DNA of 64,000 nucleotides, from the NCBI GenBank assembly GCA_964623865.1, contig CAZUVX010000001.1:171593-235592 (forward strand), in the 5' to 3' direction. Origin of the DNA: an uncultured Spirochaetaceae bacterium (GTDB lineage: Bacteria; Spirochaetota; Spirochaetia; DSM-27196; PWMO01). How positions within the stretch are numbered: the first letter of the stretch is position 1; each line of letters opens with the position of its first letter. This document shows positions 1-64,000 of the stretch, piece by piece. The position numbers were made by a program, and so were the translations under genes. Under the pieces are notes generated by a model that saw nothing but the letters and a program-made list of their open reading frames with translations, searched no databases and was not told the DNA's origin.

Positions 1-1
1 C

Positions 2-637
2 TCCATCGGCGGGCCGATTATCGGTGTGGGTCGCTACATAGCCCAGGGTCTGACGAACCTGGACAAGGAGACCGGACAGGGCCTTCCCGCTCTCGACTGG
101 ACATACGGCGCCCACGGCATGATCGTCGAGGTCAACACCGAGACCGGCGAGTACAACATCCTGAAGATCGCTTCCGCCTACGATGTTGGAAAGGTCATCA
201 ACCCCCAGGCCGTGCGCGGCCAAGCCGTCGGCGGCATGATGCAGGGGCTGGGTACCGCCGTCTGCGAGGGCTACATCTACGACCAACAGGGACGCCTCTT
301 GAACCCATCCTTCACGGACAACAAGATTCCGACCGCGGCGGACCTGCCTCTCGAGGTCGAGGCCATTGCCGTCGAGACGGCGCAGCTGGACGGGCCCTAC
401 GGTGCCCGCGGCGTCGGTGAGCACTCCATGATCTCCGTTGCCCCGGCCCTGGGGAATGCAATACAGCAGGCCACGGATGCGGAGCTTACCCACATGCCTA
501 TCCGGTTCGAGGATGTCTGGCGGGCACTGAACAACAAGGTCCAGGTGGACAACTGGATCACGAAGAGCCCATTCGGTAGTTGCCGCTCCGCCCCGACCAT
601 GCAGAAGCACGGTCACAAGCATTCGGAGTCGGAGTAG
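2..637 (+). CDS. Xanthine dehydrogenase / aldehyde oxidase-family molybdopterin-binding subunit, C-terminal fragment (5' end lies outside the window)
   Basis: Reading frame is open to the left edge. GQAVGGMMQGLGTAVCE and GPYGARGVGEHSMISVAPALGNAI match the conserved C-terminal Mo-cofactor domain of XDH/AOX/CODH large subunits. Confidence 0.8.
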   Translation, partial: SIGGPIIGVGRYIAQGLTNLDKETGQGLPALDWTYGAHGMIVEVNTETGEYNILKIASAYDVGKVINPQAVRGQAVGGMMQGLGTAVCEGYIYDQQGRLLNPSFTDNKIPTAADLPLEVEAIAVETAQLDGPYGARGVGEHSMISVAPALGNAIQQATDAELTHMPIRFEDVWRALNNKVQVDNWITKSPFGSCRSAPTMQKHGHKHSESE

Positions 638-682
638 GTGCGGTCATGAGCACTGCACACGAGGATATTCCATAGTTCCGAA

Positions 683-722
683 GAGCCGCCTCCCGCGACG
701 ACGGGGGCGGCTCCTTTCTTCT
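683..722 (+). terminator. Rho-independent terminator after the XDH-family gene
   Basis: GAGCCGCC (683-690) pairs with GGCGGCTC (706-713), extended by CCC/GGG, followed by CTTTCTTCT. Confidence 0.7.
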
Positions 723-903
723 GGTCCGTATGGTTTGTACGGTAGCGCTTGCCTGTGAAGCCGGCGCGGGTCCCGGCGGGGACGCGAACCGGCGGGCTCG
801 CCTCCCGCAGAGGGAGACGAGAACGTAGGCGAGTTACCGCAAGGGGTCTAACTGGGCACGTCGCGTAGACTATACCCCATAACCCACCAGGGTTAAAAAA
901 TGG

Positions 904-932
904 TTGTGACCACGCAAAAGCCCAATTAGAAT
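904..932 (+). promoter_or_regulatory. Putative sigma70-type promoter of the nucleobase permease
   Basis: TTGTGA (904-909), 17-nt spacer, TAGAAT (927-932), in a locally AT-rich patch about 70 nt upstream of the ATG. Confidence 0.4.
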
Positions 933-934
933 AG

Positions 935-964
935 CCATAGGTCATTCCTGGAATGCACCTATGG
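935..964. promoter_or_regulatory. 30-bp near-perfect inverted repeat (candidate operator or leader hairpin)
   Basis: CCATAGGT-CATTCC-t-GGAATG-c-ACCTATGG. The arms are 14 bp with one 1-nt bulge. It begins 3 nt after the putative -10 box and ends 36 nt before the permease ATG. Confidence 0.45.
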
Positions 965-999
965 GTAACAAAACTTCGGAGGTTTGATCGGAGGTAGCT

Positions 1000-2547
1000 A
1001 TGAGTGATGCTCAAACTGGGCAGGGCGAACAAGTAGGTGGCTGGATCGTATATCCGATCGGCAGCAAGCCCAAGATGGGCATGGCGGTACTGCTGGGTAT
1101 CCAGCACTACTTGACCATGCTCGGGGCGACGGTTCTGATCCCGTTCATCGTGTTTGGTGCGTTCGAGTCCAACGGGATTCCCATGCCACAAGAAGCTTTG
1201 GCGCTGATCATTGCGACCATGTTCTTGACATCGGGAATCACCACCCTTATTCAGCAGTCGCGGATCGGTAACAGATTGCCCATTATCCAGGGAGGCTCCT
1301 TCGCCTTCCTCGGACCGATGTTTGCAATCGTCGGTATGGTTGCGGCCGACGGTCTCGGCTGGGAGGTGGGGATTCAGCAGGTCGCCGCGGCGATCATGTT
1401 TGCGTCCGTCTTCGAGATCATACTTGGCTATACCGGGCTGCTCGGGTACATCAAGCGGGTCATCACCCCCGTCGCGATTGCGCCCACCATTGCAATGGTG
1501 GCGCTGCCGCTGTACAGCACGGGTGCGCCGGCCATGGCGAGCAACTGGGTGATCTCGCTGATCGCGTTGCTTGCGCTGATAGTGTACTCGCAGGTGTTCT
1601 CCCGCCGTTCGAAGGTCTTCATGCTCTTCCCGGTACTGCTGGCCATCCTCACGGGGTGGATCGCAGCTATCCTGGGAACGCTCTTCGGCTGGATTCCGGA
1701 GGGTAACGCCGCCAACATGGCGGGGCAGGCCTTCCTGATCGGCGAAGCGCCGTGGTTCCAGATTCGGCCCATTGTGCCCTTCAAGTTCGGTGTGCCGACA
1801 CTGACCGGAATTACCCTTGCCGGGTCTCTCGGTATGCTCGCCGGCTACCTTGGGTCCATGGTCGAGTCGATCGGCGACTACTACTCCTGTGCGCGGATGG
1901 CGGAAGCTCCCGTGCCGACGGAGAAGATGATCTCCCACGGTCTCGGTGCCGAGGGTATCGGCTGCGCCATTGCAGGCTTCCTGCAGACCGGCAACGCCAC
2001 CACCTCGTACTCCGAGAACATTGGTGCAATTGGCCTGACGCGCGTTGCAAGCCGTCGCGTCGTGCGTGCCGGTGCAATCGTCATGGTTCTGCTGCCGTTC
2101 TTCGGCAAGTTCGCCGCTGCTCTTTCAACACTGCCTGAGCCGGTTCGCGGTGCGCTCTTCGTCGGTGTCTTCGGCATGATCGCATCGGTGGGACTGTCGA
2201 ACCTGCAGTACGTGAATCTGAACAATCCGCGGAACCTCTTCATCATCGGTATCGGCCTCTTCGCCGGTCTGACCTTCCCCGCGCACTTCGGTGCGACCCC
2301 GATCGACTGGTCGGACGCCGGTCAGTTCACCGGAACAATCGGCAGCATCATCGGGACGCTGCTGAGCACCGGTGTCGCCGTCACCGCCATCGTGACCATC
2401 CTCCTCGACAACATCCTTCCCGGGGCTACCAGGTCCGAGCGCGGTATGGACGTTTGGGAGAAGCAGGCTACTCAGGAAGCCTGGGACAAGGCCGAAGCCG
2501 AATGGGCCCAGATTCCCGTCGGCCAGATGCGCGAGGTCAAGTACTAG
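1000..2547 (+). CDS. Nucleobase:cation symporter-2 (NCS2, xanthine/uracil/uric-acid permease family)
   Basis: 515-aa ORF with GGAGG upstream of the ATG and many hydrophobic segments. NCS2-like motifs: GIQHYLTMLGATVLIP, IIQGGSFAF, ENIGAIGLTRVASRRV. Confidence 0.9.
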   Translation: MSDAQTGQGEQVGGWIVYPIGSKPKMGMAVLLGIQHYLTMLGATVLIPFIVFGAFESNGIPMPQEALALIIATMFLTSGITTLIQQSRIGNRLPIIQGGSFAFLGPMFAIVGMVAADGLGWEVGIQQVAAAIMFASVFEIILGYTGLLGYIKRVITPVAIAPTIAMVALPLYSTGAPAMASNWVISLIALLALIVYSQVFSRRSKVFMLFPVLLAILTGWIAAILGTLFGWIPEGNAANMAGQAFLIGEAPWFQIRPIVPFKFGVPTLTGITLAGSLGMLAGYLGSMVESIGDYYSCARMAEAPVPTEKMISHGLGAEGIGCAIAGFLQTGNATTSYSENIGAIGLTRVASRRVVRAGAIVMVLLPFFGKFAAALSTLPEPVRGALFVGVFGMIASVGLSNLQYVNLNNPRNLFIIGIGLFAGLTFPAHFGATPIDWSDAGQFTGTIGSIIGTLLSTGVAVTAIVTILLDNILPGATRSERGMDVWEKQATQEAWDKAEAEWAQIPVGQMREVKY

Positions 2548-2621
2548 TCGGCAGGTTCACGAACCCCCGACGCCGGGGTTGACGGGCGTCCACGCGTTGC
2601 GACGCGAAGGAATCACACGGC

Positions 2622-2664
2622 GAGGATATGGGGCCTTCGGGCCTCGTATCCTCGTTTTGGTTTG
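2622..2664 (+). terminator. Strong rho-independent terminator after the permease
   Basis: 14-bp stem (GAGGATATGGGGCC / GGCCTCGTATCCTC) closed by a TTCG tetraloop, followed by GTTTTGGTTTG. Confidence 0.8.
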
Positions 2665-2702
2665 AGCAATCATCCGAAATCCAAATAGGGACATCTGCAG
2701 CC

Positions 2703-3104
2703 ATGCACAAAGCCGTTCGATACGCTCTCATGGTGGTGCTGGCCATCCTGATGGTCGCCACCTTCTACATGATCTTCCTGGGGGCGGGGAATCCGAACTC
2801 CTTCATCCGGGCGGTTGTCGAGGACACATCCTACGATCTCCTCATAACCATTGGTCTCGGGGTACTGGTGGGGTTGGTCGTCCTCGTGCTCACCAGCCGG
2901 ACGAGCAGCCACCCTCTCGAGTACATGCTGGAGCAAAACCGGACCCACGTCGACGAATTGCGCGCCCAGGGTAGAGACGACGAGTACATTGCACGGGACT
3001 TTCTGAAAAGCGTCGGAATCAAGAACAGGTTCATCAACTGGCTCGCCCTGCGGCGGGTACGGAAAACGCTGAGGCGGATGAAGGCGGAGAGGTCCGAGGA
3101 CTGA
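2703..3104 (+). CDS. Small membrane protein, unknown function
   Basis: Two clear hydrophobic helices (ALMVVLAILMVATFYMIFLG; LLITIGLGVLVGLVVLVL) followed by a basic C-terminal tail. I used the ATG at 2703 because the track's ATG at 2628 lies inside the terminator stem. Confidence 0.55.
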   Translation: MHKAVRYALMVVLAILMVATFYMIFLGAGNPNSFIRAVVEDTSYDLLITIGLGVLVGLVVLVLTSRTSSHPLEYMLEQNRTHVDELRAQGRDDEYIARDFLKSVGIKNRFINWLALRRVRKTLRRMKAERSED

Positions 3105-3185
3105 AGGGAAGGAAAACGGCGGCGCCGCAGCTAAGGTGCCGACAGCGTTGGATGGGGGAGCGGCGCCACCGTGAAAGGTGCTGGG

Positions 3186-3923
3186 TCAGGCTTCCGCCTT
3201 CTCCGGAACGATCATCTTCTCGTTCTTCTCGATCAGCTCCTTCGGCGGATTGGGCTTCAACTCGGCGCGAGCAACCTGTTCGGGGTACTCGTCGCGGATG
3301 GTGAGCTCCCAGAGGTCACGGCGAAGGAGATAGACCTTCGCGCCGCCGAGCTCGTGCTGATACTCCGGCCACGGATAGGTGGGCAGCCCCATGTTGAGAC
3401 CCGCGAGCATCCAGCCGTTGTAGCTCTCGAAGGTCGCCCAGAACTCGTTGTTCTTGCACACCTCGAAGGCGTACCAGGCCTTGCTGTAGAAGAGAATCGG
3501 GCCGGCGTTGACCTGGCGCTTGAAGGCCATGGTGTGGAGGCTGATGTTGATCTCGTCGTCGCGCTTGCGGCCGTTGGCAATACCAATGGGCACGCCCTCG
3601 TCGAAGGCGACGAAGAAGTACTGGTCCTTCATACGGTTGCGCTTGATCGCCAGCAGCTCGGCATAAACCCGGGCGCCGACAATGTCGTAGAAGTCGTACT
3701 CGTTGTCCGTGTACTGCTTCACGAAGTTTGCGAGGGGATCCACTTCCTCAGGCTTGATCTCCCGAATCAGGATGTCCCGCGTGCTCCCGTCGCGGAGCGT
3801 AAGGGTAGAGTACATGGGCTCGAACTTGGGCAGCGTAGAGGGAACGGCGAACATGCCCTCCATCTTCTCCACCGGCAGGCGGTACTCGTCTTTCCGCGTC
3901 TTACACGGAACCTGTCGAATCAT
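3186..3923 (-). CDS. Hypothetical 245-aa protein (family not recognised; possibly GNAT-like fold)
   Basis: Balanced amino-acid composition (K/E/Y/F/N) and high GC3. AGGAGG lies 5 nt upstream of the ATG. The overlapping + strand ORF (3171-3971) is L/V/R/G-rich shadow sequence. Confidence 0.75.
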   Translation of the reverse strand: MIRQVPCKTRKDEYRLPVEKMEGMFAVPSTLPKFEPMYSTLTLRDGSTRDILIREIKPEEVDPLANFVKQYTDNEYDFYDIVGARVYAELLAIKRNRMKDQYFFVAFDEGVPIGIANGRKRDDEINISLHTMAFKRQVNAGPILFYSKAWYAFEVCKNNEFWATFESYNGWMLAGLNMGLPTYPWPEYQHELGGAKVYLLRRDLWELTIRDEYPEQVARAELKPNPPKELIEKNEKMIVPEKAEA

Positions 3924-3943
3924 AGAGGCCTCCTAAATGTCAG

Positions 3944-3960
3944 TTGGAATACAGTTCCAA
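3944..3960. promoter_or_regulatory. Inverted repeat TTGGAA-N5-TTCCAA (candidate TetR operator)
   Basis: Perfect 6+6 inverted repeat between the promoter at 3972-4000 and the RBS of the 245-aa gene. Related to the repeat at 7813-7831. Confidence 0.45.
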
Positions 3961-3971
3961 AAAGTATTTGA

Positions 3972-4000
3972 ATTGTACCCGCCCATGGTCTCGTTGTCAA
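3972..4000 (-). promoter_or_regulatory. Consensus-like sigma70 promoter of the 245-aa gene
   Basis: On the minus strand: TTGACA (3995-4000), 17-nt spacer, TACAAT (3972-3977). Confidence 0.6.
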
Positions 4001-4054
4001 TCTTCTTTCGTTAACATTTGCGCTGTGTGCGGAGTCGGTGCGACGGGAAGCGCC

Positions 4055-4663
4055 CTACTTGATCGTCCGGAGGATGCGGTTCACGAGGTGGGGTATATCC
4101 TCCTCCGTGAGCGGGTAGCGTTCCCAGGAGGCAACGAATCCCCAGATCGCTCCCCGCAGAATGTGGAGCATCTGCTCGGGAGGCAGTTCCCGGTTGATGG
4201 TACCCTCGTCTTGGGCCTTGTGAAGGTGATCGCGGAGGAGTTCGTTCGCGGTCCAGTACGCACTGAGGTAGGTGTTCAGGGCGTGGTACTCGTCTTCGAG
4301 GGGCTGCGACTCGAAGAGTGGGGAAACCTGGGTGAGCACAATGCGGATCAGCTCGAGATTGCGGTGATAGAATCGCAGGATGTGCGAGAGCATTTCATGG
4401 AGAGCACTCAGGCACGCGCGGTCCTTGTCGTCCGCACAACCCTGCAACGGGGTGAGATCGTACTCCAGCCCTTCGAGGAGGGCGTTCAGGATGTCGGGAA
4501 TCCCTTTGTAGTAGTAGTAGAGGGAGCTGGTATCGATGCCGAGGCGTGCCGCAATATCGGACATCTTCGCGCGTCCGCCGCGGCGGCGGAGGACTTCCTT
4601 GGCGATTTCGAGGATTTGAGCCTGCTTGGCGGCGGTACGCCGGCGGGACTTGCTGAGCATCAC
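4055..4663 (-). CDS. TetR/AcrR-family transcriptional regulator
   Basis: N-terminal helix-turn-helix AQILEIAKEVLRRRGGRAKMSDIAARLGIDTSSLYYYYKG followed by a helical C-terminal ligand domain of typical length (202 aa). Confidence 0.9.
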   Translation of the reverse strand: MMLSKSRRRTAAKQAQILEIAKEVLRRRGGRAKMSDIAARLGIDTSSLYYYYKGIPDILNALLEGLEYDLTPLQGCADDKDRACLSALHEMLSHILRFYHRNLELIRIVLTQVSPLFESQPLEDEYHALNTYLSAYWTANELLRDHLHKAQDEGTINRELPPEQMLHILRGAIWGFVASWERYPLTEEDIPHLVNRILRTIK

Positions 4664-4748
4664 GTCGTCGTCCGGCCGCCGCGGTGCGGCCGAGTCGGGG
4701 TTGTGGAACCGTCGTCGGAGTCAAGGTCTCGTATGCACATGGTTCCTC

Positions 4749-4784
4749 AGAGAAGCACGCCCCAAGGCGAGATGCCTCGGGGCG
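4749..4784 (-). terminator. Probable rho-independent terminator after the double-cyclase gene
   Basis: Minus-strand RNA CGCCCCGAGG-caucucg-CCUUGGGGCG (10 bp including one G-U pair) followed by UGCUUCUCU. Confidence 0.5.
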
Positions 4785-4850
4785 CGTACACTGCCTTTAC
4801 AGTTCGTAGACATCGGCGCCGGAAGGCGCCAATGCTCCTGCAAATCATGC

Positions 4851-6491
4851 TCAGCCGGTGTACTCCCAGACAATGAAGCGACCCCACATTGACTCCGCTT
4901 CCATGGCCTTGGGCATGTAGGCACCAATGTAGTAGCGACCGCTCTTCAGCTTGGCGATGTCTCCGGTGAGGTTCTCGGCGTGGACGATGCCGTGGGGGAA
5001 GAGATTGAGGTGCATGTCCTGATAGTACTCCGCGAGGGGATACATCTCGTCCCAGTCCTTGCCGAAGTCCTTCTTGAGCTTCTCGTTGGCAGCCTCGAAG
5101 GTCTTTGGGTGCCAGTTCCGCATGATGGTGTTCATGGGATGGTCGGCACTTACACAGTCGACGCCGATCCACTTGATCTTCTTGTTGATGGCCCATTCGC
5201 GGAAGTCCGCCGACGGACCCGGGTGCTCCACCATGTAGAGGAACTCGTTGTTGTCCGGGCTGTTCCAGCTGTACTTGTTCCAGCCGGTCTTGATGATCAG
5301 GATGTCGCCCTCCTTCACATCGACAACCGACTCGATCATGTCGGGTGTATACACGCTCGCACGGCTTACCTTGTCGGAGATGTCCGCCACGACGCCGGGA
5401 CCGACCCAGCGATCGAAGGGTACCCGGCCGATCGTGCGGCCGGCGGGGTAGAAGTGGGTTTCCCCGTCCATGTGAGTAGCAAGATGGATGCTGGCCTCAC
5501 AGATGGTCCCGTTCCGCCCCAGGCCGAACTGCTTCTGGCCGACGCGCTTGTGATACTCCACAACGAGGGGCTTGTAGTTGAGCCACTGCGGCGTGCACAC
5601 GCTGAAGGGGCTCGTCATGTCGTGCCGCTTCGTCTTCTTCAGGGCTCCGAAGAAGTCCTGGTCGCTCATGCCGTCGGGCGCGGTGTACGCCATGACGCGC
5701 GCCCACGCAGCCTCGGTTTCGACCATGGGAACCGGATCCGCGGCAATCCATGCACGCTTATTGGCGAGCTTGGCGACGTCCGCGCCAATGCTCTCGACGA
5801 AGACCAGATGCGCCTTGGGCACCTCCGTGTGCATGAGCTTGTAGTAGTCCTGCGGCGGGAAGAGATCGTCCCAACTCTTGCCCCACTCCTTCTTGGCCTT
5901 CTCCTCGGCTCGCTGGAAATCGGCGCCGTGGTAGTACCGTGTCGGGGTGTTCATGGGGTGCTCAATAGAGCCGCAGTCGACGCCGACCCACTTGAGCTTC
6001 TTCTTGATTGCCCACTCGAAGAATCCGGGGGCCGGACCGGGATGGCGAACCAGGTAGCCGAACTCGCTGGAGTCTTTCTGCTCCCAGGAGTACTTGCTGT
6101 AACCGGTGTAGATAACCAGGATGTCGCCCTCTTTGACGTCAACCTTCTTTTCGATCATCTCAGGGGTGTAGAGGCTGTAGTCGGAGACCTCGCCGGAGAT
6201 GTCGGCGACCACGCCCTCACCGGCCAGCTCTTCCAGGGGAATGTCGCTGACTTTCCGGGCTCCGGAGTGCCAGCTCGTCTCACCAACGAGGTGAGTGCCG
6301 ACGGTGTTGCTCCACTTAAGGATCTGACCGTTGGCGCCCTGACCGCCGAGGAACCCACCGGTGACGCGCTTGAAGAAGTGCACGGTGAGTGCCTGATCGT
6401 GGGGATGTGGTGGCGTGAAGATGCTCAGCGGCTGGGTGAGGTCGTAGACCTTCGCTTTGTCCAGGACATCGATGAAATCATTATTATTCAT
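4851..6491 (-). CDS. Fused tandem 'putative cyclase' (kynurenine-formamidase-like amidohydrolase) protein, 546 aa
   Basis: Two paralogous halves of about 270 aa: HPGPAPGFFEWAIKKKLKWVGVDCGSIEHPMNT versus HPGPSADFREWAINKKIKWIGVDCVSADHPMNT. The C-terminal half carries HLATHMDGETH, an HxGTHxDxPxH-like motif. Start set at the ATG at 6491, which is preceded by GGAGGAG. Confidence 0.85.
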   Translation of the reverse strand: MNNNDFIDVLDKAKVYDLTQPLSIFTPPHPHDQALTVHFFKRVTGGFLGGQGANGQILKWSNTVGTHLVGETSWHSGARKVSDIPLEELAGEGVVADISGEVSDYSLYTPEMIEKKVDVKEGDILVIYTGYSKYSWEQKDSSEFGYLVRHPGPAPGFFEWAIKKKLKWVGVDCGSIEHPMNTPTRYYHGADFQRAEEKAKKEWGKSWDDLFPPQDYYKLMHTEVPKAHLVFVESIGADVAKLANKRAWIAADPVPMVETEAAWARVMAYTAPDGMSDQDFFGALKKTKRHDMTSPFSVCTPQWLNYKPLVVEYHKRVGQKQFGLGRNGTICEASIHLATHMDGETHFYPAGRTIGRVPFDRWVGPGVVADISDKVSRASVYTPDMIESVVDVKEGDILIIKTGWNKYSWNSPDNNEFLYMVEHPGPSADFREWAINKKIKWIGVDCVSADHPMNTIMRNWHPKTFEAANEKLKKDFGKDWDEMYPLAEYYQDMHLNLFPHGIVHAENLTGDIAKLKSGRYYIGAYMPKAMEAESMWGRFIVWEYTG

Positions 6492-6507
6492 TACGTTGCT
6501 CCTCCTA

Positions 6508-7758
6508 TCAGGATGCGTATTTTTCGGCGAAGCGGCGCAGAGCCTTCTCAAAGCACTGCTGAGGCGCTTCCACCAGACCGGCCCCTACCTGACCGACGCC
6601 GGGCTCTCGGTGAGCAACACCGGTGTCGATGAAGGGCAGGGTGCCCGTCTCGATAACCTTGCGAATGTCGATTCCCGTCGGGGATCCGCGGAAGTCGAGG
6701 AACGGAATGGTGAAGGTGTCGTTCTCACCGACCGTAATCTCGTACATGGACTTGGTGCGGCGAATAGACTCCTGGACGTTACCGCCGACGAACTGAATGA
6801 TCGCCGGAGCTGCGGCAATGGCGAAGCCGCCGACGCCGTAGGTTTCCAGAATGGAGCTGTCGCCGATGTCCGGGTTGACGTCTTCCTTCGTGAAGCCCGG
6901 GAAGAGCAGGACGTCGGGTACCGCCGCGGGAGCGGTGAACCACTCTCCGTCGAGGCCGGAAACCTGGATCCCGAAGTCCGTGCCGTTTCGCGACATGACC
7001 GTTGCGATGGAACAGCCATCAATGCCGCGAATGGCGTCCAGGCTGCACTTTGCGCTGGACATTGCGAAGCCCAGGAAGGTGTGGATGTTCTCTTCCATGA
7101 AGCGCAGGACCTCGTGGGTCTCGGAGGGATCTTCCATGGTTTCGGCAATGTAGGGCGCGATGCGGGCGAAGAGAATGTAGGACGCTGCGCGGCTGCGGTT
7201 GTGGAGCTCGTCGCCCATGCCCAGTGCCTGGACCATGATGTTCTTGAGATCGAGCTCGCCGGCCTTGTTGATGGCGCGCTTGAGAACCGGATACTGCACG
7301 TTCTCGAGCCACTTCAGCCCCTCGATGACCTCTTCGGAGTAGGCGCCCATTCGGAGCACCTTGCCGATGCCCTCGTTCAGGGTGTTGTAGGCACGATTAC
7401 CGTTCTCCTTGTTCTCCGTGACAATGACCGGCATGGATGACGAGACAACGCCCGCCATGGGACCGACCGTATTGTGGTGGTGACAGGGGTCGAACTCAAT
7501 GTCGCCGGACTTCGCCAGCTCTTCGGCTTCCTCCGGGCTCTTCGCCAGCCCTTCGTAGATCAGCGCGCCGATTACGGCGCCCCGTTGCGGACCGCACATC
7601 CGGTCCCAGGTCACCGGCGGGCCGGAGTGCAGAATGAGGTTCTTCTTCATGCCGGGGATGACTTCCTCCGCCTTAGCCATGTCGACCCAGGTCGGCTTGG
7701 CGGCGAGGAGTTTCTTGAGACCTTGCTCATTTGCTTTGTCAATGTCGATGTTTGCCAT
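6508..7758 (-). CDS. DUF1116 (YlbE-like) protein
   Basis: LILHSGPPVTWDRMCGPQRGAVIGALIYEGLA, DPCHHHNTVGPMAGV and NRAYNTLNEGIGKVLRMGAY match my recollection of E. coli YlbE. Start set at the ATG at 7758, preceded by GGGAG. The stop lies 16 nt before the cyclase ATG. Confidence 0.85.
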   Translation of the reverse strand: MANIDIDKANEQGLKKLLAAKPTWVDMAKAEEVIPGMKKNLILHSGPPVTWDRMCGPQRGAVIGALIYEGLAKSPEEAEELAKSGDIEFDPCHHHNTVGPMAGVVSSSMPVIVTENKENGNRAYNTLNEGIGKVLRMGAYSEEVIEGLKWLENVQYPVLKRAINKAGELDLKNIMVQALGMGDELHNRSRAASYILFARIAPYIAETMEDPSETHEVLRFMEENIHTFLGFAMSSAKCSLDAIRGIDGCSIATVMSRNGTDFGIQVSGLDGEWFTAPAAVPDVLLFPGFTKEDVNPDIGDSSILETYGVGGFAIAAAPAIIQFVGGNVQESIRRTKSMYEITVGENDTFTIPFLDFRGSPTGIDIRKVIETGTLPFIDTGVAHREPGVGQVGAGLVEAPQQCFEKALRRFAEKYAS

Positions 7759-7778
7759 AGCTTTACTCCCTATTGTGC

Positions 7779-7806
7779 ATTGTAGACGCCATGAGCCATG
7801 TGTCAA
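7779..7806 (-). promoter_or_regulatory. Putative promoter of the DUF1116-cyclase operon
   Basis: On the minus strand: TTGACA (7801-7806), 16-nt spacer, TACAAT (7779-7784). Confidence 0.5.
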
Positions 7807-7812
7807 TTGAAA

Positions 7813-7831
7813 TTTGAAAGGACTTTTCAAA
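7813..7831. promoter_or_regulatory. Inverted repeat TTTGAAA-N5-TTTCAAA (candidate operator, centre of the divergent promoter region)
   Basis: Perfect 7+7 inverted repeat in an AT-rich island. It sits 6 nt from the -35 boxes of both divergent promoters. Confidence 0.45.
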
Positions 7832-7837
7832 CTCTCA

Positions 7838-7866
7838 TTGTCAAAGTCCGATTCCAGGGTTACCAT
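7838..7866 (+). promoter_or_regulatory. Putative promoter of fdrA
   Basis: TTGTCA (7838-7843), 17-nt spacer, TACCAT (7861-7866). This would give a GC-rich 5' UTR of about 110 nt. Confidence 0.35.
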
Positions 7867-7982
7867 GCTGAATGTGCGCCGGAACCGGGCATCCGCGGCG
7901 GACGCGCCGTCACCACGGCGGTCCGCGCCGGCGGGAAGACCTGAACAGGAGACATAGCGTCACCGGCGCAGAGGAGGAAGTC

Positions 7983-9530
7983 GTGAAGAAGATAGATATT
8001 CAGAAAGACTCTTATCATGACTCGGTATTCTTGATGTTGGTCAACAAGGAAGCAAAGGGCTTCGAGGGCGTAAACGACGCCGTCGTATCCATGGGAACGC
8101 CCATGAACCTGGAGATCCTTGAGAATCTCGGTTTCGACGTGAAGGACGTCACGCCGAATGACCTCATTATTGCCGTGGATGCTGAGAGCGAGGACGCCGC
8201 CGAGAAGGCGATCGAGGCGGCACATGAGGCGATCCGCAATAAGGCCTCCGCTTCGGAGAGCGAAGGGGAGTTCAACCCCGCATCCCTCAGCGGTGCCCTG
8301 CAGCAGCTCCCCGACGCCAACATGGTCATCATCTCGGTCCCCGGGGAGTACGCCGCCGACGAGGTGCGGAAGGCCCTGAACAAGGACCTCCACGTCATGC
8401 TCTTCTCCGACAACGTTCCCATTGAGGATGAGATCGAGCTGAAGAAGAGCGCCGGAGAGAAGGGCCTTCTCATGATGGGCCCGGACTGCGGCACGGCGAT
8501 CATCAACGGGAAGCCCCTCTGCTTCGCCAACGTCGTCAAGCGCGGACCCATCGGGATGGTTGCTGCGTCGGGTACCGGCCTCCAGGAAGTGAGCTGCGTC
8601 ATCGACGAGCGCGGCAGCGGCCTGACCCAGGCAATCGGTACCGGCGGGCGCGACCTCAAAGATGAGCGCATCGGCGGCGCCATGATGATCACCGGCATTG
8701 AAGCCCTCAGGGACGATGATGCCACCAAGGTGATCACGGTTGTGTCCAAGCCCCCCGTCGAAGCGGTGGCGGATAAGGTCATCAAGGCGCTAGAAGAGAC
8801 CGGCAAGCCCTGCGTCATTCACTTCATTGGGCTCATGGGGCAGAAGGATCGCGGGAACCTGCACTTCGCCGACAATCTCGAGGAAGCCGCCGGCATGGCG
8901 GTCGCCCTCGCGGAAGGCAAGGAGTACACCCCGACCACCTTCACCATTCCGGAGTCGGAGGTGAAGGCGATTGTGGAGCGGGAGACCAAGGGCATGTCCT
9001 CCGACCAGAAGTACCTGCGCGGCCTCTACACCGGAGGAACCCTGGCGGACGAGGCGGTCATTCTCCTGAACGACGAGCTCGGCGGCATCATGTCCTTCGA
9101 CTCCAAGGATCCCGACCTCGTGCTGAAGGATCCGCACGTCTCGGAGAAGCACACCATCGTCGACCTCGGCGAGGATGTATTCACCGTCGGGCGGCCGCAC
9201 CCGATGATCGACCCGTCTACGCGGGAGGAGAGGCTTCGCAAGGAAGGGGACGACCCCGAAGTGGCGGTGGTTCTGATGGACGTCGTTCTGGGATACGGAT
9301 CGCACGAGGATCCCGCCGGCGCAATGGTGGACGCCGTTCGCGAGGCGAAGGAGAAGGCGAAGAAGCGCGGCGGGTACCTGCCGGTTATCGCTTCCGTCAC
9401 CGGCACCATCGGTGACCCGCAGGATCTCGGCACGTCCCGGAAGACCCTCGAGGAGGCCGGCGTCGTGGTGATGCCGTCGAATTTCCAGGCATCCAAGCTT
9501 GCCCTCGAGATCATGAAGGCCCGGAGGTAA
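7983..9530 (+). CDS. fdrA: FdrA-family acyl-CoA-synthetase-like protein (SucD/CoA-ligase fold)
   Basis: Begins VVKKIDIQKDSYHDSVFLMLVNKEA. Internal GPDCGTAII and AASGTGLQEV resemble succinyl-CoA synthetase alpha and E. coli FdrA. GTG start chosen because GAGGAGGAAG lies just upstream. The N-terminal extension in the track is R/H/G-rich. Confidence 0.85.
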   Translation: MKKIDIQKDSYHDSVFLMLVNKEAKGFEGVNDAVVSMGTPMNLEILENLGFDVKDVTPNDLIIAVDAESEDAAEKAIEAAHEAIRNKASASESEGEFNPASLSGALQQLPDANMVIISVPGEYAADEVRKALNKDLHVMLFSDNVPIEDEIELKKSAGEKGLLMMGPDCGTAIINGKPLCFANVVKRGPIGMVAASGTGLQEVSCVIDERGSGLTQAIGTGGRDLKDERIGGAMMITGIEALRDDDATKVITVVSKPPVEAVADKVIKALEETGKPCVIHFIGLMGQKDRGNLHFADNLEEAAGMAVALAEGKEYTPTTFTIPESEVKAIVERETKGMSSDQKYLRGLYTGGTLADEAVILLNDELGGIMSFDSKDPDLVLKDPHVSEKHTIVDLGEDVFTVGRPHPMIDPSTREERLRKEGDDPEVAVVLMDVVLGYGSHEDPAGAMVDAVREAKEKAKKRGGYLPVIASVTGTIGDPQDLGTSRKTLEEAGVVVMPSNFQASKLALEIMKARR

Positions 9531-9533
9531 ATC

Positions 9534-9716
9534 ATGGCTTCTACGGAAAAGATTCAGAAGCTCTTCAAGAGCGATCTCAAAGCAATCAACATGGGACTGT
9601 CCTCCTTTGCGGACAACCTGAAGAACGAGAACACCAAGGTCGTCCACATGGCGTGGCGCCCGCCGGCAGGCGGCAACAAAGAGATGGGCGATCTTCTCAA
9701 GAAGCTCGGCATGTAA
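9534..9716 (+). CDS. 60-aa protein, unknown function, tightly linked to fdrA
   Basis: The ATG lies 3 nt after the fdrA stop, with GGAGG 6 nt upstream. Composition is protein-like (K/N/E/L-rich) and resembles the neighbouring real genes. Confidence 0.6.
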   Translation: MASTEKIQKLFKSDLKAINMGLSSFADNLKNENTKVVHMAWRPPAGGNKEMGDLLKKLGM

Positions 9717-9733
9717 CCGTGCGCGGCCGCGTA

Positions 9734-9784
9734 CCGTGACCGGCACGGCGCCGTGACTGCCACGACTCCGTGATCGCCACGGCT
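9734..9784. repeat. Three tandem 17-bp units, each an inverted repeat CCGTG-N5-CACGG
   Basis: CCGTGACCGGCACGGCG / CCGTGACTGCCACGACT / CCGTGATCGCCACGGCT, starting 18 nt after the stop of the 60-aa ORF. Confidence 0.7.
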
Positions 9785-9807
9785 CCGCAGTCGGCCGCGT
9801 GCCGCGC

Positions 9808-9839
9808 GAAGGCCCGGAGGGACACCACCCCGGGCCTTC
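9808..9839 (+). terminator. Strong hairpin, possible terminator of the fdrA operon
   Basis: GAAGGCCCGG (9808-9817) pairs perfectly with CCGGGCCTTC (9830-9839) around a 12-nt loop. There is no clear U-tract. Confidence 0.4.
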
Positions 9840-10023
9840 GCTGTGTGGCGGCCGCGTCTGCGGCAGACATCCCTCCCTTCGGCGACCGGGAATGCACCCC
9901 GTCGCCACCGCCCACGCAGACAGCAGCGAAGTACGTTGTGGCTGAGCCCCCGTCCCTGCTACGGTGGTGCCCATACCGGCAGCGCCGTCCATCTGAAGCG
10001 CTGTCCATGTAAAAGGAACACCG

Positions 10024-10302
10024 GTGTCCGAGGATCAGGAAAACGGCCGCGACCGCCTGGCGGAGCTTGAAGAGAACTTCCGGCGCAGGAAGAGAAACCG
10101 CACTCAGCTCTACTGGATGAAGTACAATCCCGTTGCCGACTACAAGTGGGACCTGGTCGACGCACGGGAGGATGTCGAGTGGATGATTGCGGAGATCAAG
10201 CGCCTCCGATCGGAGCTCGCCATGTACAGGGAGCTCACGGAGGAGCTGAAACGACAGATCCGGCAGGAGATCGGCGGCCTTTGGGGTGAGGACGAGCAAT
10301 AA
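10024..10302 (+). CDS. Hypothetical 92-aa coiled-coil protein
   Basis: GTG start with AAGGA 8 nt upstream. Charged heptad-like C-terminus (IAEIKRLRSELAMYRELTEELKRQIRQEI). No family recognised. Confidence 0.5.
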   Translation: MSEDQENGRDRLAELEENFRRRKRNRTQLYWMKYNPVADYKWDLVDAREDVEWMIAEIKRLRSELAMYRELTEELKRQIRQEIGGLWGEDEQ

Positions 10303-10317
10303 CCGTGGAGTTCAGAA

Positions 10318-10365
10318 CGGCGTCCGCGACGGCGTCGCCGGCGGCGTCCGCGACGGCGTCGCCGG
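10318..10365. repeat. Perfect 24-bp tandem duplication
   Basis: CGGCGTCCGCGACGGCGTCGCCGG occurs twice in tandem between the convergent stops at 10302 and 10377. Each unit contains the hairpin GCGAC-ggc-GTCGC. Confidence 0.8.
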
Positions 10366-10376
10366 TCGGCATTGAC

Positions 10377-12056
10377 CTAACTGGTGAACGCCCCCATGCT
10401 TGCGGATGAAACCATCTGAGCGTACTTGTACAGGGCGCCGCGCTTGTACCGCAGCTCCGGCGCCTTCCACGCCTTCCGGCGACGCTCGAGCTCTTCGTTG
10501 GAAACGTCCATGGAGAGCTCCGCCTTGTTGCTGTCAATAGTGATCGTGTCGCCGTTTTTAACCAGGGCGATCCCGCCGCCGACCTGCGCCTCCGGGGCGA
10601 CGTGGCCGACCACCATTCCGTGGCTTCCCCCGGAGAAGCGACCGTCCGTGATGAGGGCGACATCCCGAAGGAGGCCGGCCCCGGCAATCGCCGAGGTGGG
10701 CGCCAGCATCTCGCGCATACCCGGGCCGCCTTTCGGTCCCTCGTAGCGAATCACGACGACATCTCCCTTGACCACACCGCCGTTGAGGATTGCGTCGAGC
10801 GCCTCCTCCTCGTTGTTGAAGACCCTCGCGGGTCCGGTGTGAACCACCTCGCCGAGGCCCGTGGTCTTGAGGACCGCCCCCTCTTCCGCAAGGTTGCCCC
10901 GGAGGATCACGAAAGGCCCCTGCTTCTTGGCCGGGGCGCTGAGGGGAAAGACCACCGCCGCGGAGAAGTCGGGCTCTTCCACGCGCGCGAGGTTCTCTTC
11001 CAGGGTCTTCCCGGTCACGGTGCGGCAGCCACCGTGGAGACGGCCGTCGTTCAAGAGGTGTTTCATGACCGCCTGCACACCGCCGACGTTGTACAGATCC
11101 TCCATGACGTACCGTCCCGCCGGTTTCATGTCGGTGAGGGTGGGCGTCTTCGCGCTGAACTCGTTGAAGTCGTCGATGGACAGCTCCACGTCTACCTCAT
11201 GGGCCAGTGCCAGAAGATGGAGGACCGCGTTCGTGGAGCCGCCGAGGGCCATGACAACCGTCATGGCGTTCTCGAAGGCCTCTCGAGTCATGATGTCCCG
11301 CGGTCTTACATCGTTCACAATTAGGTGGTGCAGAGCCTCCGCGGAAGCGATCATGACGTTGTCGCGCTCTTCGAACACCGCCGGCACGGAAGCGTTGCCC
11401 GGCACGCTCATCCCAAGCGCTTCCATGGCCGCCGCCATGGTGTTGGCGGTATACATGCCCCCGCAGGCGCCGGGGCCGGGGCAGGCGGCGCACTCGATTG
11501 CGTGGCGCTCCTCCTCGGTTATGTGCCCCTTGCTGTAGGCGCCCACCGCCTCGAAGGCGGAGACAATATCGACCGGTTTGCCCTCATGATGACCGGGACG
11601 AATGGAGCCCCCGTAGACGAATACGGAGGGGACATCCGCCCGGGCGAGGCCCATGACGGTTCCTGGAATGGTCTTGTCGCACCCGCCGACGCCCAAGAGG
11701 GCGTCCATCTGGTGCCCCAGAGCGTCCAGCTCAACGATGTCGGCAATGGTGTCGCGACTGATGAGAGATGCCTTCATCCCTTCGTGACCCATTGCCATGC
11801 CGTCGGTAACGACGAAGGTGTGAAAGCTCACCGGCATGACGCCGAGCTCTTTGAGGCGTTTCTTCGAAATCTCGGCAATCTCAGCCAGGTGAACGTTGCA
11901 GGGGCTGACGTCGCTATCTGCGGTAGCAATGCCGACAATCGGCTTACCAAAATCCTCGTCGGTGAAGCCCACGGCGCGAAGCATGGCGCGGTTGGCCGTC
12001 CTGGCAACGCCTCCGGTCATGGTTACGCTTCGCGTGTTCAGGCCTTTCTGCGTCAT
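10377..12056 (-). CDS. ilvD: Dihydroxy-acid dehydratase
   Basis: 559 aa. [31 protein letters not shown] and [16 protein letters not shown] are typical IlvD/Edd motifs. Confidence 0.95.
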
Positions 12057-12151
12057 GGGTGTGTCCTTTCTCCCGGTCGTTTCGGCGCCGCTTCGAGGCG
12101 CCTGGAACAGGCGTCCACAGGGTGCCCGGACGCCTCAACGCGGGCCATTCG

Positions 12152-12790
12152 CTACGCCGGGTAGCCGTTCATGTAGGGCAGCCGCCCGGCGGTTTCCCGG
12201 ATCTGATCCAGATTAGAGAGCAGGGTGGATGTGGAGTCCCAGGTCCCCGCAATCAATGCGCTCCGCGACGCCGGAGAAAGCTCGAATTCGAAAGCGAGAT
12301 CTTCCGCTACGATCGTTCCCTCTCTCACGTCTATTGCAATCTGCGTCTCCGGATACTCCTCGACCCGGTCGATCAGCGCCTCAACGTCCTCGTGGGGAAT
12401 GGAGACCGCCGGAACGCCCATGGCGGTGCAATTGCCGGCAAAGATCTCGGCAAAGGATTCGCCGACGACCGCCTCGATTCCCCACCGAGCCAGAGCCTGC
12501 GGGGCGTGCTCCCGGGAGGAGCCGCAGCCGAAGTTGGCGTTCACGAGCAGGATGTTTGCTCCCTGAAACCGCGGATCGTTGAACGGGTGTAGTTTCTCGT
12601 TGCCCTCGGCGTCGTAGCGTTGGTCGTAGAAGGCGTATTCCCCCAGGCCGTCGAATGTGACGACCTTCATGAACCGAGCGGGAATGATCCGGTCGGTGTC
12701 GACGTCGTTTCCCCGAATGGGGATGCCGCGTCCCTCCACGCGTACGACCTTGGTGTGCTTTGCGGTTGATCCGCCTTGTTCCGGTGCCAT
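12152..12790 (-). CDS. leuD: 3-isopropylmalate dehydratase small subunit
   Basis: GNDVDTDRIIPARF and NFGCGSSREHAPQAL motifs. Start set at the ATG at 12790, preceded by GAGGAGAG. Confidence 0.9.
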   Translation of the reverse strand: MAPEQGGSTAKHTKVVRVEGRGIPIRGNDVDTDRIIPARFMKVVTFDGLGEYAFYDQRYDAEGNEKLHPFNDPRFQGANILLVNANFGCGSSREHAPQALARWGIEAVVGESFAEIFAGNCTAMGVPAVSIPHEDVEALIDRVEEYPETQIAIDVREGTIVAEDLAFEFELSPASRSALIAGTWDSTSTLLSNLDQIRETAGRLPYMNGYPA

Positions 12791-12841
12791 GGGTCTCTCC
12801 TCAATTGCCGCGCGTACGGCGTCTTCCTGTCGGCGACTCCG

Positions 12842-12907
12842 CGCCGTCGTTCCCCCGCCGTCGTTTCCCTCGGCGGGGCCTCGCTGCCGGCGTCTCGCTG
12901 CCGGGGT
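12842..12907. repeat. Two pairs of 14-bp tandem duplications in the leuC-leuD spacer
   Basis: CGCCGTCGTTCCCC/CGCCGTCGTTTCCC (12842-12869) and CTCGCTGCCGGCGT/CTCGCTGCCGGGGT (12880-12907). Confidence 0.7.
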
Positions 12908-12908
12908 C

Positions 12909-14336
12909 TCATCCGACCGGCTGCGGCTCCGGCTCGAAGGTGAACTCTCTAACATCCACAACCTCGCCGGTAACCGCCGCCGCCGCCACCATGGCGGGGC
13001 TCATGAGCAGCGTGCGGCCCGAGGGCGAGCCCTGGCGTCCAATGAAGTTGCGGTTGGACGAGCTTGCGCAGAGCTGATTCCCCTCGAGCTTGTCCGGATT
13101 CATGGCAAGGCACATGGAGCACCCGGCGCCGCGCCACTGGAAGCCCGCCTCCTCGAATATGGCGGGGAGTCCCTCCTGCTCGGCCTGCCGCGCCACTCCC
13201 TTTGAGCCGGGTACCACGAAGGCCTGCACGTGGGGGTGCACGCGCTTTCCCCTCACGAAGCGCGCCGCCTCGCGGAGATCACTGATTCGGGAGTTGGTAC
13301 ACGAGCCCAGGAAGGCAACATCGATCTTCTTGCCCTTGACGGGTTCTCCCTCCTGAAAGTCCATGTGCTCGTACGCCTTCTCGGCGACCTCCCGGACGCC
13401 GTCGGCCAGCTCCGACAGGAGCGGGGTTGTGTCGCTGATTCCGATCGCCTGTCCGGGATTGATGCCCCATGTGACCATGGGCTGAAGGTCGTCGGCGCTG
13501 AGCGTCACGACGTCGTCGTACCGGGCCCCCGGGTCCGATGCGATTGAGTCCCAGTACTCCATTGCGCGCTCAAAGGCCTCCCCCTTCGGAGCGTAGGGAC
13601 GTCCGCGAATGTACTCGTACGTCGTAGCGTCGGGATTCACGTATCCCACCCGGGCGCCGCCCTCAATGCTCATGTTGCACATGGTCATGCGCCCGTCCAT
13701 GGAGAGAGTGTGGATCGTGTCGCCGGCGTACTCGTAGGCGTAGCCGATACCGCCGTGTACACCCAGATGCGCAATGATCCTGAGGATAATGTCCTTTGCG
13801 TAGACGCCCTCTCGGAGCGCGCCGTTCACTTCAATGCGGCGAACCTTGGGTCGGGAAAGGGCAAGGCACTGTGTTGCCAGGACGTCGCGAATTTGAGATG
13901 TGCCGATGCCGAAGGCAATGGATCCGAACGCCCCGTGGGTGGAAGTGTGGGAGTCCCCGCAGGCAATGGTCATACCCGGCTGGGTGAGCCCCTGCTCGGG
14001 ACCGACCACATGTACAATGCCCTGGTGATCCGTGCGAAGGCCGAAGAACTCGATCCCGTACTCCTCGGTGTTCTTCTCCAGAGCGCGCATCATCTCCTCC
14101 GCCAGAGGATCGGCGAAGGGACGCTCCTGGCCGGCGGTCGGTACAATGTGGTCGACCGTTGCCACCGTCCGCTCGGGATGAAGGACCGGGAGGTTCCGCT
14201 CCCGGAGCATCTGAAACGCCTGCGGCGATGTCACCTCATGGATCATATGCAGGCCGATGAAGAGCTGGTCCTGCCCCGGCTCCAACGTCGTGACCTTGTG
14301 TCTGTCCCACACCTTGTTGAGTAAGTTCTCGGCCAT
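12909..14336 (-). CDS. leuC: 3-isopropylmalate dehydratase large subunit
   Basis: Aconitase-family motifs [23 protein letters not shown] and GSCTNSR. Start set at the ATG at 14336, preceded by GGAAGGAG. Confidence 0.93.
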
Positions 14337-14453
14337 GCCGTACTCCTTCCGTTGCCCTCGCTTCGTTACGCGCGTTCCGTCGCAAACGTCGCCCTGGTGG
14401 CCGTCGCCCACCGCAGCGGCGGTGCCGAGCCCCGTGACTGCGCCGGGGGCGCC

Positions 14454-14975
14454 TTACGGCGTGATCTGCTCTCCCCGCGCCATCAGCACCTTACCGGTGC
14501 GAATCATCTCTTGTACACCGTATCGTTCAAAAACACGATAGGCGCTGTCAAGTTCTTCAGAGTCACCGGTAAGCTGCAGAATCGTGGCGTGCTCGCTCAC
14601 CTCCACGATTACCGCATCCATGGCGTGGGCGAGTTGCAGCACGTCGCTGCGTCCGTCGGGCTCACATTTTATCTTGAGCAGAGCGAGCTCCCGGCTGATG
14701 ATGTCCTCGCCGGTGCGGTCGGAGGCGTGAATGACGTCAACCAGCTTGTTCAGCTGCTTCAGGATCTGGTCGAGTACCTTCTCGTCGCCGGAAGCGACGA
14801 TGTTCATGGTTGAATAGCGGGGATCCCCCGACTCGGACACGACCAGACTGTCGATGTTGTATCCCCGTCGCGCGAAGAGCAGGGCGACTCGAATGAGCAC
14901 GCCCGGCTTGTTGGCCACGAAGACGCTCAGCGTGTGCTTCTTGTAGGTCGGTGCGTTGTACTGCGGCTTTCCCAT
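14454..14975 (-). CDS. ilvN: Acetolactate synthase small (regulatory) subunit
   Basis: HTLSVFVANKPGVLIRVALLFARRGYNIDSLVV (ACT domain). Lies immediately downstream of ilvB. Confidence 0.9.
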   Translation of the reverse strand: MGKPQYNAPTYKKHTLSVFVANKPGVLIRVALLFARRGYNIDSLVVSESGDPRYSTMNIVASGDEKVLDQILKQLNKLVDVIHASDRTGEDIISRELALLKIKCEPDGRSDVLQLAHAMDAVIVEVSEHATILQLTGDSEELDSAYRVFERYGVQEMIRTGKVLMARGEQITP

Positions 14976-14980
14976 GACTG

Positions 14981-16714
14981 CTACTCCTGTTCCGCCAGGG
15001 CCGGGGCGGCCTTCGTGCGAGAGGCGATCTTCTTGGGCGCCTCAATGATCATCTCGTCATAGCCCTTGCCGGATGGGATCATGGGGAAGACGTTGTCCTC
15101 CTTCTCCACCTCCACATCGATCAGGCAGGGACCCTCGTTGTACGCCAGGGCGCTTTGGATGATACGTCGCACGTCGCCGCTGCGCCGCACCCGAAAGCCC
15201 TTGGCACCGTAGGCCTCGGCAAGCTTGACGAAGTTCGGATTCCCTTCCAGATCGACACCGGACAGGCGGTTGTCGTAGAAGAGGTTCTGCCACTGCCGCA
15301 CCATGCCCAGATATCGGTTGTTGATCAGGAGGATTTTGATGGGCAGCTTGTGGATGACCGCCGTGGCGAGCTCCGAAAGGGTCATCTGGAAGCCGCCGTC
15401 CCCGACGACGGCCACTACGGTTGATTCCGGATTGGCGAACTGCGCCCCAATGGCTGCGGGGAACCCGAAGCCCATGGTTCCGGCGCCGCCGGATGAGATC
15501 CATCGGAAGCGGCTGTCCGTCAGGTAGTACTGGGCCGCCCACATCTGGTGTTGTCCCACGTCGGTGGTCACGAAGGCCTTACCCTCGGTCTGCTTGTAGA
15601 TCTCGTCGATCGCGTGCTCCGCCCGGAGCTTGCCGCTCTTCTTGAACCGCAACGGATACCGGCGTTTCCACTTGTCGATCTGACTGAGCCAGTCTCGGGT
15701 CTCTCCCTTCTCGGCGGTCATCAGGAGCGCTTCGCAGACGCGCCGGGCATCTCCCTGAATGGTGACGTCCATGGGAAGTATCTTTCCAAACTCCGCGGGG
15801 TCAATGTCCACGTGAATCTTCTTCGCCGCCGGGGCGAAAGTGTCGGGCTTGCCGACAATCCGGTCGTCCCAGCGGGAGCCCACGGACATGATGAGATCGG
15901 CATCGTTTACGGCAAGATTGGCGTACGCCGTTCCGTGCATGCCGAGCATCCCCAGGGCGAGGGGGTGCGTTTCAGGAAACGCTCCCTTGCCCAGAAGGGT
16001 ATTGGTCACCGGGATCTGAAGCTTCTCCGCCAGATGCTGCAGCGGCCGCTCCGCGCCGGCGATCACCGCGCCGTGTCCGGCGAGGATCACCGGTCGGCGT
16101 GCCAGACGCAGCAGCGCCGCCGCCTCTTCGACGTCGCGCATGTCCGGCTCGGTGCTCACGTGGTAGCCGGGAAGGTGAAACTCCTCGGTATGATCCGGCT
16201 CGATCGTCGCCTGAGCCACGTCCTTGGGCACATCGATCAGAACCGGACCGGGACGCCCCGTCTGGGCGACGTGGAAGGCCTCCCGGACCACCCGGGGCAC
16301 GTCGTCGGGGTCCTTCAGCAGGTACGAGTGCTTCACGACCGGGAAGGAGATGCCGGACACATCGGCCTCCTGGAAGGCATCCAGTCCGAGATTGGTCGTG
16401 GTCTGCTGACCGGTAATGATCACCATGGGAACCGAATCCATGTGTGCGGTGAGGATTCCGGTAATCGTGTTCGTTGCACCGGGGCCGGAGGTTACCAGTA
16501 CCACGCCGGGCTTGCCGCTCGATCGAGCAAATCCGTCCGCCATATGTGCCGCACCCTGCTCGTGCCGGGTAAGAATGAACTTGATCGAGCTATCTACGAG
16601 GGCGTCAAAGATGGGGATTGCCGCTCCGCCGGGGAGCCCGAAGATGTAATCCACCCCCTCCTGCTCAATGACGTCCACAATCGCCTGTGCGCCGGTTCTC
16701 TTCTTCGTGCCCAT
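14981..16714 (-). CDS. ilvB: Acetolactate synthase large subunit (ThDP-dependent)
   Basis: [23 protein letters not shown] and [13 protein letters not shown]...GDGGFQM ThDP motif. Start set at the ATG at 16714, preceded by AAGGAGG. Confidence 0.95.
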
Positions 16715-16760
16715 GGGACCCTCCTTGCGGTGCATGAGTATGCATTCACGATACTCCGGA

Positions 16761-16789
16761 ATAGTATGGATGCATCCGGACAAGGTCAA
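16761..16789 (-). promoter_or_regulatory. Putative ilvB operon promoter
   Basis: On the minus strand: TTGACC (16784-16789), 17-nt spacer, TACTAT (16761-16766). The -10 box is bracketed by TCCGGA at 16755-16760 and 16775-16780. Confidence 0.5.
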
Positions 16790-17043
16790 CAGAAATGCAC
16801 AAAAAAATCGGGTAAATTTGCAGTCAGTACTTAGAAGGCTTCAAAACTGTACTTCACGAAGACGTAAATCTGTGAGCATTCCGCCGGAAACCCCAAAAAC
16901 GGCCAAACGTGAACGCGAAATGGCGTCGGGTCACTGCAAGCATATGCGTATCGTATACGTTACCGCCGTTCTATTGCGCATCTGCACCTTCCCCGGGCAT
17001 GCGTGTTGTGATAGTCTGCCGGTCTTCTGGAGGAAATCGGTAC

Positions 17044-18375
17044 ATGGAATCGACGCTCAGCCGGGGAGGGGTGTCTCAGAGGCGCATTTTTCTCACCTAT
17101 CTTCCCCTTGCCGCCATGTGGATCATGATGGGGATAGAGCAACCCGGCCTCAACGCGGTCATTGCGCGCATGTCGGATGCCCCGATCCAGCTCGCCGCGT
17201 TCGGCGTCACCTTTGCCCTGGCCCTCGTCGTTGAGAGCCCCATTATTCAGATGCTCTCCGCCGGTACCGCCGTGACCTACGATCGGCGCCACTACCGCCG
17301 GCTCCTGAGGGTCATGCACTTCTTCGCCCTCACCCTGACGACCCTGCATATCATACTCGCGATCCCGCCGATCTACGATGCGCTCATGCGCAACGTTGCG
17401 GGGGTGCCGGAGCGCCTCATCGGGCCGAGTCGTGAAGCCTTCACCTTCATGATTCCCTGGGCGGCCGCGGTGGGGTATCGCCGCCTCTGGCAGGGGGTGC
17501 TCATCCGTCACGGCCGCGCAAAGGTCGTCCCGATTACCATGGTGGTCCGACTCGTAGCAACGGGGCTCGGGCTGGTGCTGGGATACTTCTTCGATCTTGC
17601 GCAAGGTGCAACGGTCGCTGCGGCATCGATTATCCTCGGCGTCGTAGCCGGCGCCGTTGCGTCCTACCTCTACGTTCGGCCCGTGGTGAAGGGCCACCTG
17701 CCGGAGGTATCCGAGCAGGAGCTCATGAGCTACGGTAACTTGCTCCGGTTCTATCTTCCCCTTGCTGCAACGTCGGTTATGGTTCTTGCGTCGCGTCCTA
17801 TCATCACCGTGGGTATTGCGCGATCTCCCATGGCAATGGAATCTCTGGCCCTCTGGCCGGTCCTGGACGCCTTCAACTTCCTCCTGCTTTCTCTCGCTCT
17901 GGCTCTGCAGGAGGCCGTCATTGCCCTCTTGCGCACCAAGGAGGATCTCAGGCAGTTGCGGCGCTTCACCCTCCGCCTGGCCGCCGTCCTCGCGGTGGTG
18001 TACTTCGCCGTGGCGCTCCTGCCGCTTCGTGATCTCTGGTTCCTTCATGTCGCGGGGCTCACTCCGGAGCTCGTGGCCATGATTCCGATCCCGCTCCTGA
18101 TAATCGCCGTCTTCCCCAGTCTCGGGAGCTTCACGGCCCTCTTTCGCGGCATCCTGGTGCAGCAACAGCGCACCCCCCGAATCACGAAGGGAATGGCCTA
18201 TCACGTCGCGGCGCTCATCCTGATGCTTCTCGGAGGCGTCGCGCTCCTTTCACTCCCCGGCGTCGTTACCGCCGCGATCGCCTTCACGGGATCTCTCTTT
18301 GTCGAAGTAGTCTATCTTGGGTATTATTCCACCGAACGAAGGTTAGATTTGCCGGAGGGCTCCCATGCGCTCTGA
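17044..18375 (+). CDS. Polytopic membrane protein, MOP (MATE/MurJ/Wzx)-like exporter or flippase
   Basis: About 12 hydrophobic segments. Internal two-fold repeat: TYLPLAAMWIMMGIEQPGLNAVIARM versus FYLPLAATSVMVLASRPIITVGIARS. Start set at the ATG at 17044, preceded by GGAGGAAA. Confidence 0.7.
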   Translation: MESTLSRGGVSQRRIFLTYLPLAAMWIMMGIEQPGLNAVIARMSDAPIQLAAFGVTFALALVVESPIIQMLSAGTAVTYDRRHYRRLLRVMHFFALTLTTLHIILAIPPIYDALMRNVAGVPERLIGPSREAFTFMIPWAAAVGYRRLWQGVLIRHGRAKVVPITMVVRLVATGLGLVLGYFFDLAQGATVAAASIILGVVAGAVASYLYVRPVVKGHLPEVSEQELMSYGNLLRFYLPLAATSVMVLASRPIITVGIARSPMAMESLALWPVLDAFNFLLLSLALALQEAVIALLRTKEDLRQLRRFTLRLAAVLAVVYFAVALLPLRDLWFLHVAGLTPELVAMIPIPLLIIAVFPSLGSFTALFRGILVQQQRTPRITKGMAYHVAALILMLLGGVALLSLPGVVTAAIAFTGSLFVEVVYLGYYSTERRLDLPEGSHAL

Positions 18376-18412
18376 ATAGTCTGAACCAACGCTATTGGGC
18401 ATCGTAGTGAGA

Positions 18413-19285
18413 ATGGATCGAGAACAGAGGGCGTCGGGAATGGTAACGGACTCGAGACTTCATCAACGGATCTTCAGAAGGGGAAGCAAGACCTACTTCA
18501 ATTCCAGTCTCTTCTTCCCTCGAGAGGTGCGACACGACGTATTCACTCTGTACGGCTTCGTGCGAACGGCGGATGACTTCGTCGACGCGGTCCCCCAGGA
18601 TGGCGCGGGTTTCTCCAGGTTCGTGGATCGCTACCGCCGAGCCGTCGCCGGAGAGGAAACGGGGGACCCCGTGATCGACACCTTCGTCGACCTCTCCCGG
18701 CGAAGAGATTTCGACCACGCATGGACGGAGGCCTTCCTCGCATCAATGGAGATGGATCTTACCAAGCGGAAGTACGAGACGATCGACGAGACCCTCCACT
18801 ACATCTACGGTTCCGCCGAGGTGATTGGTCTCTACATGGCGCGAATCCTCAGCCTCGCCCCGGATTCTCACGGTGCCGCCATGATGCTCGGCCGGGCAAT
18901 GCAGTTCATCAACTTCATCCGCGACATCGACGAGGACAACCGCTTCGGCCGGACCTATCTCCCGATTGGGGAGACAAGCCTTCCCGACCTTTCCTGGGAG
19001 ACTACGTCACGCCATCCGGAGGAGTTCCGGAGCTTCATGCGCGCTCAGGTCGATCGGTACCGGACCTGGCAATCCGCGGCGGAGGCGGGCTTTCACTTCA
19101 TCCCGAAACGCTACCTCGTGCCCATCAAAACCGCTTCGGAGATGTACGACTGGACGGGCCGGGTTATCTCGGCGAAGCCGTTCGTTGTGTACCGGCGCAA
19201 GGTCAAGCCCTCGCGGCCGCGCATTCTCCTGGAGGTCCTCAACAACGCCGTACATTCGAAGAAGAGGGTGCTCGCCCGTGATTGA
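18413..19285 (+). CDS. Phytoene/squalene synthase-family (trans-isoprenyl diphosphate synthase, head-to-head) enzyme
   Basis: SKTYFNSSLFFP, LYGFVRTADDFVD (first Asp-rich motif), YGSAEVIGL and NFIRDIDED (second Asp-rich motif). The start is uncertain; candidates are TTG 18395, ATG 18413 and ATG 18440. Confidence 0.85.
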   Translation: MDREQRASGMVTDSRLHQRIFRRGSKTYFNSSLFFPREVRHDVFTLYGFVRTADDFVDAVPQDGAGFSRFVDRYRRAVAGEETGDPVIDTFVDLSRRRDFDHAWTEAFLASMEMDLTKRKYETIDETLHYIYGSAEVIGLYMARILSLAPDSHGAAMMLGRAMQFINFIRDIDEDNRFGRTYLPIGETSLPDLSWETTSRHPEEFRSFMRAQVDRYRTWQSAAEAGFHFIPKRYLVPIKTASEMYDWTGRVISAKPFVVYRRKVKPSRPRILLEVLNNAVHSKKRVLARD

Positions 19286-20462
19286 GCAACTCGAGCGGGG
19301 CCGCGCCCTCATCCTCCCGCGCCTCGAAGCGCTCATGACGCGCTTCGGTGACGACCTTGCGGGTATCAACGCCTGGGGTCCGGACGTGTGCCGTCGCGTC
19401 CTCGCCTACAGTAACCGCGGGAAGATGATCCGGGGCTCCCTCGTGATTGCGGCGGCGGAAGCATTCGGGAGCGGCTCGGAATCCCCGGGCCGCGCCTTGG
19501 CCGGGGATGCGGCCTCGGGTACGGGCACGGCCTCCACCGCGGTTGTCGACGCTGCGTGCGCCATGGAGCTGCTGCAGTCCTTTCTGCTCATCCACGACGA
19601 CATAATGGATAACGACGACACCCGCCGCGGTGCGCCGAGTGTTCACGCCCAGTACCGCGACGGCGCGGAGGGCTGGGGGGTTCGCGACCATACGGACGGC
19701 GCGGCGGGGAATGCGCGTGACGCTTTCGGGCGCTCCATGGCCATCTGTGCGGGTGACGTAACCCTCCTGTTGGCCCAGCGAGTTCTCGCCGCCCTGGACG
19801 TTGCGGATGACGTATATCGCCGCGTCAACTCGCTCGTGGCTCGAGAGATCGCCCTTGTCGGCATTGCCCAGATGAACGACCTCTACTTCGGCTATCTCGC
19901 CGAGAGTGATGCCGAGGTGACCGTTACGAAGGATGACGTCTACAAGCTCTATCGATACAAGACCGGGCGGTACACCTTCTCCCTTCCTCTCGCGATGGGC
20001 GCCGTATTCGCCGGCCTCTCCGGGGGCGGTCTCGATCTCCTTATGGCCTACGGCGAGGAGGTAGGGATAGTCTTCCAGGTTGTCGACGACGACATTGGTC
20101 TCTTCGGCGAGACGGAGGCGACGGGCAAGCCGGTGGGCTCCGACATCATTGCCGACAAGAAGACCCTTCATCGACAGTACCTTCTGGAAGCGCTCGACGG
20201 CTCAGATGCGGGTACTCGCGACCGCGTTGTCGCCCATTTCGGAGACCCGGGGCTCGATCATCGTGGCGTCGAGGAGGTGCGTGATCTTCTGGAATCTCAC
20301 GGCGTCCGAAAGAGAATCGGCGCCATCCTGGACGATCACGCAGACCGGGCGCGGCGGATCGCCGGGGAGATCGTTGCATCCTGCCTTCCCCGGGAAGCGC
20401 GGGGGCGGGCCCGGGCGCTTCTGGACGGAATAGTCGACTACAACGTTGCGCGCCGGGTGTGA
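19278..20462 (+). CDS. Polyprenyl diphosphate synthase (GGPP/FPP synthase family)
   Basis: LIHDDIMDNDDTRRG (first DDxxD) and FQVVDDDIG (second). The GTG start overlaps the upstream stop (GTGATTGA). The 5' part of the track ORF (18966-) is out of context. Confidence 0.88.
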   Translation: MIEQLERGRALILPRLEALMTRFGDDLAGINAWGPDVCRRVLAYSNRGKMIRGSLVIAAAEAFGSGSESPGRALAGDAASGTGTASTAVVDAACAMELLQSFLLIHDDIMDNDDTRRGAPSVHAQYRDGAEGWGVRDHTDGAAGNARDAFGRSMAICAGDVTLLLAQRVLAALDVADDVYRRVNSLVAREIALVGIAQMNDLYFGYLAESDAEVTVTKDDVYKLYRYKTGRYTFSLPLAMGAVFAGLSGGGLDLLMAYGEEVGIVFQVVDDDIGLFGETEATGKPVGSDIIADKKTLHRQYLLEALDGSDAGTRDRVVAHFGDPGLDHRGVEEVRDLLESHGVRKRIGAILDDHADRARRIAGEIVASCLPREARGRARALLDGIVDYNVARRV

Positions 20463-21103
20463 GTATTCCCCGCGTCCGAGACGAGTCTTCGCAGGAAGTA
20501 GCGGTGCAGTGACCGCTCCCGGACGAGCTCGGGGTGGAAGGTTGCCGCGAGGTGCGGCCCGTAGGCGACAACTACGGGGTCCCCGTCGTACTCGGCGAGT
20601 ACACGAACGGCGGGGTCCGCCGCCGAGATGATCGGTGCGCGTATGAAGACCCCTTGAAGGCGTCCCTGCGGCGCCTGGACGTCCGCATCGACCCCATCAA
20701 TCGTGACCTCGAAGCTCTCGATCTGGCGACCATAGGCGTTGCGGGTGACCGTCATGGGAATGAGGCCGAGGCGCGGCTGGTCGCTGTCGACAATGTGCGT
20801 GGCAAGCAGAATGGCGCCGGCGCAGGTGCCGAACACCGGCATGCCGGCGGCTGCGCGGGCGCCCACCGCCTCGAGCAGGCCGAATCGCTCCATCAGCATG
20901 CCGATGGTGGTGCTCTCGCCGCCGGGAACGACGAGGGCGTCCACGGCGTCGAGCTCGGACACCGTCTTCACCGGCGCCGCCTCCACCGCGTACGCCTCGG
21001 CGGGGAGCTCCGCCCGGGCCATCTCGCGGATCAAGGAGAGGTGGAGGGAGAAATCTCCTTGTAGGGCGAGGACGCCTAGACGAATCGTCGATTCACTCAT
21101 CAC
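20438..21103 (-). CDS. pdxT: Pyridoxal 5'-phosphate synthase glutaminase subunit
   Basis: RLGVLALQGDF, PVFGTCAGAILLA (catalytic Cys) and FHPEL. Confidence 0.92.
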   Translation of the reverse strand: MMSESTIRLGVLALQGDFSLHLSLIREMARAELPAEAYAVEAAPVKTVSELDAVDALVVPGGESTTIGMLMERFGLLEAVGARAAAGMPVFGTCAGAILLATHIVDSDQPRLGLIPMTVTRNAYGRQIESFEVTIDGVDADVQAPQGRLQGVFIRAPIISAADPAVRVLAEYDGDPVVVAYGPHLAATFHPELVRERSLHRYFLRRLVSDAGNTHTRRATL

Positions 21104-21150
21104 TGCTTGTTCGCGAGGATGGCGGAGGACCGGGTCGCGCGGGGCTTACT

Positions 21151-21246
21151 CCTCGGGAGGCGGCGCCGCGCAGGGTCGCGCAGGGTCGCGCCCCGGGAGG
21201 GGGCGCCGCGCTGGGCCGCGCCCCGGGAGGGGGTCGCGCCGGAGGG
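21151..21246. repeat. GC-rich tandem repeat of about 30 bp (about 2.7 units plus a 10-bp duplication) in the pdxS-pdxT spacer
   Basis: Units start at 21151, 21191 and 21221 (CC[TC]CGGGAGG[CG]GG...). CAGGGTCGCG is duplicated at 21171-21190. Contains the hairpin GCGCCCC-gggag-GGGGCGC. Confidence 0.7.
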
Positions 21247-22152
21247 CTACCAGCCGCGCGCGGCGAGGCGCTCCCGCTCCTCAATGGTGCCGACACTTGT
21301 GCCGGACATGGCCTCTCCGAGATTTTCGGAGATCTCGGCGAGCTTTGCGGGGTCCATGAAGTTCGCGGCGGCGTCCACAATCGCCCGGGCGCGCCGTGCC
21401 GGGTCCTGCGACTTGAAGATGCCGGAACCGACGAAGACAGCCTCGGCGCCGAGCTGCATCATAAAAGCTGCATCCGCCGGTGTGGCGACGCCTCCGGCGG
21501 AGAAGTTCGGCACCGGGAGCTTGCCCGTCTCGGCAACCTCGACCACAAGATCGTAGGGAGCACCGAGCTCCTTCGCCTCGGTCATGAGCTCCTCCTTCGG
21601 CAGCGACTGGAGGCGCCGGATACCGTCCGTGACCGCTCGAATGTGGCGAACCGCCTCTACAATGTCGCCGGTACCCGCCTCACCCTTGGTTCGAATCAAC
21701 GCAGCACCCTCGCCGATGCGCCGGAGCGCCTCGCCGAGGTTGCGACAGCCGCAGACGAAGGGTACACGGAAGTCGTGCTTGTTCACGTGATACCGCTCAT
21801 CCGCCGGCGTGAGAACCTCACTCTCGTCGATGAAGTCCACGCCGAGGGACTCGAGAATCTGAGCCTCGACGAAGTGGCCGATCCGGCACTTGGCCATTAC
21901 CGGAATCGTAACGGCCTTCTCGATCTCCTTTATCATGTGCGGGTCCGACATGCGCGCCACGCCGCCGGCGACGCGGATGTCTGCCGGGACACGCTCCAGC
22001 GCCATGACCGCCTGTGCACCTGCCTCGGCGGCGATCTTCGCCTGCTCGACGTTCGTCACGTCCATGATGACGCCGCCCTTGAGCATTTCCGCCAAACCCA
22101 CCTTGGTGCGCCACGTTGACTTTTGTCGTTCGGACCAGAGTAACTCACTCAT
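21247..22152 (-). CDS. pdxS: Pyridoxal 5'-phosphate synthase lyase subunit
   Basis: [35 protein letters not shown] and [15 protein letters not shown] are near-invariant PdxS sequences. Confidence 0.96.
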
Positions 22153-22321
22153 GACAAGGTTGCCTCTACTTCGAATGGGAGGATGCTGAAAGCGAGGTAA
22201 GAGTACTTCCGCACCACCGGAACGTCAACAGATCGGACCGACGGCGGGATGGAGTTCGCCGCGCAGAGCGAGTCGTTCCGCTACTACACCGAACAGCGCC
22301 TTCCCGGATGAGCGCGGCTCG

Positions 22322-22349
22322 TTACACCTCGCCGGGTCTCTGCTATACT
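22322..22349 (+). promoter_or_regulatory. Putative promoter of the YggS-family gene (nearly leaderless transcript)
   Basis: TTACAC (22322-22327), 16-nt spacer, TATACT (22344-22349). The ATG lies only 9 nt downstream. Confidence 0.35.
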
Positions 22350-22358
22350 GTCGCCGTT

Positions 22359-23063
22359 ATGGCGAGTGCAGTTGCCGCATCACTTGAATCGGTCCGGGAG
22401 AAGATTGCCGAGGTCTGCAGCCAAGTGGGGCGCGATCCCGCGGAAGTCCGCATCATGGCCGTCACCAAGTTTCACGGAGCGGAGGCCGTTCAGGAGTGTC
22501 GGGACGCCGGATTGACCCTGTTCGGAGAGAACCGCGTTCAGGAGGCAATCCGGAAGTACGGTGACCTGGTTCCGGAGGTAGAGTTGCACCTGATAGGCCA
22601 TCTCCAGCGCAACAAGGCGAAGCTGGTGCCGGGCCTGTTCTCAACGGTGCAGTCCATAGACGCCCCCCGTACGGCGGAGGCTCTGGCGACGGCGTGCCGC
22701 CATGCGGGTCGCTCCGTGGAGATTCTCCTGGAGGTCAACACCTCCGGCGAGGAGAGCAAGCACGGTGTTGCCAATCGAGAGGAGCTCTTCGGGCTCATAG
22801 AGGAGGTGGCGCCGTACGACGAGCTCCACGTCGCGGGTCTCATGACCATTGCACCCTACACGAACGACTACGAGCACATTCGCGGGTGCTTTCGCCGGTT
22901 GCGTTCCCTGCGCGACCAGGCGGGCGCCCGTTTCCCCGAGGTGGATTTCCGTGAGCTCTCCATGGGAATGACGAACGACTACACCGTTGCAATCGAGGAG
23001 GGCAGTACCCTGATTCGCCTCGGTACCGCACTCCTGGGAGCGCGAACCCATGCCGCCACGTGA
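22359..23063 (+). CDS. YggS-family PLP-binding homeostasis protein
   Basis: MAVTKFH (PLP-binding Lys), GENRVQE, HLIGHLQRNK and ELSMGMTNDY. Confidence 0.88.
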   Translation: MASAVAASLESVREKIAEVCSQVGRDPAEVRIMAVTKFHGAEAVQECRDAGLTLFGENRVQEAIRKYGDLVPEVELHLIGHLQRNKAKLVPGLFSTVQSIDAPRTAEALATACRHAGRSVEILLEVNTSGEESKHGVANREELFGLIEEVAPYDELHVAGLMTIAPYTNDYEHIRGCFRRLRSLRDQAGARFPEVDFRELSMGMTNDYTVAIEEGSTLIRLGTALLGARTHAAT

Positions 23064-23484
23064 CGCCCGGCCGACCCGCATACTTGCACTGGTAATCGTG
23101 CTCCTCTTCGTCCTCACTGCGGTTGCCCCGGCGCAGCAGCAACGTCGTGATGACCCGGAGCCCTACGAGGCGGAGGAGTTTCCCGCGTGGCTTGTGAAGC
23201 TGCGTCGATTCGAGGTTGTCGCCTTCGGTGCGTTCCCGGCGGCGCTTCTCTACAGCAATCTCGGATACTCTCTGTACCGCTTCATCGAGGCGAGCATCGA
23301 AGGCGGCGCGGTCACCGGCGAGGAGGTTCCCGTGCCCTTCGGAATAGGTGGGGCGGAGGCCCTCACGGAGGAGGAGCGGCGGGGCGTAATCACCGTCTCA
23401 CTCAGTCTGTCCGGCGCGGTAGCTCTCATAGATCTGATTCTCGGATTCATTCATGACAACGACGAACAGCGGCCCCGGAGATAA
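23050..23484 (+). CDS. Hypothetical membrane protein (signal/anchor plus 2 TM segments)
   Basis: N-terminal ILALVIVLLFVLTAVAPAQ and two further hydrophobic segments. Overlaps both neighbouring genes in operon fashion. Confidence 0.55.
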   Translation: MPPRDARPTRILALVIVLLFVLTAVAPAQQQRRDDPEPYEAEEFPAWLVKLRRFEVVAFGAFPAALLYSNLGYSLYRFIEASIEGGAVTGEEVPVPFGIGGAEALTEEERRGVITVSLSLSGAVALIDLILGFIHDNDEQRPRR

Positions 23485-24643
23485 CGTCTCCTCTCGGGCC
23501 GATCTCCTTCCCGATCGCGAGCGCGGGGACGCAACCGACCGCGGCGGCCCGTCGAACACGGTCAATACGACCGTCGAGGAGCCGGCGTACGAGGGCATGC
23601 GCGTCGACCGGTACGTGGCGGACGTCCTCGGGTTGGTCACCCGAAGTCAGCTCAAGGCGCGCCACGCCGTGGTGTACCTCAACGAGAAGCCGGTCAAGCT
23701 TTCGAAGACCGTAACGGTCGGGGATGCGGTCACGGTTGTGGTTCCGGAGCCGGAGCCGATCTCCCTGGATCCGGAACCGATGGATCTCGACATCCTCTAC
23801 GAGGACCGGCGCATGCTCGTGGTTAACAAGCCCGCGGGTCTGGTGGTTCACCCCGGCAACGGTCACCCCACACGCACGCTCGTTCACGGCATCCTCCACC
23901 ACGTCCGGACCATGCGCGACCACTTCGGGGCGGAGACGGCGCGGCCGGGCATTGTGCACCGCCTGGATAAGGACACCTCCGGCGTCATCGTCATTGCCAA
24001 GGATACGGATGCGCACGAGTTCCTATCCCGACAGTTCCGCGATCGCCGTACGGAGAAGCTCTACCTCGCCGTCGTCCACGGTTTCTTCCGGCCTTCCGAC
24101 GGGATTGTGGCCGGACTGGTTGTGAGGGACCCGACCAACCGCAGGCGCTTCGCTCTGGTGCCCTTCAACGACGAGAGCCTTGAGGAGTCCCTCCTGCACG
24201 AGGAGGGTATTCATGAAGCGTGGGACGAGGCAGATGAAGAAGATGTTGACGATGTCGACGGCGACACCGCGTCTGAAGGTCACGCCGCCCGTCCGGTAAG
24301 CGCGACCCGCCCGCCCGCGGGGGATCGCGGCGCCGCTTCCGCCGGCAAGGCGTCATTGACGCGGTACACCACGCTACGCCGGTGGGATCGCTACGCGTGC
24401 CTGGCTCTCAGGCCTCACACCGGCAGAACGCACCAACTGCGGGTGCACATGCGGTATCTCGGCGCGCCCATCCTCGGTGACCCGGTCTACGCTCGCCGGG
24501 ACAGCCGGCTTCCGGACGCGCGTCTCATGCTCCACGCGTACCGTCTGCGAATTCGCCACCCCGAATCCAGAGTGGTCATGTCATTCCGCGCGCCCATTCC
24601 GGCGGATTTTCGCCGCGTTCTCGGGGCGATCGCCGAGATGTGA
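23453..24643 (+). CDS. rluD: RluA/RluD-family 23S rRNA pseudouridine synthase with an acidic insertion
   Basis: S4-like region (VDRYVADVLGLVTRSQLK), LVVNKPAGLVVHP, and HRLDKDTSGVIVIAKD (catalytic Asp). Confidence 0.88.
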   Translation: MTTTNSGPGDNVSSRADLLPDRERGDATDRGGPSNTVNTTVEEPAYEGMRVDRYVADVLGLVTRSQLKARHAVVYLNEKPVKLSKTVTVGDAVTVVVPEPEPISLDPEPMDLDILYEDRRMLVVNKPAGLVVHPGNGHPTRTLVHGILHHVRTMRDHFGAETARPGIVHRLDKDTSGVIVIAKDTDAHEFLSRQFRDRRTEKLYLAVVHGFFRPSDGIVAGLVVRDPTNRRRFALVPFNDESLEESLLHEEGIHEAWDEADEEDVDDVDGDTASEGHAARPVSATRPPAGDRGAASAGKASLTRYTTLRRWDRYACLALRPHTGRTHQLRVHMRYLGAPILGDPVYARRDSRLPDARLMLHAYRLRIRHPESRVVMSFRAPIPADFRRVLGAIAEM

Positions 24644-24665
24644 GGAAACGCCCAAGGGGCGCGCG

Positions 24666-25235
24666 TCACCGGGCGGTCGCAACGTCGATGTTGGTGGCCA
24701 GCTCGGTTTCCACCGTTGTGGGAGGGCCCAGGCTCGGCAGGACAACGGTGTCGCCGGGCAGGCTCAGGAGGCGCTCCCGCACGGTGGTCCGCAGATCAAC
24801 GGTGGCGTATAAGTCGTCCGCCATGACGATTGTCCCCGCCTGTAACACGTTTCCCGGAAAGAGGAGGCGACCCCAGGCGTAGGCAACGGCATCCGGCCGG
24901 TACGTCGGCAACCCGATGACGTGGATCTGCATCTCGTCGAGGCGCAGCACCTCACCGTCGGTGACCGGCTTCATATCCGGTGCCCCGGCCACCGCCCCGG
25001 CGGCACACACCGTGGTGTTGTAGATGCGCCGGAGTGTCTCAATGCCACGCGTGTGCTGCGGCTCCGGCGTCGTTACCAGAACGTAGGACGGATAGAGCTC
25101 GTGCGTCTCCAGAGTTTCCAGGAGGTGCGCGTCGAATGAGCCGGGATTGATCAGGCAGGCGGTTCCGCCACGGTGGTCGGCCACCACGTAGCCGTTCGTA
25201 AAGCCGGTAAGCATGTAGTGGGTGAGCAGAATCAC
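24666..25235 (-). CDS. Metallo-beta-lactamase-fold protein with a degenerate metal-binding motif
   Basis: MBL-like layout (GYVVADHRGGTACLINPG ... VLVTTPEPQHTRG). TTPEPQH occupies the position of the canonical THxHxDH motif. Confidence 0.6.
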   Translation of the reverse strand: MILLTHYMLTGFTNGYVVADHRGGTACLINPGSFDAHLLETLETHELYPSYVLVTTPEPQHTRGIETLRRIYNTTVCAAGAVAGAPDMKPVTDGEVLRLDEMQIHVIGLPTYRPDAVAYAWGRLLFPGNVLQAGTIVMADDLYATVDLRTTVRERLLSLPGDTVVLPSLGPPTTVETELATNIDVATAR

Positions 25236-25831
25236 GTCGATCGGGTCTCCTTCAGGAAACGCGCCTCACTCTCGTTGGATCCCTTGAAGCGGACATTCCT
25301 CCGGCTGCTCTCGTAGAAGACAACCTCCTTCAGATTGCAGTCGCTGTACAGGACGTCGGAGAGCCTTGCCGCAATGAAGCGGCTGTGCAGAAGATCCGAG
25401 TGCTGAAAGGTTGTCCCGTCACAGACGCTTCCGTTGAAGTTGCTCTGCAGGACGTCGCAGTAGTGGAACACAGACCTTCGGATGCTTGCAAGGGCGAATA
25501 TGCAGCTTCGCAACTGCACCTCGTGGAGGTGGACGTTCTGCAACCTGGCCCGGGTGAGAACGCAGAGCTCGAAGTTGGTGTCCTTGAGAAGGCACGAGTC
25601 GAAGTCGGCGGCGGAGAAGTTGCACGCAACGAAGACCTTCTCGTGGACGTTGAGCTTCTTGATGGGTATTCCCGGCGCGTAGAGATTGTAGATGATGCGT
25701 TCTCCGGCAATGCGTGCGGCGAGCCTGTCGAGGTACGCGCCCTGGTCGACCAGATGGCTGAAGCACGTTGAAGCGCCGGTCAAGGCGCCCCTGGGGCAGC
25801 CCGGGTGGCTGCACAGTGACGTCGGAAACAT
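25232..25831 (-). CDS. Pentapeptide-repeat protein
   Basis: Runs of A(D/N)LxX-type pentads: CNFSAADFDSCLLKDTNFELCVLTRARLQNVHLHEVQLRSCIF and LQSNFNGSVCDGTTFQHSDLLHSRF. Its stop overlaps the MBL start (ATGA). Confidence 0.75.
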   Translation of the reverse strand: MFPTSLCSHPGCPRGALTGASTCFSHLVDQGAYLDRLAARIAGERIIYNLYAPGIPIKKLNVHEKVFVACNFSAADFDSCLLKDTNFELCVLTRARLQNVHLHEVQLRSCIFALASIRRSVFHYCDVLQSNFNGSVCDGTTFQHSDLLHSRFIAARLSDVLYSDCNLKEVVFYESSRRNVRFKGSNESEARFLKETRST

Positions 25832-25907
25832 GGGTCACCGTATACCCGCGAGGTCGCGCTTCGCAAGGCGGCTTGAGAGAGCCGGGCGAGCCGGGTATCA
25901 TGCGGGC

Positions 25908-26207
25908 ATGCCGGTATGTCACGCGTGCGGTACGCCGATTGACGAGCCCCGGGCGGTGTCGCGTTACTCGACCTGCGAGAGCTGCGGCCGGGATCTCAAA
26001 GTGTGCCTGAACTGCAAGTTCTACTCCCCCTCGGCGCATTGGCAGTGTCGGGAGAGCATTCCCGAAGAGGTGAAGGACAAGGACCGCGCCAACTTCTGCG
26101 AGTACTTCATGTTGCCCGCGGACGACTCCGCGTACAAGGGCCCCGACACGATCTCCCGGGCCGACAAAGCAAAAGAGGCGTTCAAGGACCTCTTCGGAGA
26201 CTCATAG
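25908..26207 (+). CDS. Small Cys-rich (zinc-ribbon-like) protein, 99 aa
   Basis: CHAC, CESC and CLNC pairs plus two further Cys residues, then a charged C-terminal tail. The ATG at 25908 was chosen because the track's upstream extension overlaps the pentapeptide gene antisense. Confidence 0.6.
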   Translation: MPVCHACGTPIDEPRAVSRYSTCESCGRDLKVCLNCKFYSPSAHWQCRESIPEEVKDKDRANFCEYFMLPADDSAYKGPDTISRADKAKEAFKDLFGDS

Positions 26208-26212
26208 CCGCC

Positions 26213-27244
26213 ATGGCAATGCCCGTAGCCGTCATCGACTCAGGTATCGGAGGGCTTCCCTATCTCACGGCGGCGCGGAACGCCCTACCGGAACGGCCCT
26301 TCATCTACGTGGCCGACACGGCGCATTTCCCGTACGGCGAGAAGAGCCCGGCGGACATCCGTCGCGCCGTGGTCGAGGCGGTGGAGCGACTCACCCGGCA
26401 CAGTCGGCCGGCGGCGGTGGTGGTGGCATGCAACACTGCGTCAGTGGTCGCCCTGGATGAATTGCGGCGAACCTTCGCGTTCCCCTTCGTCGGAGTGGTT
26501 CCGGCGGTCAAACCCGCCGCGGCAACCTCGGAGGCGAAGCGCATTGGAGTGCTTGCGACGCCCCGAACCGCACAGGGCCTCTACCTCCAGGCGCTCATCG
26601 AGCGCTTCGCCGGGAAGGCCGAAGTGGTTGTCGAGGCGGCGCCGGACCTGGTGTCGTTCATCGAAAACCGACTCCTTGACGGCGACGGGGACGAGCGCCG
26701 GGAGGCGCTGCGCCGCTCCGTTGGACGCCTGATCGACGCAGGGGTCGACCGCGTCGTTCTGGGATGTACACACTTCGTCCACGTACGACGGGAGATCGAG
26801 GAGCTCCTCGGACCCGCCGTTCGCGTGGTCGACTCGGTCGACGGCGTTACCCGGCAGCTTCTCCGTGTGCTCGGCGGGAGCGCCCCCTCCGGAGCCGGTG
26901 CGGCTCGCTTCCGGGAGAGGAGGCCGGAGGACGTGCTCTGCGTGACCAGTGCCGTGCGAGCACCTGCGCAGTACGGCGAATGGGCGCGCCGAAGCGGCCT
27001 CCGCTACGTGGGGGAAATACCGCCCGGCGCCGGGCTCGGCAGCGACGGAACGACCGGGGGCGGGAGCAACCGCGCCGCCGACGGCAACCGCGCGCCCGAC
27101 GATAACCGCGCCCCCGACGATAACCGCGCCCCCGCCGGTAACCGCGCCCCCGCCGGTAACCGCGCCCCCGGCGTTGAGCCCGACGGTGACCCCGACGGCG
27201 GTGGCGCTGCCCGCAGGGAGGCGGCGGATCCCGAAGCAGTATGA
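26213..27244 (+). CDS. murI: Glutamate racemase with a repetitive C-terminal tail
   Basis: VIDSGIGGLPY, VVACNTASV and LGCTHFV (the two catalytic Cys motifs). Start set at the ATG at 26213. Confidence 0.92.
   Translation: MAMPVAVIDSGIGGLPYLTAARNALPERPFIYVADTAHFPYGEKSPADIRRAVVEAVERLTRHSRPAAVVVACNTASVVALDELRRTFAFPFVGVVPAVKPAAATSEAKRIGVLATPRTAQGLYLQALIERFAGKAEVVVEAAPDLVSFIENRLLDGDGDERREALRRSVGRLIDAGVDRVVLGCTHFVHVRREIEELLGPAVRVVDSVDGVTRQLLRVLGGSAPSGAGAARFRERRPEDVLCVTSAVRAPAQYGEWARRSGLRYVGEIPPGAGLGSDGTTGGGSNRAADGNRAPDDNRAPDDNRAPAGNRAPAGNRAPGVEPDGDPDGGGAARREAADPEAV
27068..27175 (+). repeat. Six tandem 18-bp units encoding NRAP(D/A)(D/G) hexapeptides inside the murI 3' end
   Basis: AACCGCGC[CG]CCCG(AC|CC)G(AT|GT) repeated 6 times in frame. 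Units 2/3 differ at one position and units 4/5 are identical. Confidence 0.9.
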
Positions 27245-29760
27245 ATACCCACGCCCTGGAGCGCCTCGAATTCGAACGCCTCCGCGAGCAGGTTCTCCAC
27301 TGGTGCCGGAGCGAGACCGGCCGGGAGCGTCTGCGCCGTGCGGCTCCGTCCGCAGACGCGGAGCTGGTGCACGCCCTGCAGGAGGACGTTGCCGCCCTGC
27401 GGGATGCCATGCGCGAGGAGGACCTGCCGGGGGAGGTATCCTTCCCGGCGGTCACGGAGCTCCTGCAGCGAGTCGCCAAGGAGGGCGCCGTCCTCGAGGC
27501 GGCCGAGCTGAACGACCTTGCCGGCTTTGCCCGCTCCGCCGGCAGGCTGCGACGCTTTCTCGAAAAGCGCCTCCCTCGGGCGGCGGACCGACGCGGCCTT
27601 CGCGAGCGCGTGGAAGAGCTTCCGGATCTCTCCGCCTTTCACAAGCAGATCGGACGGTACATCGACGTGCGCGGCGAGCTACTCGAGCGCCACATACCGG
27701 AGCTCCGGCGCCTGAGCAGCGCCATTCGTGCCGCCCAGTCCAAGGTTGAGCGCGTCGCCGGTGAGTTCATGAAGGAGCGCAGCGGGGACTACTGGAACGT
27801 GGACCACCCCGTCCTGCGGGAAGGGCGGATCGTGCTGCCGTTGAAGGCGCGGTATCAGAGCCGGGTCGACGGCGTGGTTCACGAGCACTCCCAGACGGGG
27901 CAGACCGTCTTCATTGAGCCGAGCGTCCTGGTCAAGGCGAACAACGAGCTCCGCGGTGCCGAGGACCGTTACCGGCAGGAGGTCTTTCGCATTCTGAAAG
28001 AGCTGAGCGCTGCGGCCCGGGAGCATCGTCCGGGGCTGGAGCGTGCGGATGAAATCGTCGCGGAGGTGGACGCCCTCTACGCCCGGGCGCGCTTCAGCGT
28101 CACCATCGACGGAGTACGGCCGGAGGCGTCCGAGGTGGAGGTGCGGCTTCCACAGGTGCGGCATCCCCTCATCGGGACGGACGTCGTACCCATCGACCTG
28201 AATATGGAAGGCGAGACGCGCCACCTCATTGTCACGGGACCCAATACCGGCGGCAAGACCGTCGCCCTCAAGACCGTGGGCCTGGCGGCGCTCATGCACC
28301 AGTTCGGGCTGCAGGTCCCGGCGCTTCCCGGGGCGGCGCTGCCGGTCTTCGACGATGTCTTTGCCGACATAGGGGATGAGCAGTCCCTCGAGCAATCGCT
28401 CTCGACCTTCTCGGGACACATGAGGCAGATCGCCGTCATCCTCTCGGAGGCGACGGAGCGGAGTCTGGTCCTCCTGGACGAGCTCGGCGCCGGTACCGAC
28501 CCCGCCGAAGGGGGCGCCCTGGCCATGGCGATCCTGGATGAGCTCCGGGAGCGCGGCTGTCACGCCATTGTCACGACCCACCACGGCGCCCTGAAGAGCT
28601 ACGGCTACACCCACGAAAACGTGCAGAACGCCTCGGTGGAGTTCAACGTCGAGACCCTCTCACCGACGTATCGCCTCCTCACGGGCGTGCCCGGCTCCAG
28701 CCACGGGATCACCATTGCCCGGCGCAACGGTCTGCCCCAGGCGGTGGTGGATCGCGCCTCGGCGTACGCCGAAGAGGGCCGCGGGGATGCCGCTCAAATC
28801 ATTCAACGTCTCGGAGAGGAGGAGGAGCGTCTCTATCGCGAAGCCGAGGAGGTGCGTCGCCGCCGCCGTCGGATCGAAGAGCAGGAGGACGACCTTGCCC
28901 GGCAGTCCGAGAAGCTCGCCGACAAGGAGCGGCAACTCCGTCGTCAGGAGCTCGGCGCCTTCCAGTCCTTCGCCGCGGAAGCGCGAAGTCGGCTGGAGAA
29001 TCTGGTCCGGGAGCTCCGGGAAGGGGAGATCACCCGGGAGAAGACCGGGAAGGTGAGGCGCTTTGCCGAGGAGTTGGAGGAGGCCGCCCGGGAGGAGGAG
29101 AGGCGCATTGCGGAGATAGGGAGCCATGCCGACGGCCGGCGCCCGGGAGCCGTCGAAGAATCACAACGTGCCGACCGGATCGGCGAAGCCGATACGACGA
29201 CGGAGGGGGGCGGATTCGAGCCGGGCATGGAGGTTCTTCTCAAGTCGACGCGACGGCGCGGCGTGCTGCAGCGCCGGGCCCGGAAGAACTCCTGGGTCGT
29301 GGTAACCGACAGCGTCAGGGTAACCGTCTCCGAGGATGACCTGGAGCCGGCGCGCACCGCCGCCGGCGGTGCCGCAGGTGTCGGAACCCGAGGGGGGCGG
29401 CCCGACGCGGCGCGGACCGGCGGCCCCGCCGCCGGCGGACGGGGAGCCTCCGGAGGCGCCCGCCCCGAGATTCCGACGGTGCAGTTCGAGTCCGCCGGGG
29501 AGCAAAGCCGCCCGAGTCTCGAGCTCGACGTCCGCGGCAGAACCCTCGCCGAAGCGATCGATCAGGTGGACAGTCAAATCGACCGCGCCCTCATGACCGG
29601 CCTCTACCGTTTCGGTATAATCCACGGCAAGGGCACGGGCGTCCTGCAGCGGGGGATTCGAGAGCACCTCGACCGCTCACCGGTGGTGGACGGCTTCTCC
29701 TACGCTCCTCCCGAGGAGGGAGGGTACGGGAAGACTGTGGTCGAGCTTTCCAGGCAGTGA
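27241..29760 (+). CDS. mutS2: Endonuclease MutS2 (MutS domain V ATPase plus C-terminal Smr)
   Basis: GPNTGGKT, LLDELGAGTDP and a C-terminal Smr domain (LELDVRG...IIHGKGTGVLQ). The ATG overlaps the murI stop (ATGA). Confidence 0.93.
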   Translation: MNTHALERLEFERLREQVLHWCRSETGRERLRRAAPSADAELVHALQEDVAALRDAMREEDLPGEVSFPAVTELLQRVAKEGAVLEAAELNDLAGFARSAGRLRRFLEKRLPRAADRRGLRERVEELPDLSAFHKQIGRYIDVRGELLERHIPELRRLSSAIRAAQSKVERVAGEFMKERSGDYWNVDHPVLREGRIVLPLKARYQSRVDGVVHEHSQTGQTVFIEPSVLVKANNELRGAEDRYRQEVFRILKELSAAAREHRPGLERADEIVAEVDALYARARFSVTIDGVRPEASEVEVRLPQVRHPLIGTDVVPIDLNMEGETRHLIVTGPNTGGKTVALKTVGLAALMHQFGLQVPALPGAALPVFDDVFADIGDEQSLEQSLSTFSGHMRQIAVILSEATERSLVLLDELGAGTDPAEGGALAMAILDELRERGCHAIVTTHHGALKSYGYTHENVQNASVEFNVETLSPTYRLLTGVPGSSHGITIARRNGLPQAVVDRASAYAEEGRGDAAQIIQRLGEEEERLYREAEEVRRRRRRIEEQEDDLARQSEKLADKERQLRRQELGAFQSFAAEARSRLENLVRELREGEITREKTGKVRRFAEELEEAAREEERRIAEIGSHADGRRPGAVEESQRADRIGEADTTTEGGGFEPGMEVLLKSTRRRGVLQRRARKNSWVVVTDSVRVTVSEDDLEPARTAAGGAAGVGTRGGRPDAARTGGPAAGGRGASGGARPEIPTVQFESAGEQSRPSLELDVRGRTLAEAIDQVDSQIDRALMTGLYRFGIIHGKGTGVLQRGIREHLDRSPVVDGFSYAPPEEGGYGKTVVELSRQ

Positions 29761-29763
29761 GGA

Positions 29764-30489
29764 ATGGAAGACATGAGGCGACGAGAGAGTACGGAAGCGG
29801 ACGGTGCGCTGCGCAGCGCCGGCAGGGAGTGTGAGGCGAGGCCGCAGAGCTCCCGGCGGGTGGTATCCGTCCTGCGCAGACTCACCGCGGTGGTGCCGGG
29901 TTTCGCCGTGGTGCTGCTTCTGGCGGGCTGTCTGGATGCTACAGCCACCATCGAACTCCAGGAAGACGGCTCCGGACGTTTCGAGCTGGAGTACCGGTTG
30001 AGCACGGATGTCTACGAAATGGGCGTCTTCGACAGGGACAGTCCCTTCGTGGCGGTTCCCATACACCGGGACGACCTGCGCCGCGCCGCCGAGGGCGTGG
30101 ACGGCGTGGAGATGCGTGACTACACCCTCCGGCGGAGCGACGGCGAGGTACTCATTCGGACTTCCGTCTCCTTCGACAGCCTGGATGCGTTGAACGCCTA
30201 CTACAGTCCCGGGGAGGAGCGGATCCGCCTGGGCGAGAGCAACGGCCGGCAACGGCTCCTTGTAGATCTTCACCCCGGCGACGTTGGAGAGCTGGATGCG
30301 GAGACTCGGAGCTTCGCCGATGCCTACCTGTCGGAATACACCGTCGAGCTTCGTGTCCGGCCCCCTTCCAATGTCGGCGCCGCGGAGGCCATGGAGATTG
30401 TCGAGAACGGTCGGAGCGCGACGGCCGGGGTGACCCTTGCAGAGCTGTTCACCGGAAGGGCGCCGCAAACCGTTTCGGTTGAGTGGTAA
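29764..30489 (+). CDS. Putative lipoprotein
   Basis: Lipobox VVLLLAGC after a long basic N-region. The start is uncertain (ATG 29764 or an internal GTG near 29860). Confidence 0.6.
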   Translation: MEDMRRRESTEADGALRSAGRECEARPQSSRRVVSVLRRLTAVVPGFAVVLLLAGCLDATATIELQEDGSGRFELEYRLSTDVYEMGVFDRDSPFVAVPIHRDDLRRAAEGVDGVEMRDYTLRRSDGEVLIRTSVSFDSLDALNAYYSPGEERIRLGESNGRQRLLVDLHPGDVGELDAETRSFADAYLSEYTVELRVRPPSNVGAAEAMEIVENGRSATAGVTLAELFTGRAPQTVSVEW

Positions 30490-30533
30490 CGCCGCCGGCA
30501 CGGAGAGACGTCGAATAGTACGAGGCTGCGTTC

Positions 30534-30932
30534 ATGTCACATCCAGGGGTACGAGACTTCAACCGCCGCCTGAAGAAGGTCTTTGATCGGGTGGACGATT
30601 ACCTCGAGGAGAAGTATGGGGGGAAGTACCCGCTGCATCCGTCTCGCCCCCGCCGGGGGGTTACATCCAACAAGGCGCAGGACGGTCTCTTCAACATCGG
30701 CGCCTCCTTCACCGCCGGGTACGGATCCGACCTCGGCCGCGGCTATGTGGTTGACGTCGACATGGTGACCCTTGCCCACATTCCTTCGGATGTGCGCCGG
30801 CAAATCGAGGAGGACGCTATTGCAGCAGTGGAGGCGTACCTCCGGGAAGAGTTTCCCGACCGGGAGCTTCACGTCTCCAAGGATCGTCACACCTTCAAGA
30901 TTCACGGGGACCTGAGCCTGGGAACGACGTGA
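30534..30932 (+). CDS. Hypothetical 132-aa protein
   Basis: Protein-like composition. The overlapping antisense ORF is R/G/H-rich shadow sequence. No family recognised. Confidence 0.55.
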   Translation: MSHPGVRDFNRRLKKVFDRVDDYLEEKYGGKYPLHPSRPRRGVTSNKAQDGLFNIGASFTAGYGSDLGRGYVVDVDMVTLAHIPSDVRRQIEEDAIAAVEAYLREEFPDRELHVSKDRHTFKIHGDLSLGTT

Positions 30933-31055
30933 GGTCCCGCCGCAGTGCGGCCACCGGCCACGGCGTCGGCTGCGGCGTCCGTGGTCTGCTGCGCGGTCTG
31001 CTGCGTGGTGCAGGGCGGTCGAGCCGTCCCGTCCGTCCTTTGGCATCGGCTCCGG

Positions 31056-31084
31056 TTGATTTATCCGCCCTCCTTGAGTACACT
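31056..31084 (+). promoter_or_regulatory. Putative V-ATPase operon promoter
   Basis: TTGATT (31056-31061), 17-nt spacer, TACACT (31079-31084). Confidence 0.4.
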
Positions 31085-31148
31085 CGGGCAGTCGCTAAAA
31101 AACGTGCGATTTCCGACCGAATAGATTGGTTCGTGAAGGTGTGTTGCC

Positions 31149-31760
31149 ATGGATGCTCAACTGAAAGAGATTATCGAGACGATCAAGCAGGAGGGTGTTG
31201 CCTCCGCGGAGAAGCAGTCTTCCGAGATTGTGAGCCAGGCCGAAGAGCGGGCACAGGATATCGTGCGAGATGCCGAGGAGAAGGCCAAGAAGATCATTAA
31301 TGATGCCAGGAACGAGGCGACGCGCCTGGAACAGAACGGCAAGGAGGCCGTCAGGCAGTCCGGCCGGGACCTTATCCTGAACCTTCAGTCCCGCATTACC
31401 GCAATCTTCGATGCAGTGGTGAAGCGTGAGGTGGCGGCCACCTATTCCGACGACGTTCTAGCCCAGGCGATCATTGCGTTGATCGAGCGGTGGGGAGAGA
31501 CGCAGAGCGACGACCTCACCGTGCTTCTCCCGAAGGATCAGCTGGACGGTGTGAAAGCGGCACTGGACGACAAGCTCACGGAGCGGCTGCGTTCAGGGAT
31601 CACCGTTCGGCCACACGACGACCTGGATGCAGGCTTCTACATTGCGGAGCGCGAGGGTTCGGTTTACTACGACTTCTCCGCCGACGGTATTGCGGCGGTT
31701 CTCGCCGAGTATCTGAATCCCCAACTCAGCGAAATCATCCGTAACGCGGCGCACGAGTAG
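31149..31760 (+). CDS. atpE: V-type ATP synthase subunit E
   Basis: Long N-terminal charged helix (EGVASAEKQSSEIVSQAEERAQDIVRDAEEKAKKIINDAR) and first position in the V-ATPase operon. Confidence 0.85.
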   Translation: MDAQLKEIIETIKQEGVASAEKQSSEIVSQAEERAQDIVRDAEEKAKKIINDARNEATRLEQNGKEAVRQSGRDLILNLQSRITAIFDAVVKREVAATYSDDVLAQAIIALIERWGETQSDDLTVLLPKDQLDGVKAALDDKLTERLRSGITVRPHDDLDAGFYIAEREGSVYYDFSADGIAAVLAEYLNPQLSEIIRNAAHE

Positions 31761-31783
31761 TCCGCGCGGAGAGAGAAGTATCG

Positions 31784-32356
31784 GTGGCTCAATACTACTA
31801 TCTGGTGTCGACACTTCCCATGTTGTGGTTTGACTCGGAGAAGTACCTCTCCGAAGGCGACTTCCTGGAGGCGTGTGCCGCGCGAGTGTCCCAGCATGAC
31901 TACCGCAGACTCATCAACACGGAGCTCAGAATCGATCCGGTCGCCTATCAGCCGCTGACCCACGTACAGAGCTGGTGGTACCGCCGGGAGGTCGCGTTGC
32001 GCAACGCCGTGGCGCGCGTTCGTGCCGCCGCGTTGAATCGTGACCCCGAGGAGAGTATCCGCCTGACCCCGGACGGACGCGACCTTGGCGACGATCTCGA
32101 GGTTATCGCGACGGTACGGGAGGCGTACAGCCAGGAGTCTCCACTGCGCCGGGAAGAGCGACTCCTGCAGTACCGGTGGCAGCTCCTCGAGGAGGTGTCG
32201 GTTGATCACTTCTTCGATCTGGATACCCTTGTGGTTTACTTCCTGAAACTCAAGATCCTGTATCGACGCTCTTACTTTCAGAAGGACCTCGGGAACGAGA
32301 CCTTCGATCAGACCTACAAGTCCGTGCAGGACAACTACTACGGAGCATCCGCATAA
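31784..32356 (+). CDS. DUF2764-like V-ATPase-associated protein (occupies the subunit C position)
   Basis: Begins YYYLVSTLPML, typical of DUF2764. Lies between subunits E and A, as in Bacteroidota and spirochaete V-ATPase operons. Confidence 0.7.
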   Translation: MAQYYYLVSTLPMLWFDSEKYLSEGDFLEACAARVSQHDYRRLINTELRIDPVAYQPLTHVQSWWYRREVALRNAVARVRAAALNRDPEESIRLTPDGRDLGDDLEVIATVREAYSQESPLRREERLLQYRWQLLEEVSVDHFFDLDTLVVYFLKLKILYRRSYFQKDLGNETFDQTYKSVQDNYYGASA

Positions 32357-32375
32357 CTCGACTGGAGTACCATGA

Positions 32376-34157
32376 ATGGCAGATACCACAGGCAAAGTCA
32401 TAGGCGTAAATGGGAACATGGTAACCGTGGACGTCGAGGGCGATGTGGCCTTGAACGAGGTCGCCTACGTCGTCACCGGTGATCGCGAGCTGAAGTCCGA
32501 GGTGATTCGTATTCGCGGAAGTCAGGCTGAGCTTCAGGTGTACGAGATCACCCAAGGTATCGGCGTCGGCGATTCCGTGAAGTTCTCCAAGGAGCTGTTG
32601 GCGGTCGATCTGGGCCCCGGGCTCCTGGGACAGATCTACGACGGGCTGCAAAACCCGCTGCCCGAGCTGGCCGAGCAGAGCGGCTTCTTCCTCGAACGTG
32701 GCCTCTACCTCAACGCCCTCGATCAGGAGAAGAAGTGGAGTTTCACGCCGAAGGCGCAGCCCGGAGATTCCGTCCAGGCCGCCGACACCCTGGGGACGGT
32801 CCCTGAAGGGATCTTCGAGCATCGGATCATGGTTCCCTTCAACTTCCTCGCGACCTACAAGGTCAAGTGGGTCGCCGACAAGGGGGAGTACACGGTGAAT
32901 GACAAGATTGCCGAGGTCGAGGATCAGCGCGGCAACACCATCCCGGTGACCATGTCCTTCCAGTGGCCGGTGAAGCGCGCGGTCACGAGCTACCAGGAGC
33001 GTTTGCGGCCGTCGGAGCCCATGGTCACCAAGGTGCGTATCATCGACACCTTTCTCCCGGTTGCGCGAGGTGGTACCTACTGCATTCCCGGGCCCTTCGG
33101 TGCCGGGAAGACGGTCCTTCAGCAGATCACCAGCCGAAATGCGGACGTCGACGTGGTTATCATTACGGCGTGCGGGGAGCGTGCCGGAGAGGTCGTCGAG
33201 ACCCTGCGGGAGTTCCCGGAGCTGATCGACCCGCGAACGGGTCGGACCCTGATGGAACGAACCGTCATCGTCGTGAATACGAGCTCCATGCCGGTTGCGG
33301 CGCGGGAGGCCTCCGTGTACACCGGCGTGACCATTGCCGAGTACTATCGGCAGATGGGCCTCAACGTTCTCCTCCTAGCCGACTCGACGTCGCGGTGGGC
33401 TCAGGCCATGCGTGAGATGTCCGGACGTCTCGAGGAGATCCCCGGCGAGGAGGCCTTTCCCGCCTATCTCGAGTCGGTCATTGCCGCCTTCTACGAGCGC
33501 GCCGGGTACGTGCAGCTCCGGGACGGCTCGTACGGCTCGGTGACAATCGGAGGCACAGTCAGTCCCGCCGGCGGCAACTTCGAAGAGCCCGTGACCCAGT
33601 CGACCCTCAAGGTCGTCGGCGCCTTCCACGGTCTCTCCCGGGCACGTTCGGAAGCGAGAAAGTACCCGAGCATCGATCCCCTGGACAGCTGGACACGGTA
33701 CGACGGCGTGGTCGAGCGCAAAAAGGTTCAATTCGCCCGGGACATACTCTTCCAGGGCAACGAGGTGGGACAGATGATGAAGGTTGTCGGGGAGGAGGGA
33801 ACGAGCCTCGACGACTACGTCATCCATCTCAAGGCGGAGTTTCTCGACTCCGTGTACCTCCAACAGAACGCCTTCGATCCCGTCGACGCCGCCGTCGGGG
33901 TGGATCGACAGCGTCACGTCTTCGATGTCCTGCTCCACCTCCTTACGTCGGAGTTGGAGTTCAAGGACCAGAAGGACGCGCGTGACTATTTTGCCAATCT
34001 GAGACAGCGGTTCCTCGATTACAACGGTGCGGAGTGGCAGTCGGAAGAGTTCAGGGATCTGGAGCAGAAGATCACGGCTGCGGTGAACGAGAAGCGCACC
34101 GGGCCAATGCACTCTGCCGAGCACCTCTCTGAGGAAGCAACGTCGGAAGAAGGATGA
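32376..34157 (+). CDS. atpA: V-type ATP synthase catalytic subunit A
   Basis: Walker A GPFGAGKT, ITACGERAGEV, and ADSTSRWAQAMREMS. Confidence 0.96.
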   Translation: MADTTGKVIGVNGNMVTVDVEGDVALNEVAYVVTGDRELKSEVIRIRGSQAELQVYEITQGIGVGDSVKFSKELLAVDLGPGLLGQIYDGLQNPLPELAEQSGFFLERGLYLNALDQEKKWSFTPKAQPGDSVQAADTLGTVPEGIFEHRIMVPFNFLATYKVKWVADKGEYTVNDKIAEVEDQRGNTIPVTMSFQWPVKRAVTSYQERLRPSEPMVTKVRIIDTFLPVARGGTYCIPGPFGAGKTVLQQITSRNADVDVVIITACGERAGEVVETLREFPELIDPRTGRTLMERTVIVVNTSSMPVAAREASVYTGVTIAEYYRQMGLNVLLLADSTSRWAQAMREMSGRLEEIPGEEAFPAYLESVIAAFYERAGYVQLRDGSYGSVTIGGTVSPAGGNFEEPVTQSTLKVVGAFHGLSRARSEARKYPSIDPLDSWTRYDGVVERKKVQFARDILFQGNEVGQMMKVVGEEGTSLDDYVIHLKAEFLDSVYLQQNAFDPVDAAVGVDRQRHVFDVLLHLLTSELEFKDQKDARDYFANLRQRFLDYNGAEWQSEEFRDLEQKITAAVNEKRTGPMHSAEHLSEEATSEEG

Positions 34158-34160
34158 GCA

Positions 34161-35468
34161 ATGCGCAAGGTCTATAGCAAGATCGACTCCATTGAAGGAA
34201 ACGTAATCACCGTCACCGCCCGGGACGTCCGGTACGGTCACCTGGCACTCGTGAAGGCGCGCCACGGCGAGTCCCTCGCCGAGGTGATCCGCCTCAGGAA
34301 GGACCAGGTTTCCCTGCAGGTATTCACCGGTGGCCGGGGAATCTCGACGGGTGACGAGGTCGTCTTCCTGGGCCATCCGATGCAGGTGTCCTTTTCGGAC
34401 AACCTCATGGGACGGATCTTCGACGGCAAGGGCGAGCCGCGGGACAACGGACCGCGCCTGGAGGAGAATCTGATCGAGACGGGCACCCCCTCGGTCAATC
34501 CGGCCCGGCGGATCATTCCCCGGAACATGATCCGGACGAACATCCCCATGATCGACGTCTTCAACTCCCTCGTGGAGTCCCAGAAGCTCCCGATCTTCTC
34601 GGTGTCCGGTGAACCCTACAATCCGCTTCTGGCGCGGATCGCCATGCAGGCTGAGGTCGACCTGATCATCCTGGGAGGGATAGGCCTGAAGTACGACGAC
34701 TACCTCTACTTTCGGAACACCCTGGAGGAGGGGGGAGCGCTCTCCCGGGCGATCTTCTTCGTCCACACCGCGGCGGATCCCGTCGTCGAGAGCCTCCTGG
34801 TGCCGGATGTCTCGCTTGCCGTTGCGGAGCGCTTTGCCCTCGACGGGCGGCGCGTCCTGGTGCTCCTGACGGATATGACCAACTTCGCCGACAGCATGAA
34901 GGAGATCGCCATCACCCAGGAGCAGGTTCCGTCGAACCGCGGCTATCCCGGCGACCTCTACAGCCAGCTCGCAGCGCGGTACGAGAAGGCGGTCGACTTC
35001 GAGGGGGCCGGCTCGATCACGGTCCTGGCGGCAACCACCATGCCGGGTGACGACGTAACTCATCCGGTGCCGGACAACACGGGATACATTACCGAAGGGC
35101 AGTACTATCTGCGGAACGGTCGGATCGAGCCCTTCGGCTCGCTGTCCCGGCTCAAGCAGTTCGTCAACAGCGATACCCGGTCGGATCACCGAGCTCTCAT
35201 GGACGGCATGATCAACCTCTACGCCTCCTACAAGGAGTCCCTGGAGAAGCGATCAATGGGTTTCCGCATGTCGGATTGGGACGACAAGCTCCTGAAGTAC
35301 GGCGAGCTTTTCGAAGAGGGCATGATGAATCTCGAGGTGAATATTCCCCTCGAAGAGGCTCTCGACCGGGGATGGAGTATCCTTGCGGCGTGCTTCGAGC
35401 CGCAGGAAACGGGCCTGCGGACGGATCTCACGAACGAATACTGGCCGACCAAGGAGCAGGTGAGCTGA
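34161..35468 (+). CDS. atpB: V-type ATP synthase subunit B
   Basis: [18 protein letters not shown] and [29 protein letters not shown]. Confidence 0.95.
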
Positions 35469-35471
35469 GAC

Positions 35472-36068
35472 ATGGCTAAGATCAAGCTCACGAAGAACGA
35501 GCTCAAGCTTCAGAAGGATCGGCTCTCGCGATTCCAGCGCTACCTGCCGACCTTGCAGCTCAAGAAGCAGCAGTTGCAGATGGTGCTGCGCAAGGTCGAG
35601 CGAGAGGAGCGCGAGAAGGAGCGGGTGCGGCGAGAGTCTTATGAGACCATGCAGTCGTGGATTGCGGTTTTTGGGGAGCCCGTCGACCTGGAAGAGCTGG
35701 TCAAGATTCGTGAGTTGGTTACCTCGGGGGGCAACATCGCCGGGATCGATATACCGGTCTTCGAAAGCATAGCTTTCGAGGAGACTACCTGGGATCTCTA
35801 CCTGACGCCGTTGTGGATTGACGGCGGCATTGCCAAGATGAAGGAGATCATCAGTCTGGACGCGGAGATTCGGGTGCTCCGGGAGCAGCACGAACGCATT
35901 GCCGAGGAATTGCGAATCACCAGCCAGAGGGTCAACCTCTTCGAGAAAGTCATGATCCCGGAGACGCAGGAGAACATCCGCCGGATCCAGATCTACCTGG
36001 GGGATCAACAGACCGCGCAGGTCGTGCGCGGGAAGTTTGCCAAGCGCAAAGTGGAGAGGAGGGCATAG
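35472..36068 (+). CDS. atpD: V-type ATP synthase subunit D
   Basis: Begins KIKLTKNELKLQKDRLSRFQRYLPTLQLKKQQL, the typical subunit D N-terminus. Confidence 0.9.
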   Translation: MAKIKLTKNELKLQKDRLSRFQRYLPTLQLKKQQLQMVLRKVEREEREKERVRRESYETMQSWIAVFGEPVDLEELVKIRELVTSGGNIAGIDIPVFESIAFEETTWDLYLTPLWIDGGIAKMKEIISLDAEIRVLREQHERIAEELRITSQRVNLFEKVMIPETQENIRRIQIYLGDQQTAQVVRGKFAKRKVERRA

Positions 36069-36072
36069 CCAC

Positions 36073-37920
36073 GTGATCGAGCAGATGAAGAAGGCCTCGG
36101 TCGTGGTGCTCGACGCCCACCGACAGGAGGCCGTGGATCGGCTTCGGGAAGTCGGCGTTCTCCACGTGCAGGTCGAAGAGGTGCTGAGCGACGATTTGTC
36201 GCATCTCAAGGAGCGCCGCGCAACGATCGAGCGCGCGCTCTCGGTGCTGTCGGAACCTGAAAGGAACCACGCCGACGAGCAGTTGTCTCTCGAAGACGCC
36301 GTCTCCGTTGCGGAGAATGCCCTGGAGAAGGCCGAAGAGCTTCGGGCTGCCCGGGAGCATCTGGATGCCCTCGAGCGGGAAGCGCTCAACCTGGAGCCCT
36401 GGGGCGACTTCGACCCCGCTGCGGTTCAGGATCTGCGCGCCCGGGGTATCGACGTGCAGCTCTACGCCGTTCCCAAACAGGATTTCCGCGTTGCCAAGCC
36501 CGAGCACGCATTCGTCCTGCACGAGGGTACGACCCTGGTCTTCTTCGTTCAGATCCTGGTGGACACCGACGACAACGAGGAAGTGGAACGCGCCCATAAC
36601 TTCACCCCGCGCACCCTTCCGGAGCGCTCTCTGCGGGAGGTGCGGGACCTCGTCTCCGAGGCGGAGGATGAAATCGAGCGGCTGGAACGAGAGCTCACGG
36701 AGCTGTCGAAGCAGCGTCCCGCCCTGGAGCGCGCCCTCCTGCCCATGGATGATGAGATCGACTTTGCCCGCGTCCGCGACGGGATGAACACCGAGGATTC
36801 TCTCGCCTTCCTCACCGGCTATGTCCCGGTCGGCGCGGCGGCGAGACTTCGGGATGCCGCGAAGCGAGGCGGCTGGGGACTCCTGCTCCAGGACCCCGGT
36901 CCGGACGACCGCGTCCCCACCAAGGTCAAGAACCCCAAGCCGATCAGTATCATCAAGCCGGTCTTCGGTCTTCTCGGAACGACCCCCGGATACAACGAGC
37001 TCGACATCAGTTTCTGGTTCCTCATCTTCCTTTCGATCTTCTTCGCCATGATCATCGGCGACGGCGGCTACGGGCTCATCATTCTGGGTCTCTCGCTCTT
37101 CGCGTTGATCCGCGGAAAGAAGAAGAGCGGATCCGTCGGTAAGGGACCGGTCCTGCTGTCGGTCATGTCTCTGGCCACGGTGGCGTGGGGCGCCGTTACC
37201 GGAACCTGGTTCGGCTACGAGCCCATTGGCGATCTGCCCCTATTCAGGGCCTTGGAGATACCGGCTATCTCGAGCTTCAACCCTCGAAGCCGGGATACCA
37301 TTCAGTTCATCTGCTTTGCCCTCGGGACGCTGCAGCTCTCCATTGCGCACCTCTGGCTCTTCATCAAGGGATTCAAGGAGCGGCCGACGGTGCGCGCCTT
37401 CGCCGACCTGGGTTGGCTTGCCCTCGTACTCGGCGCCTACTGGCTGGTTCTCACCGTCGTTATCGGCCGTCCCCTTCCCGAGTACTCCCTGTACATGATC
37501 GCTGCGGGTTTCGGCGTGGTAATTCTCTTCGGAGAGCAGCAGGAGAGATCCAACTTCTTTTCCGGGATCGGGCGCGGATTGAATCCAATCAGCCTCTTCT
37601 CCAAGGCGTTGGACGGCATTAGCGCCTTCTCCGACATCATCTCGTATATCCGCCTCTTCGCCGTCGGATTGGCAACGGTGGAGATCGCCAAGGCCTTCAA
37701 CACCATGGCTGAAGGCGTCGGGGACGGCGTAGTCGGGGTGGTGGCGGCCGCCTTCATCCTCTTTGTTGGGCACACCCTGAACCTGGTGATGGGTGCACTA
37801 TCCGTTGTGGTACATGGAATTCGTCTGAACATGCTGGAGTTTTCGCGGCACCTTGGAATGGAGTGGTCCGGAGTCGACTACAACCCCTTCCGGAAACGGG
37901 AAGCTCCGACGACGTCATGA
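36073..37920 (+). CDS. atpI: V-type ATP synthase subunit I (a)
   Basis: GTG start gives VIEQMKKASVVV, matching the usual MxxxMKK N-terminus. Cytoplasmic coiled-coil half followed by 7-8 TM segments with SDIISYIRLFAVGLA (essential Arg region). Confidence 0.9.
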   Translation: MIEQMKKASVVVLDAHRQEAVDRLREVGVLHVQVEEVLSDDLSHLKERRATIERALSVLSEPERNHADEQLSLEDAVSVAENALEKAEELRAAREHLDALEREALNLEPWGDFDPAAVQDLRARGIDVQLYAVPKQDFRVAKPEHAFVLHEGTTLVFFVQILVDTDDNEEVERAHNFTPRTLPERSLREVRDLVSEAEDEIERLERELTELSKQRPALERALLPMDDEIDFARVRDGMNTEDSLAFLTGYVPVGAAARLRDAAKRGGWGLLLQDPGPDDRVPTKVKNPKPISIIKPVFGLLGTTPGYNELDISFWFLIFLSIFFAMIIGDGGYGLIILGLSLFALIRGKKKSGSVGKGPVLLSVMSLATVAWGAVTGTWFGYEPIGDLPLFRALEIPAISSFNPRSRDTIQFICFALGTLQLSIAHLWLFIKGFKERPTVRAFADLGWLALVLGAYWLVLTVVIGRPLPEYSLYMIAAGFGVVILFGEQQERSNFFSGIGRGLNPISLFSKALDGISAFSDIISYIRLFAVGLATVEIAKAFNTMAEGVGDGVVGVVAAAFILFVGHTLNLVMGALSVVVHGIRLNMLEFSRHLGMEWSGVDYNPFRKREAPTTS

Positions 37921-37978
37921 AGTTCCGAGGACGTCATAAAGAGATTCGACCAATGACTCGAGAGAAAGGAGATAGGGA

Positions 37979-38401
37979 ATGGAATACGGTGTAATAGGCG
38001 TCGGCGCCGCGTTGGCGCTGGCAGCGATCGGCTCGGCCATCGGCACGAAAAGCGCGGGAATGTCGGCAGTGGGTGCCTGGAAGAAGGCCTTCGCCCAGAA
38101 CAAACCGGCGCCGTTTCTCCTGGTCGCCTTCGTGGGCGCGCCGTTGACGCAGACCATCTACGGTTTCATTCTGATGAACTCCCTGAACACCTCCGACGCG
38201 GAGCCCATGAGAATACTCGCGGTGGGTATTCTGGGCGGCGCCGCCATGGCGTTCTCCGCAGCCTTCCAGGGCCGAGCGGGCGCCGTTGCCTCGGATGCGT
38301 TGACCGAGACCGGTAAGGGTTTCGGGCAGTACATTATGGTGCTGGGTATCATCGAGACGGTTGCCCTCTTCGTGATGGTATTCCTGCTGGGCATCGTGTA
38401 A
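37979..38401 (+). CDS. atpK: V-type ATP synthase proteolipid subunit K (c)
   Basis: 140 aa with four hydrophobic helices. GAALALAAIGSAIG and VLGIIETVALF (carboxylate Glu). Confidence 0.9.
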   Translation: MEYGVIGVGAALALAAIGSAIGTKSAGMSAVGAWKKAFAQNKPAPFLLVAFVGAPLTQTIYGFILMNSLNTSDAEPMRILAVGILGGAAMAFSAAFQGRAGAVASDALTETGKGFGQYIMVLGIIETVALFVMVFLLGIV

Positions 38402-38454
38402 GCCGGCGGAACAACCGCGAAACAGGGTGAGTCGAAGCGGGTAGAAGCGAGACC

Positions 38455-39414
38455 ATGAGACGGAGTGTGTGGCCGGGGCCGCAGGTGGTCCTGGTCGCCG
38501 TCGCCATTCTGGCGTGTCTCATCTCCGGAGGCTCCCACGCGCAGGACGCCGCCGACGGAAGCGCCGAGGCGTCGCAGGAGGAGCCGGCGTGGATCATCTA
38601 CGAAGAAGGTGTGCACCATCTTCGCAATCGCGAGTACGGTGAAGCAATGCAGGCCTTCCGGCGCGCCATCTCCGTCCGGGGCGGCGCCTTTCCGGAGGCG
38701 GAGGCGGGCATTGGTCGCATCTTCAGCGCAGAGAACCAGATCGACCTAGCGGCGAGGCAGTTTCGGCGCGCCCTCGAGCAGAAGGCGTTCTTCTACGTGC
38801 CGGCGCAGGAGTACGTCGTTCGGTACGAGCTTGCGGAGCTCCATCGCAACCGCGGTGTAGAGGGGCGCTACGACTATCAGGCCGCGCTGGAAGCGATTGT
38901 GGCCGACGATCAGAGCTTCTCGGATCGCGACAACCGGTCGCTCAGAAGGGGCTACCGGCGCACACTGGAAGACGACGGCGTGGACCGACTCTTGGTGTTG
39001 TACCGTCTGGAGGAGGACTTCACCCGTCGTGCCCACCATCTCCTGGGGGAGCACTATCTTGCCGGCCGGAACTTCTCCACTGCGGCGGACCATCTGATGT
39101 ACGCAACCCTCATGGTGTTCTCCACGGCGATCGAAGAGGTGCGCCGCGGCGATCCGGGCTATCAGTTCGAGGCCGTCGCCGGCTTCCTGGACCGCCTGGA
39201 GCGTGAGGAGACGGTCCGTGCGTACCTGGAAGAGGCGGAGGCGTATCGCATTCTCTACCACCTCGCCACCGCCGTCTACGGCGCCGACATCTCCTCGCGA
39301 ACACCTCAAGACATCTGGGCGATCATAGCCGAAGAGGACGCTGCGGGACAGTGGGCCCGCATGGCTCGCCGGCAGCTCGATGACCCGCGCAGCGATCGCT
39401 ACGTTGATTATTAG
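38455..39414 (+). CDS. Secreted TPR-like protein
   Basis: Signal peptide VVLVAVAILACLISGGSHAQ, then TPR-like helices (YEEGVHHLRNREYGEAMQAFRRAI). Confidence 0.7.
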   Translation: MRRSVWPGPQVVLVAVAILACLISGGSHAQDAADGSAEASQEEPAWIIYEEGVHHLRNREYGEAMQAFRRAISVRGGAFPEAEAGIGRIFSAENQIDLAARQFRRALEQKAFFYVPAQEYVVRYELAELHRNRGVEGRYDYQAALEAIVADDQSFSDRDNRSLRRGYRRTLEDDGVDRLLVLYRLEEDFTRRAHHLLGEHYLAGRNFSTAADHLMYATLMVFSTAIEEVRRGDPGYQFEAVAGFLDRLEREETVRAYLEEAEAYRILYHLATAVYGADISSRTPQDIWAIIAEEDAAGQWARMARRQLDDPRSDRYVDY

Positions 39415-39442
39415 CCCTCCCTAGCGTACCTTGTCCGGGCAC

Positions 39443-42298
<2,856 letters not shown>

Positions 42299-45200
42299 CC
42301 CTCCCTCTCTCCGCCCAGGACGGTGCCGGCGAGGCCGACCCCGGTACGGGCGTGGAGCCGGAAGCGCCCGCGGCGCCGGAGACCGGCGCGGAGCCGGAAG
42401 CCGGCGAGGCGGAGCAAGCGGAGACGGAGTTACAGGATTCCGATGCTGCCTCAGACGAGGCGGGCGACGGCAACGAGCCGGAAGACGCGGAGCGCAATCT
42501 CTTTCTCGAGACGTTGCCCGCCGATATCCGAACGGCGTCCTTCTACGATCTGATCGACTGGACGGCGCGGTTGGGTCTGTCGACCCGGGGGTCCCGGCGG
42601 GACCTGCAGAATCGCATTGCCGAGTACTACGACATTCCCCTCAGCAGTGTCCGGCCTGCGGAAGGCGCGGGGGAGGGCCGTGAAGTGGTCATTGAGTCGG
42701 CAAACCAATCGGAGTACTTCACCCTGGATTCAGTGGAGGAGCAATACGTCCGGCTCCGCGGGAACGTGCGCCTGCGCACCCGTGGGGACCGCGATTCCGC
42801 CGTGCACATGATCGAGGCGGAGGAGATCATCTTCAATCGGGAAGAGAACAACCTTACCGCGGTGGGGAACGTGCGATACCGGATCGACCGGGAAGGGGAG
42901 GTCGAGGAGTTTACCGGGAGCACCCTTAGCTTCGAGCTGGACAGTTGGGAGGGGCAGTTCCTCCAGGGGGTCTCCTCCCGGGAGCGCGACGTTGAGGGTG
43001 AGCAAATCCGCTTCCGCTACTCCGGTGAGTACATGACCCGAACAAGAGAGGACATCGTTGTCATGGAGGACGGCGTCATTACCTCCTCCACGGCGAATCC
43101 GCCGAGCTACTCGATCCGGGCGGAGAGAATCTGGGTCCTCGGCGCAGGAGAGTGGGCCATCCGCGGTGCCCGCCTTTACGTCGGACGGGTCCCCATTCTC
43201 GTCTTTCCATTCTTCTTCAAACCGGGCGACGAGGTCTTCTTCAATCCCGTCGCCGGATCGCGCGATCGGGAAGGGGCCTTCATCCAGACAACGACCTACG
43301 TTCTCGGAGAGAAAGAGAAGGAAGACTCCGCGATTTCATTCCTCCAGGTTGCCGGCGATGAGCCGACGGGTCCCCGGGAGCGTGAGGGGCTCTTCCTGAC
43401 GACTGTGGCGGGACGGCAGGACGGGCAGGACCCTGAACGTGAGCGGCAACGAGATGTCGGTACGGTGAAGGTCCTCTTCGACGTCTACTCCAAGCTCGGC
43501 GTCTACGCCGGGGTCGACGCCGACTTGAACAACCTCGGAGCCGGCGCTGCCATGCAGGGCTCCCTGGGCGTGGCAGCCTCCCGCCATCTCTACCCGGCCG
43601 ACAGCGGGGACGGATCACTCTCACCGTATCGCATCGTGGACGAGGAGGCGCAGCAGGACTGGAACTCCACCAGCTTTCTCGGGACGGTGCTGCCCTTCCG
43701 GTACCTGTTGGATGTCACCGGCCGCGCTCGGGAGTCCTGGTTCTCAGGTAATGCGGGTGTTGAGCTCTACTCCGACCCCTTCGTCGAGTTGGACTTTGGT
43801 GACCGCGCCGAAGACATGGATTGGCTCGGGCTGCTGTCGAACGAGGAAGAGGGGGACACCGCCACAGGGGTCGCCCAAAAGAACCGGCTTCGATGGGAGA
43901 GCTCCTTTCGCCTGAACCCCTCCGTTGAGGCGCTCCAGCCGTGGGTTCGCTCCGTTTCGATTCGCGAGATCGGCGCGTCCCTCGACTGGCAGAGCCGGGA
44001 TCGCGCGGATCCGCCGGAGGAGATCGCCCTGGCCGACCGCAGCCCCGAGCAGAGCTTCTTCTATCCGACACGCTCGGTTCTTCCTTCGGTGGGACTCTCG
44101 GCGGACGGAACTCTCGTCTCGATACCGTGGACGCGTCGGCAGGCCCGGGAAGCCCGGGACGGTGACCGCGGCCGCAGCGTAACCGCCGGCTTCCGCCCGC
44201 CCTGGGAGAGCGGTGAGGAACATGACGATGATGAGCCCGACGACGAGGACGCCGGCTACCGGACACCGGACATTCGTAGCGTATCGGGGGGCGTGACCTA
44301 TCCTCAAGCCTTTGAGTCCAGTCTCGGCTACCGTCTGACCTCCACTACGACGGTCGAGAACACCTACGACGACGATGAGTGGGCGAGGCCCGAGGACGTC
44401 ACCTTCGACTACGCCTACTCCAGCGTTACGACCAACAACAGTGGACGGCTTACCTATGGATCGAAGCTCATGGAGCGTCTGGTTACCCTGGACGGGTCCG
44501 TTGAGGCAACAGGGCGGTACCGGGAGATCTACAACCACGCCGATCCCGCGGCGCAGGAGATCGAGTCGGTAGTCGAGCAGGCGGCGCGGTACTCTTCGTT
44601 TGGACTACAGAACTCCGCGTCCGCAGCCCTTGCGCCGGTGCCTGAAGATACTCCTCTGGCGGATTCCAAGTTGGAATACCGCCTTACGACGGACCTCTTT
44701 CGGATCGTCTACGACCAGGAGGTCTCCGCAGAGGAGGGACAAGAGGATCCGGTGTACCGGAACGAGAGCTTCGAGTGGTCGGATGAGTACGTCACCGCCC
44801 ACTCCCTGGGAGGTATCGTCACCGCGGCGATTCTCGACAACGACCAGTCTCTCCGGCTTTCCACGACCCTTCCGCCCCTCGAACGAACCTATGAGGGCCG
44901 TCTCACGGCTTCCGCCGGGCCCTGGAACGGCAACGTGCGGGTGGCTGCAACGGCGCCGGAGGCGGAGGAGGACCCCGAGACGGGGGAAGTGACGGAACCC
45001 GAGGACACACTCGTTTTCGATCCCATTTCCGCCTCCCAGCGACTGAGTTTCCTGGAGAACGGGGCTATCAGCCAGACTCTGCTGTACGACGTGGAAGAGG
45101 AGTACTTTGAGCGGTTGACCCTGGGACTCAAAGGTTCGATCGGTTCCGTGGACTTCCAGATGCGGCGCAGCAAGGAAGTGGCCTTTGAACGCAACTTCAT

Positions 45201-45829
45201 CCAGCAGGGGTTGTCCTCTCCCTGGGTCGAACGCGAAGAGGAGGAGCTTCGCCCGGCGAGTGCTCGAGGAACCGCGTCATACGAGTTGGACCCGTTGCCG
45301 CTGTGGAAGAACCGCGTTACTTTTGATGCGACGGCTTCGACAACGGTTGAGGCGAATCTTCAGCGCTTTACCGAAAGCAGCCTCACCTTGCGGGCCGGGT
45401 TGAACTTTGCCGTTCATGAGTTTCTGGAATTGTCCTTCAACTCGACCTCGCGGAACGACTTCCTCTATCAATACATCCCGGCGCTCGCGGAGCGAGTGGA
45501 TCGCCGGGTGCGAAACCCCTTGGTCGATGTGGCGCGGTCCTTCAACTTCTTCAACCCCGAGGATCGGGAGGCTTCGTTCTTCAACCTGCAGTCCCTCTCC
45601 GTTGAGGCGACACACCGCCTGGGCGACTGGGACCTGGTTCTCGCGTATTCCGCGCGACCGGCGCTCTCGCAGGACGTTTCCCCGCCCCGGTACGAATGGG
45701 ATTCCCGGTTCTCGGTGGTGGTTCAGTGGCGGCCGCTCCCGGAGTTACGGAGTGAAGTCTCCTATGAGGATGAGGAGCTCCAGTATCGTACCGGGGAATA
45801 GCGCGGCGCTTCCGGGTGTCGGCGTCGGC

Positions 45830-45859
45830 TTGACCGTTGAAGGTGGTGAATCCTATACT
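45830..45859 (+). promoter_or_regulatory. Putative phoH operon promoter
   Basis: TTGACC (45830-45835), 18-nt spacer, TATACT (45854-45859), followed by AAGGAGG. Confidence 0.4.
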
Positions 45860-45879
45860 CATCCACCTAAGGAGGATTA

Positions 45880-46836
45880 TTGAGTCGGCACGCAGCAGTC
45901 GTACTGGAAAGCACCGATCTGATGAGTGAGGTGTGCGGAGCCAACGACCGCAACCTCAAGATTATGGAAGAGCTACTGGAGACCCGCATCCTGTCGCGGG
46001 GAAATCAACTATTCCTCGACCAGGAAGATGACCACAAACGTCTTCTCTTTGTCGAAATGATGGGAGAGCTCCAGGATCATCTTCAGCTGGGTCAGGAGGC
46101 GAATCCCGACCTCATCCGCGCCGTCTTCAAAGCGCTCACCGCCGAGCAGGACGGTGTTCAGGAAGACCTGAAGAACCGCAGTATCACGCTTTCCAGCTCC
46201 GGAAAGACCATCTTCCCGCGAACCTTTCGCCAGGCGACCTACGTTGGTGCCATGGATCGGGCGGAGCTCACCCTGGGGGTCGGTCCCGCCGGTACCGGCA
46301 AGACCTATCTGGCAGTCGCCCACGCCCTTCGCGACATTCTCGAAGGGAAGCGCCGGAAGCTCGTGTTGACGCGTCCGGTGGTCGAGGCGGGGGAACGCCT
46401 CGGATTTCTCCCGGGTGATCTTTCTCAGAAGATAAACCCCTACCTGAGGCCCCTCTATGATGCCATGGAAGCGTTGCTCTCCCCGGAAATGGTGGCAAAG
46501 ATGGAGAGTGCGAGATCCATCGAGGTAGCTCCGCTGGCGTACATGCGCGGGCGAAGCCTCTCAGGATGCTACGTGATCCTGGATGAGGCGCAGAATACGA
46601 CGAAGGAACAGATGAAGATGTTCCTCACACGGATAGGTGAGGGCAGTAAGACGGTAATCACCGGTGACATAACGCAGATCGATCTTCCGCGGCGATCGGA
46701 TTCCGGTCTGCTCGAATCCCTGGATGTGCTCCGCGGCATTGAAGAGATCGAGACAACGTACTTCACGAGCGGCGACGTGGTTCGCAATCCCCTCGTCAAG
46801 AAGATTGTGGATGCGTACGAGGCCTCCGGCGTATGA
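45880..46836 (+). CDS. phoH: PhoH-family ATPase (YbeZ-like)
   Basis: TTG start with a perfect AAGGAGG upstream. Walker A GPAGTGKTYLAVA, TRPVVEAGERLGFLPGD, and ILDEAQN. Confidence 0.93.
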   Translation: MSRHAAVVLESTDLMSEVCGANDRNLKIMEELLETRILSRGNQLFLDQEDDHKRLLFVEMMGELQDHLQLGQEANPDLIRAVFKALTAEQDGVQEDLKNRSITLSSSGKTIFPRTFRQATYVGAMDRAELTLGVGPAGTGKTYLAVAHALRDILEGKRRKLVLTRPVVEAGERLGFLPGDLSQKINPYLRPLYDAMEALLSPEMVAKMESARSIEVAPLAYMRGRSLSGCYVILDEAQNTTKEQMKMFLTRIGEGSKTVITGDITQIDLPRRSDSGLLESLDVLRGIEEIETTYFTSGDVVRNPLVKKIVDAYEASGV

Positions 46837-46867
46837 GGTCTCGAGCCGAAACAGCCCCGAAGCGATC

Positions 46868-47404
46868 ATGACTTCCAGCGACAAACCTCCATCGCGTTCT
46901 TCCACCTCTTCCCCGGACACTACGATTGACGTTTGCACCATGGGAATCTCGGACGAGGAGGTGCCGGACGACCTGTCCCGGGTCGCCGAGGCGACGCTGG
47001 AGTACATGGGCCGTTCGGGGGTCGAGGTGTCGATTGTGTTGTGCGGTGACACTGAGATCCACGAGTTGAACCGTCTACATCGAAATCAGGACAAGGCAAC
47101 GGACGTCCTATCGTTTCCGCAGGGCGGTACCGTCCCGGACGTCGGGGTGGAGCCGGCCGTACCGGCGTGGCCTACCGAGTCCGGGGAGCGTACGCACCTC
47201 GGAGACGTCGTAATCTCCGTGGACAGCGTTCGGAGGAATGCAGAAGAATGGGAAATAGCCTACGCACAGGAGTTGCAGCGCGTAGTCATTCACGGCGTGC
47301 TGCATCTATTGGGAATGGATCACGGGACCAACGACCCCGGTCAGGAGATGCTTCAGCTACAGGAGCGCATCCTGGAAACGGTGATGAAGGAAGGCGAGAC
47401 GTGA
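46868..47404 (+). CDS. ybeY: rRNA maturation endoribonuclease YbeY
   Basis: ATDVLSFP and HGVLHLLGMDH zinc-binding motif. Confidence 0.9.
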   Translation: MTSSDKPPSRSSTSSPDTTIDVCTMGISDEEVPDDLSRVAEATLEYMGRSGVEVSIVLCGDTEIHELNRLHRNQDKATDVLSFPQGGTVPDVGVEPAVPAWPTESGERTHLGDVVISVDSVRRNAEEWEIAYAQELQRVVIHGVLHLLGMDHGTNDPGQEMLQLQERILETVMKEGET

Positions 47405-48207
47405 AACGCCTCGGTTTTCTCAAGAAGCTCTTGACCTCGGATGGCCGCGGCAACAGTGAAGAGGACACCCCGCTGACCGTCGAGAAGCAGGACATGATTC
47501 GCGGGATCGTGGAGTTGTCCGAGCGTACCGTCAAGGAGGTCATGGTCCCGCGGATCGATACGGCCTTCATCGGCGTTGAGTACGACACCGAGGAGATCGT
47601 GAACAAGATCTCGGAGCGGGGGTTCTCCCGGTATCCCGTCTACCGCCACACCATCGACAACGTGATCGGCGTCCTCTATGCCAAGGATCTCCTGCAGTTC
47701 CTCATTTCCAACGAGCCAATCCAGGTAGAGAAGATCATTCGCAAGCCCTACTTCGTGCCGGAGAGTAAGAAGCTCGACTCGCTACTGCGGGAGATGAAGC
47801 GGAAACACGTCCACATTGCCGTGGCCGTGGATGAGTATGGCGGCGTCTCCGGGATCGTCTGCCTTGAGGACATCATTGAGGAGATCGTCGGGGACATACA
47901 GGACGAGTTCGACAATGAGCGCGAAGACATCCTCGCAATCGGTGACGGTGTGTATCTCTGCGACGCCCGCGTCGACATTGAGGACCTCAACGAGGCTCTG
48001 AACCTCTCCATTCCCGACGAAGACTTTGATACGCTCGGCGGTTTCGTGTTCGACCTCTTCGGCAAGATTCCGGTGCGCTACGAAAAGGTGAATTACGCCG
48101 GCCTGAGCTTCATCATCCAGGAGATGGATGGTCACAAGATCAAGACGGTGAAGATCGTGGCTCAGGAGGATCGCGAGCACCAGGATGAGAAGGAGCATGC
48201 AACGTAG
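47401..48207 (+). CDS. CBS-pair / CorC_HlyC domain protein (CorC/TlyC family)
   Basis: The GTG start overlaps the ybeY stop. VKEVMVPRIDTAFI, SRYPVYRHTIDNVIGVLYAKDLL, and GIVCLEDIIEEIVGDIQDEFD. Confidence 0.88.
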   Translation: MKRLGFLKKLLTSDGRGNSEEDTPLTVEKQDMIRGIVELSERTVKEVMVPRIDTAFIGVEYDTEEIVNKISERGFSRYPVYRHTIDNVIGVLYAKDLLQFLISNEPIQVEKIIRKPYFVPESKKLDSLLREMKRKHVHIAVAVDEYGGVSGIVCLEDIIEEIVGDIQDEFDNEREDILAIGDGVYLCDARVDIEDLNEALNLSIPDEDFDTLGGFVFDLFGKIPVRYEKVNYAGLSFIIQEMDGHKIKTVKIVAQEDREHQDEKEHAT

Positions 48208-50185
48208 CCGGTTGATGCGTCGCGTTCTGCCGCCGGCGCTGCTGTTCTTCCTGCTTCTCGCTCCCGGTTACACCCAAGAGGGTGAGTCGCCGCGTGACCT
48301 GTACGAGTCCGGCCTGGACGCGCTCCAGGGCGACCGGCTCTACGAGGCGGTCGAAGCCTTTTCAGCCGCCGTTGACGCCAATCCCGGCTACGCTGAAGCT
48401 CACATCGGGTTGGCCCGGGCATACGGGCGTCTTGGTGAGCTCGACCAGGCTCATGATCACGCTACGCGCGCTCGGGAGCTGGCGCCCCTCGACCCGGACA
48501 GCCTGAATACCCTCGCGGAGATTCGCATTGATCTCGGGAACCTCGAAGGTGCCCGGGATCTCTACGATACGGTTCTCCGCCGGGCACCGAACAACCAGGA
48601 GGCGCGCCTGGGCCTTGCGGAGCTCTCGGTGGCCACGGGAGACTTCGACCAGGCAATGGAGCGCTACGAGGCGGTGCGTCGCAGCGCGCCGCGCAATCGT
48701 CGCGCTCTGCTCTCCCTTGCGCTCTTGTGGGAGCAGCGAGGCGATCGAGATGTGGCCGAGCGTTACCTGGAGCTTGCGATTCGGCACCACAGCGACAGCC
48801 CACAGGTGCACCTGGAGGCTGCGCGGTACTACCTGCGCCGCTCTTCTCCCGATGGGGCGCGGCGCCACGCTCAGATTGCCCTGCAGATCCGCCCCGATCT
48901 CCCGGATGCGCGCCGGGTTCTCGCTTCCGTTGCGTACAGCCAGGAGGACTACGCAACAGCCCGGCAGGCGGCGGAAGAGCTGCTGAGCAATGATCAGCGC
49001 GACGAGACCGCCTGGTACATTCACTCCCTGGCCCAGTATCGCCTGGGCGACGTGGACGCCGCGCTGCAGAGCTACCGAAGGGCACTGCGCCTCGTGCCGG
49101 ATGCGGAACTGCTTCGCCTCGCCTACGAGGATGTGCTCCTGGAGCTTCCCGCCGATCACGAGGCGCGCCGAGAAGCAGCGGTGTATCACTTCGAGGAGGG
49201 ACGCTACTTCCAGGAGCAGAACCTGTTCGGCCGCGCCCGCGCCGCCTACCGGCGGGGCTTGCTCCTCAACCCCTTTGACGTCGACGGAAGGCTTGCCTTC
49301 GCGGAGCTCTACCGGTTTGGCGGTCTCGAGGGGAAGTATCTCAATGAGCTCGAGGTCATCTCCTCTCTTTCATCGGACGTGCCTCGCGACATCGAAGATC
49401 GTATTGAGGTGTACTCCAGTCTGCTGGAAGAGAGCGTCTCCACGGAGTGGGGCGTGGACCAGTTCACCATCAGCCGGGAGCCTCTGGAGATCGCGCTCTA
49501 CATACGAGGCGGGGACGGCATGAGCCCGCGGCCGGAGGAGTCGCGCATTCTCGCGGAAGCGCTCCGGCGAGAGCTCCTGGGATATGAGATGATCGATGTT
49601 CCCGGGGAGCCCGTCATGGTGGAAACCTTCGCCGAAGCCTTCAGCGATGCCCGGCGAGGAAGTGCGGACTACTTCCTCATGCTGGATTTCGAGAGCTCCG
49701 ACCGCGCGATTTCGGTATCTGCAGGGGTATACGTGGCCCGAACCGGCACCGAGGTTGCGGAAGTGCGCACCGGAAGAAGCGGCGCCGACCGGCTTGCACG
49801 CTCTCTCGTCTCCTTCAGCGAGGCCTTCGTCACGCAGCTTCCCCTCGCCGGCACCATCCTGGAACGTCAGGGGAGGCGGCTCCTCGTGAACATAGGGGAG
49901 ATTCACGGCATAGCCGAGGAGGCGCCGCTCGTGATCGTCCGCCCCGAGGCGATGCTCCTCGCCGGCGAAGCGCCGGTGTACACCTTTACCGACGCCGAGG
50001 TCCTCGGCACTGCTACGGTGACGCGACTCGATGACCTGGTTTCGGAGGCGACCCTCGCCCGGCCGGGGCTCTTCGACCTCGTCCGCAAAGGGGACCGCGT
50101 GATCCTGGATGAGGACCGGCAGGCTCCGCCCGGTGAGACCGAGCGCTTCCCGGTACTGTACGAGCGGGTTCGCAGCACTCGATAG
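48185..50185 (+). CDS. Secreted TPR-repeat protein with a non-TPR C-terminal domain
   Basis: Signal peptide LPPALLFFLLLAPGYTQ and at least 8 TPR-like units (YAEAHIGLARAYGRLGELDQAHDHATRA...). Start is ambiguous among the ATGs at 48185, 48197 and 48215. Confidence 0.75.
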   Translation: MRRSMQRSRLMRRVLPPALLFFLLLAPGYTQEGESPRDLYESGLDALQGDRLYEAVEAFSAAVDANPGYAEAHIGLARAYGRLGELDQAHDHATRARELAPLDPDSLNTLAEIRIDLGNLEGARDLYDTVLRRAPNNQEARLGLAELSVATGDFDQAMERYEAVRRSAPRNRRALLSLALLWEQRGDRDVAERYLELAIRHHSDSPQVHLEAARYYLRRSSPDGARRHAQIALQIRPDLPDARRVLASVAYSQEDYATARQAAEELLSNDQRDETAWYIHSLAQYRLGDVDAALQSYRRALRLVPDAELLRLAYEDVLLELPADHEARREAAVYHFEEGRYFQEQNLFGRARAAYRRGLLLNPFDVDGRLAFAELYRFGGLEGKYLNELEVISSLSSDVPRDIEDRIEVYSSLLEESVSTEWGVDQFTISREPLEIALYIRGGDGMSPRPEESRILAEALRRELLGYEMIDVPGEPVMVETFAEAFSDARRGSADYFLMLDFESSDRAISVSAGVYVARTGTEVAEVRTGRSGADRLARSLVSFSEAFVTQLPLAGTILERQGRRLLVNIGEIHGIAEEAPLVIVRPEAMLLAGEAPVYTFTDAEVLGTATVTRLDDLVSEATLARPGLFDLVRKGDRVILDEDRQAPPGETERFPVLYERVRSTR

Positions 50186-50276
50186 GGTTCGCGCCGGGGG
50201 CGCTCATGTCGGCTAAGTCCCTACGGCTTCAACGGTTCCGCCGCTGCGGTTCCGCCGCTCCGGGGAAGGAAGCAGA

Positions 50277-50306
50277 TTGACACGGTGACTGTGCTGTTCG
50301 TATAGT
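50277..50306 (+). promoter_or_regulatory. Putative pgk promoter
   Basis: TTGACA (50277-50282), 18-nt spacer, TATAGT (50301-50306). Implies a leader of about 155 nt. Confidence 0.5.
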
Positions 50307-50466
50307 GAACCACGGCCACAGGCATATCGATGTTGAGCGCCCGCGGCATGAGACCAGGCAGTGCCGATCTCCCCACGGGAGTGCACCATGCATCCTTGGG
50401 GTTTCCTGTCTTCGGCGGGTTCACAGACATCGAAGTTCACACGAGACGATCAAATAGGGAGAGACT

Positions 50467-51654
50467 ATGTCCGTTCGAACGATCAGAGATGCAGATCTGG
50501 AGAACAAGCGTGTATTGATCCGTGCCGATTTCAACGTTCCCATCAAGGACGGCACCGTCACGGACGACAGCCGTATCACGGCGGCGCTGCCTACCATTGA
50601 GTACATTCTCAAGCAACCGGGCACCTCGATTGTGCTTTCCAGTCATCTTGGTCGTCCCAAGGGCACGCGCGACGAAGCGTTCTCTCTCAAGCCTGTGGCG
50701 ACTCGCCTGTCCGAGCTCCTCGGCACCAAGGTCAAGACGGCGGATGACTGCGTCGGTCCGGAGGTGGAGAAGGCAGTCGCCGATCTGGATCCCGGAGAGG
50801 TCCTGCTCCTCGAGAACGTACGCTTTCACAACGAAGAAAAGGAGAATGACCCGGAATTCGCCAAGCGACTCGGCCGCTTGGCGGACATTTATGTGAACGA
50901 TGCCTTCGGCAGTGCGCACCGGGCTCACGCCTCCACGGAGGGAGTTGCTCACGTTCTGCCCGCCTTCGCCGGGTTTCTTATTGAGAAAGAGGTTGCGTTC
51001 TTCGAACCCGTCGTCCGGGAGCCCGCACAACCCTTTGTTGCGATCATCGGCGGAGCAAAGGTGTCCACGAAGATCGGTGTTCTCGAGAACCTGTTGCCGA
51101 AGTGTCGGAGTCTCGTTATCGGTGGGGGAATGTCCTACACCTTCCTGAAGGCGCAGGGCCATGAGATCGGGAAGTCCCTCTTCGAAGAGGAGTACCTCGA
51201 TACGGCGAAGAGTCTCCTTTCCGACGCGGATGCGCGCGGTGTGCGCATAGTTCTCCCGGTGGATCACGTGGTCGCCCCGGAATTCAAAGAGGATGCCGAC
51301 GCCGGCACCATCGACGGCATTGAGATACCCGCGGATGAGTTGGGTATGGACATCGGACCTCGTTCCATCGAGCAGATCCGCGAGGTCATCGCGACTGCGA
51401 AGACCATCGTCTGGAACGGGCCCATGGGTGTGTTCGAGTTCGATCGGTTTGCCCGGGGGACCCTCGAGGTTGCCAAGGCCGTTGCCGAGGCTTCGGCAAC
51501 GACGATTGTCGGCGGCGGTGACTCCGTTGCGGCGGTCAACAAGTTCGGTCTTGCCGACAAGATCGATCACGTCTCCACCGGGGGCGGGGCCTCCCTCGAG
51601 TTTCTCGAGGGTAAGACTCTTCCCGGAATCGCAGCGCTTCGGTCCGACGGATAG
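50467..51654 (+). CDS. pgk: Phosphoglycerate kinase
   Basis: KRVLIRADFNVP, SHLGRPKG, and GGGDSVAAV...STGGGASLEFLEG. Confidence 0.97.
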   Translation: MSVRTIRDADLENKRVLIRADFNVPIKDGTVTDDSRITAALPTIEYILKQPGTSIVLSSHLGRPKGTRDEAFSLKPVATRLSELLGTKVKTADDCVGPEVEKAVADLDPGEVLLLENVRFHNEEKENDPEFAKRLGRLADIYVNDAFGSAHRAHASTEGVAHVLPAFAGFLIEKEVAFFEPVVREPAQPFVAIIGGAKVSTKIGVLENLLPKCRSLVIGGGMSYTFLKAQGHEIGKSLFEEEYLDTAKSLLSDADARGVRIVLPVDHVVAPEFKEDADAGTIDGIEIPADELGMDIGPRSIEQIREVIATAKTIVWNGPMGVFEFDRFARGTLEVAKAVAEASATTIVGGGDSVAAVNKFGLADKIDHVSTGGGASLEFLEGKTLPGIAALRSDG

Positions 51655-51764
51655 AGGGCGCCGTCCCGACACGTGTAACGCATCAACAACAGGCGCTGAA
51701 CACGGCCGGCGGTTTAGCCGGAACACGCAATGATCGAACCTGGCAGGAAGGGGAGGAGTAAACC

Positions 51765-52520
51765 ATGAGAACCACCTACATCGCCGGCAACTGGAAGATG
51801 CACAAGACCATCTCGGAGGCGCGTGCCCTGGCCGGCGAATTGCGGACCGAACTGGCCGGCAGCTCCCACAAGATCATGATTGCGCCGCCCTTTACGGCGT
51901 TGGCCGGTGTTGCCGCCGTTCTCGAGGGGTCTAACGTCCTGCTCGGCGCCCAGAACATGGCTCCGGAGGAGTCCGGTGCGCACACCGGTGAAGTCTCCGT
52001 AACCATGCTCAGGGATGCGGGTGCGTCGGTGGTGATTCTCGGTCACTCCGAGCGCCGCCACGTCTACGGTGAGGACGACGCCTTGATCAACCGGAAGGTC
52101 AAGCTCGCCCTGGATCACGCCATGGAGGTGATTCTCTGCGTGGGCGAAACGCTGGAGGAGCGGGAGGCCGACAAGGTGCGCGCCGTCGTCGAGAGCCAGC
52201 TGGAGGGCGGACTCGCAGGCGTGCCCAAGGAAGCTCTCGAGAGGATTACTATTGCGTACGAGCCGGTATGGGCAATCGGGACCGGAAAGACCGCCACGCC
52301 GGCGGATGCAGCTGAGGCGCACGGGATGGTCCGGAGCAAGCTCGACGGGATGTACGGGAGCGGTGCCGGCAACGGCGTCACGGTGCAGTACGGCGGATCG
52401 GTGAAGCCGGACAACGTTGCAGGACTGATGGCGGAGGAGCAAATCGACGGCGCCCTGGTCGGCGGGGCCTCACTGAAGGCCGAAACCTTCGTTCCGATTG
52501 TTCAATTCGACGCGCAGTAG
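51765..52520 (+). CDS. tpiA: Triosephosphate isomerase
   Basis: IAGNWKMH, ILGHSERR, AYEPVWAIGTG, and YGGSVKP. Confidence 0.97.
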   Translation: MRTTYIAGNWKMHKTISEARALAGELRTELAGSSHKIMIAPPFTALAGVAAVLEGSNVLLGAQNMAPEESGAHTGEVSVTMLRDAGASVVILGHSERRHVYGEDDALINRKVKLALDHAMEVILCVGETLEEREADKVRAVVESQLEGGLAGVPKEALERITIAYEPVWAIGTGKTATPADAAEAHGMVRSKLDGMYGSGAGNGVTVQYGGSVKPDNVAGLMAEEQIDGALVGGASLKAETFVPIVQFDAQ

Positions 52521-52576
52521 ACGACTGCGTATTACGCGAAGTATAGTTGCGCGGACTGTAGAGAGGAATCATTCGT

Positions 52577-52993
52577 ATGGGTGCATTGAGCATTCTGTTG
52601 CTTGTCGTATTCGGTATTACCTCAGTCCTCCTGGTTGTCGTGGTGTTGCTCCAGGATGAGGGTGGCGAGGGCCTCGGTGGCATATTCGGCGGGGGCGGAG
52701 CCGGACCGGTCGGGAATCGGTCGGGGAACATCCTCACCAGAACGACCACCGTTCTCGGCACCATCTTCCTGGTGGCCGCCTTTGGACTGGCGTGGTTGAA
52801 TCGAAGCCCCGATACCGGGGACGTGGAGGCGGCCGCCCGCCGGCTGGAGGGTGACCAGGCCACTCAGTGGTGGGAGGTCGAGGAGGAAGATGGCAATGAC
52901 GAACCCGCACTCGACGACGAGGACGGCGACTCAGGGGACGTTGCGCCCGCGCGAGATGAGGTGGGCGGTGACGAGGAGACCTCTGCGGAGTAA
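52577..52993 (+). CDS. secG: Preprotein translocase subunit SecG with an acidic C-terminal extension
   Basis: LLVVVVLLQDEGGEGLGGIFGGG, then a second TM segment TTVLGTIFLVAAFGL. Follows tpiA, as in many bacteria. Confidence 0.85.
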   Translation: MGALSILLLVVFGITSVLLVVVVLLQDEGGEGLGGIFGGGGAGPVGNRSGNILTRTTTVLGTIFLVAAFGLAWLNRSPDTGDVEAAARRLEGDQATQWWEVEEEDGNDEPALDDEDGDSGDVAPARDEVGGDEETSAE

Positions 52994-52999
52994 CACGCG

Positions 53000-53413
53000 G
53001 TGAGGATAGCCGTTGTCTTCTTTCCACAAGCTCACCGGACCGGGCTCCTGGAGCTGGCCAAGGGGTTGAGTCGGGGCATCGAGGCGCAGGGCCACCAGGT
53101 GGACCTTATCGATGGAACCCGAGACGTAAACACTAAGCTCACGATCTATGAGTACATTGCCGTAGGGACCGAGCAAACGAGCTTCTTCGGCGGGAAGATT
53201 CCCCCCAAGGTCGGCGAGTACCTGAAGAACGCCGGAATCGTCGGCGGAAAGAAGTCCTTTGCCTTTGTGCTGAAGCGACCTGTGGGTACATCGAAGACGC
53301 TCCGGTCACTCATGAATACCATGGAGGCGGAGGGGATGTTTCTCCGTGTCTCCGACGTACTTGCATCCCCTGAAGGGGCCGAGGCCGTAGGAAAGCGCCT
53401 GAAGATAGGATGA
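53000..53413 (+). CDS. Hypothetical flavodoxin-fold-like protein
   Basis: GTG start. Alternating beta/alpha pattern beginning MRIAVVFFP. No cofactor motif recognised. Confidence 0.5.
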   Translation: MRIAVVFFPQAHRTGLLELAKGLSRGIEAQGHQVDLIDGTRDVNTKLTIYEYIAVGTEQTSFFGGKIPPKVGEYLKNAGIVGGKKSFAFVLKRPVGTSKTLRSLMNTMEAEGMFLRVSDVLASPEGAEAVGKRLKIG

Positions 53414-53462
53414 CCGGTCCGACGCCGGGTGGTCCCGGTGAACGGACCGGTTGCTTTCTCTC
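53414..53462 (+). terminator. Rho-independent terminator
   Basis: CCGGTCCG (53414-53421) pairs with CGGACCGG (53443-53450), with an inner CCGGG/CCCGG stem, followed by TTGCTTTCTCT. Confidence 0.65.
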
Positions 53463-53484
53463 GATGCCTCAAACACACGCGTAG

Positions 53485-54297
53485 GTGAGCGAGCCAGCGG
53501 TGGAAACGTATTACGACATACTTGGACTTGACAGCTCCTGCTCGCAAGAGGAAATAAAGCGCGCCTTCAGAAGCAAAGCCAAGGAGCTTCACCCGGACGT
53601 GGCGTCGCCCGTGGGGAGCTCGGCGGAGCGGATGCGCGTTCTGATCCAGGCCTACAAGATTCTTGCGGATCCCGAGCAGCGTCGTCACTACGATCGCACT
53701 CATTTCATCCACAGGCGGAAGTATCGGTTCGATTACCGCTCCTTCCTGAGAGAGCGGAAGAACGATCTCGGAAGCCAGGCGAAGCTCATCTTCTTCGATC
53801 TTCTTCACGACTATCCGGATGAGGCGGTGGAGCTCTTCGATGCGCGTTTCCGGGATCGCGAGTCTCTCATGTGGGACTACCTCGGGCGTGAGGATTTCAT
53901 GGATTGCGCCTTTCTCCTCGCCGAGGAGTACGAGCGCCGAGGCGATCTCGTGCAGGCATATCGACTCCTCACGGCGATCGCAGTGCACGAGCAGCTGCAC
54001 CCCTATTTCCGGCACTTCTTCCAGGAGGTCGTCGACCGACTGAGGAACCTCGTCTGTTTCAAGATGTTCGAGTCTCTCGATGACGAAGTAGTCCTGGGGT
54101 ACATTGAAGAACTGATCGAGTTCGATTTTACCCGAAAGGAGACCGCCTTCTATCTCAAGAAGGCCGCTGAGCTGTATCTTCGCCGGGAGAACGTGGCGGA
54201 TGCGAAAGACTGTCTTGAACGAGGATTGGAACTCGATGAGAAGCTCCCCGGCATCAAGAAGCTGCAGGAGCAGATTTCGTTGCGGCAGTGCGTTTAG
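53485..54297 (+). CDS. J-domain (DnaJ-like) protein
   Basis: TYYDILGLDSSCSQEEIKRAFRSKAKELHPD (HPD motif), then a helical TPR-like C-terminus. GTG start is uncertain. Confidence 0.8.
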   Translation: MSEPAVETYYDILGLDSSCSQEEIKRAFRSKAKELHPDVASPVGSSAERMRVLIQAYKILADPEQRRHYDRTHFIHRRKYRFDYRSFLRERKNDLGSQAKLIFFDLLHDYPDEAVELFDARFRDRESLMWDYLGREDFMDCAFLLAEEYERRGDLVQAYRLLTAIAVHEQLHPYFRHFFQEVVDRLRNLVCFKMFESLDDEVVLGYIEELIEFDFTRKETAFYLKKAAELYLRRENVADAKDCLERGLELDEKLPGIKKLQEQISLRQCV

Positions 54298-54361
54298 GCC
54301 GTGCCCGCGGCGATCAAGACGTTCGCTCCGGGAGGGTGGGCGTGGATGGAAGGTTTATTGC

Positions 54362-55405
54362 ATGAGAAGAGTACAACCTCTGATAGTTGTAGTTATTCTG
54401 CTGGCGGGTGCTGCAGCGGCGCCGGCACAGGTACTGGACAAGCCCGTTGCAGTGGTAAGTCTCCATGAAACGGCCGACATCGGTCAGCGCGCCATGCGCC
54501 TGCAGAGCCGGGTTCTCGAGGAGCAGCTTGGTCGCGCCCTGACGAGTGAGGAGCGGCGGGAATTGCTGCAGGCGCAAATCAGCGAAGAGCTCATCAACCA
54601 GGCCGCCGCCCAGGCGAATATTCGTGTCGGTGAGCGCGAAGTCGAGCAGGCCATTACCAATCAGCGTGCGAACCTCGGCCGGCCTGTTACCGAGGAGCAG
54701 TTCCGGCAACTCATCGAGGATCAGGCTGGAATGACCTGGCAGGAGTATCGCGATCAGATTCGGCAACGGCTCATCCAGGAGAAGTTCGTTCTGCAGGAGA
54801 AGCAGGACGTGTTTCAAGCGATCCAGGAGCCGAGCGCCCGGGAGGTTCGGCGCTTCTACGAGGAGAATGCGACGGATTTCTCCAATCCGGCAATGGTGCG
54901 TTTCGACCACATCTTCGTGGAGACGCGTGGGAGTGGCGGGGATACGGCTCAGAGTAAGCGAGACCGAATCGAGGAGCTCTACGACGAAATCCGATCCGGC
55001 GAGTCCACCTTCGACGAGGTCGCGGATCGCTCTGTGGACGACGCAGGCTACAGCGCCGGCGATTTCGGCTACCTGATGCGTCGAGACGGTAACAGCCGTC
55101 AGCTTCTGGGACAGGACTTCATTGACGAGGTCTTCAGCATAGAGGAGGGGGACATCAGTGATGGTGTGCTGAAGTCGAACATGGGCTATCACATCGTCAA
55201 GGTGACCAACCAGCGCCGTGCGCGCATCCTGGACCTGAATGATCCCGTCCTGCCCGGTCAGAACGTCACCGTACGAGATCAGATTGTGAACTATCTCCTC
55301 GGGAACGAGCAGCAGCGCGCATTTCAGCGTGCTCTGGAAGAGGTGGTGCAGGAGCTACGGAATCAGGCGGAGGTGCGCATATTCGAGGAGAACCTCGACT
55401 GGTAG
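54362..55405 (+). CDS. SurA/PrsA-like periplasmic parvulin-type peptidyl-prolyl isomerase
   Basis: Signal peptide IVVVILLAGAAAAPAQ, SurA-N-like chaperone region, and parvulin domain (MVRFDHIFV...GDFGYL...GYHIVKV). Confidence 0.82.
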   Translation: MRRVQPLIVVVILLAGAAAAPAQVLDKPVAVVSLHETADIGQRAMRLQSRVLEEQLGRALTSEERRELLQAQISEELINQAAAQANIRVGEREVEQAITNQRANLGRPVTEEQFRQLIEDQAGMTWQEYRDQIRQRLIQEKFVLQEKQDVFQAIQEPSAREVRRFYEENATDFSNPAMVRFDHIFVETRGSGGDTAQSKRDRIEELYDEIRSGESTFDEVADRSVDDAGYSAGDFGYLMRRDGNSRQLLGQDFIDEVFSIEEGDISDGVLKSNMGYHIVKVTNQRRARILDLNDPVLPGQNVTVRDQIVNYLLGNEQQRAFQRALEEVVQELRNQAEVRIFEENLDW

Positions 55406-55427
55406 CCCCGGGGAGTGTGGTTAGTCT

Positions 55428-55838
55428 ATGGGAGCGCGTCGTCAAGCCCGCATACTCGCCTTTCAAGCGCTCTACGCATGGGAAACCACGGGAGGGTCCG
55501 TCGAGGAGGCGTGCACCTTCACCTGGCTTGATGAAGAGATGGCGGACGAAGAAGCAGCGAGCTTTGCCCGCCTTCTCGTCGCGGGGGCCCTCGAAAACAT
55601 CGATTCAATCGATGAGGCAATTTCGTCGCAACTCGAGCATTGGACCATCTCCCGCATCAATCGGGTCGATCTGGCAATCCTGCGCCTGAGTGCATATGGT
55701 CTACTCTACCTCAAGGACATCCCCGGCTCTATTACGATCGACGAGGCGATTACCCTAGCCAAGAGATACGGAACGCGCGACTCCTACCGCTTCGTCAACG
55801 GCGTCCTGGACGGGATTCTCAAGAGGAAGGCGGGGTGA
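55428..55838 (+). CDS. nusB: Transcription antitermination factor NusB
   Basis: ARILAFQALYAWE, DLAILRLSAYGLLY, INEAITLAKRYG-like, and FVNGVLDGI. Confidence 0.92.
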   Translation: MGARRQARILAFQALYAWETTGGSVEEACTFTWLDEEMADEEAASFARLLVAGALENIDSIDEAISSQLEHWTISRINRVDLAILRLSAYGLLYLKDIPGSITIDEAITLAKRYGTRDSYRFVNGVLDGILKRKAG

Positions 55839-57637
55839 CGCGGCAGCGCCTTCTGTCGGTTGCTCTCGTCGCGTTCGGCGTGGTCGCTGCGGCAGTTGTA
55901 ACGGTTGTGGTCGTTCGCGGCGTTGCCTCGATCCGACGCGATCGGCTTCTCGAGTACACAATGCGCCGGGTGGATTCACGCCTGGCAGACCGGGAGTGGG
56001 AGAGTGCCGCCCGATTGCTGGACGATTTCGCATCGGTCAAGCTCGGCGGGGACCAGTGGAGAGAGGTCCTTCGACGCGCCTGGGTGGTTGCCGGGAATCG
56101 GGACGGCTGGTCGGGTTTCGGGCGTCTGGCATCACGCGCCGCGGCGCAGCATCCCCGCAACGGCGATCTGGTCTTCCTCGACATTTCCGCCGCGTATCGG
56201 GCGGACGAGCCCGCCTCCCCCTCGGCGGTACCTCCAGGGGCGCGCTATGACGCTCTGCGGGCGCTGCTCTTCCTGGAAGGAGGGGCGGCCGGCGACGCCC
56301 AACCCGGCGCACCCGAGGAGACGCCTCGTGACGCCCCGGATCCGCGGGAGCTTTCGATCTCCAACGATCGCGTCGAAAGGGTTCTGAACGCAGCGCTTCT
56401 TCAGTCCGCGGACAGTCTGGCTGCTGCGCACGAAGCTACCGGAGATCCTCGACTTGCCGTGGATGCCGCCCTTGTACGTCTGCGGGAAGGGGAAGCGGCC
56501 GCTGCGCACGAGGAGATCTCTCTTCGCAGGGAGGGCGTGTCGCCGGTCTTCCGTGCAAAGGTTGCTCTGTCGGCGGCAGACTTCACCGGCGCGGTAGAGG
56601 CGCTTTCGCAGGGGAATTCCGGGGCGGGCAGCCTCTCGGCACCCGACTCCGCCCGCCCCGACGCCCCGGCGGAAGCGCACCTTGGTGAAGGCGAAGGGCG
56701 AGCGCCGGACAATGCGACTCTCCTCAAAGGCGATGCTCTCATCGGTCTGGGCGACTTCGGCCGCGCGGAGCGGGTGTACCGGGAGGTGCCGAGGAGGGAG
56801 TGGAGTCCTGAGGCCTTCCAGAGCGTTGCCTTCCTGATCCGCTCCCGGGGCGGAGAGCCGGAGGAAACCTTGCGCGCCGGGGTTTCTCGATGGTCGGGTG
56901 ATCCGGAGTCGGCACGAGCGCTGGCGGTCCACATCGTCGATGAGCGCCCGGAAGAGGCGCGCGCCCTTCTCGATAGTTTCGCCGAGCAGTCCCCGAAGAT
57001 GCGAGTGACGTCCTTGCTGCTGTTCGACGAGTTGAAGATGTCGCAGCGGGTGCGTGGGACCCTGTGGCGGATGTACAACGAGGCCGACCAGGCGGCATCC
57101 GGGGGGAGCCAAGCCGTCGGGGAGTACCTCGCGTGGTACCTCGCCGGGCTCGGCGACTGGGACGATCTGGAACGAGTGGTGTCCGATCCCGCCTCCGACT
57201 CCGTCGACTGGGTTCGCTTCTATCAGGGCGTTCTGGCGGTGCGCTCCGGGCGATCGCAGGAGGCGCGCGACGCCTTCGCAGAGATCGATGCACAGGGAAT
57301 GCGTATCGCCGCACGCTACAACGAGGGCCGCGTCGCCCTTGGCATGGGCGACCTCGACGGCGCCCAGGCCGCACTGGAGGAGGCGCAGGATGCACTGCTT
57401 CGGCGCCCTCGAGACGGAGACCGCGACCGCGACCTGTCCCGGGTGCTCCTGGAACTCGGGCGCGTCCACCTGTTGAAAGGGAGGGAAGAAACCGGATACG
57501 GTATGATTTCTCGGGCGCTTCGGTACAACCCGGGCAACGCCACCGCACGCAACCTGCTGGAAGAGGGATCGGTCTCCGGCACACCAATGCGCGAAGGCAC
57601 CATGGATGATACGACTAAAGAGTCCCAAGCAGATTGA
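55835..57637 (+). CDS. Membrane-anchored TPR-like protein
   Basis: The GTG start overlaps the nusB stop (GTGA). N-terminal TM segment LLSVALVAFGVVAAAVVTVVVV, then Ala/Arg-rich helical repeats. Confidence 0.6.
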   Translation: MTRQRLLSVALVAFGVVAAAVVTVVVVRGVASIRRDRLLEYTMRRVDSRLADREWESAARLLDDFASVKLGGDQWREVLRRAWVVAGNRDGWSGFGRLASRAAAQHPRNGDLVFLDISAAYRADEPASPSAVPPGARYDALRALLFLEGGAAGDAQPGAPEETPRDAPDPRELSISNDRVERVLNAALLQSADSLAAAHEATGDPRLAVDAALVRLREGEAAAAHEEISLRREGVSPVFRAKVALSAADFTGAVEALSQGNSGAGSLSAPDSARPDAPAEAHLGEGEGRAPDNATLLKGDALIGLGDFGRAERVYREVPRREWSPEAFQSVAFLIRSRGGEPEETLRAGVSRWSGDPESARALAVHIVDERPEEARALLDSFAEQSPKMRVTSLLLFDELKMSQRVRGTLWRMYNEADQAASGGSQAVGEYLAWYLAGLGDWDDLERVVSDPASDSVDWVRFYQGVLAVRSGRSQEARDAFAEIDAQGMRIAARYNEGRVALGMGDLDGAQAALEEAQDALLRRPRDGDRDRDLSRVLLELGRVHLLKGREETGYGMISRALRYNPGNATARNLLEEGSVSGTPMREGTMDDTTKESQAD

Positions 57638-58370
57638 CGGCATTCGAGAAGCATCCAGACTCCTGGTTACGGTCCTGCAGGAGACCGCGCAGCTTGTCGA
57701 GCCCGGCGTAACGACCGGTGAGCTCAGCGAGTACGCGAACAGGCGCATCACCGCCCTCGGCGCGCGAGCGGCCTTCCTGGGATACATGGACTTTCCCGCC
57801 GCCATGTGCACCTCCGTGGACGAGGCGGTGATTCACGGCATTCCCAACGATACGAAGCTCCGAGAGGGACAAATCGTAACTATCGACTTCGGAGTTGAGT
57901 ATCGGGGCTACTACAGTGATTCCGCCGTCACCATGCCGGTCGGGCGGGTCTCTCAGGAGGTGCAGGCCCTCCTGAAGGCGACGAAGGAAAGCCTGTGGCT
58001 CGGGATCGAGCAGGCGAAGGCGGGCAACCGGGTAAACGACATCTCCCGGGCGATCTATCACTACAATCGACGCGCCGGCTACGGCATCGTGCGGCCATAC
58101 TGCGGTCACGGCGTCGGGCTCGAGATCCACGAGGACCCGCAGGTGCCGAACTACGTCGGCACCGGGCCCAATCCGCGGCTGAAGCCGGGTATGGTGCTGG
58201 CCATTGAGCCGATGATCAACCTGGGCGGTGACGATGTGCGCCTTCTGGACGACGACTGGACCGTCGTTACGGCGGATTCTTCAGTTTCAGCCCACTTCGA
58301 GCACACAGTTGCCATCCATGAGGATCACACCGAAGTTCTGACACAGTGGGACGGAGAGGACGGGCCCTGA
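57606..58370 (+). CDS. map: Type I methionine aminopeptidase
   Basis: FPAAMCTSVDEAVIHGIP, VTIDFGVEYRGYYSDSA, CGHGVGLEIHE, and LAIEPM. Confidence 0.96.
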   Translation: MIRLKSPKQIDGIREASRLLVTVLQETAQLVEPGVTTGELSEYANRRITALGARAAFLGYMDFPAAMCTSVDEAVIHGIPNDTKLREGQIVTIDFGVEYRGYYSDSAVTMPVGRVSQEVQALLKATKESLWLGIEQAKAGNRVNDISRAIYHYNRRAGYGIVRPYCGHGVGLEIHEDPQVPNYVGTGPNPRLKPGMVLAIEPMINLGGDDVRLLDDDWTVVTADSSVSAHFEHTVAIHEDHTEVLTQWDGEDGP

Positions 58371-58493
58371 CGGGTGACCAATGCCCCGGGAACGCCTGCG
58401 GGTTTCGGCTACACGAGGCGGGTCGGGACTCACACGACCACCTTGCGGAAACACACGACCCGGGCGTGAAACCACGCGTCCCGGTCCGGGAAA

Positions 58494-58522
58494 GTGACAT
58501 TCCGTTTGTTTGCCAATATACT
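58494..58522 (+). promoter_or_regulatory. Putative htrA promoter
   Basis: GTGACA (58494-58499), 17-nt spacer, TATACT (58517-58522). AGGAGG at 58531-58536. Confidence 0.4.
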
Positions 58523-58544
58523 CTTCGCCTAGGAGGCCGGATTA

Positions 58545-60032
58545 GTGATGAATAGCCGTACACCACTTCACTCACGGAAGTTCTTCATGATCAACCTGGT
58601 GCTGGTGGGGCTGATAATCGGCTTCTCCATGTCCATGGTCGTATTCTCCTGCTCTACCCGGATTCAACCCGGAGGGGCCGCTCTCGCACAGCGCACCGGA
58701 GAGGATGTCGATATCCAGATTGAAGGATTGCAGAGCTCGTTTCGCCAAGTCGCCCAGGCGGTCATGCCCACGGTGGTCAAGCTCAACGTGGAGGAGCTAC
58801 GGTCGCAGCAGCGGCCCCAGGGAGACAATCCCTTCTTCGACTTCTTCTTCGGCGATACCGACGATGAGGACACACCCATCCCAACCCAGGGTCTCGGTTC
58901 GGGTGTGCTTGTCCGGCAGGAGGGATCCACCTACTATGTCCTGACGAACGATCACGTCGTGGCGGAGGCGGACAGTATTGAGGTCGTCCTGGACGACGAG
59001 AACTCCTACGAGGCGACCCTCGTTGGAACGGACCAGCGGAAGGACCTCGCCCTCGTTTCATTCGAGGAACCCGACCGCGAGCTGCCCCTCGCACGGTTCG
59101 GCAATTCGGACGAGCTGGCGGTGGGGGACTGGGTTCTTGCCGTGGGCAGTCCCTTCGGGTTCCAGTCCACGGTCACCGCGGGCATCGTGAGCGCTCTCGA
59201 ACGGCGGGGTGGGCCCCAGGGCAACATCAACGACTTCATTCAGACGGATGCAGCCATCAACCAGGGCAATTCAGGTGGTCCGCTCATCAACCTTCGCGGC
59301 GAGGTCGTCGGGATCAACACGTGGATCACCTCGCAGACGGGCGTCAGCGCGGGTCTGGGTTTCTCCATCCCCATTAACAACGCCAGTCGCGCCATTGAGG
59401 ATTTCATTGAGAGAGGCTCCATTCAGTACGGCTGGCTCGGGGTGAGCATTCGTGACGTTTCCCGGGAGGACGCCGGAGAGCTCGGGCTCGAGAACCGGCA
59501 AGGGGCCCTCGTTCATCACGTTTTCGTGGGATCTCCCGCGGAGGGATCCGGTCTGCAACCGGGAGACTTCATTCGCACCGTTAACGGCACCGAGGTGTAT
59601 GATGCTGATGAGCTCATTCTGGAAGTGGGCGACCTGCCCGTCGGGGAGGTTGCGAGGTTCGAGTTGATCCGTCAGGGAGAGGACCGGGTCGTAGACGTCA
59701 CCATCGAAGAGCGCGAGGCCGAACGTACCATCCAGCAACAGAATGCGCAGCTCTGGCCGGGGTTGAGCGTCTTCCCCTTGACCGACGATATTCGGGAGGA
59801 ACTGGAGCTGCAACGGAGGACCGAGGGTGTCATCGTGACGACAGTCGAGTCTCAAACCCCTGCCGCCAATGCAGGCTTGCGTGCCGGTGACGTGATCGTT
59901 TCGCTGAGCGGCCGAAGTGTTGCAAACATCAGAGAGTTCTACCGGGTTCTCAACGATGATCCGGGTAGCGACCTCGAGGTTGAGTATCTCCGGGAAGGGG
60001 AGAGTACGACGACCACTCTGGAGTATCCGTGA
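58545..60032 (+). CDS. htrA: HtrA/DegP-family periplasmic serine protease with two PDZ domains
   Basis: N-terminal TM segment. Catalytic triad context: LTNDHVV, DLALV, GNSGGPLIN. Two PDZ-like regions. Confidence 0.93.
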   Translation: MMNSRTPLHSRKFFMINLVLVGLIIGFSMSMVVFSCSTRIQPGGAALAQRTGEDVDIQIEGLQSSFRQVAQAVMPTVVKLNVEELRSQQRPQGDNPFFDFFFGDTDDEDTPIPTQGLGSGVLVRQEGSTYYVLTNDHVVAEADSIEVVLDDENSYEATLVGTDQRKDLALVSFEEPDRELPLARFGNSDELAVGDWVLAVGSPFGFQSTVTAGIVSALERRGGPQGNINDFIQTDAAINQGNSGGPLINLRGEVVGINTWITSQTGVSAGLGFSIPINNASRAIEDFIERGSIQYGWLGVSIRDVSREDAGELGLENRQGALVHHVFVGSPAEGSGLQPGDFIRTVNGTEVYDADELILEVGDLPVGEVARFELIRQGEDRVVDVTIEEREAERTIQQQNAQLWPGLSVFPLTDDIREELELQRRTEGVIVTTVESQTPAANAGLRAGDVIVSLSGRSVANIREFYRVLNDDPGSDLEVEYLREGESTTTTLEYP

Positions 60033-60646
60033 GCATTGCCAAAGAGTTCCTTACCTACGACACGGTCCGAAACAACGCCATCAAGCTGGCCCATCGGATC
60101 CATTCCGACGGGTTCGTTCCGGATGTCATATACGTGAGTCTCCGTGGAGGCGCGTATCTGGGGAACGTAATCAGCGAGTACTTCAAGGTTGTTCGGACGG
60201 GCCACAGACCGGTCTTCTATGCCGCCGTGGTCGCCCGTTCCTACTCGGACATTCACCGGCGGGAGAAGGTAATGGTGGACGGCTGGACGTACACGCCGGA
60301 ACATCTGCGCAGCGGGGACAAGGTGCTCATTGTAGACGATATCTTCGACTCCGGTCGTACGATCAACCACCTGGTGGACCTGGTTCTCGAACAGGGCATT
60401 CCCCGTCAGGACATTCGCGTCGCAGTCCACGACTACAAGATCCGCTCCTTCGTTCAGGAGACCCTGCCGATCCACCCCGACTACTACTGCCGCAAGCATC
60501 TCGTGACCAAGCCTGAGGAAGACACCTGGGTTCACTATCTCAGTCACGAGATCGTCGGGCTCGGGGAAGAGGAGATCGAGACGCAGTACTCAAGTGACAA
60601 GGAGGTCGTGGCGATTCTTAAAGAGATCAGCTCGTACCGGTCATGA
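60029..60646 (+). CDS. Phosphoribosyltransferase-family protein (purine PRT-like)
   Basis: PRPP-binding motif KVLIVDDIFDSGRT. The GTG start overlaps the htrA stop (GTGA). Confidence 0.75.
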   Translation: MSIAKEFLTYDTVRNNAIKLAHRIHSDGFVPDVIYVSLRGGAYLGNVISEYFKVVRTGHRPVFYAAVVARSYSDIHRREKVMVDGWTYTPEHLRSGDKVLIVDDIFDSGRTINHLVDLVLEQGIPRQDIRVAVHDYKIRSFVQETLPIHPDYYCRKHLVTKPEEDTWVHYLSHEIVGLGEEEIETQYSSDKEVVAILKEISSYRS

Positions 60647-63600
60647 GAACGCGGCGCCATCTCGTACTGATTCTGGTCTTGCTCATGTCGACCTTTGCCG
60701 GCACGGCCCAGGAGTCGGCTGCGACCGACAATCACGAAGGACGTGATACCGACGCATCGGGCGGCTCGGTCTCTTCCTCTTCCCCTTCATCCCAGGATCG
60801 GCCCATACGCTTCTCACCGTCGCCGGGCACCTATGCGGAGACCGTCATGGTCTCGGTGGGTGACGACCGCGGAGCGGAAGCGCCTCGGTTATGGTACCGC
60901 TTTGCCGATGACGACGACGCGGCCTTCCTCCCCCTCGAGGGCGGCATAGTTCTCGGGGAGGTCCCCGGGGTCGCCTATCGCTACACGATCGAGATCGCGG
61001 AGACCGCCGCTTCCGGTCGGACCGCCCCGGACGGCGCCGGGAGCGTGGAGGTTCTCGCCCGGGCGAGTTACGTTGTTGATCCCCGGGTTCCCCCTCCGCC
61101 GGAACCCGACCCGGTGCCGGGGGTGTACCACGACACCGTGCAGCTGAGCCTAACCGGGGCGGAAGGCACCGAGGTGACTTACGCCTTTGCCCGCGATTCG
61201 GGCCCCATGAGGACCTATACCGATCCGGTAACGCTTGCCGCCAGGGAGGGGGAGCGCAGCGAGTACAACGTCATGGCGTACGCCTCATCGGAGGCGGGAC
61301 ACCGGAGCGAGGTCATCCGTGGGCGCTACGTCATTGATGCGACGGGCGCTGCGCGCGGCTCGCCCTCCCTGCGCATTGAAAGCCCGATTTCCGGGACTTT
61401 CGGCAACCGTCAGCTCCTGGTCGTGGAGAGCACCGGAGTCTCGAGGGTTCGCTACACGACCGACGGCAGTGACCCGCTGGAGGGTGGTACCGCTTATGCC
61501 GGTCCGGTACGGTTGGAGCGGACCGGTCCCTACACCGTGCGGGTGGCTGCCACCGGCGCGGACGGCCGCGTCTTGTCGGACGCCGTGGAGGTCACCGTCG
61601 AAGGGCGCGAGCTGCTCGATCTCCCACAAGGCGTCATCACCGAGGACCGGCGCATATCGCCTCCCGGCGGCACCGCCTACTTCACCACCGACGACCGCGC
61701 CCCAACGGCAGGGAGCAACCCCTTCGACAGCCCCATTCCGGTGTCACCCTCCGCCGGCGTGCGCCGCATCCTTCCGGTGCGCGTTCACGTGCCCGAAGGT
61801 GGTGACTTGCCGGCCGGAGCGTATCGATACACCTACGTTCTCGAGGGACGTACGCCGGCACGGCCTGAGGCTATCACCTATCACGGCCCTGAGACCGACG
61901 GCACTCTCCATCTGAGTCTACTCTCCTCTCCCGGCGCGGAAATCCGCTACTCCACCGACGGCTCTCCGCCGCAGCAGGGCCGTCTCTACACGGAGAAGGC
62001 CGCCATTGACCTTCCCTCCGACCGTGATCAGGCGACCATGGTGATGCGCGCAGTGGCGGTCTATTCCGGCACCGTCGAGAGCACTGAGCTCTCCAAAGAG
62101 ATCTCCTTCGACACCCGGTCGCCGGCGCCCCCTTCAGTCTCACTTTCCGGGTCGATGCATACGGCCGTCGCCACGATTGAGGTGTCACGCCCTGCGGGGA
62201 CGGACGTCGTCTATGCAGTCGGCCCTGCCGAGGGGGCAACCCCGGAACCCACGCGGTGGTCTCCGACGGTGCAGGGGGACACCCTTCGAATCCCCGCCCC
62301 TCCCGGAAGCGACCGCGCCGTCACGGTAGCCTTCGCCTCCGTGGACGCCTACGGTAACCGCTCTGCGGAGGTCGAGACCGTGGATCTTCGGCTTGACGGC
62401 AAGGGACCCCCTCCTCCCCGGATCGCAAGGGAGGGACGGCGGCTGGTAATCGAGGGAGAGAACGTCCGGTACTACCTGCGCCGGGATCGTGAGGACCGGG
62501 ACTCGGCGGCCGCCGCCACCTTCGCCGCCTACGATGGTCCGCTCTTTCTCGAGGCGCCCCCGGGGGGGCGAATGGTCCACACGGTTCGCGCCTTCTCGCA
62601 GGACCAGGTGGGAAACCGAAGCGCCCTCGTCTCCGAGCGCGTCGTGAGCGATGCCCGACGGGCCGAATTGCCGGGAAGCCTCGGCGTGGAGGATGGAGGG
62701 CTCTACCGGCGCGCCGTCACATTGCGGAACACCTCCGAAGAGGAGGACTTTCAGGTTCGCTACGCCGTTTCCTTCAGCGATGACGCGGACGAGGAGGTCA
62801 CGGACCCCGGGACTCCCCCTGCGGACACAACCCTGGGGGACGGCGCACTCTTCGACGCACCGGAAGGTGTCGAACGGCGGTATGTCGTCGCCCTTCAACC
62901 CGTCTTTACCAGCACGAACCGAACCGGATCGGTGGAGCTGCTCAGCTTCACCGTCGACCGGAAGCCGCCCCGACCGCCCAGCGTCAACGGAATAGAGGAT
63001 GGTCGGTCCTACGGCTCCGCGGTCTCCTTCACGGTTCAGCCTTCGGGGGAAGGTGATCGTGTGGAGTACCGGCTGACACGGCAGGGTGGGGACGAGGGCG
63101 GTGGCGGAAGCGGGACCGCTTCGGATCCCGGCGCCGCGGGATCCTCTTCGGACTCTTCGTCGGAAGCGTCGCTCGGGGATGAGTGGCTCTCCCTGACCGG
63201 GGGGGACGACCTCAGGCGCGTGGACGTTGCCGTCGGGACGGATCGCATATTCACCCTGTCGGCGCGAAGCGTCGACGCGGCGGGGAACGTTTCCGAGATG
63301 GAAGCGCCGGTCAAGTTCCGGATCGATCGTGCCGAACCGGCGCCGCCGCAAATATCCGTGGACGGCGCCGAACCAACCGACCATGGGCGTTACCTTGCAA
63401 CGGGTGCCGTTACCGTTACCATCGATGCCGAAGGCGCGGAAACCTACTACCGGGTGTCTCGAGACGGTGCCGCTTCACGGGAGCGGGGAGCCCTTTCTCC
63501 TGCAGACCAGCCGTACGAGGGACCCTTCGACGTCGAAGCCGTTGCAGATGAGACCGTGCGAGTTGACATCCAGGCGATGACGCGTGATGCGGTGGGGAAT

Positions 63601-64000
63601 GAGAGTGCCGCGTCGCCGCCGGTGTCGATCACAATCGATCGGCGCCCCCCCGATCCACCCGAGGTGGTCGACGTCACGACGGACGATACCGGGCGTGCGG
63701 GAAGGGTGATCTGGCGTCATGGGAAGGACGCCGTGGTTCGCTATCGCGTTACAGCCGGGGGCGCGGGAGACGGGGAGTTCCGGACGACCCGGCGCATCGG
63801 CAGGTGGCACCTGCCCGACGGAGAGTCCGCGGGACGCCTCGAGTACTACGCCGAGGACCGAGCGGGAAACCGCAGCGGCGTCGCGACGGTCGCGGTGCGG
63901 GGCTTCTCGGCGGCGCCGCGCCCGGAGCTCGCCGGGGTGGATGCAGACGCCGTCTACGGCTCCGCCGTGGTCGTGCAGAACCGTACCGCAACCGGAACCG
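60643..64000 (+). CDS. Giant modular secreted/surface protein, N-terminal 1119+ aa (3' end outside the window)
   Basis: I translated frame 1 by hand from the ATG at 60643 (overlapping the PRT stop, ATGA) to 64000 and found no stop codon. Signal peptide MRTRRHLVLILVLLMSTFAGTAQ. Repeated Y(T/S)TDGS(D/P)P modules are followed by at least 5 Ig-like modules ending D-x-x-G-N-x-S...D-R-x-x-P-x-P-P. Absent from the supplied ORF track. Confidence 0.85.
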   Translation, partial: MRTRRHLVLILVLLMSTFAGTAQESAATDNHEGRDTDASGGSVSSSSPSSQDRPIRFSPSPGTYAETVMVSVGDDRGAEAPRLWYRFADDDDAAFLPLEGGIVLGEVPGVAYRYTIEIAETAASGRTAPDGAGSVEVLARASYVVDPRVPPPPEPDPVPGVYHDTVQLSLTGAEGTEVTYAFARDSGPMRTYTDPVTLAAREGERSEYNVMAYASSEAGHRSEVIRGRYVIDATGAARGSPSLRIESPISGTFGNRQLLVVESTGVSRVRYTTDGSDPLEGGTAYAGPVRLERTGPYTVRVAATGADGRVLSDAVEVTVEGRELLDLPQGVITEDRRISPPGGTAYFTTDDRAPTAGSNPFDSPIPVSPSAGVRRILPVRVHVPEGGDLPAGAYRYTYVLEGRTPARPEAITYHGPETDGTLHLSLLSSPGAEIRYSTDGSPPQQGRLYTEKAAIDLPSDRDQATMVMRAVAVYSGTVESTELSKEISFDTRSPAPPSVSLSGSMHTAVATIEVSRPAGTDVVYAVGPAEGATPEPTRWSPTVQGDTLRIPAPPGSDRAVTVAFASVDAYGNRSAEVETVDLRLDGKGPPPPRIAREGRRLVIEGENVRYYLRRDREDRDSAAAATFAAYDGPLFLEAPPGGRMVHTVRAFSQDQVGNRSALVSERVVSDARRAELPGSLGVEDGGLYRRAVTLRNTSEEEDFQVRYAVSFSDDADEEVTDPGTPPADTTLGDGALFDAPEGVERRYVVALQPVFTSTNRTGSVELLSFTVDRKPPRPPSVNGIEDGRSYGSAVSFTVQPSGEGDRVEYRLTRQGGDEGGGGSGTASDPGAAGSSSDSSSEASLGDEWLSLTGGDDLRRVDVAVGTDRIFTLSARSVDAAGNVSEMEAPVKFRIDRAEPAPPQISVDGAEPTDHGRYLATGAVTVTIDAEGAETYYRVSRDGAASRERGALSPADQPYEGPFDVEAVADETVRVDIQAMTRDAVGNESAASPPVSITIDRRPPDPPEVVDVTTDDTGRAGRVIWRHGKDAVVRYRVTAGGAGDGEFRTTRRIGRWHLPDGESAGRLEYYAEDRAGNRSGVATVAVRGFSAAPRPELAGVDADAVYGSAVVVQNRTATGT

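Follow-up and report, generated by a model that had tools for sequence, protein, structure and literature searches.

The genes at the start of the window (the whole stretch of 64,000 nucleotides that was analysed) are best read as a Spirochaetaceae version of a widespread, uncharacterised catabolic cluster of strict anaerobes. We suggest that this cluster encodes an anaerobic, oxidative and energy-conserving pathway for a nucleobase whose likely identity is a pyrimidine (uracil or thymine), a tentative reading to which we give a probability of roughly 45%. No paper describing the cluster was found in the literature searchable outside subscription journals, in agreement with an earlier note on this DNA, which had taken the gene set for a candidate uncharacterised module. 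The gene families named in that note, the co-conservation on which it depended and its view of the cluster as uncharacterised are upheld, and its idea of an ATP yield gains support; the replacement of genes that it proposed and its leaning toward purines are not supported.

Gene content and control elements

All the genes claimed for the locus were found where they had been placed (Table 1), and the assignments to the XDH-family Mo subunit, NCS2, TetR, tandem cyclase, DUF1116 and FdrA families held in Pfam and NCBIfam searches. The 16-nt gap between AllG (DUF1116) and the cyclase gene was also correct, with the end of AllG at 6508 and the cyclase ATG at 6491. The start of FdrA, previously put at 7872, had to be moved to a GTG at 7983 that is preceded by a GGAGGA ribosome-binding site. 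The XDH Mo subunit is 816 aa at full length on the source contig, preceded by the genes for the FAD and 2Fe-2S subunits; it falls under every NCBIfam equivalog cut-off, and among solved structures it is closest to 4-hydroxybenzoyl-CoA reductase (1RM6). Among the loci compared, the lineage-specific TetR regulator was found only here and in the related Spirochaetaceae locus L008, while homologues of the small membrane protein adjoin the module in L008, L013, L014 and L002.

Table 1. Features at the 5' end of the window
Feature	Position	Strand	Basis
XDH-family molybdopterin subunit, C-terminal 211 aa	2..637	+	PF20256, E 6.7e-35
Promoter-like site upstream of permease gene (TTGTGA, 17 nt, TAGAAT)	904..932	+	Consensus match only
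NCS2/NAT-family nucleobase:cation symporter, 515 aa	1000..2547	+	PF00860, E 3.7e-67
Strong intrinsic-terminator-like hairpin 3' of permease gene (17-bp stem, then T run)	2619..2656	+	
Small membrane protein, called as 133 aa (ORF from 2628, 158 aa)	2703..3104	+	Gene call
Conserved 245-aa protein, predicted GNAT (acyl-CoA N-acyltransferase) fold	3186..3923	-	
Sigma-70-like promoter of 245-aa gene (TTGACA, 17 nt, TACAAT; 11/12)	3972..4000	-	Consensus match
TetR-family regulator	4055..4663	-	PF00440, E 1.5e-6
Tandem ("double") cyclase-family metal-dependent hydrolase, 546 aa	4851..6491	-	PF04199, two stretches, E 1.2e-56
AllG (DUF1116), 416 aa, 16 nt upstream of cyclase gene	6508..7758	-	PF06545, E 3e-89
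Sigma-70-like promoter for allG and cyclase gene (TTGACA, 16 nt, TACAAT; 11/12)	7806..7779	-	
Palindrome TTTGAAAAGTCCTTTCAAA, overlapping the allG -35 hexamer and extending just upstream	7813-7831	-	
AllF (FdrA) without tail, 515 aa, divergent from allG	7983..9530	+	NF004760, 543 bits vs cut-off 433
Free-standing AllF/AllG "tail" module, 60 aa, own ribosome-binding site GGAGGTAAATCATG	9534..9716	+	

The region contains seven promoter-like sites, compared with 2.3 +/- 1.9 in shuffled sequences, and the suggestion that the cluster has its own consensus promoters is supported by the two sigma-70-like sites that match at 11 of 12 positions (allG and the 245-aa gene). The hexamers of the allG promoter are conserved in the closest relative, L008. 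The related operators that had been proposed are doubtful: short palindromes do exist, one of them (CATTCCTGGAATG) just downstream of the promoter-like site at 904..932, but the two regions share little beyond the promoter hexamers, and in L008 the palindrome near allG survives only in part.

The AllF/AllG enzyme and the double cyclase

AllG and AllF are 45% and 41% identical, respectively, to their E. coli namesakes, the oxamic transcarbamylase subunits. AllG matches the solved structure 3CLQ at an E value of 1e-119, and AllF, 53% identical to that of the single-cyclase locus L096, carries the Pfam domains HMA_AllF_N, CoA_binding and Ligase_CoA. Judging by its sequence, the 60-aa ORF, taken before for a novel micro-ORF, is a detached tail module of AllF/AllG, as it matches positions 500 to 554 of the 555-position FdrA model. 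In other genomes this module is fused to the C terminus of AllF or to the N terminus of AllG (the latter in many AllG proteins), and in L007 AllF and AllG themselves form a single protein of 1014 aa, one of many such fusions of about 1000 aa.

The absence of AllH (DUF2877) and carbamate kinase from the window was confirmed. There was no match in tblastn searches of the window with the E. coli or the Halanaerobiales proteins, and neither family appeared when about 50 ORFs of the window were scanned with Pfam; no decarboxylase, amidase or CoA-transferase was found in the window either. With these two genes missing from 64 kb and an in-frame stop separating AllF from its tail, the window copy might be taken for a decaying, non-functional remnant with a split FdrA. 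We consider this highly improbable. In another species, L008, AllF and its tail are split in the same way, the stop codon being TAG rather than TAA and the ribosome-binding site and ATG identical, a second split arose independently in L040, and free tail homologues of 58 to 60 aa exist, the protein in the window being named "fdrA domain protein" at NCBI. The ORFs are moreover all intact, with a high third-position GC content, and most double-cyclase loci also lack AllH and carbamate kinase.

It had also been proposed that DUF2877 and carbamate kinase are replaced here by the 245-aa protein and the micro-ORF. This cannot be maintained, since the 245-aa protein coexists with both in L096 and the micro-ORF is a piece of AllF/AllG. 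The only element that shows an anticorrelation with AllH is the extra, degenerate cyclase domain: AllH is present in 2/70 double-cyclase loci versus 8/38 single-cyclase loci, a contrast confounded by phylogeny. This domain may take the place of the missing AllH in the complex.

The two halves of the double cyclase, each matched by PF04199, are 45% identical to each other (E value of 7e-84). The metal motif HxxTHxDxxxH survives in the C-terminal half alone, where the motif comparison shows H336, H340, D342 and H346 to be invariant; the degenerate N-terminal half has T63, V69 and S73 at metal-motif positions. The fold matches those of isatin hydrolase, kynurenine formamidase and related hydrolases (Foldseek E values of 1e-8 to 1e-5), with a sequence very distant from the solved members (best E value of 3e-7) and highly conserved in its own right, at about 65% identity across phyla. 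The 245-aa protein is likewise no orphan, as had been thought, having 1043 homologues at E <= 1e-3. It gave no match in Pfam or NCBIfam profile searches, and its AF2 model (pLDDT of 81.6) found GNAT proteins in Foldseek at E values of about 1e-5, so that a GNAT fold is predicted for it.

Conservation and the probable substrate

The genes of the cluster co-occur across phyla, and relatives of the double cyclase are encoded in at least 594 species genomes. In the best 80 double-cyclase loci, AllG is directly upstream of the cyclase in 79 and AllF is present in 65; the FAD, FeS and Mo subunits of XDH are found in 73, 70 and 68, and an NCS2 permease orthologue in 39. The 245-aa protein is linked to the module in 39/80 as well, and also in L095 and L096. 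The cultured Anaerolinea thermophila has the same gene order as the window, and Synergistota loci contain AllG, cyclase and XDH with no AllF within 10 kb. Additional genes recur in some double-cyclase loci, namely a CN-hydrolase (amidase-like) between AllF and AllG (15/70) and a dicarboxylate-type family III CoA-transferase just upstream of AllF (14/70), whose best relatives include oxalate CoA-transferase.

Further genes occur in related single-cyclase loci. L096 combines the 245-aa protein, AllF, a tail-AllG fusion, cyclase and XDH with AllH, a PucR-family regulator, a uracil-permease-like NCS2 protein (393 bits), an mmdA-type carboxyltransferase (899 bits), OAD gamma, a biotin carrier and OAD beta. 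Its cyclase gene is followed directly by the gene for a genuine carbamate kinase (arcC, 436 bits vs a cut-off of 358). MmdA and OAD beta recur in 8/38 single-cyclase loci, and L095 has a cytosine-deaminase-like amidohydrolase. Carbamate kinase together with a sodium-pumping complex of the methylmalonyl-CoA decarboxylase type implies energy conservation, and the ATP-yielding role suggested before is strengthened because L096 carries both the kinase and AllH.

From family membership and gene context we infer the following steps. The nucleobase would be imported through the NCS2 permease and receive an oxo group on its ring from the three-subunit XDH-family molybdenum hydroxylase. The double cyclase, a fused pseudo-dimer with a metal site only in its C-terminal half, would then open the cyclic amide hydrolytically, and AllF/AllG, as an enzyme of the oxamate-carbamoyltransferase type for which the 60-aa peptide would serve as a detached bridging module, would split the resulting N-acyl-ureide into a dicarboxylate mono-amide and carbamoyl phosphate. 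A carbamate kinase whose gene lies elsewhere in the genome would use the latter to make ATP. Uracil or thymine would pass through (5-methyl)barbiturate to ureido(methyl)malonate, with the cyclase-fold enzyme in the role of barbiturase and AllF/AllG in that of ureidomalonase. For the GNAT-fold protein, a role at the (methyl)malonyl or CoA end is probable. Several observations count against the scheme: the window itself lacks carbamate kinase, AllH, decarboxylase, amidase and CoA-transferase, the kinase is linked in L096 alone among the relatives, and AllF is missing near the Synergistota genes. In addition, the decarboxylase, cyclase and 245-aa protein occur together in some single-cyclase loci that have neither AllF nor AllG, suggesting that the order of the enzyme steps may vary.

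The purine-derived substrate considered earlier now appears unlikely. In such a pathway, xanthine, urate or another purine would be the substrate, the cyclase would open a purine-derived cyclic ureide (a xanthinase-like product or parabanate) and AllF/AllG would, in the manner of the E. coli allantoin pathway, accept oxalurate or an aryl-ureide. The window permease, whose highest scores are against xanthine-permease and NCS2 models (pbuX, 188 bits; uracil permease, 88 bits; all below cut-offs), agrees with this and, being only 26 to 28% identical to the uracil-permease-like protein of the relatives, counts against a pyrimidine. The XdhA-type models on which the Mo subunit scores highest in NCBIfam (below cut-off), the PucR regulator of L096, the oxalate CoA-transferase among the relatives of the CoA-transferase and the experimental link of AllF/AllG to oxalurate (PMC11326118) also point to purines. 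However, the mmdA-type (methyl)malonyl-CoA decarboxylase, the cytosine-deaminase-like enzyme and the uracil-permease-like transporter of the relatives fit pyrimidines and not oxalate or glycine end products, and an untargeted look at those neighbourhoods whose gene content was inspected revealed no genes for allantoinase, allantoate, ureidoglycolate or the xanthinase pathway.

It is similarly improbable that AllF/AllG is not a carbamoyltransferase, the cyclase replacing AllH, and that either an acyl-ureide is converted to acyl-CoA and urea by the CoA-binding fold of AllF or by the GNAT-like protein, or the substrate is a non-nucleobase N-heterocycle. The succinyl-CoA-synthetase-alpha-like CoA_binding and Ligase_CoA domains of AllF, the co-conserved GNAT-fold protein and the loci without AllF/AllG are consistent with such a scheme, as is the linkage of carbamate kinase in 0/108 loci of >=8 kb, L096 being the sole exception among the relatives. 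Against it stand the 41 to 45% identity of AllF/AllG to an E. coli enzyme that makes carbamoyl phosphate (PMC11326118), the position of the kinase gene in L096 and the fact that NCS2 permeases are nucleobase carriers.

Comparison with known systems

The pyrimidine pathway proposed here shares with anaerobic purine breakdown, reportedly including the clostridial xanthinase pathway of Tong et al. (2023), an oxygen-independent attack on a nucleobase that starts with an XDH homologue and proceeds by hydrolytic ring cleavage. The reductive urate pathway involves XdhD, YgfK, SsnA, HyuA, YgeW, YqeA, YgeY and YgeX and releases carbamoyl groups via a carbamoyltransferase and carbamate kinase (PMC12507026). 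None of these eight families is found among the genes at 2-9716. As for the hydrolase, kynurenine formamidase and the Mn-dependent isatin hydrolase have the same PF04199 fold and HxxTHxDxxxH motif, but the enzyme of the window consists of two fused cyclase domains, one of them degenerate, and is tied to AllG, its neighbor in 79/80 best loci.

E. coli yahEFGIJ encodes DUF2877, FdrA-like and DUF1116 proteins, a carbamate kinase and a cytosine-deaminase-like amidohydrolase. This cluster is still uncharacterised (PMC11551758). It resembles L095 and L096 in its AllF, AllG and AllH families, kinase and cytosine-deaminase-like enzyme, and differs from clusters of the window type in lacking XDH, cyclase and the GNAT-like protein.

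The oxamic transcarbamylase AllFGH of E. coli, encoded with the carbamate kinase AllK (allFGHK), makes carbamoyl phosphate (Kim and Kim 2024; PMC11326118). The window has homologues of AllF and AllG and also the conserved sequence that forms the C-terminal tail in AllF, and L096 shares AllH and the kinase too. In contrast, the window lacks the last two, has the tail as a separate 60-aa protein and an AllG translationally linked to the tandem cyclase hydrolase, and is associated with an XDH-family hydroxylase and NCS2 permease rather than with allB, allC, allD and allE.

In Rhodococcus, an oxidative pyrimidine pathway operates aerobically and reportedly consists of uracil/thymine dehydrogenase, barbiturase and ureidomalonase (Soong et al. 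2001-2002). The logic proposed for the window is the same, with a three-subunit Mo/FAD/FeS hydroxylase, a ring-opening amidohydrolase and the cleavage of an acyl-ureide. A cyclase-fold hydrolase and AllF/AllG are present instead of barbiturase (AtzD/TrzD family) and the amidase-signature ureidomalonase. While the Rhodococcus pathway is aerobic, the hosts of the window-type cluster are strict anaerobes, and carbamate kinase and a sodium-pumping decarboxylase are found in addition in its relatives. The cluster could represent an anaerobic, energy-conserving counterpart of the aerobic route.

AllF, AllG and the detached tail module

The window belongs to contig JBKHBF010000001.1 of a Spirochaetaceae metagenome-assembled genome (GCA_046542485.1). 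It has a GC content of about 60%, and real genes are marked out in it by high third-position GC. Two of the products encoded at 2-9716, AllF (FdrA) and AllG (DUF1116/YlbE), are closely homologous to an enzyme proven to be a carbamoyltransferase: AllF is 41% identical to its E. coli counterpart (577 alignment columns, with the 60-aa ORF counted in) and AllG 45%, and the family assignments proposed for both in the earlier note held in HMM searches (see the table below). In 2024, E. coli FdrA, YlbE and YlbF (AllFGH) were shown to form the oxamic transcarbamylase, with the carbamate kinase AllK encoded alongside (PMC11326118), and because of this demonstration the Pfam name of DUF1116 is now "oxamate carbamoyltransferase subunit AllG." The known contexts of these genes are allFGHK beside allantoin or biuret genes. 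As the earlier note had observed, the AllG and cyclase genes are separated by 16 nt, and neither AllH (DUF2877/YlbF) nor a carbamate kinase was found in the 64-kb window by tblastn with the E. coli proteins and those of a Halanaerobiales contig (L096) or by Pfam searches of about 50 ORFs.

Features of the window and of related loci, with family matches
Feature	Sequence	Position	Strand	Family match
XDH-family molybdopterin subunit, C-terminal 211 aa	window	2-637	+	PF20256
NCS2 permease, 515 aa	window	1000-2547	+	PF00860
Terminator-like hairpin, 17-bp stem	window	2619-2656		
Small membrane protein	window	probable start 2703		
245-aa protein	window	3186-3923	-	neither Pfam nor NCBIfam match
TetR regulator	window	4055-4663	-	
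546-aa protein (double cyclase)	window	4851-6491	-	two PF04199 cyclase domains
AllG/DUF1116	window	6508-7758	-	PF06545, E 3e-89
AllF/FdrA, divergent from AllG	window	7983-9530	+	NF004760, 543 bits vs cut-off 433
60-aa ORF (tail)	window	9534-9716	+	FdrA model positions 500-554
92-aa ORF	window	10024-10302		no family match
488-aa ORF	window	16909-18375		no Pfam match at E <= 1e-5
627-aa ORF	window	36037-37920		no Pfam match at E <= 1e-5
1195-aa ORF	window	42214-45801		no Pfam match at E <= 1e-5
245-aa family gene cut by transposase, beside AllF	L005 (AP012029.1)	4877-6529		DDE_Tnp_1
Second XDH set (FAD, FeS, Mo)	L005	19980-21674		
Fused AllF-AllG protein, 1014 aa	L007	6925-9969		
DNA methyltransferase and putative restriction endonuclease	L023 (Chloroflexota)	6181-7718		
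DsrE/DsrH-like proteins, polyferredoxin, aldehyde:ferredoxin oxidoreductase	L089/L091 (Synergistota)	2578-6684		

The 60-aa ORF, which had been taken for a new micro-ORF, turned out to be a module of AllF/AllG. It matches the end of the 555-position FdrA model and lies in the AllF frame, one codon past the TAA stop, with its own ribosome-binding site GGAGGTAAATCATG, and the full-length AllF proteins of Anaerolinea thermophila and E. coli align across this stop. The closest relative, another member of the Spirochaetaceae (L008), has the same split, with TAG for TAA and an identical ribosome-binding site and ATG, and an independent split was found in locus L040 (spacer of ~100 nt, ORF of 67 aa), while AllF is continuous in 60 other loci. 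A search with AllG of 1.8 billion representative proteins returned many AllG proteins of ~473-476 aa, in which an extra 60 N-terminal residues carry the tail motif ..VNxGLxxF....DWRPPAGG.., together with many AllF-AllG fusions of ~1000 aa. The N-terminus of the L096 AllG is 56% identical to the window peptide; searched by itself, the peptide matched solely free proteins of 58-60 aa, and its NCBI name is "fdrA domain protein." The tail module is thus portable, being found at the AllF C-terminus, at the AllG N-terminus, as a fusion linker or as a free micro-protein, and because of this portability we infer that it bridges AllF and AllG. The AllG and cyclase genes of the window lie in inverted orientation to AllF, and since the nearest relatives have an AllG with the tail at its N-terminus, the peptide was probably left behind by the inversion.

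A fusion of AllG with the cyclase, which would support a complex, was found in none of the 150 best AllG representatives, where the only fusions were AllF-AllG and tail-AllG. A single fused AllF-AllG protein is encoded in locus L007. Another protein, P0290 (781 aa), is a high-GC tail-AllG that runs via a seemingly frameshifted stretch into an NmrA-like reductase, so that the NmrA-like gene follows AllG outside the Chloroflexota clusters too. In L023, AllF is separated from the CN-hydrolase/AllG genes by two inserted genes that, by our reading of the ORF translations, are likely a mobile restriction-modification pair.

The cyclase and its neighbors in the window

The tandem cyclase predicted from the sequence was recovered by Pfam, with PF04199 scoring 191 bits in two stretches, and the halves are 45% identical to each other (E 7e-84). 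The C-terminal half retains H336, H340, D342, H346, H504 and E506, six residues that do not vary in the family alignment, and the N-terminal half has T63, H67, V69, S73, F231 (our own count) and E233 at the positions of the metal motif HxGTHxDxPxH and its downstream His/Glu. This altered motif is itself conserved. Judged by these residues, the metal site appears to be kept in one half and lost from the other; one half is degenerate. The single-domain orthologues of L095 and L096, 42-45% identical to either half, carry SNH(I/L)GTHLDGExHF and IIHAE. The double-cyclase family is unusually conserved (about 65% identity between Spirochaetes and Chloroflexi), and we read the protein as a putative fused pseudo-dimer of one catalytic and one non-catalytic half. 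Foldseek matched its fold to 3KRV, isatin hydrolase and kynurenine formamidase, and its nearest solved relatives (1R61/3KRV and the same two enzymes) are distant. The AF2 model falls below a pLDDT of 50 exactly across both motif segments, and therefore no active-site geometry was taken from it.

The 245-aa protein is not the orphan that it had been taken for: homologues, 1043 of them at E <= 1e-3, are spread over many anaerobic phyla, some named N-acetyltransferase and two carrying PF00583. It is predicted to have a GNAT fold. Its AF2 model (pLDDT 81.6, built from 20 sequences) gave 99 PDB matches at E <= 1e-3 in Foldseek, the top listed being GNAT acetyltransferases at E values of about 1e-5 with TM-scores of only 0.4-0.6. 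At the acyl-CoA motif Q/R-x-x-G-x-G/A it has the non-canonical R-x-x-x-x-G-A, and many polar residues are invariant in the family (for example, in NGR, ISLH, ESYNG and QHELGGA). No solved structure matched it by sequence. Neither this protein nor the cyclase could be read as AllH in divergent form, an idea that was rejected because hhalign gave both a probability of 0.1. One homologue, in locus L093, lies in an unrelated context.

The XDH fragment belongs to a Mo-hydroxylase of the three-subunit type (Mo-pterin, 2x[2Fe-2S], FAD), with the Fer2/Fer2_2 and FAD_binding_5 subunits encoded directly upstream on the source contig. Its best equivalog was XdhA, which scored 507 bits where 780 are required, and every substrate-defined equivalog remained below its cut-off. 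The permease matched PF00860 over its full length (E 3.7e-67, model positions 3-387 of 389), every substrate-specific equivalog or subfamily model again falling below cut-off.

Of the "own consensus promoters and related operators" read earlier from the sequence, the promoters stood, with two sigma-70 sites matching at 11/12 positions before allG and the cyclase gene and before the 245-aa gene; the hexamers of the allG promoter are conserved in L008. A shared TetR operator was not established, since the similarity of the promoter regions lies mostly in the promoter hexamers and the palindromes differ. No riboswitch that could name a ligand was found with Rfam in window positions 1-10400 at E <= 5, where the one sRNA match was at chance level. 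Terminator-like hairpins follow the permease gene and, by our reading of the sequence, the cyclase gene. On the basis of these promoter sites and hairpins, there look to be six transcription units: permease, small membrane protein, 245-aa gene, tetR, allG with the cyclase gene, and allF with the tail ORF. The very strong hairpin after the permease gene overlaps the first ATG of a 158-aa ORF, and for this reason the small membrane protein probably starts at the later ATG given in the table (133 aa).

Beyond this region the window carries housekeeping genes, among them ilv/leu genes, pdxST, mutS2, those of a V-type ATPase, uvrA, pgk and tpi. It also holds three large ORFs without Pfam match, of which the 627-aa one falls within the V-type ATPase operon, perhaps as its membrane subunit I, and a 92-aa ORF between the tail ORF and ilvD that has no counterpart in 80 related loci.

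Conservation and context in related loci

With one genome scanned per species, relatives of the double cyclase turned up in at least 594 genomes. Most of these are Anaerolineae and other Chloroflexota; others belong to Caldisericota, Synergistota or Spirochaetaceae, and one MAG bears the label Myxococcia. The neighborhood survey proposed in the earlier note bore out the co-occurrence of double cyclase, AllG and AllF: the genes form a conserved unit, of which AllG and the cyclase are the tightest pair.

Presence of genes in the 80 best double-cyclase loci (of at least 594 genomes) and in loci of >=8 kb with a single or a double cyclase, where phylogeny may account for contrasts
Gene	80 best loci	Single cyclase (n=38)	Double cyclase (n=70)
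AllG directly upstream of cyclase	79/80		
AllF	65/80		
XDH FAD / FeS / Mo	73 / 70 / 68 of 80		
CoxG	52/80	1/38	52/70
NmrA-like reductase	43/80	0/38	41/70
NCS2 permease	39/80		
245-aa protein	39/80		
TetR	1/80		
AllH	2/80, both at locus edges	8/38	2/70
Carbamate kinase	0/80		
MmdA		8/38	2/70

In the type strain A. thermophila UNI-1 (L005), whose cluster spans AP012029.1 604,644-626,317, the order is 245-aa gene, AllF, AllG, double cyclase, XDH FAD, FeS and Mo, CoxG, NCS2, NmrA and two small proteins. The 245-aa gene is cut there by a DDE_Tnp_1 transposase into fragments of 84 and 182 aa, and it is intact (241 aa) in L006, a near-identical Logan contig. A CN-hydrolase (amidase/formamidase-like) lies between AllF and AllG in a sub-clade (15/70 loci), and a family III CoA-transferase of the dicarboxylate type lies just upstream of AllF in 14/70. 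The Synergistota loci keep AllG, cyclase, XDH, 245-aa protein and permease, with no AllF within 10 kb; in L089/L091, the redox genes listed in the table and XdhC, MobB and MoCF maturation genes accompany the permease and AllG-cyclase-XDH set.

Further relatives were reached by tracing the 245-aa family into other phyla. L096 encodes, in order, a uracil-permease-like NCS2 protein (393 bits), PucR and AllH, and then a decarboxylase set made up of an mmdA-type carboxyltransferase (899 bits), OAD gamma, a biotin carrier and the beta subunit of a sodium-pump decarboxylase. Next come the 245-aa protein, AllF, tail-AllG and a single cyclase, followed by the carbamate kinase arcC (436 bits, cut-off 358) and XDH FAD, FeS and Mo. 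In L096, AllF, AllG and XDH Mo are 53-54% identical to the window proteins, and it is the only locus with a linked carbamate kinase. L095 shares this decarboxylase set and has in addition XDH, an amidohydrolase resembling cytosine deaminase, AllF, tail-AllG, cyclase and 245-aa protein. In L094 the 245-aa protein is linked to the decarboxylase genes, to two sets of XDH genes and to an ABC transporter of the Bmp type (basic membrane protein family). Through these relatives the unit is connected with carbamate kinase and AllH, with a sodium-pumping decarboxylase of the (methyl)malonyl-CoA type, and with genes resembling those of uracil permease and cytosine deaminase.

A metagenome scan added 80 further single-cyclase loci. 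In six single-cyclase loci (L119, L123, L135, L166, L171 and L174) the cyclase directly follows the MmdA-to-OAD-beta genes, often with the 245-aa gene and with neither AllF nor AllG between decarboxylase and cyclase, so that the cyclase has two alternative tight partners.

A possible pyrimidine pathway and known systems

The gene content could correspond to uptake of a substrate, then a hydroxylation that depends on Mo, opening of the ring by the cyclase through hydrolysis, and phosphorolytic removal of a carbamoyl group by AllF/AllG, the leftover dicarboxylate mono-amide passing to amidase, CoA-transferase and decarboxylase where these are encoded. As substrate, uracil or thymine, converted via barbiturate to ureido(methyl)malonate, would fit best, because ureidomalonate and oxalurate are both acyl-ureas, the first being the one-carbon homologue of the second, and because the pyrimidine C4-C5-C6 fragment gives exactly malonyl or methylmalonyl units. 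The second, paralogous XDH set that follows the A. thermophila cluster hints at two successive hydroxylations.

Taken as a whole, we give a probability of about 0.3 to the reading that this is an unrecognised, widespread, anaerobic and energy-conserving oxidative pyrimidine pathway. An XDH-type hydroxylase would convert uracil or thymine to (methyl)barbiturate, a cyclase-fold hydrolase would stand in for barbiturase, and AllF/AllG would stand in for ureidomalonase, yielding carbamoyl phosphate and then ATP; the (methyl)malonyl remainder would feed the sodium-pumping decarboxylase. In the double-cyclase form the degenerate domain would stand in for AllH, and the subunit architecture would then be new, with the detachable 60-aa peptide bridging AllF and AllG. 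Several observations count against it, however: the XDH is unassignable to a substrate, the window permease belongs to another NCS2 subfamily and is nearer to the models for xanthine permease, carbamate kinase is linked just once, some loci are without AllF or without both AllF and AllG, and the scheme does not account for the GNAT-like and NmrA-like proteins.

If true, an oxygen-independent oxidative pyrimidine route would be a new catabolic pathway conserving energy twice (carbamate kinase and sodium-pumping decarboxylase) in abundant anaerobes: Anaerolineae of digesters and sediments, Caldisericota, Synergistota, Halanaerobiales and Spirochaetes. It would give the recently deorphanised AllF/AllG family a second physiological role, and two further families, a cyclase subfamily that is very conserved and a GNAT-like one of >1000 members, would gain functions. 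The pathway may also account for the uncharacterised yah cluster of E. coli. With A. thermophila UNI-1, a cultured strain has the cluster, and the idea is testable now.

The cluster is a new combination of known enzyme families and probably a new pathway; in the literature searchable without subscription, including that on the xanthinase link, anaerobic barbiturate metabolism and yah gene function, no description of it was found. Anaerobic pyrimidine breakdown is known via the reductive route, and the aerobic Rhodococcus pathway follows the same logic with a non-homologous barbiturase and ureidomalonase. The likeness to the Rhodococcus pathway is one of functional logic only, and neither a barbiturase of the AtzD/TrzD fold nor an amidase-type ureidomalonase is among the nine region proteins (Pfam, E <= 0.01). 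The enzymes of the anaerobic urate pathway (PMC12507026) are unrelated to those of the cluster. Compared with E. coli AllFGH, the window lacks AllH and a linked carbamate kinase within its 64 kb and shares AllF and AllG. In E. coli, oxamate carbamoyltransferase activity, by which oxalurate and phosphate are interconverted with carbamoyl phosphate and oxamate, requires the AllH (DUF2877) subunit, and the subunit arrangement found here is new for an AllF/AllG enzyme.

Follow-up and report, generated by a model that had tools for sequence, protein, structure and literature searches.

The window analysed here is a stretch of 64,000 nucleotides from an uncultured Spirochaetaceae bacterium, and two overlapping plus-strand genes lie at its end. 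The first (60029..60646) encodes a phosphoribosyltransferase (PRT; Pfam Pribosyltran, 4.7e-11). The second, a giant gene (60643..64000), runs open off the window end and is represented by the first 1119 of its 1828 codons. Translated in frame 1, the stretch from the ATG (60643) to base 64000 gave 1119 codons with zero stops, in agreement with the sequence-only reading, which had reported a stop-free frame; no stop had been missed. At a stop probability of 0.022 per codon, taken from the base composition of 60643-64000, the chance of such an open run is about 1.3e-11, and the remaining five frames over the same interval contain 11-38 stops apiece. The start is unambiguous because this ATG is the sole ATG/GTG/TTG after the nearest upstream in-frame stop, which ends at 60621. 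The two genes share four bases at the ATG of one and the TGA of the other (tcATGAgaac), as the ATGA overlap proposed earlier would have it. An antisense ORF of 399 aa (62185-63384) lies opposite the giant gene and is no more than the shadow that a real gene usually casts in high-GC DNA. The sequence-only reading had also remarked that the giant gene is missing from the ORF listing. It is indeed missing, but as a trivial artefact and not as a matter of biology, since ORFs that run off the end of the source go unlisted.

Sequence comparison confirms a genuine gene here, as the open frame has a 99 %-identical full-length counterpart (P0001), homologues (at 66 %, 45 %, 27 % and 25 % identity) and Pfam domains above threshold. 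The remainder of the gene was taken from contig L002 (10001-15487), where the DNA is 99.8 % identical. P0001 is an NCBI protein from a Spirochaetaceae bacterium MAG (GCA_046542485.1, contig JBKHBF010000007.1); it shows 99 % identity across all 1119 window residues, with 6 substitutions, and 13.4 kb of flanking DNA align gap-free at 99.8 % identity. P0001 is the product of this very gene in a strain almost identical to ours, with nothing of substance differing. The giant protein is already in NCBI under a generic annotation, 'chitobiase/beta-hexosaminidase C-terminal domain-containing protein', a name that covers only three accessory modules, the hexosaminidase catalytic domain being absent. 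Extension beyond the window, suggested by the sequence-only reading, resulted in a full length of 1828 aa (192 kDa, pI 4.8, 0 Cys), in which a signal peptide and a disordered linker precede 13 β-sandwich modules, with a right-handed β-helix towards the C-terminus. Of this single-copy chromosomal gene, whose 192-kDa product is acidic, cysteine-free and Sec-exported, the part encoding the N-terminal 61 % falls inside the window. The earlier picture of a string of Ig/Fn3-like modules stands, but the C-terminal β-helix (~440 aa) is encoded outside the window and was therefore invisible to that reading; this is the part most likely to set the function of the protein.

The N-terminal signal peptide and Ser-rich linker described earlier were both recovered. 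The predicted signal peptide (aa 1-23, MRTRRHLVLILVLLMSTFAGTAQ; 60643..60711, plus strand) is modelled by AF2 as a helix at residues 2-20, and a hydrophobic N-terminus (h-region) is present in 95 of 101 family members. It is followed by a Ser/Asp-rich linker (aa 24-52; 60712..60798, plus strand) with pLDDT of ~25 and no secondary structure, the AF2 disorder spanning residues 21-53. Because the signal peptide lacks a lipobox Cys, we infer that it is of the signal peptidase I type. The giant protein contains neither LPXTG nor an N-terminal lipobox Cys, and no Cys anywhere. Pfam and NCBIfam scans of full-length P0001 recovered no type V β-barrel translocator, no Por_Secre_tail (T9SS) and no other known anchor or catalytic domain. 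We also looked for a C-terminal sorting signal in the extended sequence and found none, the C-terminus (...YDIGADEFYR) having no hydrophobic segment. These features indicate Sec-type export alone. The label 'surface' given earlier goes a step beyond this, no outer-membrane anchor or secretion signal having been found.

The stalk is built of 13 β-sandwich modules in a linear row, connected through short Pro-rich linkers. D3-D5 are of the CHB_HEX_C/Fn3_assoc type, and the remaining ten make up a single divergent class of Ig-like modules (class B) that is weakly OmpL47-like. The window contains 11 complete modules and the start of a 12th, where about ten had been counted earlier. The HMM check for Ig/Fn3-like domains suggested by the sequence-only reading was positive: the whole window protein scored 74.6 bits for CHB_HEX_C_1 (PF13290) and 66.9 bits for Fn3_assoc (PF13287), both above the gathering cut-offs (22 and 23 bits, respectively). 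Tested alone, D3 (aa 237-321; 61351..61605, plus strand as all modules below) scored 34.6 and 32.5 bits and D5 (aa 403-492; 61849..62118) 31.7 and 28.7 bits; they carry the previously quoted motifs RYTTDGSDP (at aa 271) and RYSTDGSPP (at aa 436). D4 (aa 322-402; 61606..61848) is a divergent CHB_HEX_C_1 module with 24.5 bits for PF13290 against the cut-off of 22, 19.0 bits for PF13287 and an hhalign match to D5 of 94 %. About five modules of this type had been proposed; the type is right but the number is three, as D1 and D2 group with the DxxGNxS class. No match to CHB_HEX_C_1/Fn3_assoc was obtained for D1, D2 and D6-D8 tested singly, and D10 stayed below the cut-off with 13.8 bits.

The class B modules are supported mainly by motifs, hhalign and the AF2 model. 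D1 (aa 53-148; 60799..61086) opens with PxPGxY, has β-strands in the AF2 model and pairs with D2 at 97 % in hhalign; D2 (aa 149-236; 61087..61350) pairs with D6, D7, D10 and D13 at 96-98 %, and neither has any Pfam match. The sequence-only reading had pointed to DxxGNxS motifs and Pro-rich boundaries in five or more modules, and we located the motifs at aa 568, 654, 878, 982 and 1072, with AF2 and hhalign in agreement. They belong to D6 (aa 493-588; 62119..62406; DAYGNRS), D7 (aa 589-672; 62407..62658; DQVGNRS; weak barrel_OmpL47 match, 15 bits), D9 (aa 776-898; 62968..63336; DAAGNVS; weak Big_13 and barrel_OmpL47 matches), D10 (aa 899-1002; 63337..63648; DAVGNES) and D11 (aa 1003-1092; 63649..63918; DRAGNRS). 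D9 contains a disordered Gly/Ser-rich insertion (aa 816-845; 63088-63177). D8 (aa 673-775; 62659..62967) is without DxxGNxS and was assigned by its AF2 model and by hhalign to D12 (98.7 %). D12 begins at 63919 and is cut by the window end at 64000; its rest, to aa 1184, and D13 (aa 1185-1275) come from L002/P0001. For Big_13 (PF19077) the window protein reached 20.3 bits, below the cut-off of 27, with only the C-terminal 30 model residues (DxxGNxS) aligned, and family member P0002 was borderline (27.9 bits).

AF2 models the stalk as entirely β-structured, and its confidence drops in the linkers, which fall at the predicted module boundaries. Foldseek with the N-terminal model matched strings of Ig/FnIII domains, the best being the 'grappling hook' GhpA of Aureispira (PDB 9fly and related; E=1.7e-21), which likewise has a long stalk of Ig-like beads. 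With 11-13 % identity and a different size, secretion route and set of terminal domains, the resemblance to GhpA is one of fold alone. The S-layer protein SbsB was also matched, weakly (5.7e-8) and among many Ig-string matches, and the large, acidic, cysteine-free protein could in principle form an S-layer-like or sheath lattice covering the cell. We consider this very improbable: neither SLH nor any other domain for S-layer anchoring turned up in Pfam and NCBIfam scans, beads on a string with a β-helix head are an atypical architecture for a lattice-forming protein, and the low pI probably reflects the whole proteome, since the neighbouring proteins are acidic as well.

A remote link to Leptospira surface proteins comes from the class B modules. 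With the model of the OmpL47-type β-barrel domain (NF047446; cut-off 40 bits) the window protein scored 59.4 and P0001 69.6 bits, as a sum of weak stretches in which single modules reach 15-26 bits. Biotinylation, proteinase K and immunofluorescence experiments have shown OmpL47 of Leptospira interrogans (LIC13050; NF047441) to be exposed at the surface, and it carries a signal peptidase I site without being a lipoprotein (PMC2698987). It shares with the giant protein this signal peptide type, the lack of lipidation, the acidic character and the tandem small β modules, but is only 39 kDa and has no β-helix. We rejected it as an orthologue, as the equivalog model (Lepto_OmpL47) gave 33-37 bits against a cut-off of 250 with ~45 residues aligned.

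The head, located beyond the window and read from L002/P0001, is predicted to be a right-handed parallel β-helix (aa 1276-1712, ~440 aa) with a DUF1565/pectate-lyase-like N-terminal cap. The AF2 model shows a long regular helix with core pLDDT of 85-98, followed by a low-confidence tail (aa 1713-1828) with the terminal conserved motif RP...DIGADEFY. The assignment is by modelled fold, as the head's own sequence passes none of the Beta_helix, DUF1565 or Pel9A-like families (24.3 bits for Beta_helix, PF13229, below the cut-off of 25.9). Weak matches to Beta_helix, Pel9A-like (PF22842) and DUF1565 occur in the family, and member P0006 passes DUF1565 (PF07602; 30.2 against 20.3 bits) and Pect-lyase_RHGA_epim (32.3 against 27), with a trace of PelN. 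P0006 also aligns over ~250 residues (3.6e-12) to the Leptospira LIC10774/LIC10365 family (NF047854), DUF1565 β-helix surface proteins with the same type of N-terminal cap. These are different proteins of ~360 aa without an Ig stalk; P0001 has no match to them and P0006 reaches 46 bits against a cut-off of 380. LIC10774 is, going by the title of Passalia et al. 2020 as cited in PMC11350617, a surface protein binding host components. The relationship of the giant protein to OmpL47 and to the LIC10774 family is remote.

Every Foldseek match of the head was a right-handed β-helix protein, including the adhesin PfbA of Streptococcus pneumoniae (PDB 4mr0). PfbA is LPXTG-anchored, unlike the giant protein. 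The top PDB matches were pectin methylesterases (2nsp), inulin fructotransferases, AlgE epimerases (5lw3), the RbmB lyase (9ozl), GH110 and phage tailspike depolymerases. It is possible, though in our view rather unlikely, that the giant protein is an extracellular polysaccharide-active enzyme, in which the β-helix acts as lyase, hydrolase, esterase or epimerase and the Ig-like and CHB_HEX_C modules are spacers or carbohydrate-binding accessories. Such modules are common in multi-domain glycanases and phage depolymerases, and the enzyme-like profile matches of P0006 point in the same direction, as does the match of CHB_HEX_C_1 to an accessory domain of a solved β-hexosaminidase (6q63). The structural matches are nevertheless all weak (E ~2e-4, up to 1e-3 for PfbA and the β-helix enzymes; TM 0.2-0.47; 9-15 % identity), share no catalytic residues with the head and reflect the generic fold. 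Among 96 members we found no conserved D/E/K/R/H in the β-helix core that could correspond to the Arg/Lys base and Ca-binding Asp of PL1/PL9 lyases or to the Asp/Glu of GH28-type hydrolases, conservation in the head being limited to G, an Asn ladder, two Trp and the cap motif; at 22-30 % identity in a repetitive fold, register errors in the alignments could hide a catalytic residue. Pfam, NCBIfam and PDB profile searches matched no catalytic family, and scans of full-length P0001 with Pfam and NCBIfam revealed neither GH20 nor another glycoside hydrolase catalytic domain. The GH20 chitobiase/β-hexosaminidase identity suggested by the NCBI name was rejected, as CHB_HEX_C_1 matched only the accessory domain of the solved β-hexosaminidase 6q63 (2.7e-4) and no catalytic (TIM-barrel) domain. 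A fixed stalk of 13 modules with every position conserved is also unusual for glycanases.

The giant protein belongs to a large, uncharacterised family of proteins that keep very closely to a length of ~1700 aa (median 1695 aa, 101 full-length members), with well over 100 clusters of similar length and 181 representatives at E<=1e-30. All seven members with an organism name are spirochaetes, cultured Spirochaeta cellobiosiphila among them. In 70 independent members, the module count was 13 in 33, the perfect D1-D13-β-helix order was kept in 19, and the β-helix was present in 69. The modules are orthologous position by position, each of the 13 positions keeping its own identity. The order PRT-giant recurs in L002, L003 and L005, and the gene lies in conserved synteny with surA-like PPIase, htrA, a TP_0126-family OMP and a lipoprotein as well as the housekeeping genes pgk, tpi, nusB and map. 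It diverges much faster than the housekeeping neighbours: at one distance the giant protein retains 68 % identity against 81-97 % for most neighbours (the exceptions are a TPR protein, 61 %, and the downstream lipoprotein, 63 %), and at another 24 % against 50-65 % for housekeeping enzymes. SNPs against the near-identical strain are 4-fold enriched in the giant gene (p=7e-4).

The protein could be retained in the periplasm, since the searches revealed neither an outer-membrane anchor nor an autotransporter barrel, T9SS tail, LPXTG or lipobox. It would then be a Sec-exported structural protein or spacer kept between the membranes, whose fixed length serves as a scaffold or ruler tied to the envelope-biogenesis neighbours (SurA-like PPIase, HtrA, TP_0126-family OMP, lipoprotein). 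The length and module order, strikingly uniform across deep divergence, and the synteny with the surA-like, htrA and TP_0126-family genes would suit this role. We regard it as improbable, since an exposed protein would better explain the SNP enrichment and a divergence far above that of neighbouring periplasmic proteins, OmpL47, a remote relative, lies at the surface though anchorless too, and synteny that extends to pgk, tpi, nusB and map carries little functional information.

We favour, with a probability of about one half, an exported fibrillar, adhesin-like envelope protein in which an Ig stalk holds a ligand-binding β-helix head. The Ig-like string would form a semi-rigid stalk of ~13 x ~4 nm, calculated at ~50 nm if extended, and would keep the head at a distance from the cell envelope. 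The head may bind a ligand, for which a polysaccharide or a matrix component is the most plausible candidate, and would catalyse no conserved reaction; an adhesin-like or fibril-like role is suggested because the head seems to bind rather than catalyse, and by analogy with the distant Leptospira relatives OmpL47 and LIC10774, which are reported to lie at the surface and to bind host components. Against a binding head, most of the solved β-helix structures nearest to it are of carbohydrate-active enzymes; because of this, and because CHB_HEX_C modules are usually found alongside glycosidases, some probability stays with an enzymatic head. A more speculative and quite doubtful version is that the family is a vertically inherited core envelope component and not an accessory adhesin: a fixed-length fibril or spacer of 13 non-interchangeable Ig-like positions with a β-helix terminus, its dimensions under selection and its surface fast-evolving. 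It would reach or attach to the outer membrane by a route matching no known secretion or anchoring signal. Two conserved neighbours in convergent orientation, an acidic lipoprotein of β-propeller-like type and a TP_0126/OmpW-like barrel, might help it there.

The largest gene of the region had gone unseen only through the omission of ORFs cut by the window edge, and such ORFs need a separate pass. The giant protein is a solid but fairly ordinary find. If the head is enzymatic, the family would represent a new group of polysaccharide-active β-helix proteins. Little is known about the proteins of the envelope and surface in free-living spirochaetes, and we know of no settled answer as to how spirochaete proteins that are neither lipoproteins nor barrels, such as OmpL47, are placed at the surface. 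As a conserved family of fixed architecture, the giant proteins could be a useful handle on this question, and S. cellobiosiphila, as a cultured carrier, makes their localisation and function testable.

Retranslated in frame 1, the window is open from the ATG at 60643 (+) to position 64000, a run of 1119 codons without a stop, as the sequence-only reading had claimed, and no overlooked stop was present. At the local G+C content of 68%, where a codon is a stop with probability 0.022, an open run this long would arise with a probability of about 1e-11, and the remaining five frames of the same stretch contain 11-38 stops. Going upstream, the first in-frame stop ends at 60621, and no start codon other than the ATG at 60643 follows it. 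The proposed overlap of this start with the end of the upstream phosphoribosyltransferase (PRT) gene is seen in the sequence, the ATG sharing ATGA with the TGA of PRT. The ORF list lacks the giant gene for the sole reason that it omits ORFs running off the source. Given the conservation, the Pfam matches and the open frame, we rejected a pseudogene or a non-coding stretch. An ATG-started antisense ORF of 399 aa (62185-63384, minus strand) lies wholly within the giant gene and was rejected as a high-GC shadow: nothing supports it, and its codon-position GC, higher at the first position (GC1 0.76) than at the third (GC3 0.73), does not speak for coding. Rfam, tRNA and promoter/terminator scans returned nothing relevant, and the window region had no tRNA or Rfam matches.

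Using a word-indexed protein search, we recovered P0001, a 99% identical protein of 1828 aa, and further full-length homologues with 66%, 45%, 27% and 25% identity. The sequence is already in NCBI under a generic domain-based name ('MAG: chitobiase/beta-hexosaminidase C-terminal domain-containing protein [Spirochaetaceae bacterium]'). The contig carrying P0001 (L002, GCA_046542485.1) matches window positions 50643-64000 without gaps at 99.835% nucleotide identity and is therefore a legitimate extension of the window. Through it the stop, which the earlier reading had left to be found by extending the contig, could be located: the gene ends after 1828 codons, the initial 61% of which lie inside the window. 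The product has a mass of 192 kDa, a pI of 4.8 and no cysteines. Thirteen of the 22 SNPs between the window and L002 fall in the giant gene, which makes up 25% of the compared length (binomial p=7e-4), and none falls in the 3.4 kb upstream of it (map, htrA, PRT). They cluster in two of the stalk regions described below, with seven SNPs within 305 bp in D4-D5 (window 61701-62005, L002 11059-11363) and four within 109 bp in D9 (window 63234-63342, L002 12592-12700). This clustering points to recombination tracts or strain heterogeneity restricted to certain stalk segments. We do not claim positive selection, as the 6 nonsynonymous and 7 synonymous changes represent elevated diversity and not a dN/dS above 1.

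Modelled with AF2 (mean pLDDT 71.7), the window protein starts with a helical signal peptide at residues 2-20, is disordered at 21-53 and continues in all-β modules, with low-confidence linkers at the boundaries expected from the Pro-rich D(R)xxPxP motifs. Eleven β-sandwich modules lie wholly in the window, and a 12th begins there. BLASTP self-comparison of the giant protein found no internal repeats because the modules are too divergent, and profile-profile alignment was needed. By hhalign, the 13 putative modules (D1-D13) fell into two classes, D3-D5 and D1, D2, D6-D13, with probabilities of 90-99%. When the modules were searched singly against Pfam, only D3 (34.6 bits), D4 (24.5) and D5 (31.7) passed CHB_HEX_C_1, so the domain expected from the motifs is present but in three copies and not in about five. 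No Pfam match was found for D1, D2, D6, D7 or D8 alone, and D9 merely touches Big_13. The larger class collectively passed the NCBIfam OmpL47-type domain (59 bits for the window protein and 70 for the full-length protein, cut-off 40) with single modules scoring only 15-26 bits, and the giant protein was far from the cut-off of the NCBIfam OmpL47 equivalog model. We attributed the NCBIfam matches to DUF499_antiphage (30 bits vs 1200) and MXAN_2561 (16-22 bits vs 150) to local similarity between Ig-like segments, and rejected them. Foldseek with the N-terminal model retrieved strings of Ig/FnIII domains, the best being GhpA of Aureispira (1.7e-21), followed by contactin, gp130 and SbsB. In D9, a Gly/Ser/Asp-rich insertion (window 63088-63177, aa 816-845), predicted to be disordered (pLDDT about 25), breaks the otherwise confident β-sandwich, and its sequence differs from the corresponding stretch of P0002, another of the proteins compared.

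Regarding the C-terminus, the AF2 model of P0001 residues 1185-1828 (pTM 0.71) shows D13 and a short helix cap before a long, regular right-handed β-helix (pLDDT 85-98). A low-confidence tail of ~115 residues follows, ending in RP...YDIGADEFYR, an ending common to many, not all, family members. A DIGA[YD]E tail is a feature of the 'choice-of-anchor Q' domain; we do not claim this identity here, since no such NCBIfam match appeared at E<=0.1. The protein belongs to the large secreted bacterial proteins that combine Ig-like repeats with a β-helix domain. The head scored 24.3 bits with Pfam Beta_helix, just under the cut-off of 25.9; relatives gave faint Pel9A-like matches, and one compared protein, P0006, exceeded the cut-offs for DUF1565 and Pect-lyase_RHGA_epim. 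PDB sequence and profile searches with the head found nothing, and Foldseek against PDB returned only generic β-helix proteins (E about 2e-4, TM 0.2-0.47), among them pectin methylesterases, inulin fructotransferase, AlgE epimerases, RbmB lyase, phage tailspikes and the pneumococcal adhesin PfbA. An enzymatic head, to which several of these matches would point, seems to us unlikely, though it is the least improbable of the alternatives. Across 96 members the conserved positions of the head are glycines, the ladder asparagines N1646, N1672 and N1700, the tryptophans W1345 and W1705 and an N-terminal cap, Y-V-x3-G-x-D-x3-G-x4-P. In these remote alignments the β-helix core has no conserved acidic or basic residue, which argues against a shared catalytic site.

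The family came to light when the C-terminal profile was run in an exhaustive HMMER search: 5614 proteins matched at E<=1e-3, and 181 of them at E<=1e-30. Most of the 150 best matches measure 1550-1850 aa and carry the domain at their extreme C-terminus. Word-indexed searches gave only two fragments with the C-terminal domain and mostly unrelated CHB_HEX_C proteins with the family profile. The median length of full-length members (n=101) is 1695 aa, and 95 of them have a hydrophobic N-terminal segment with a PxPGxY module directly after it. GTDB genome contig scans with the window protein and with P0150, another compared protein, recovered no relatives, so the taxonomy of the family rests on the seven clusters named by source organism. 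All seven carry the name Spirochaetes, Spirochaetota, Spirochaetales, Spirochaetia or Spirochaetaceae, and they include the cultured Spirochaeta cellobiosiphila (WP_028973154.1). Searches of the literature turned up no work on the family. Thirty members with 22-30% identity align end to end with the module boundaries kept. Position-specific HMMs for D1-D13 built from these 30 were applied to 70 independent members: 13 modules were recovered in 33, the perfect D1-D13-then-β-helix order in 19 and the head in 69, with a median colinear run of 11 modules. The 13 module positions are therefore orthologous across the family, whose architecture is old and fixed, as opposed to a repeat array of recent expansion.

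The window lies in an ordinary chromosomal region (MutS2, UvrA, V-type ATPase, pgk, tpi). The order pgk-tpi-secG-x-(dnaJ)-surA-like-nusB-TPR-map-htrA-PRT-giant is kept in L002 and in the related loci L003 and L005, dnaJ being absent from L005. L005 retains this order although its giant protein is merely 25% identical, and a further locus, L004, keeps map-giant-398aa-TP_0126. Downstream, on the opposite strand, one or two small to medium genes precede a TP_0126-family gene in L002, L003 and L005. Two convergent neighbours lie just past the window end (L002 15508-16743 and 16753-17364, minus strand) and are conserved beside the giant gene. One is the OmpW-like TP_0126-family gene, present in 4/4 related loci; the other encodes a 411-aa lipoprotein (lipobox LLVGC, pI 4.05, faint β-propeller hints) with counterparts in L003 and L005, its position in L004 being taken by a 398-aa gene. 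Both could be partners, anchors or merely syntenic. Elsewhere in the window, a 1195-aa ORF directly after uvrA (42214-45801, +) and a 627-aa ORF (36037-37920, +) had no Pfam matches at E<=1e-5.

In the L002-L003 comparison, the giant protein has 68% identity and most neighbours 81-97%, except the TPR protein (61%) and the downstream lipoprotein (63%). Between L002 and L005 the values are 24% for the giant protein, 50-65% for housekeeping enzymes and 29-33% for the SurA-like, TPR and TP_0126-family proteins. The giant gene is constrained in architecture but fast-evolving in sequence, which is typical of exposed envelope proteins. The TPR protein (55640-57637, +, between nusB and map) diverges about as fast as the giant protein, and its start call varies by locus (665-aa ORF in the window, 600-aa call in L002). 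Most proteins encoded in 51765-64000 have an acidic pI (HtrA 4.3, SecG 4.05, SurA-like 4.8, Map 5.1), which may point to a salt-adapted organism; the low pI is therefore probably not specific to the giant protein.

The giant protein combines a Sec-type signal lacking a lipobox with the string of 13 β-sandwich modules and the β-helix head; neither a catalytic domain nor an anchor could be recognised. Pfam, NCBIfam and sequence inspection of the full-length protein detected no autotransporter barrel, T9SS tail, LPXTG, lipobox or SLH domain. An S-layer-like role, suggested earlier, is very improbable to us. A periplasmic scaffold, with which a Sec signal would be compatible, is improbable too, though less so. 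We favour, at a probability of about 0.5, a binding or fibril function: the Ig string would serve as a stalk of ~50 nm presenting a ligand-binding head, in an adhesin-like or fibril-like envelope protein. The closest experimentally studied relatives are remote ones only, namely LIC10774, reported to be a surface protein binding host components (Passalia et al. 2020, as cited in PMC11350617), and OmpL47 of L. interrogans, which is no lipoprotein, has a signal peptidase I site and was surface-exposed by three methods (PMC2698987). What lifts the family above the routine is its fixed 13-position architecture, its conserved synteny, the lack of any known anchor or secretion signal and its presence in a cultured carrier, in which the function of the giant protein can be tested.
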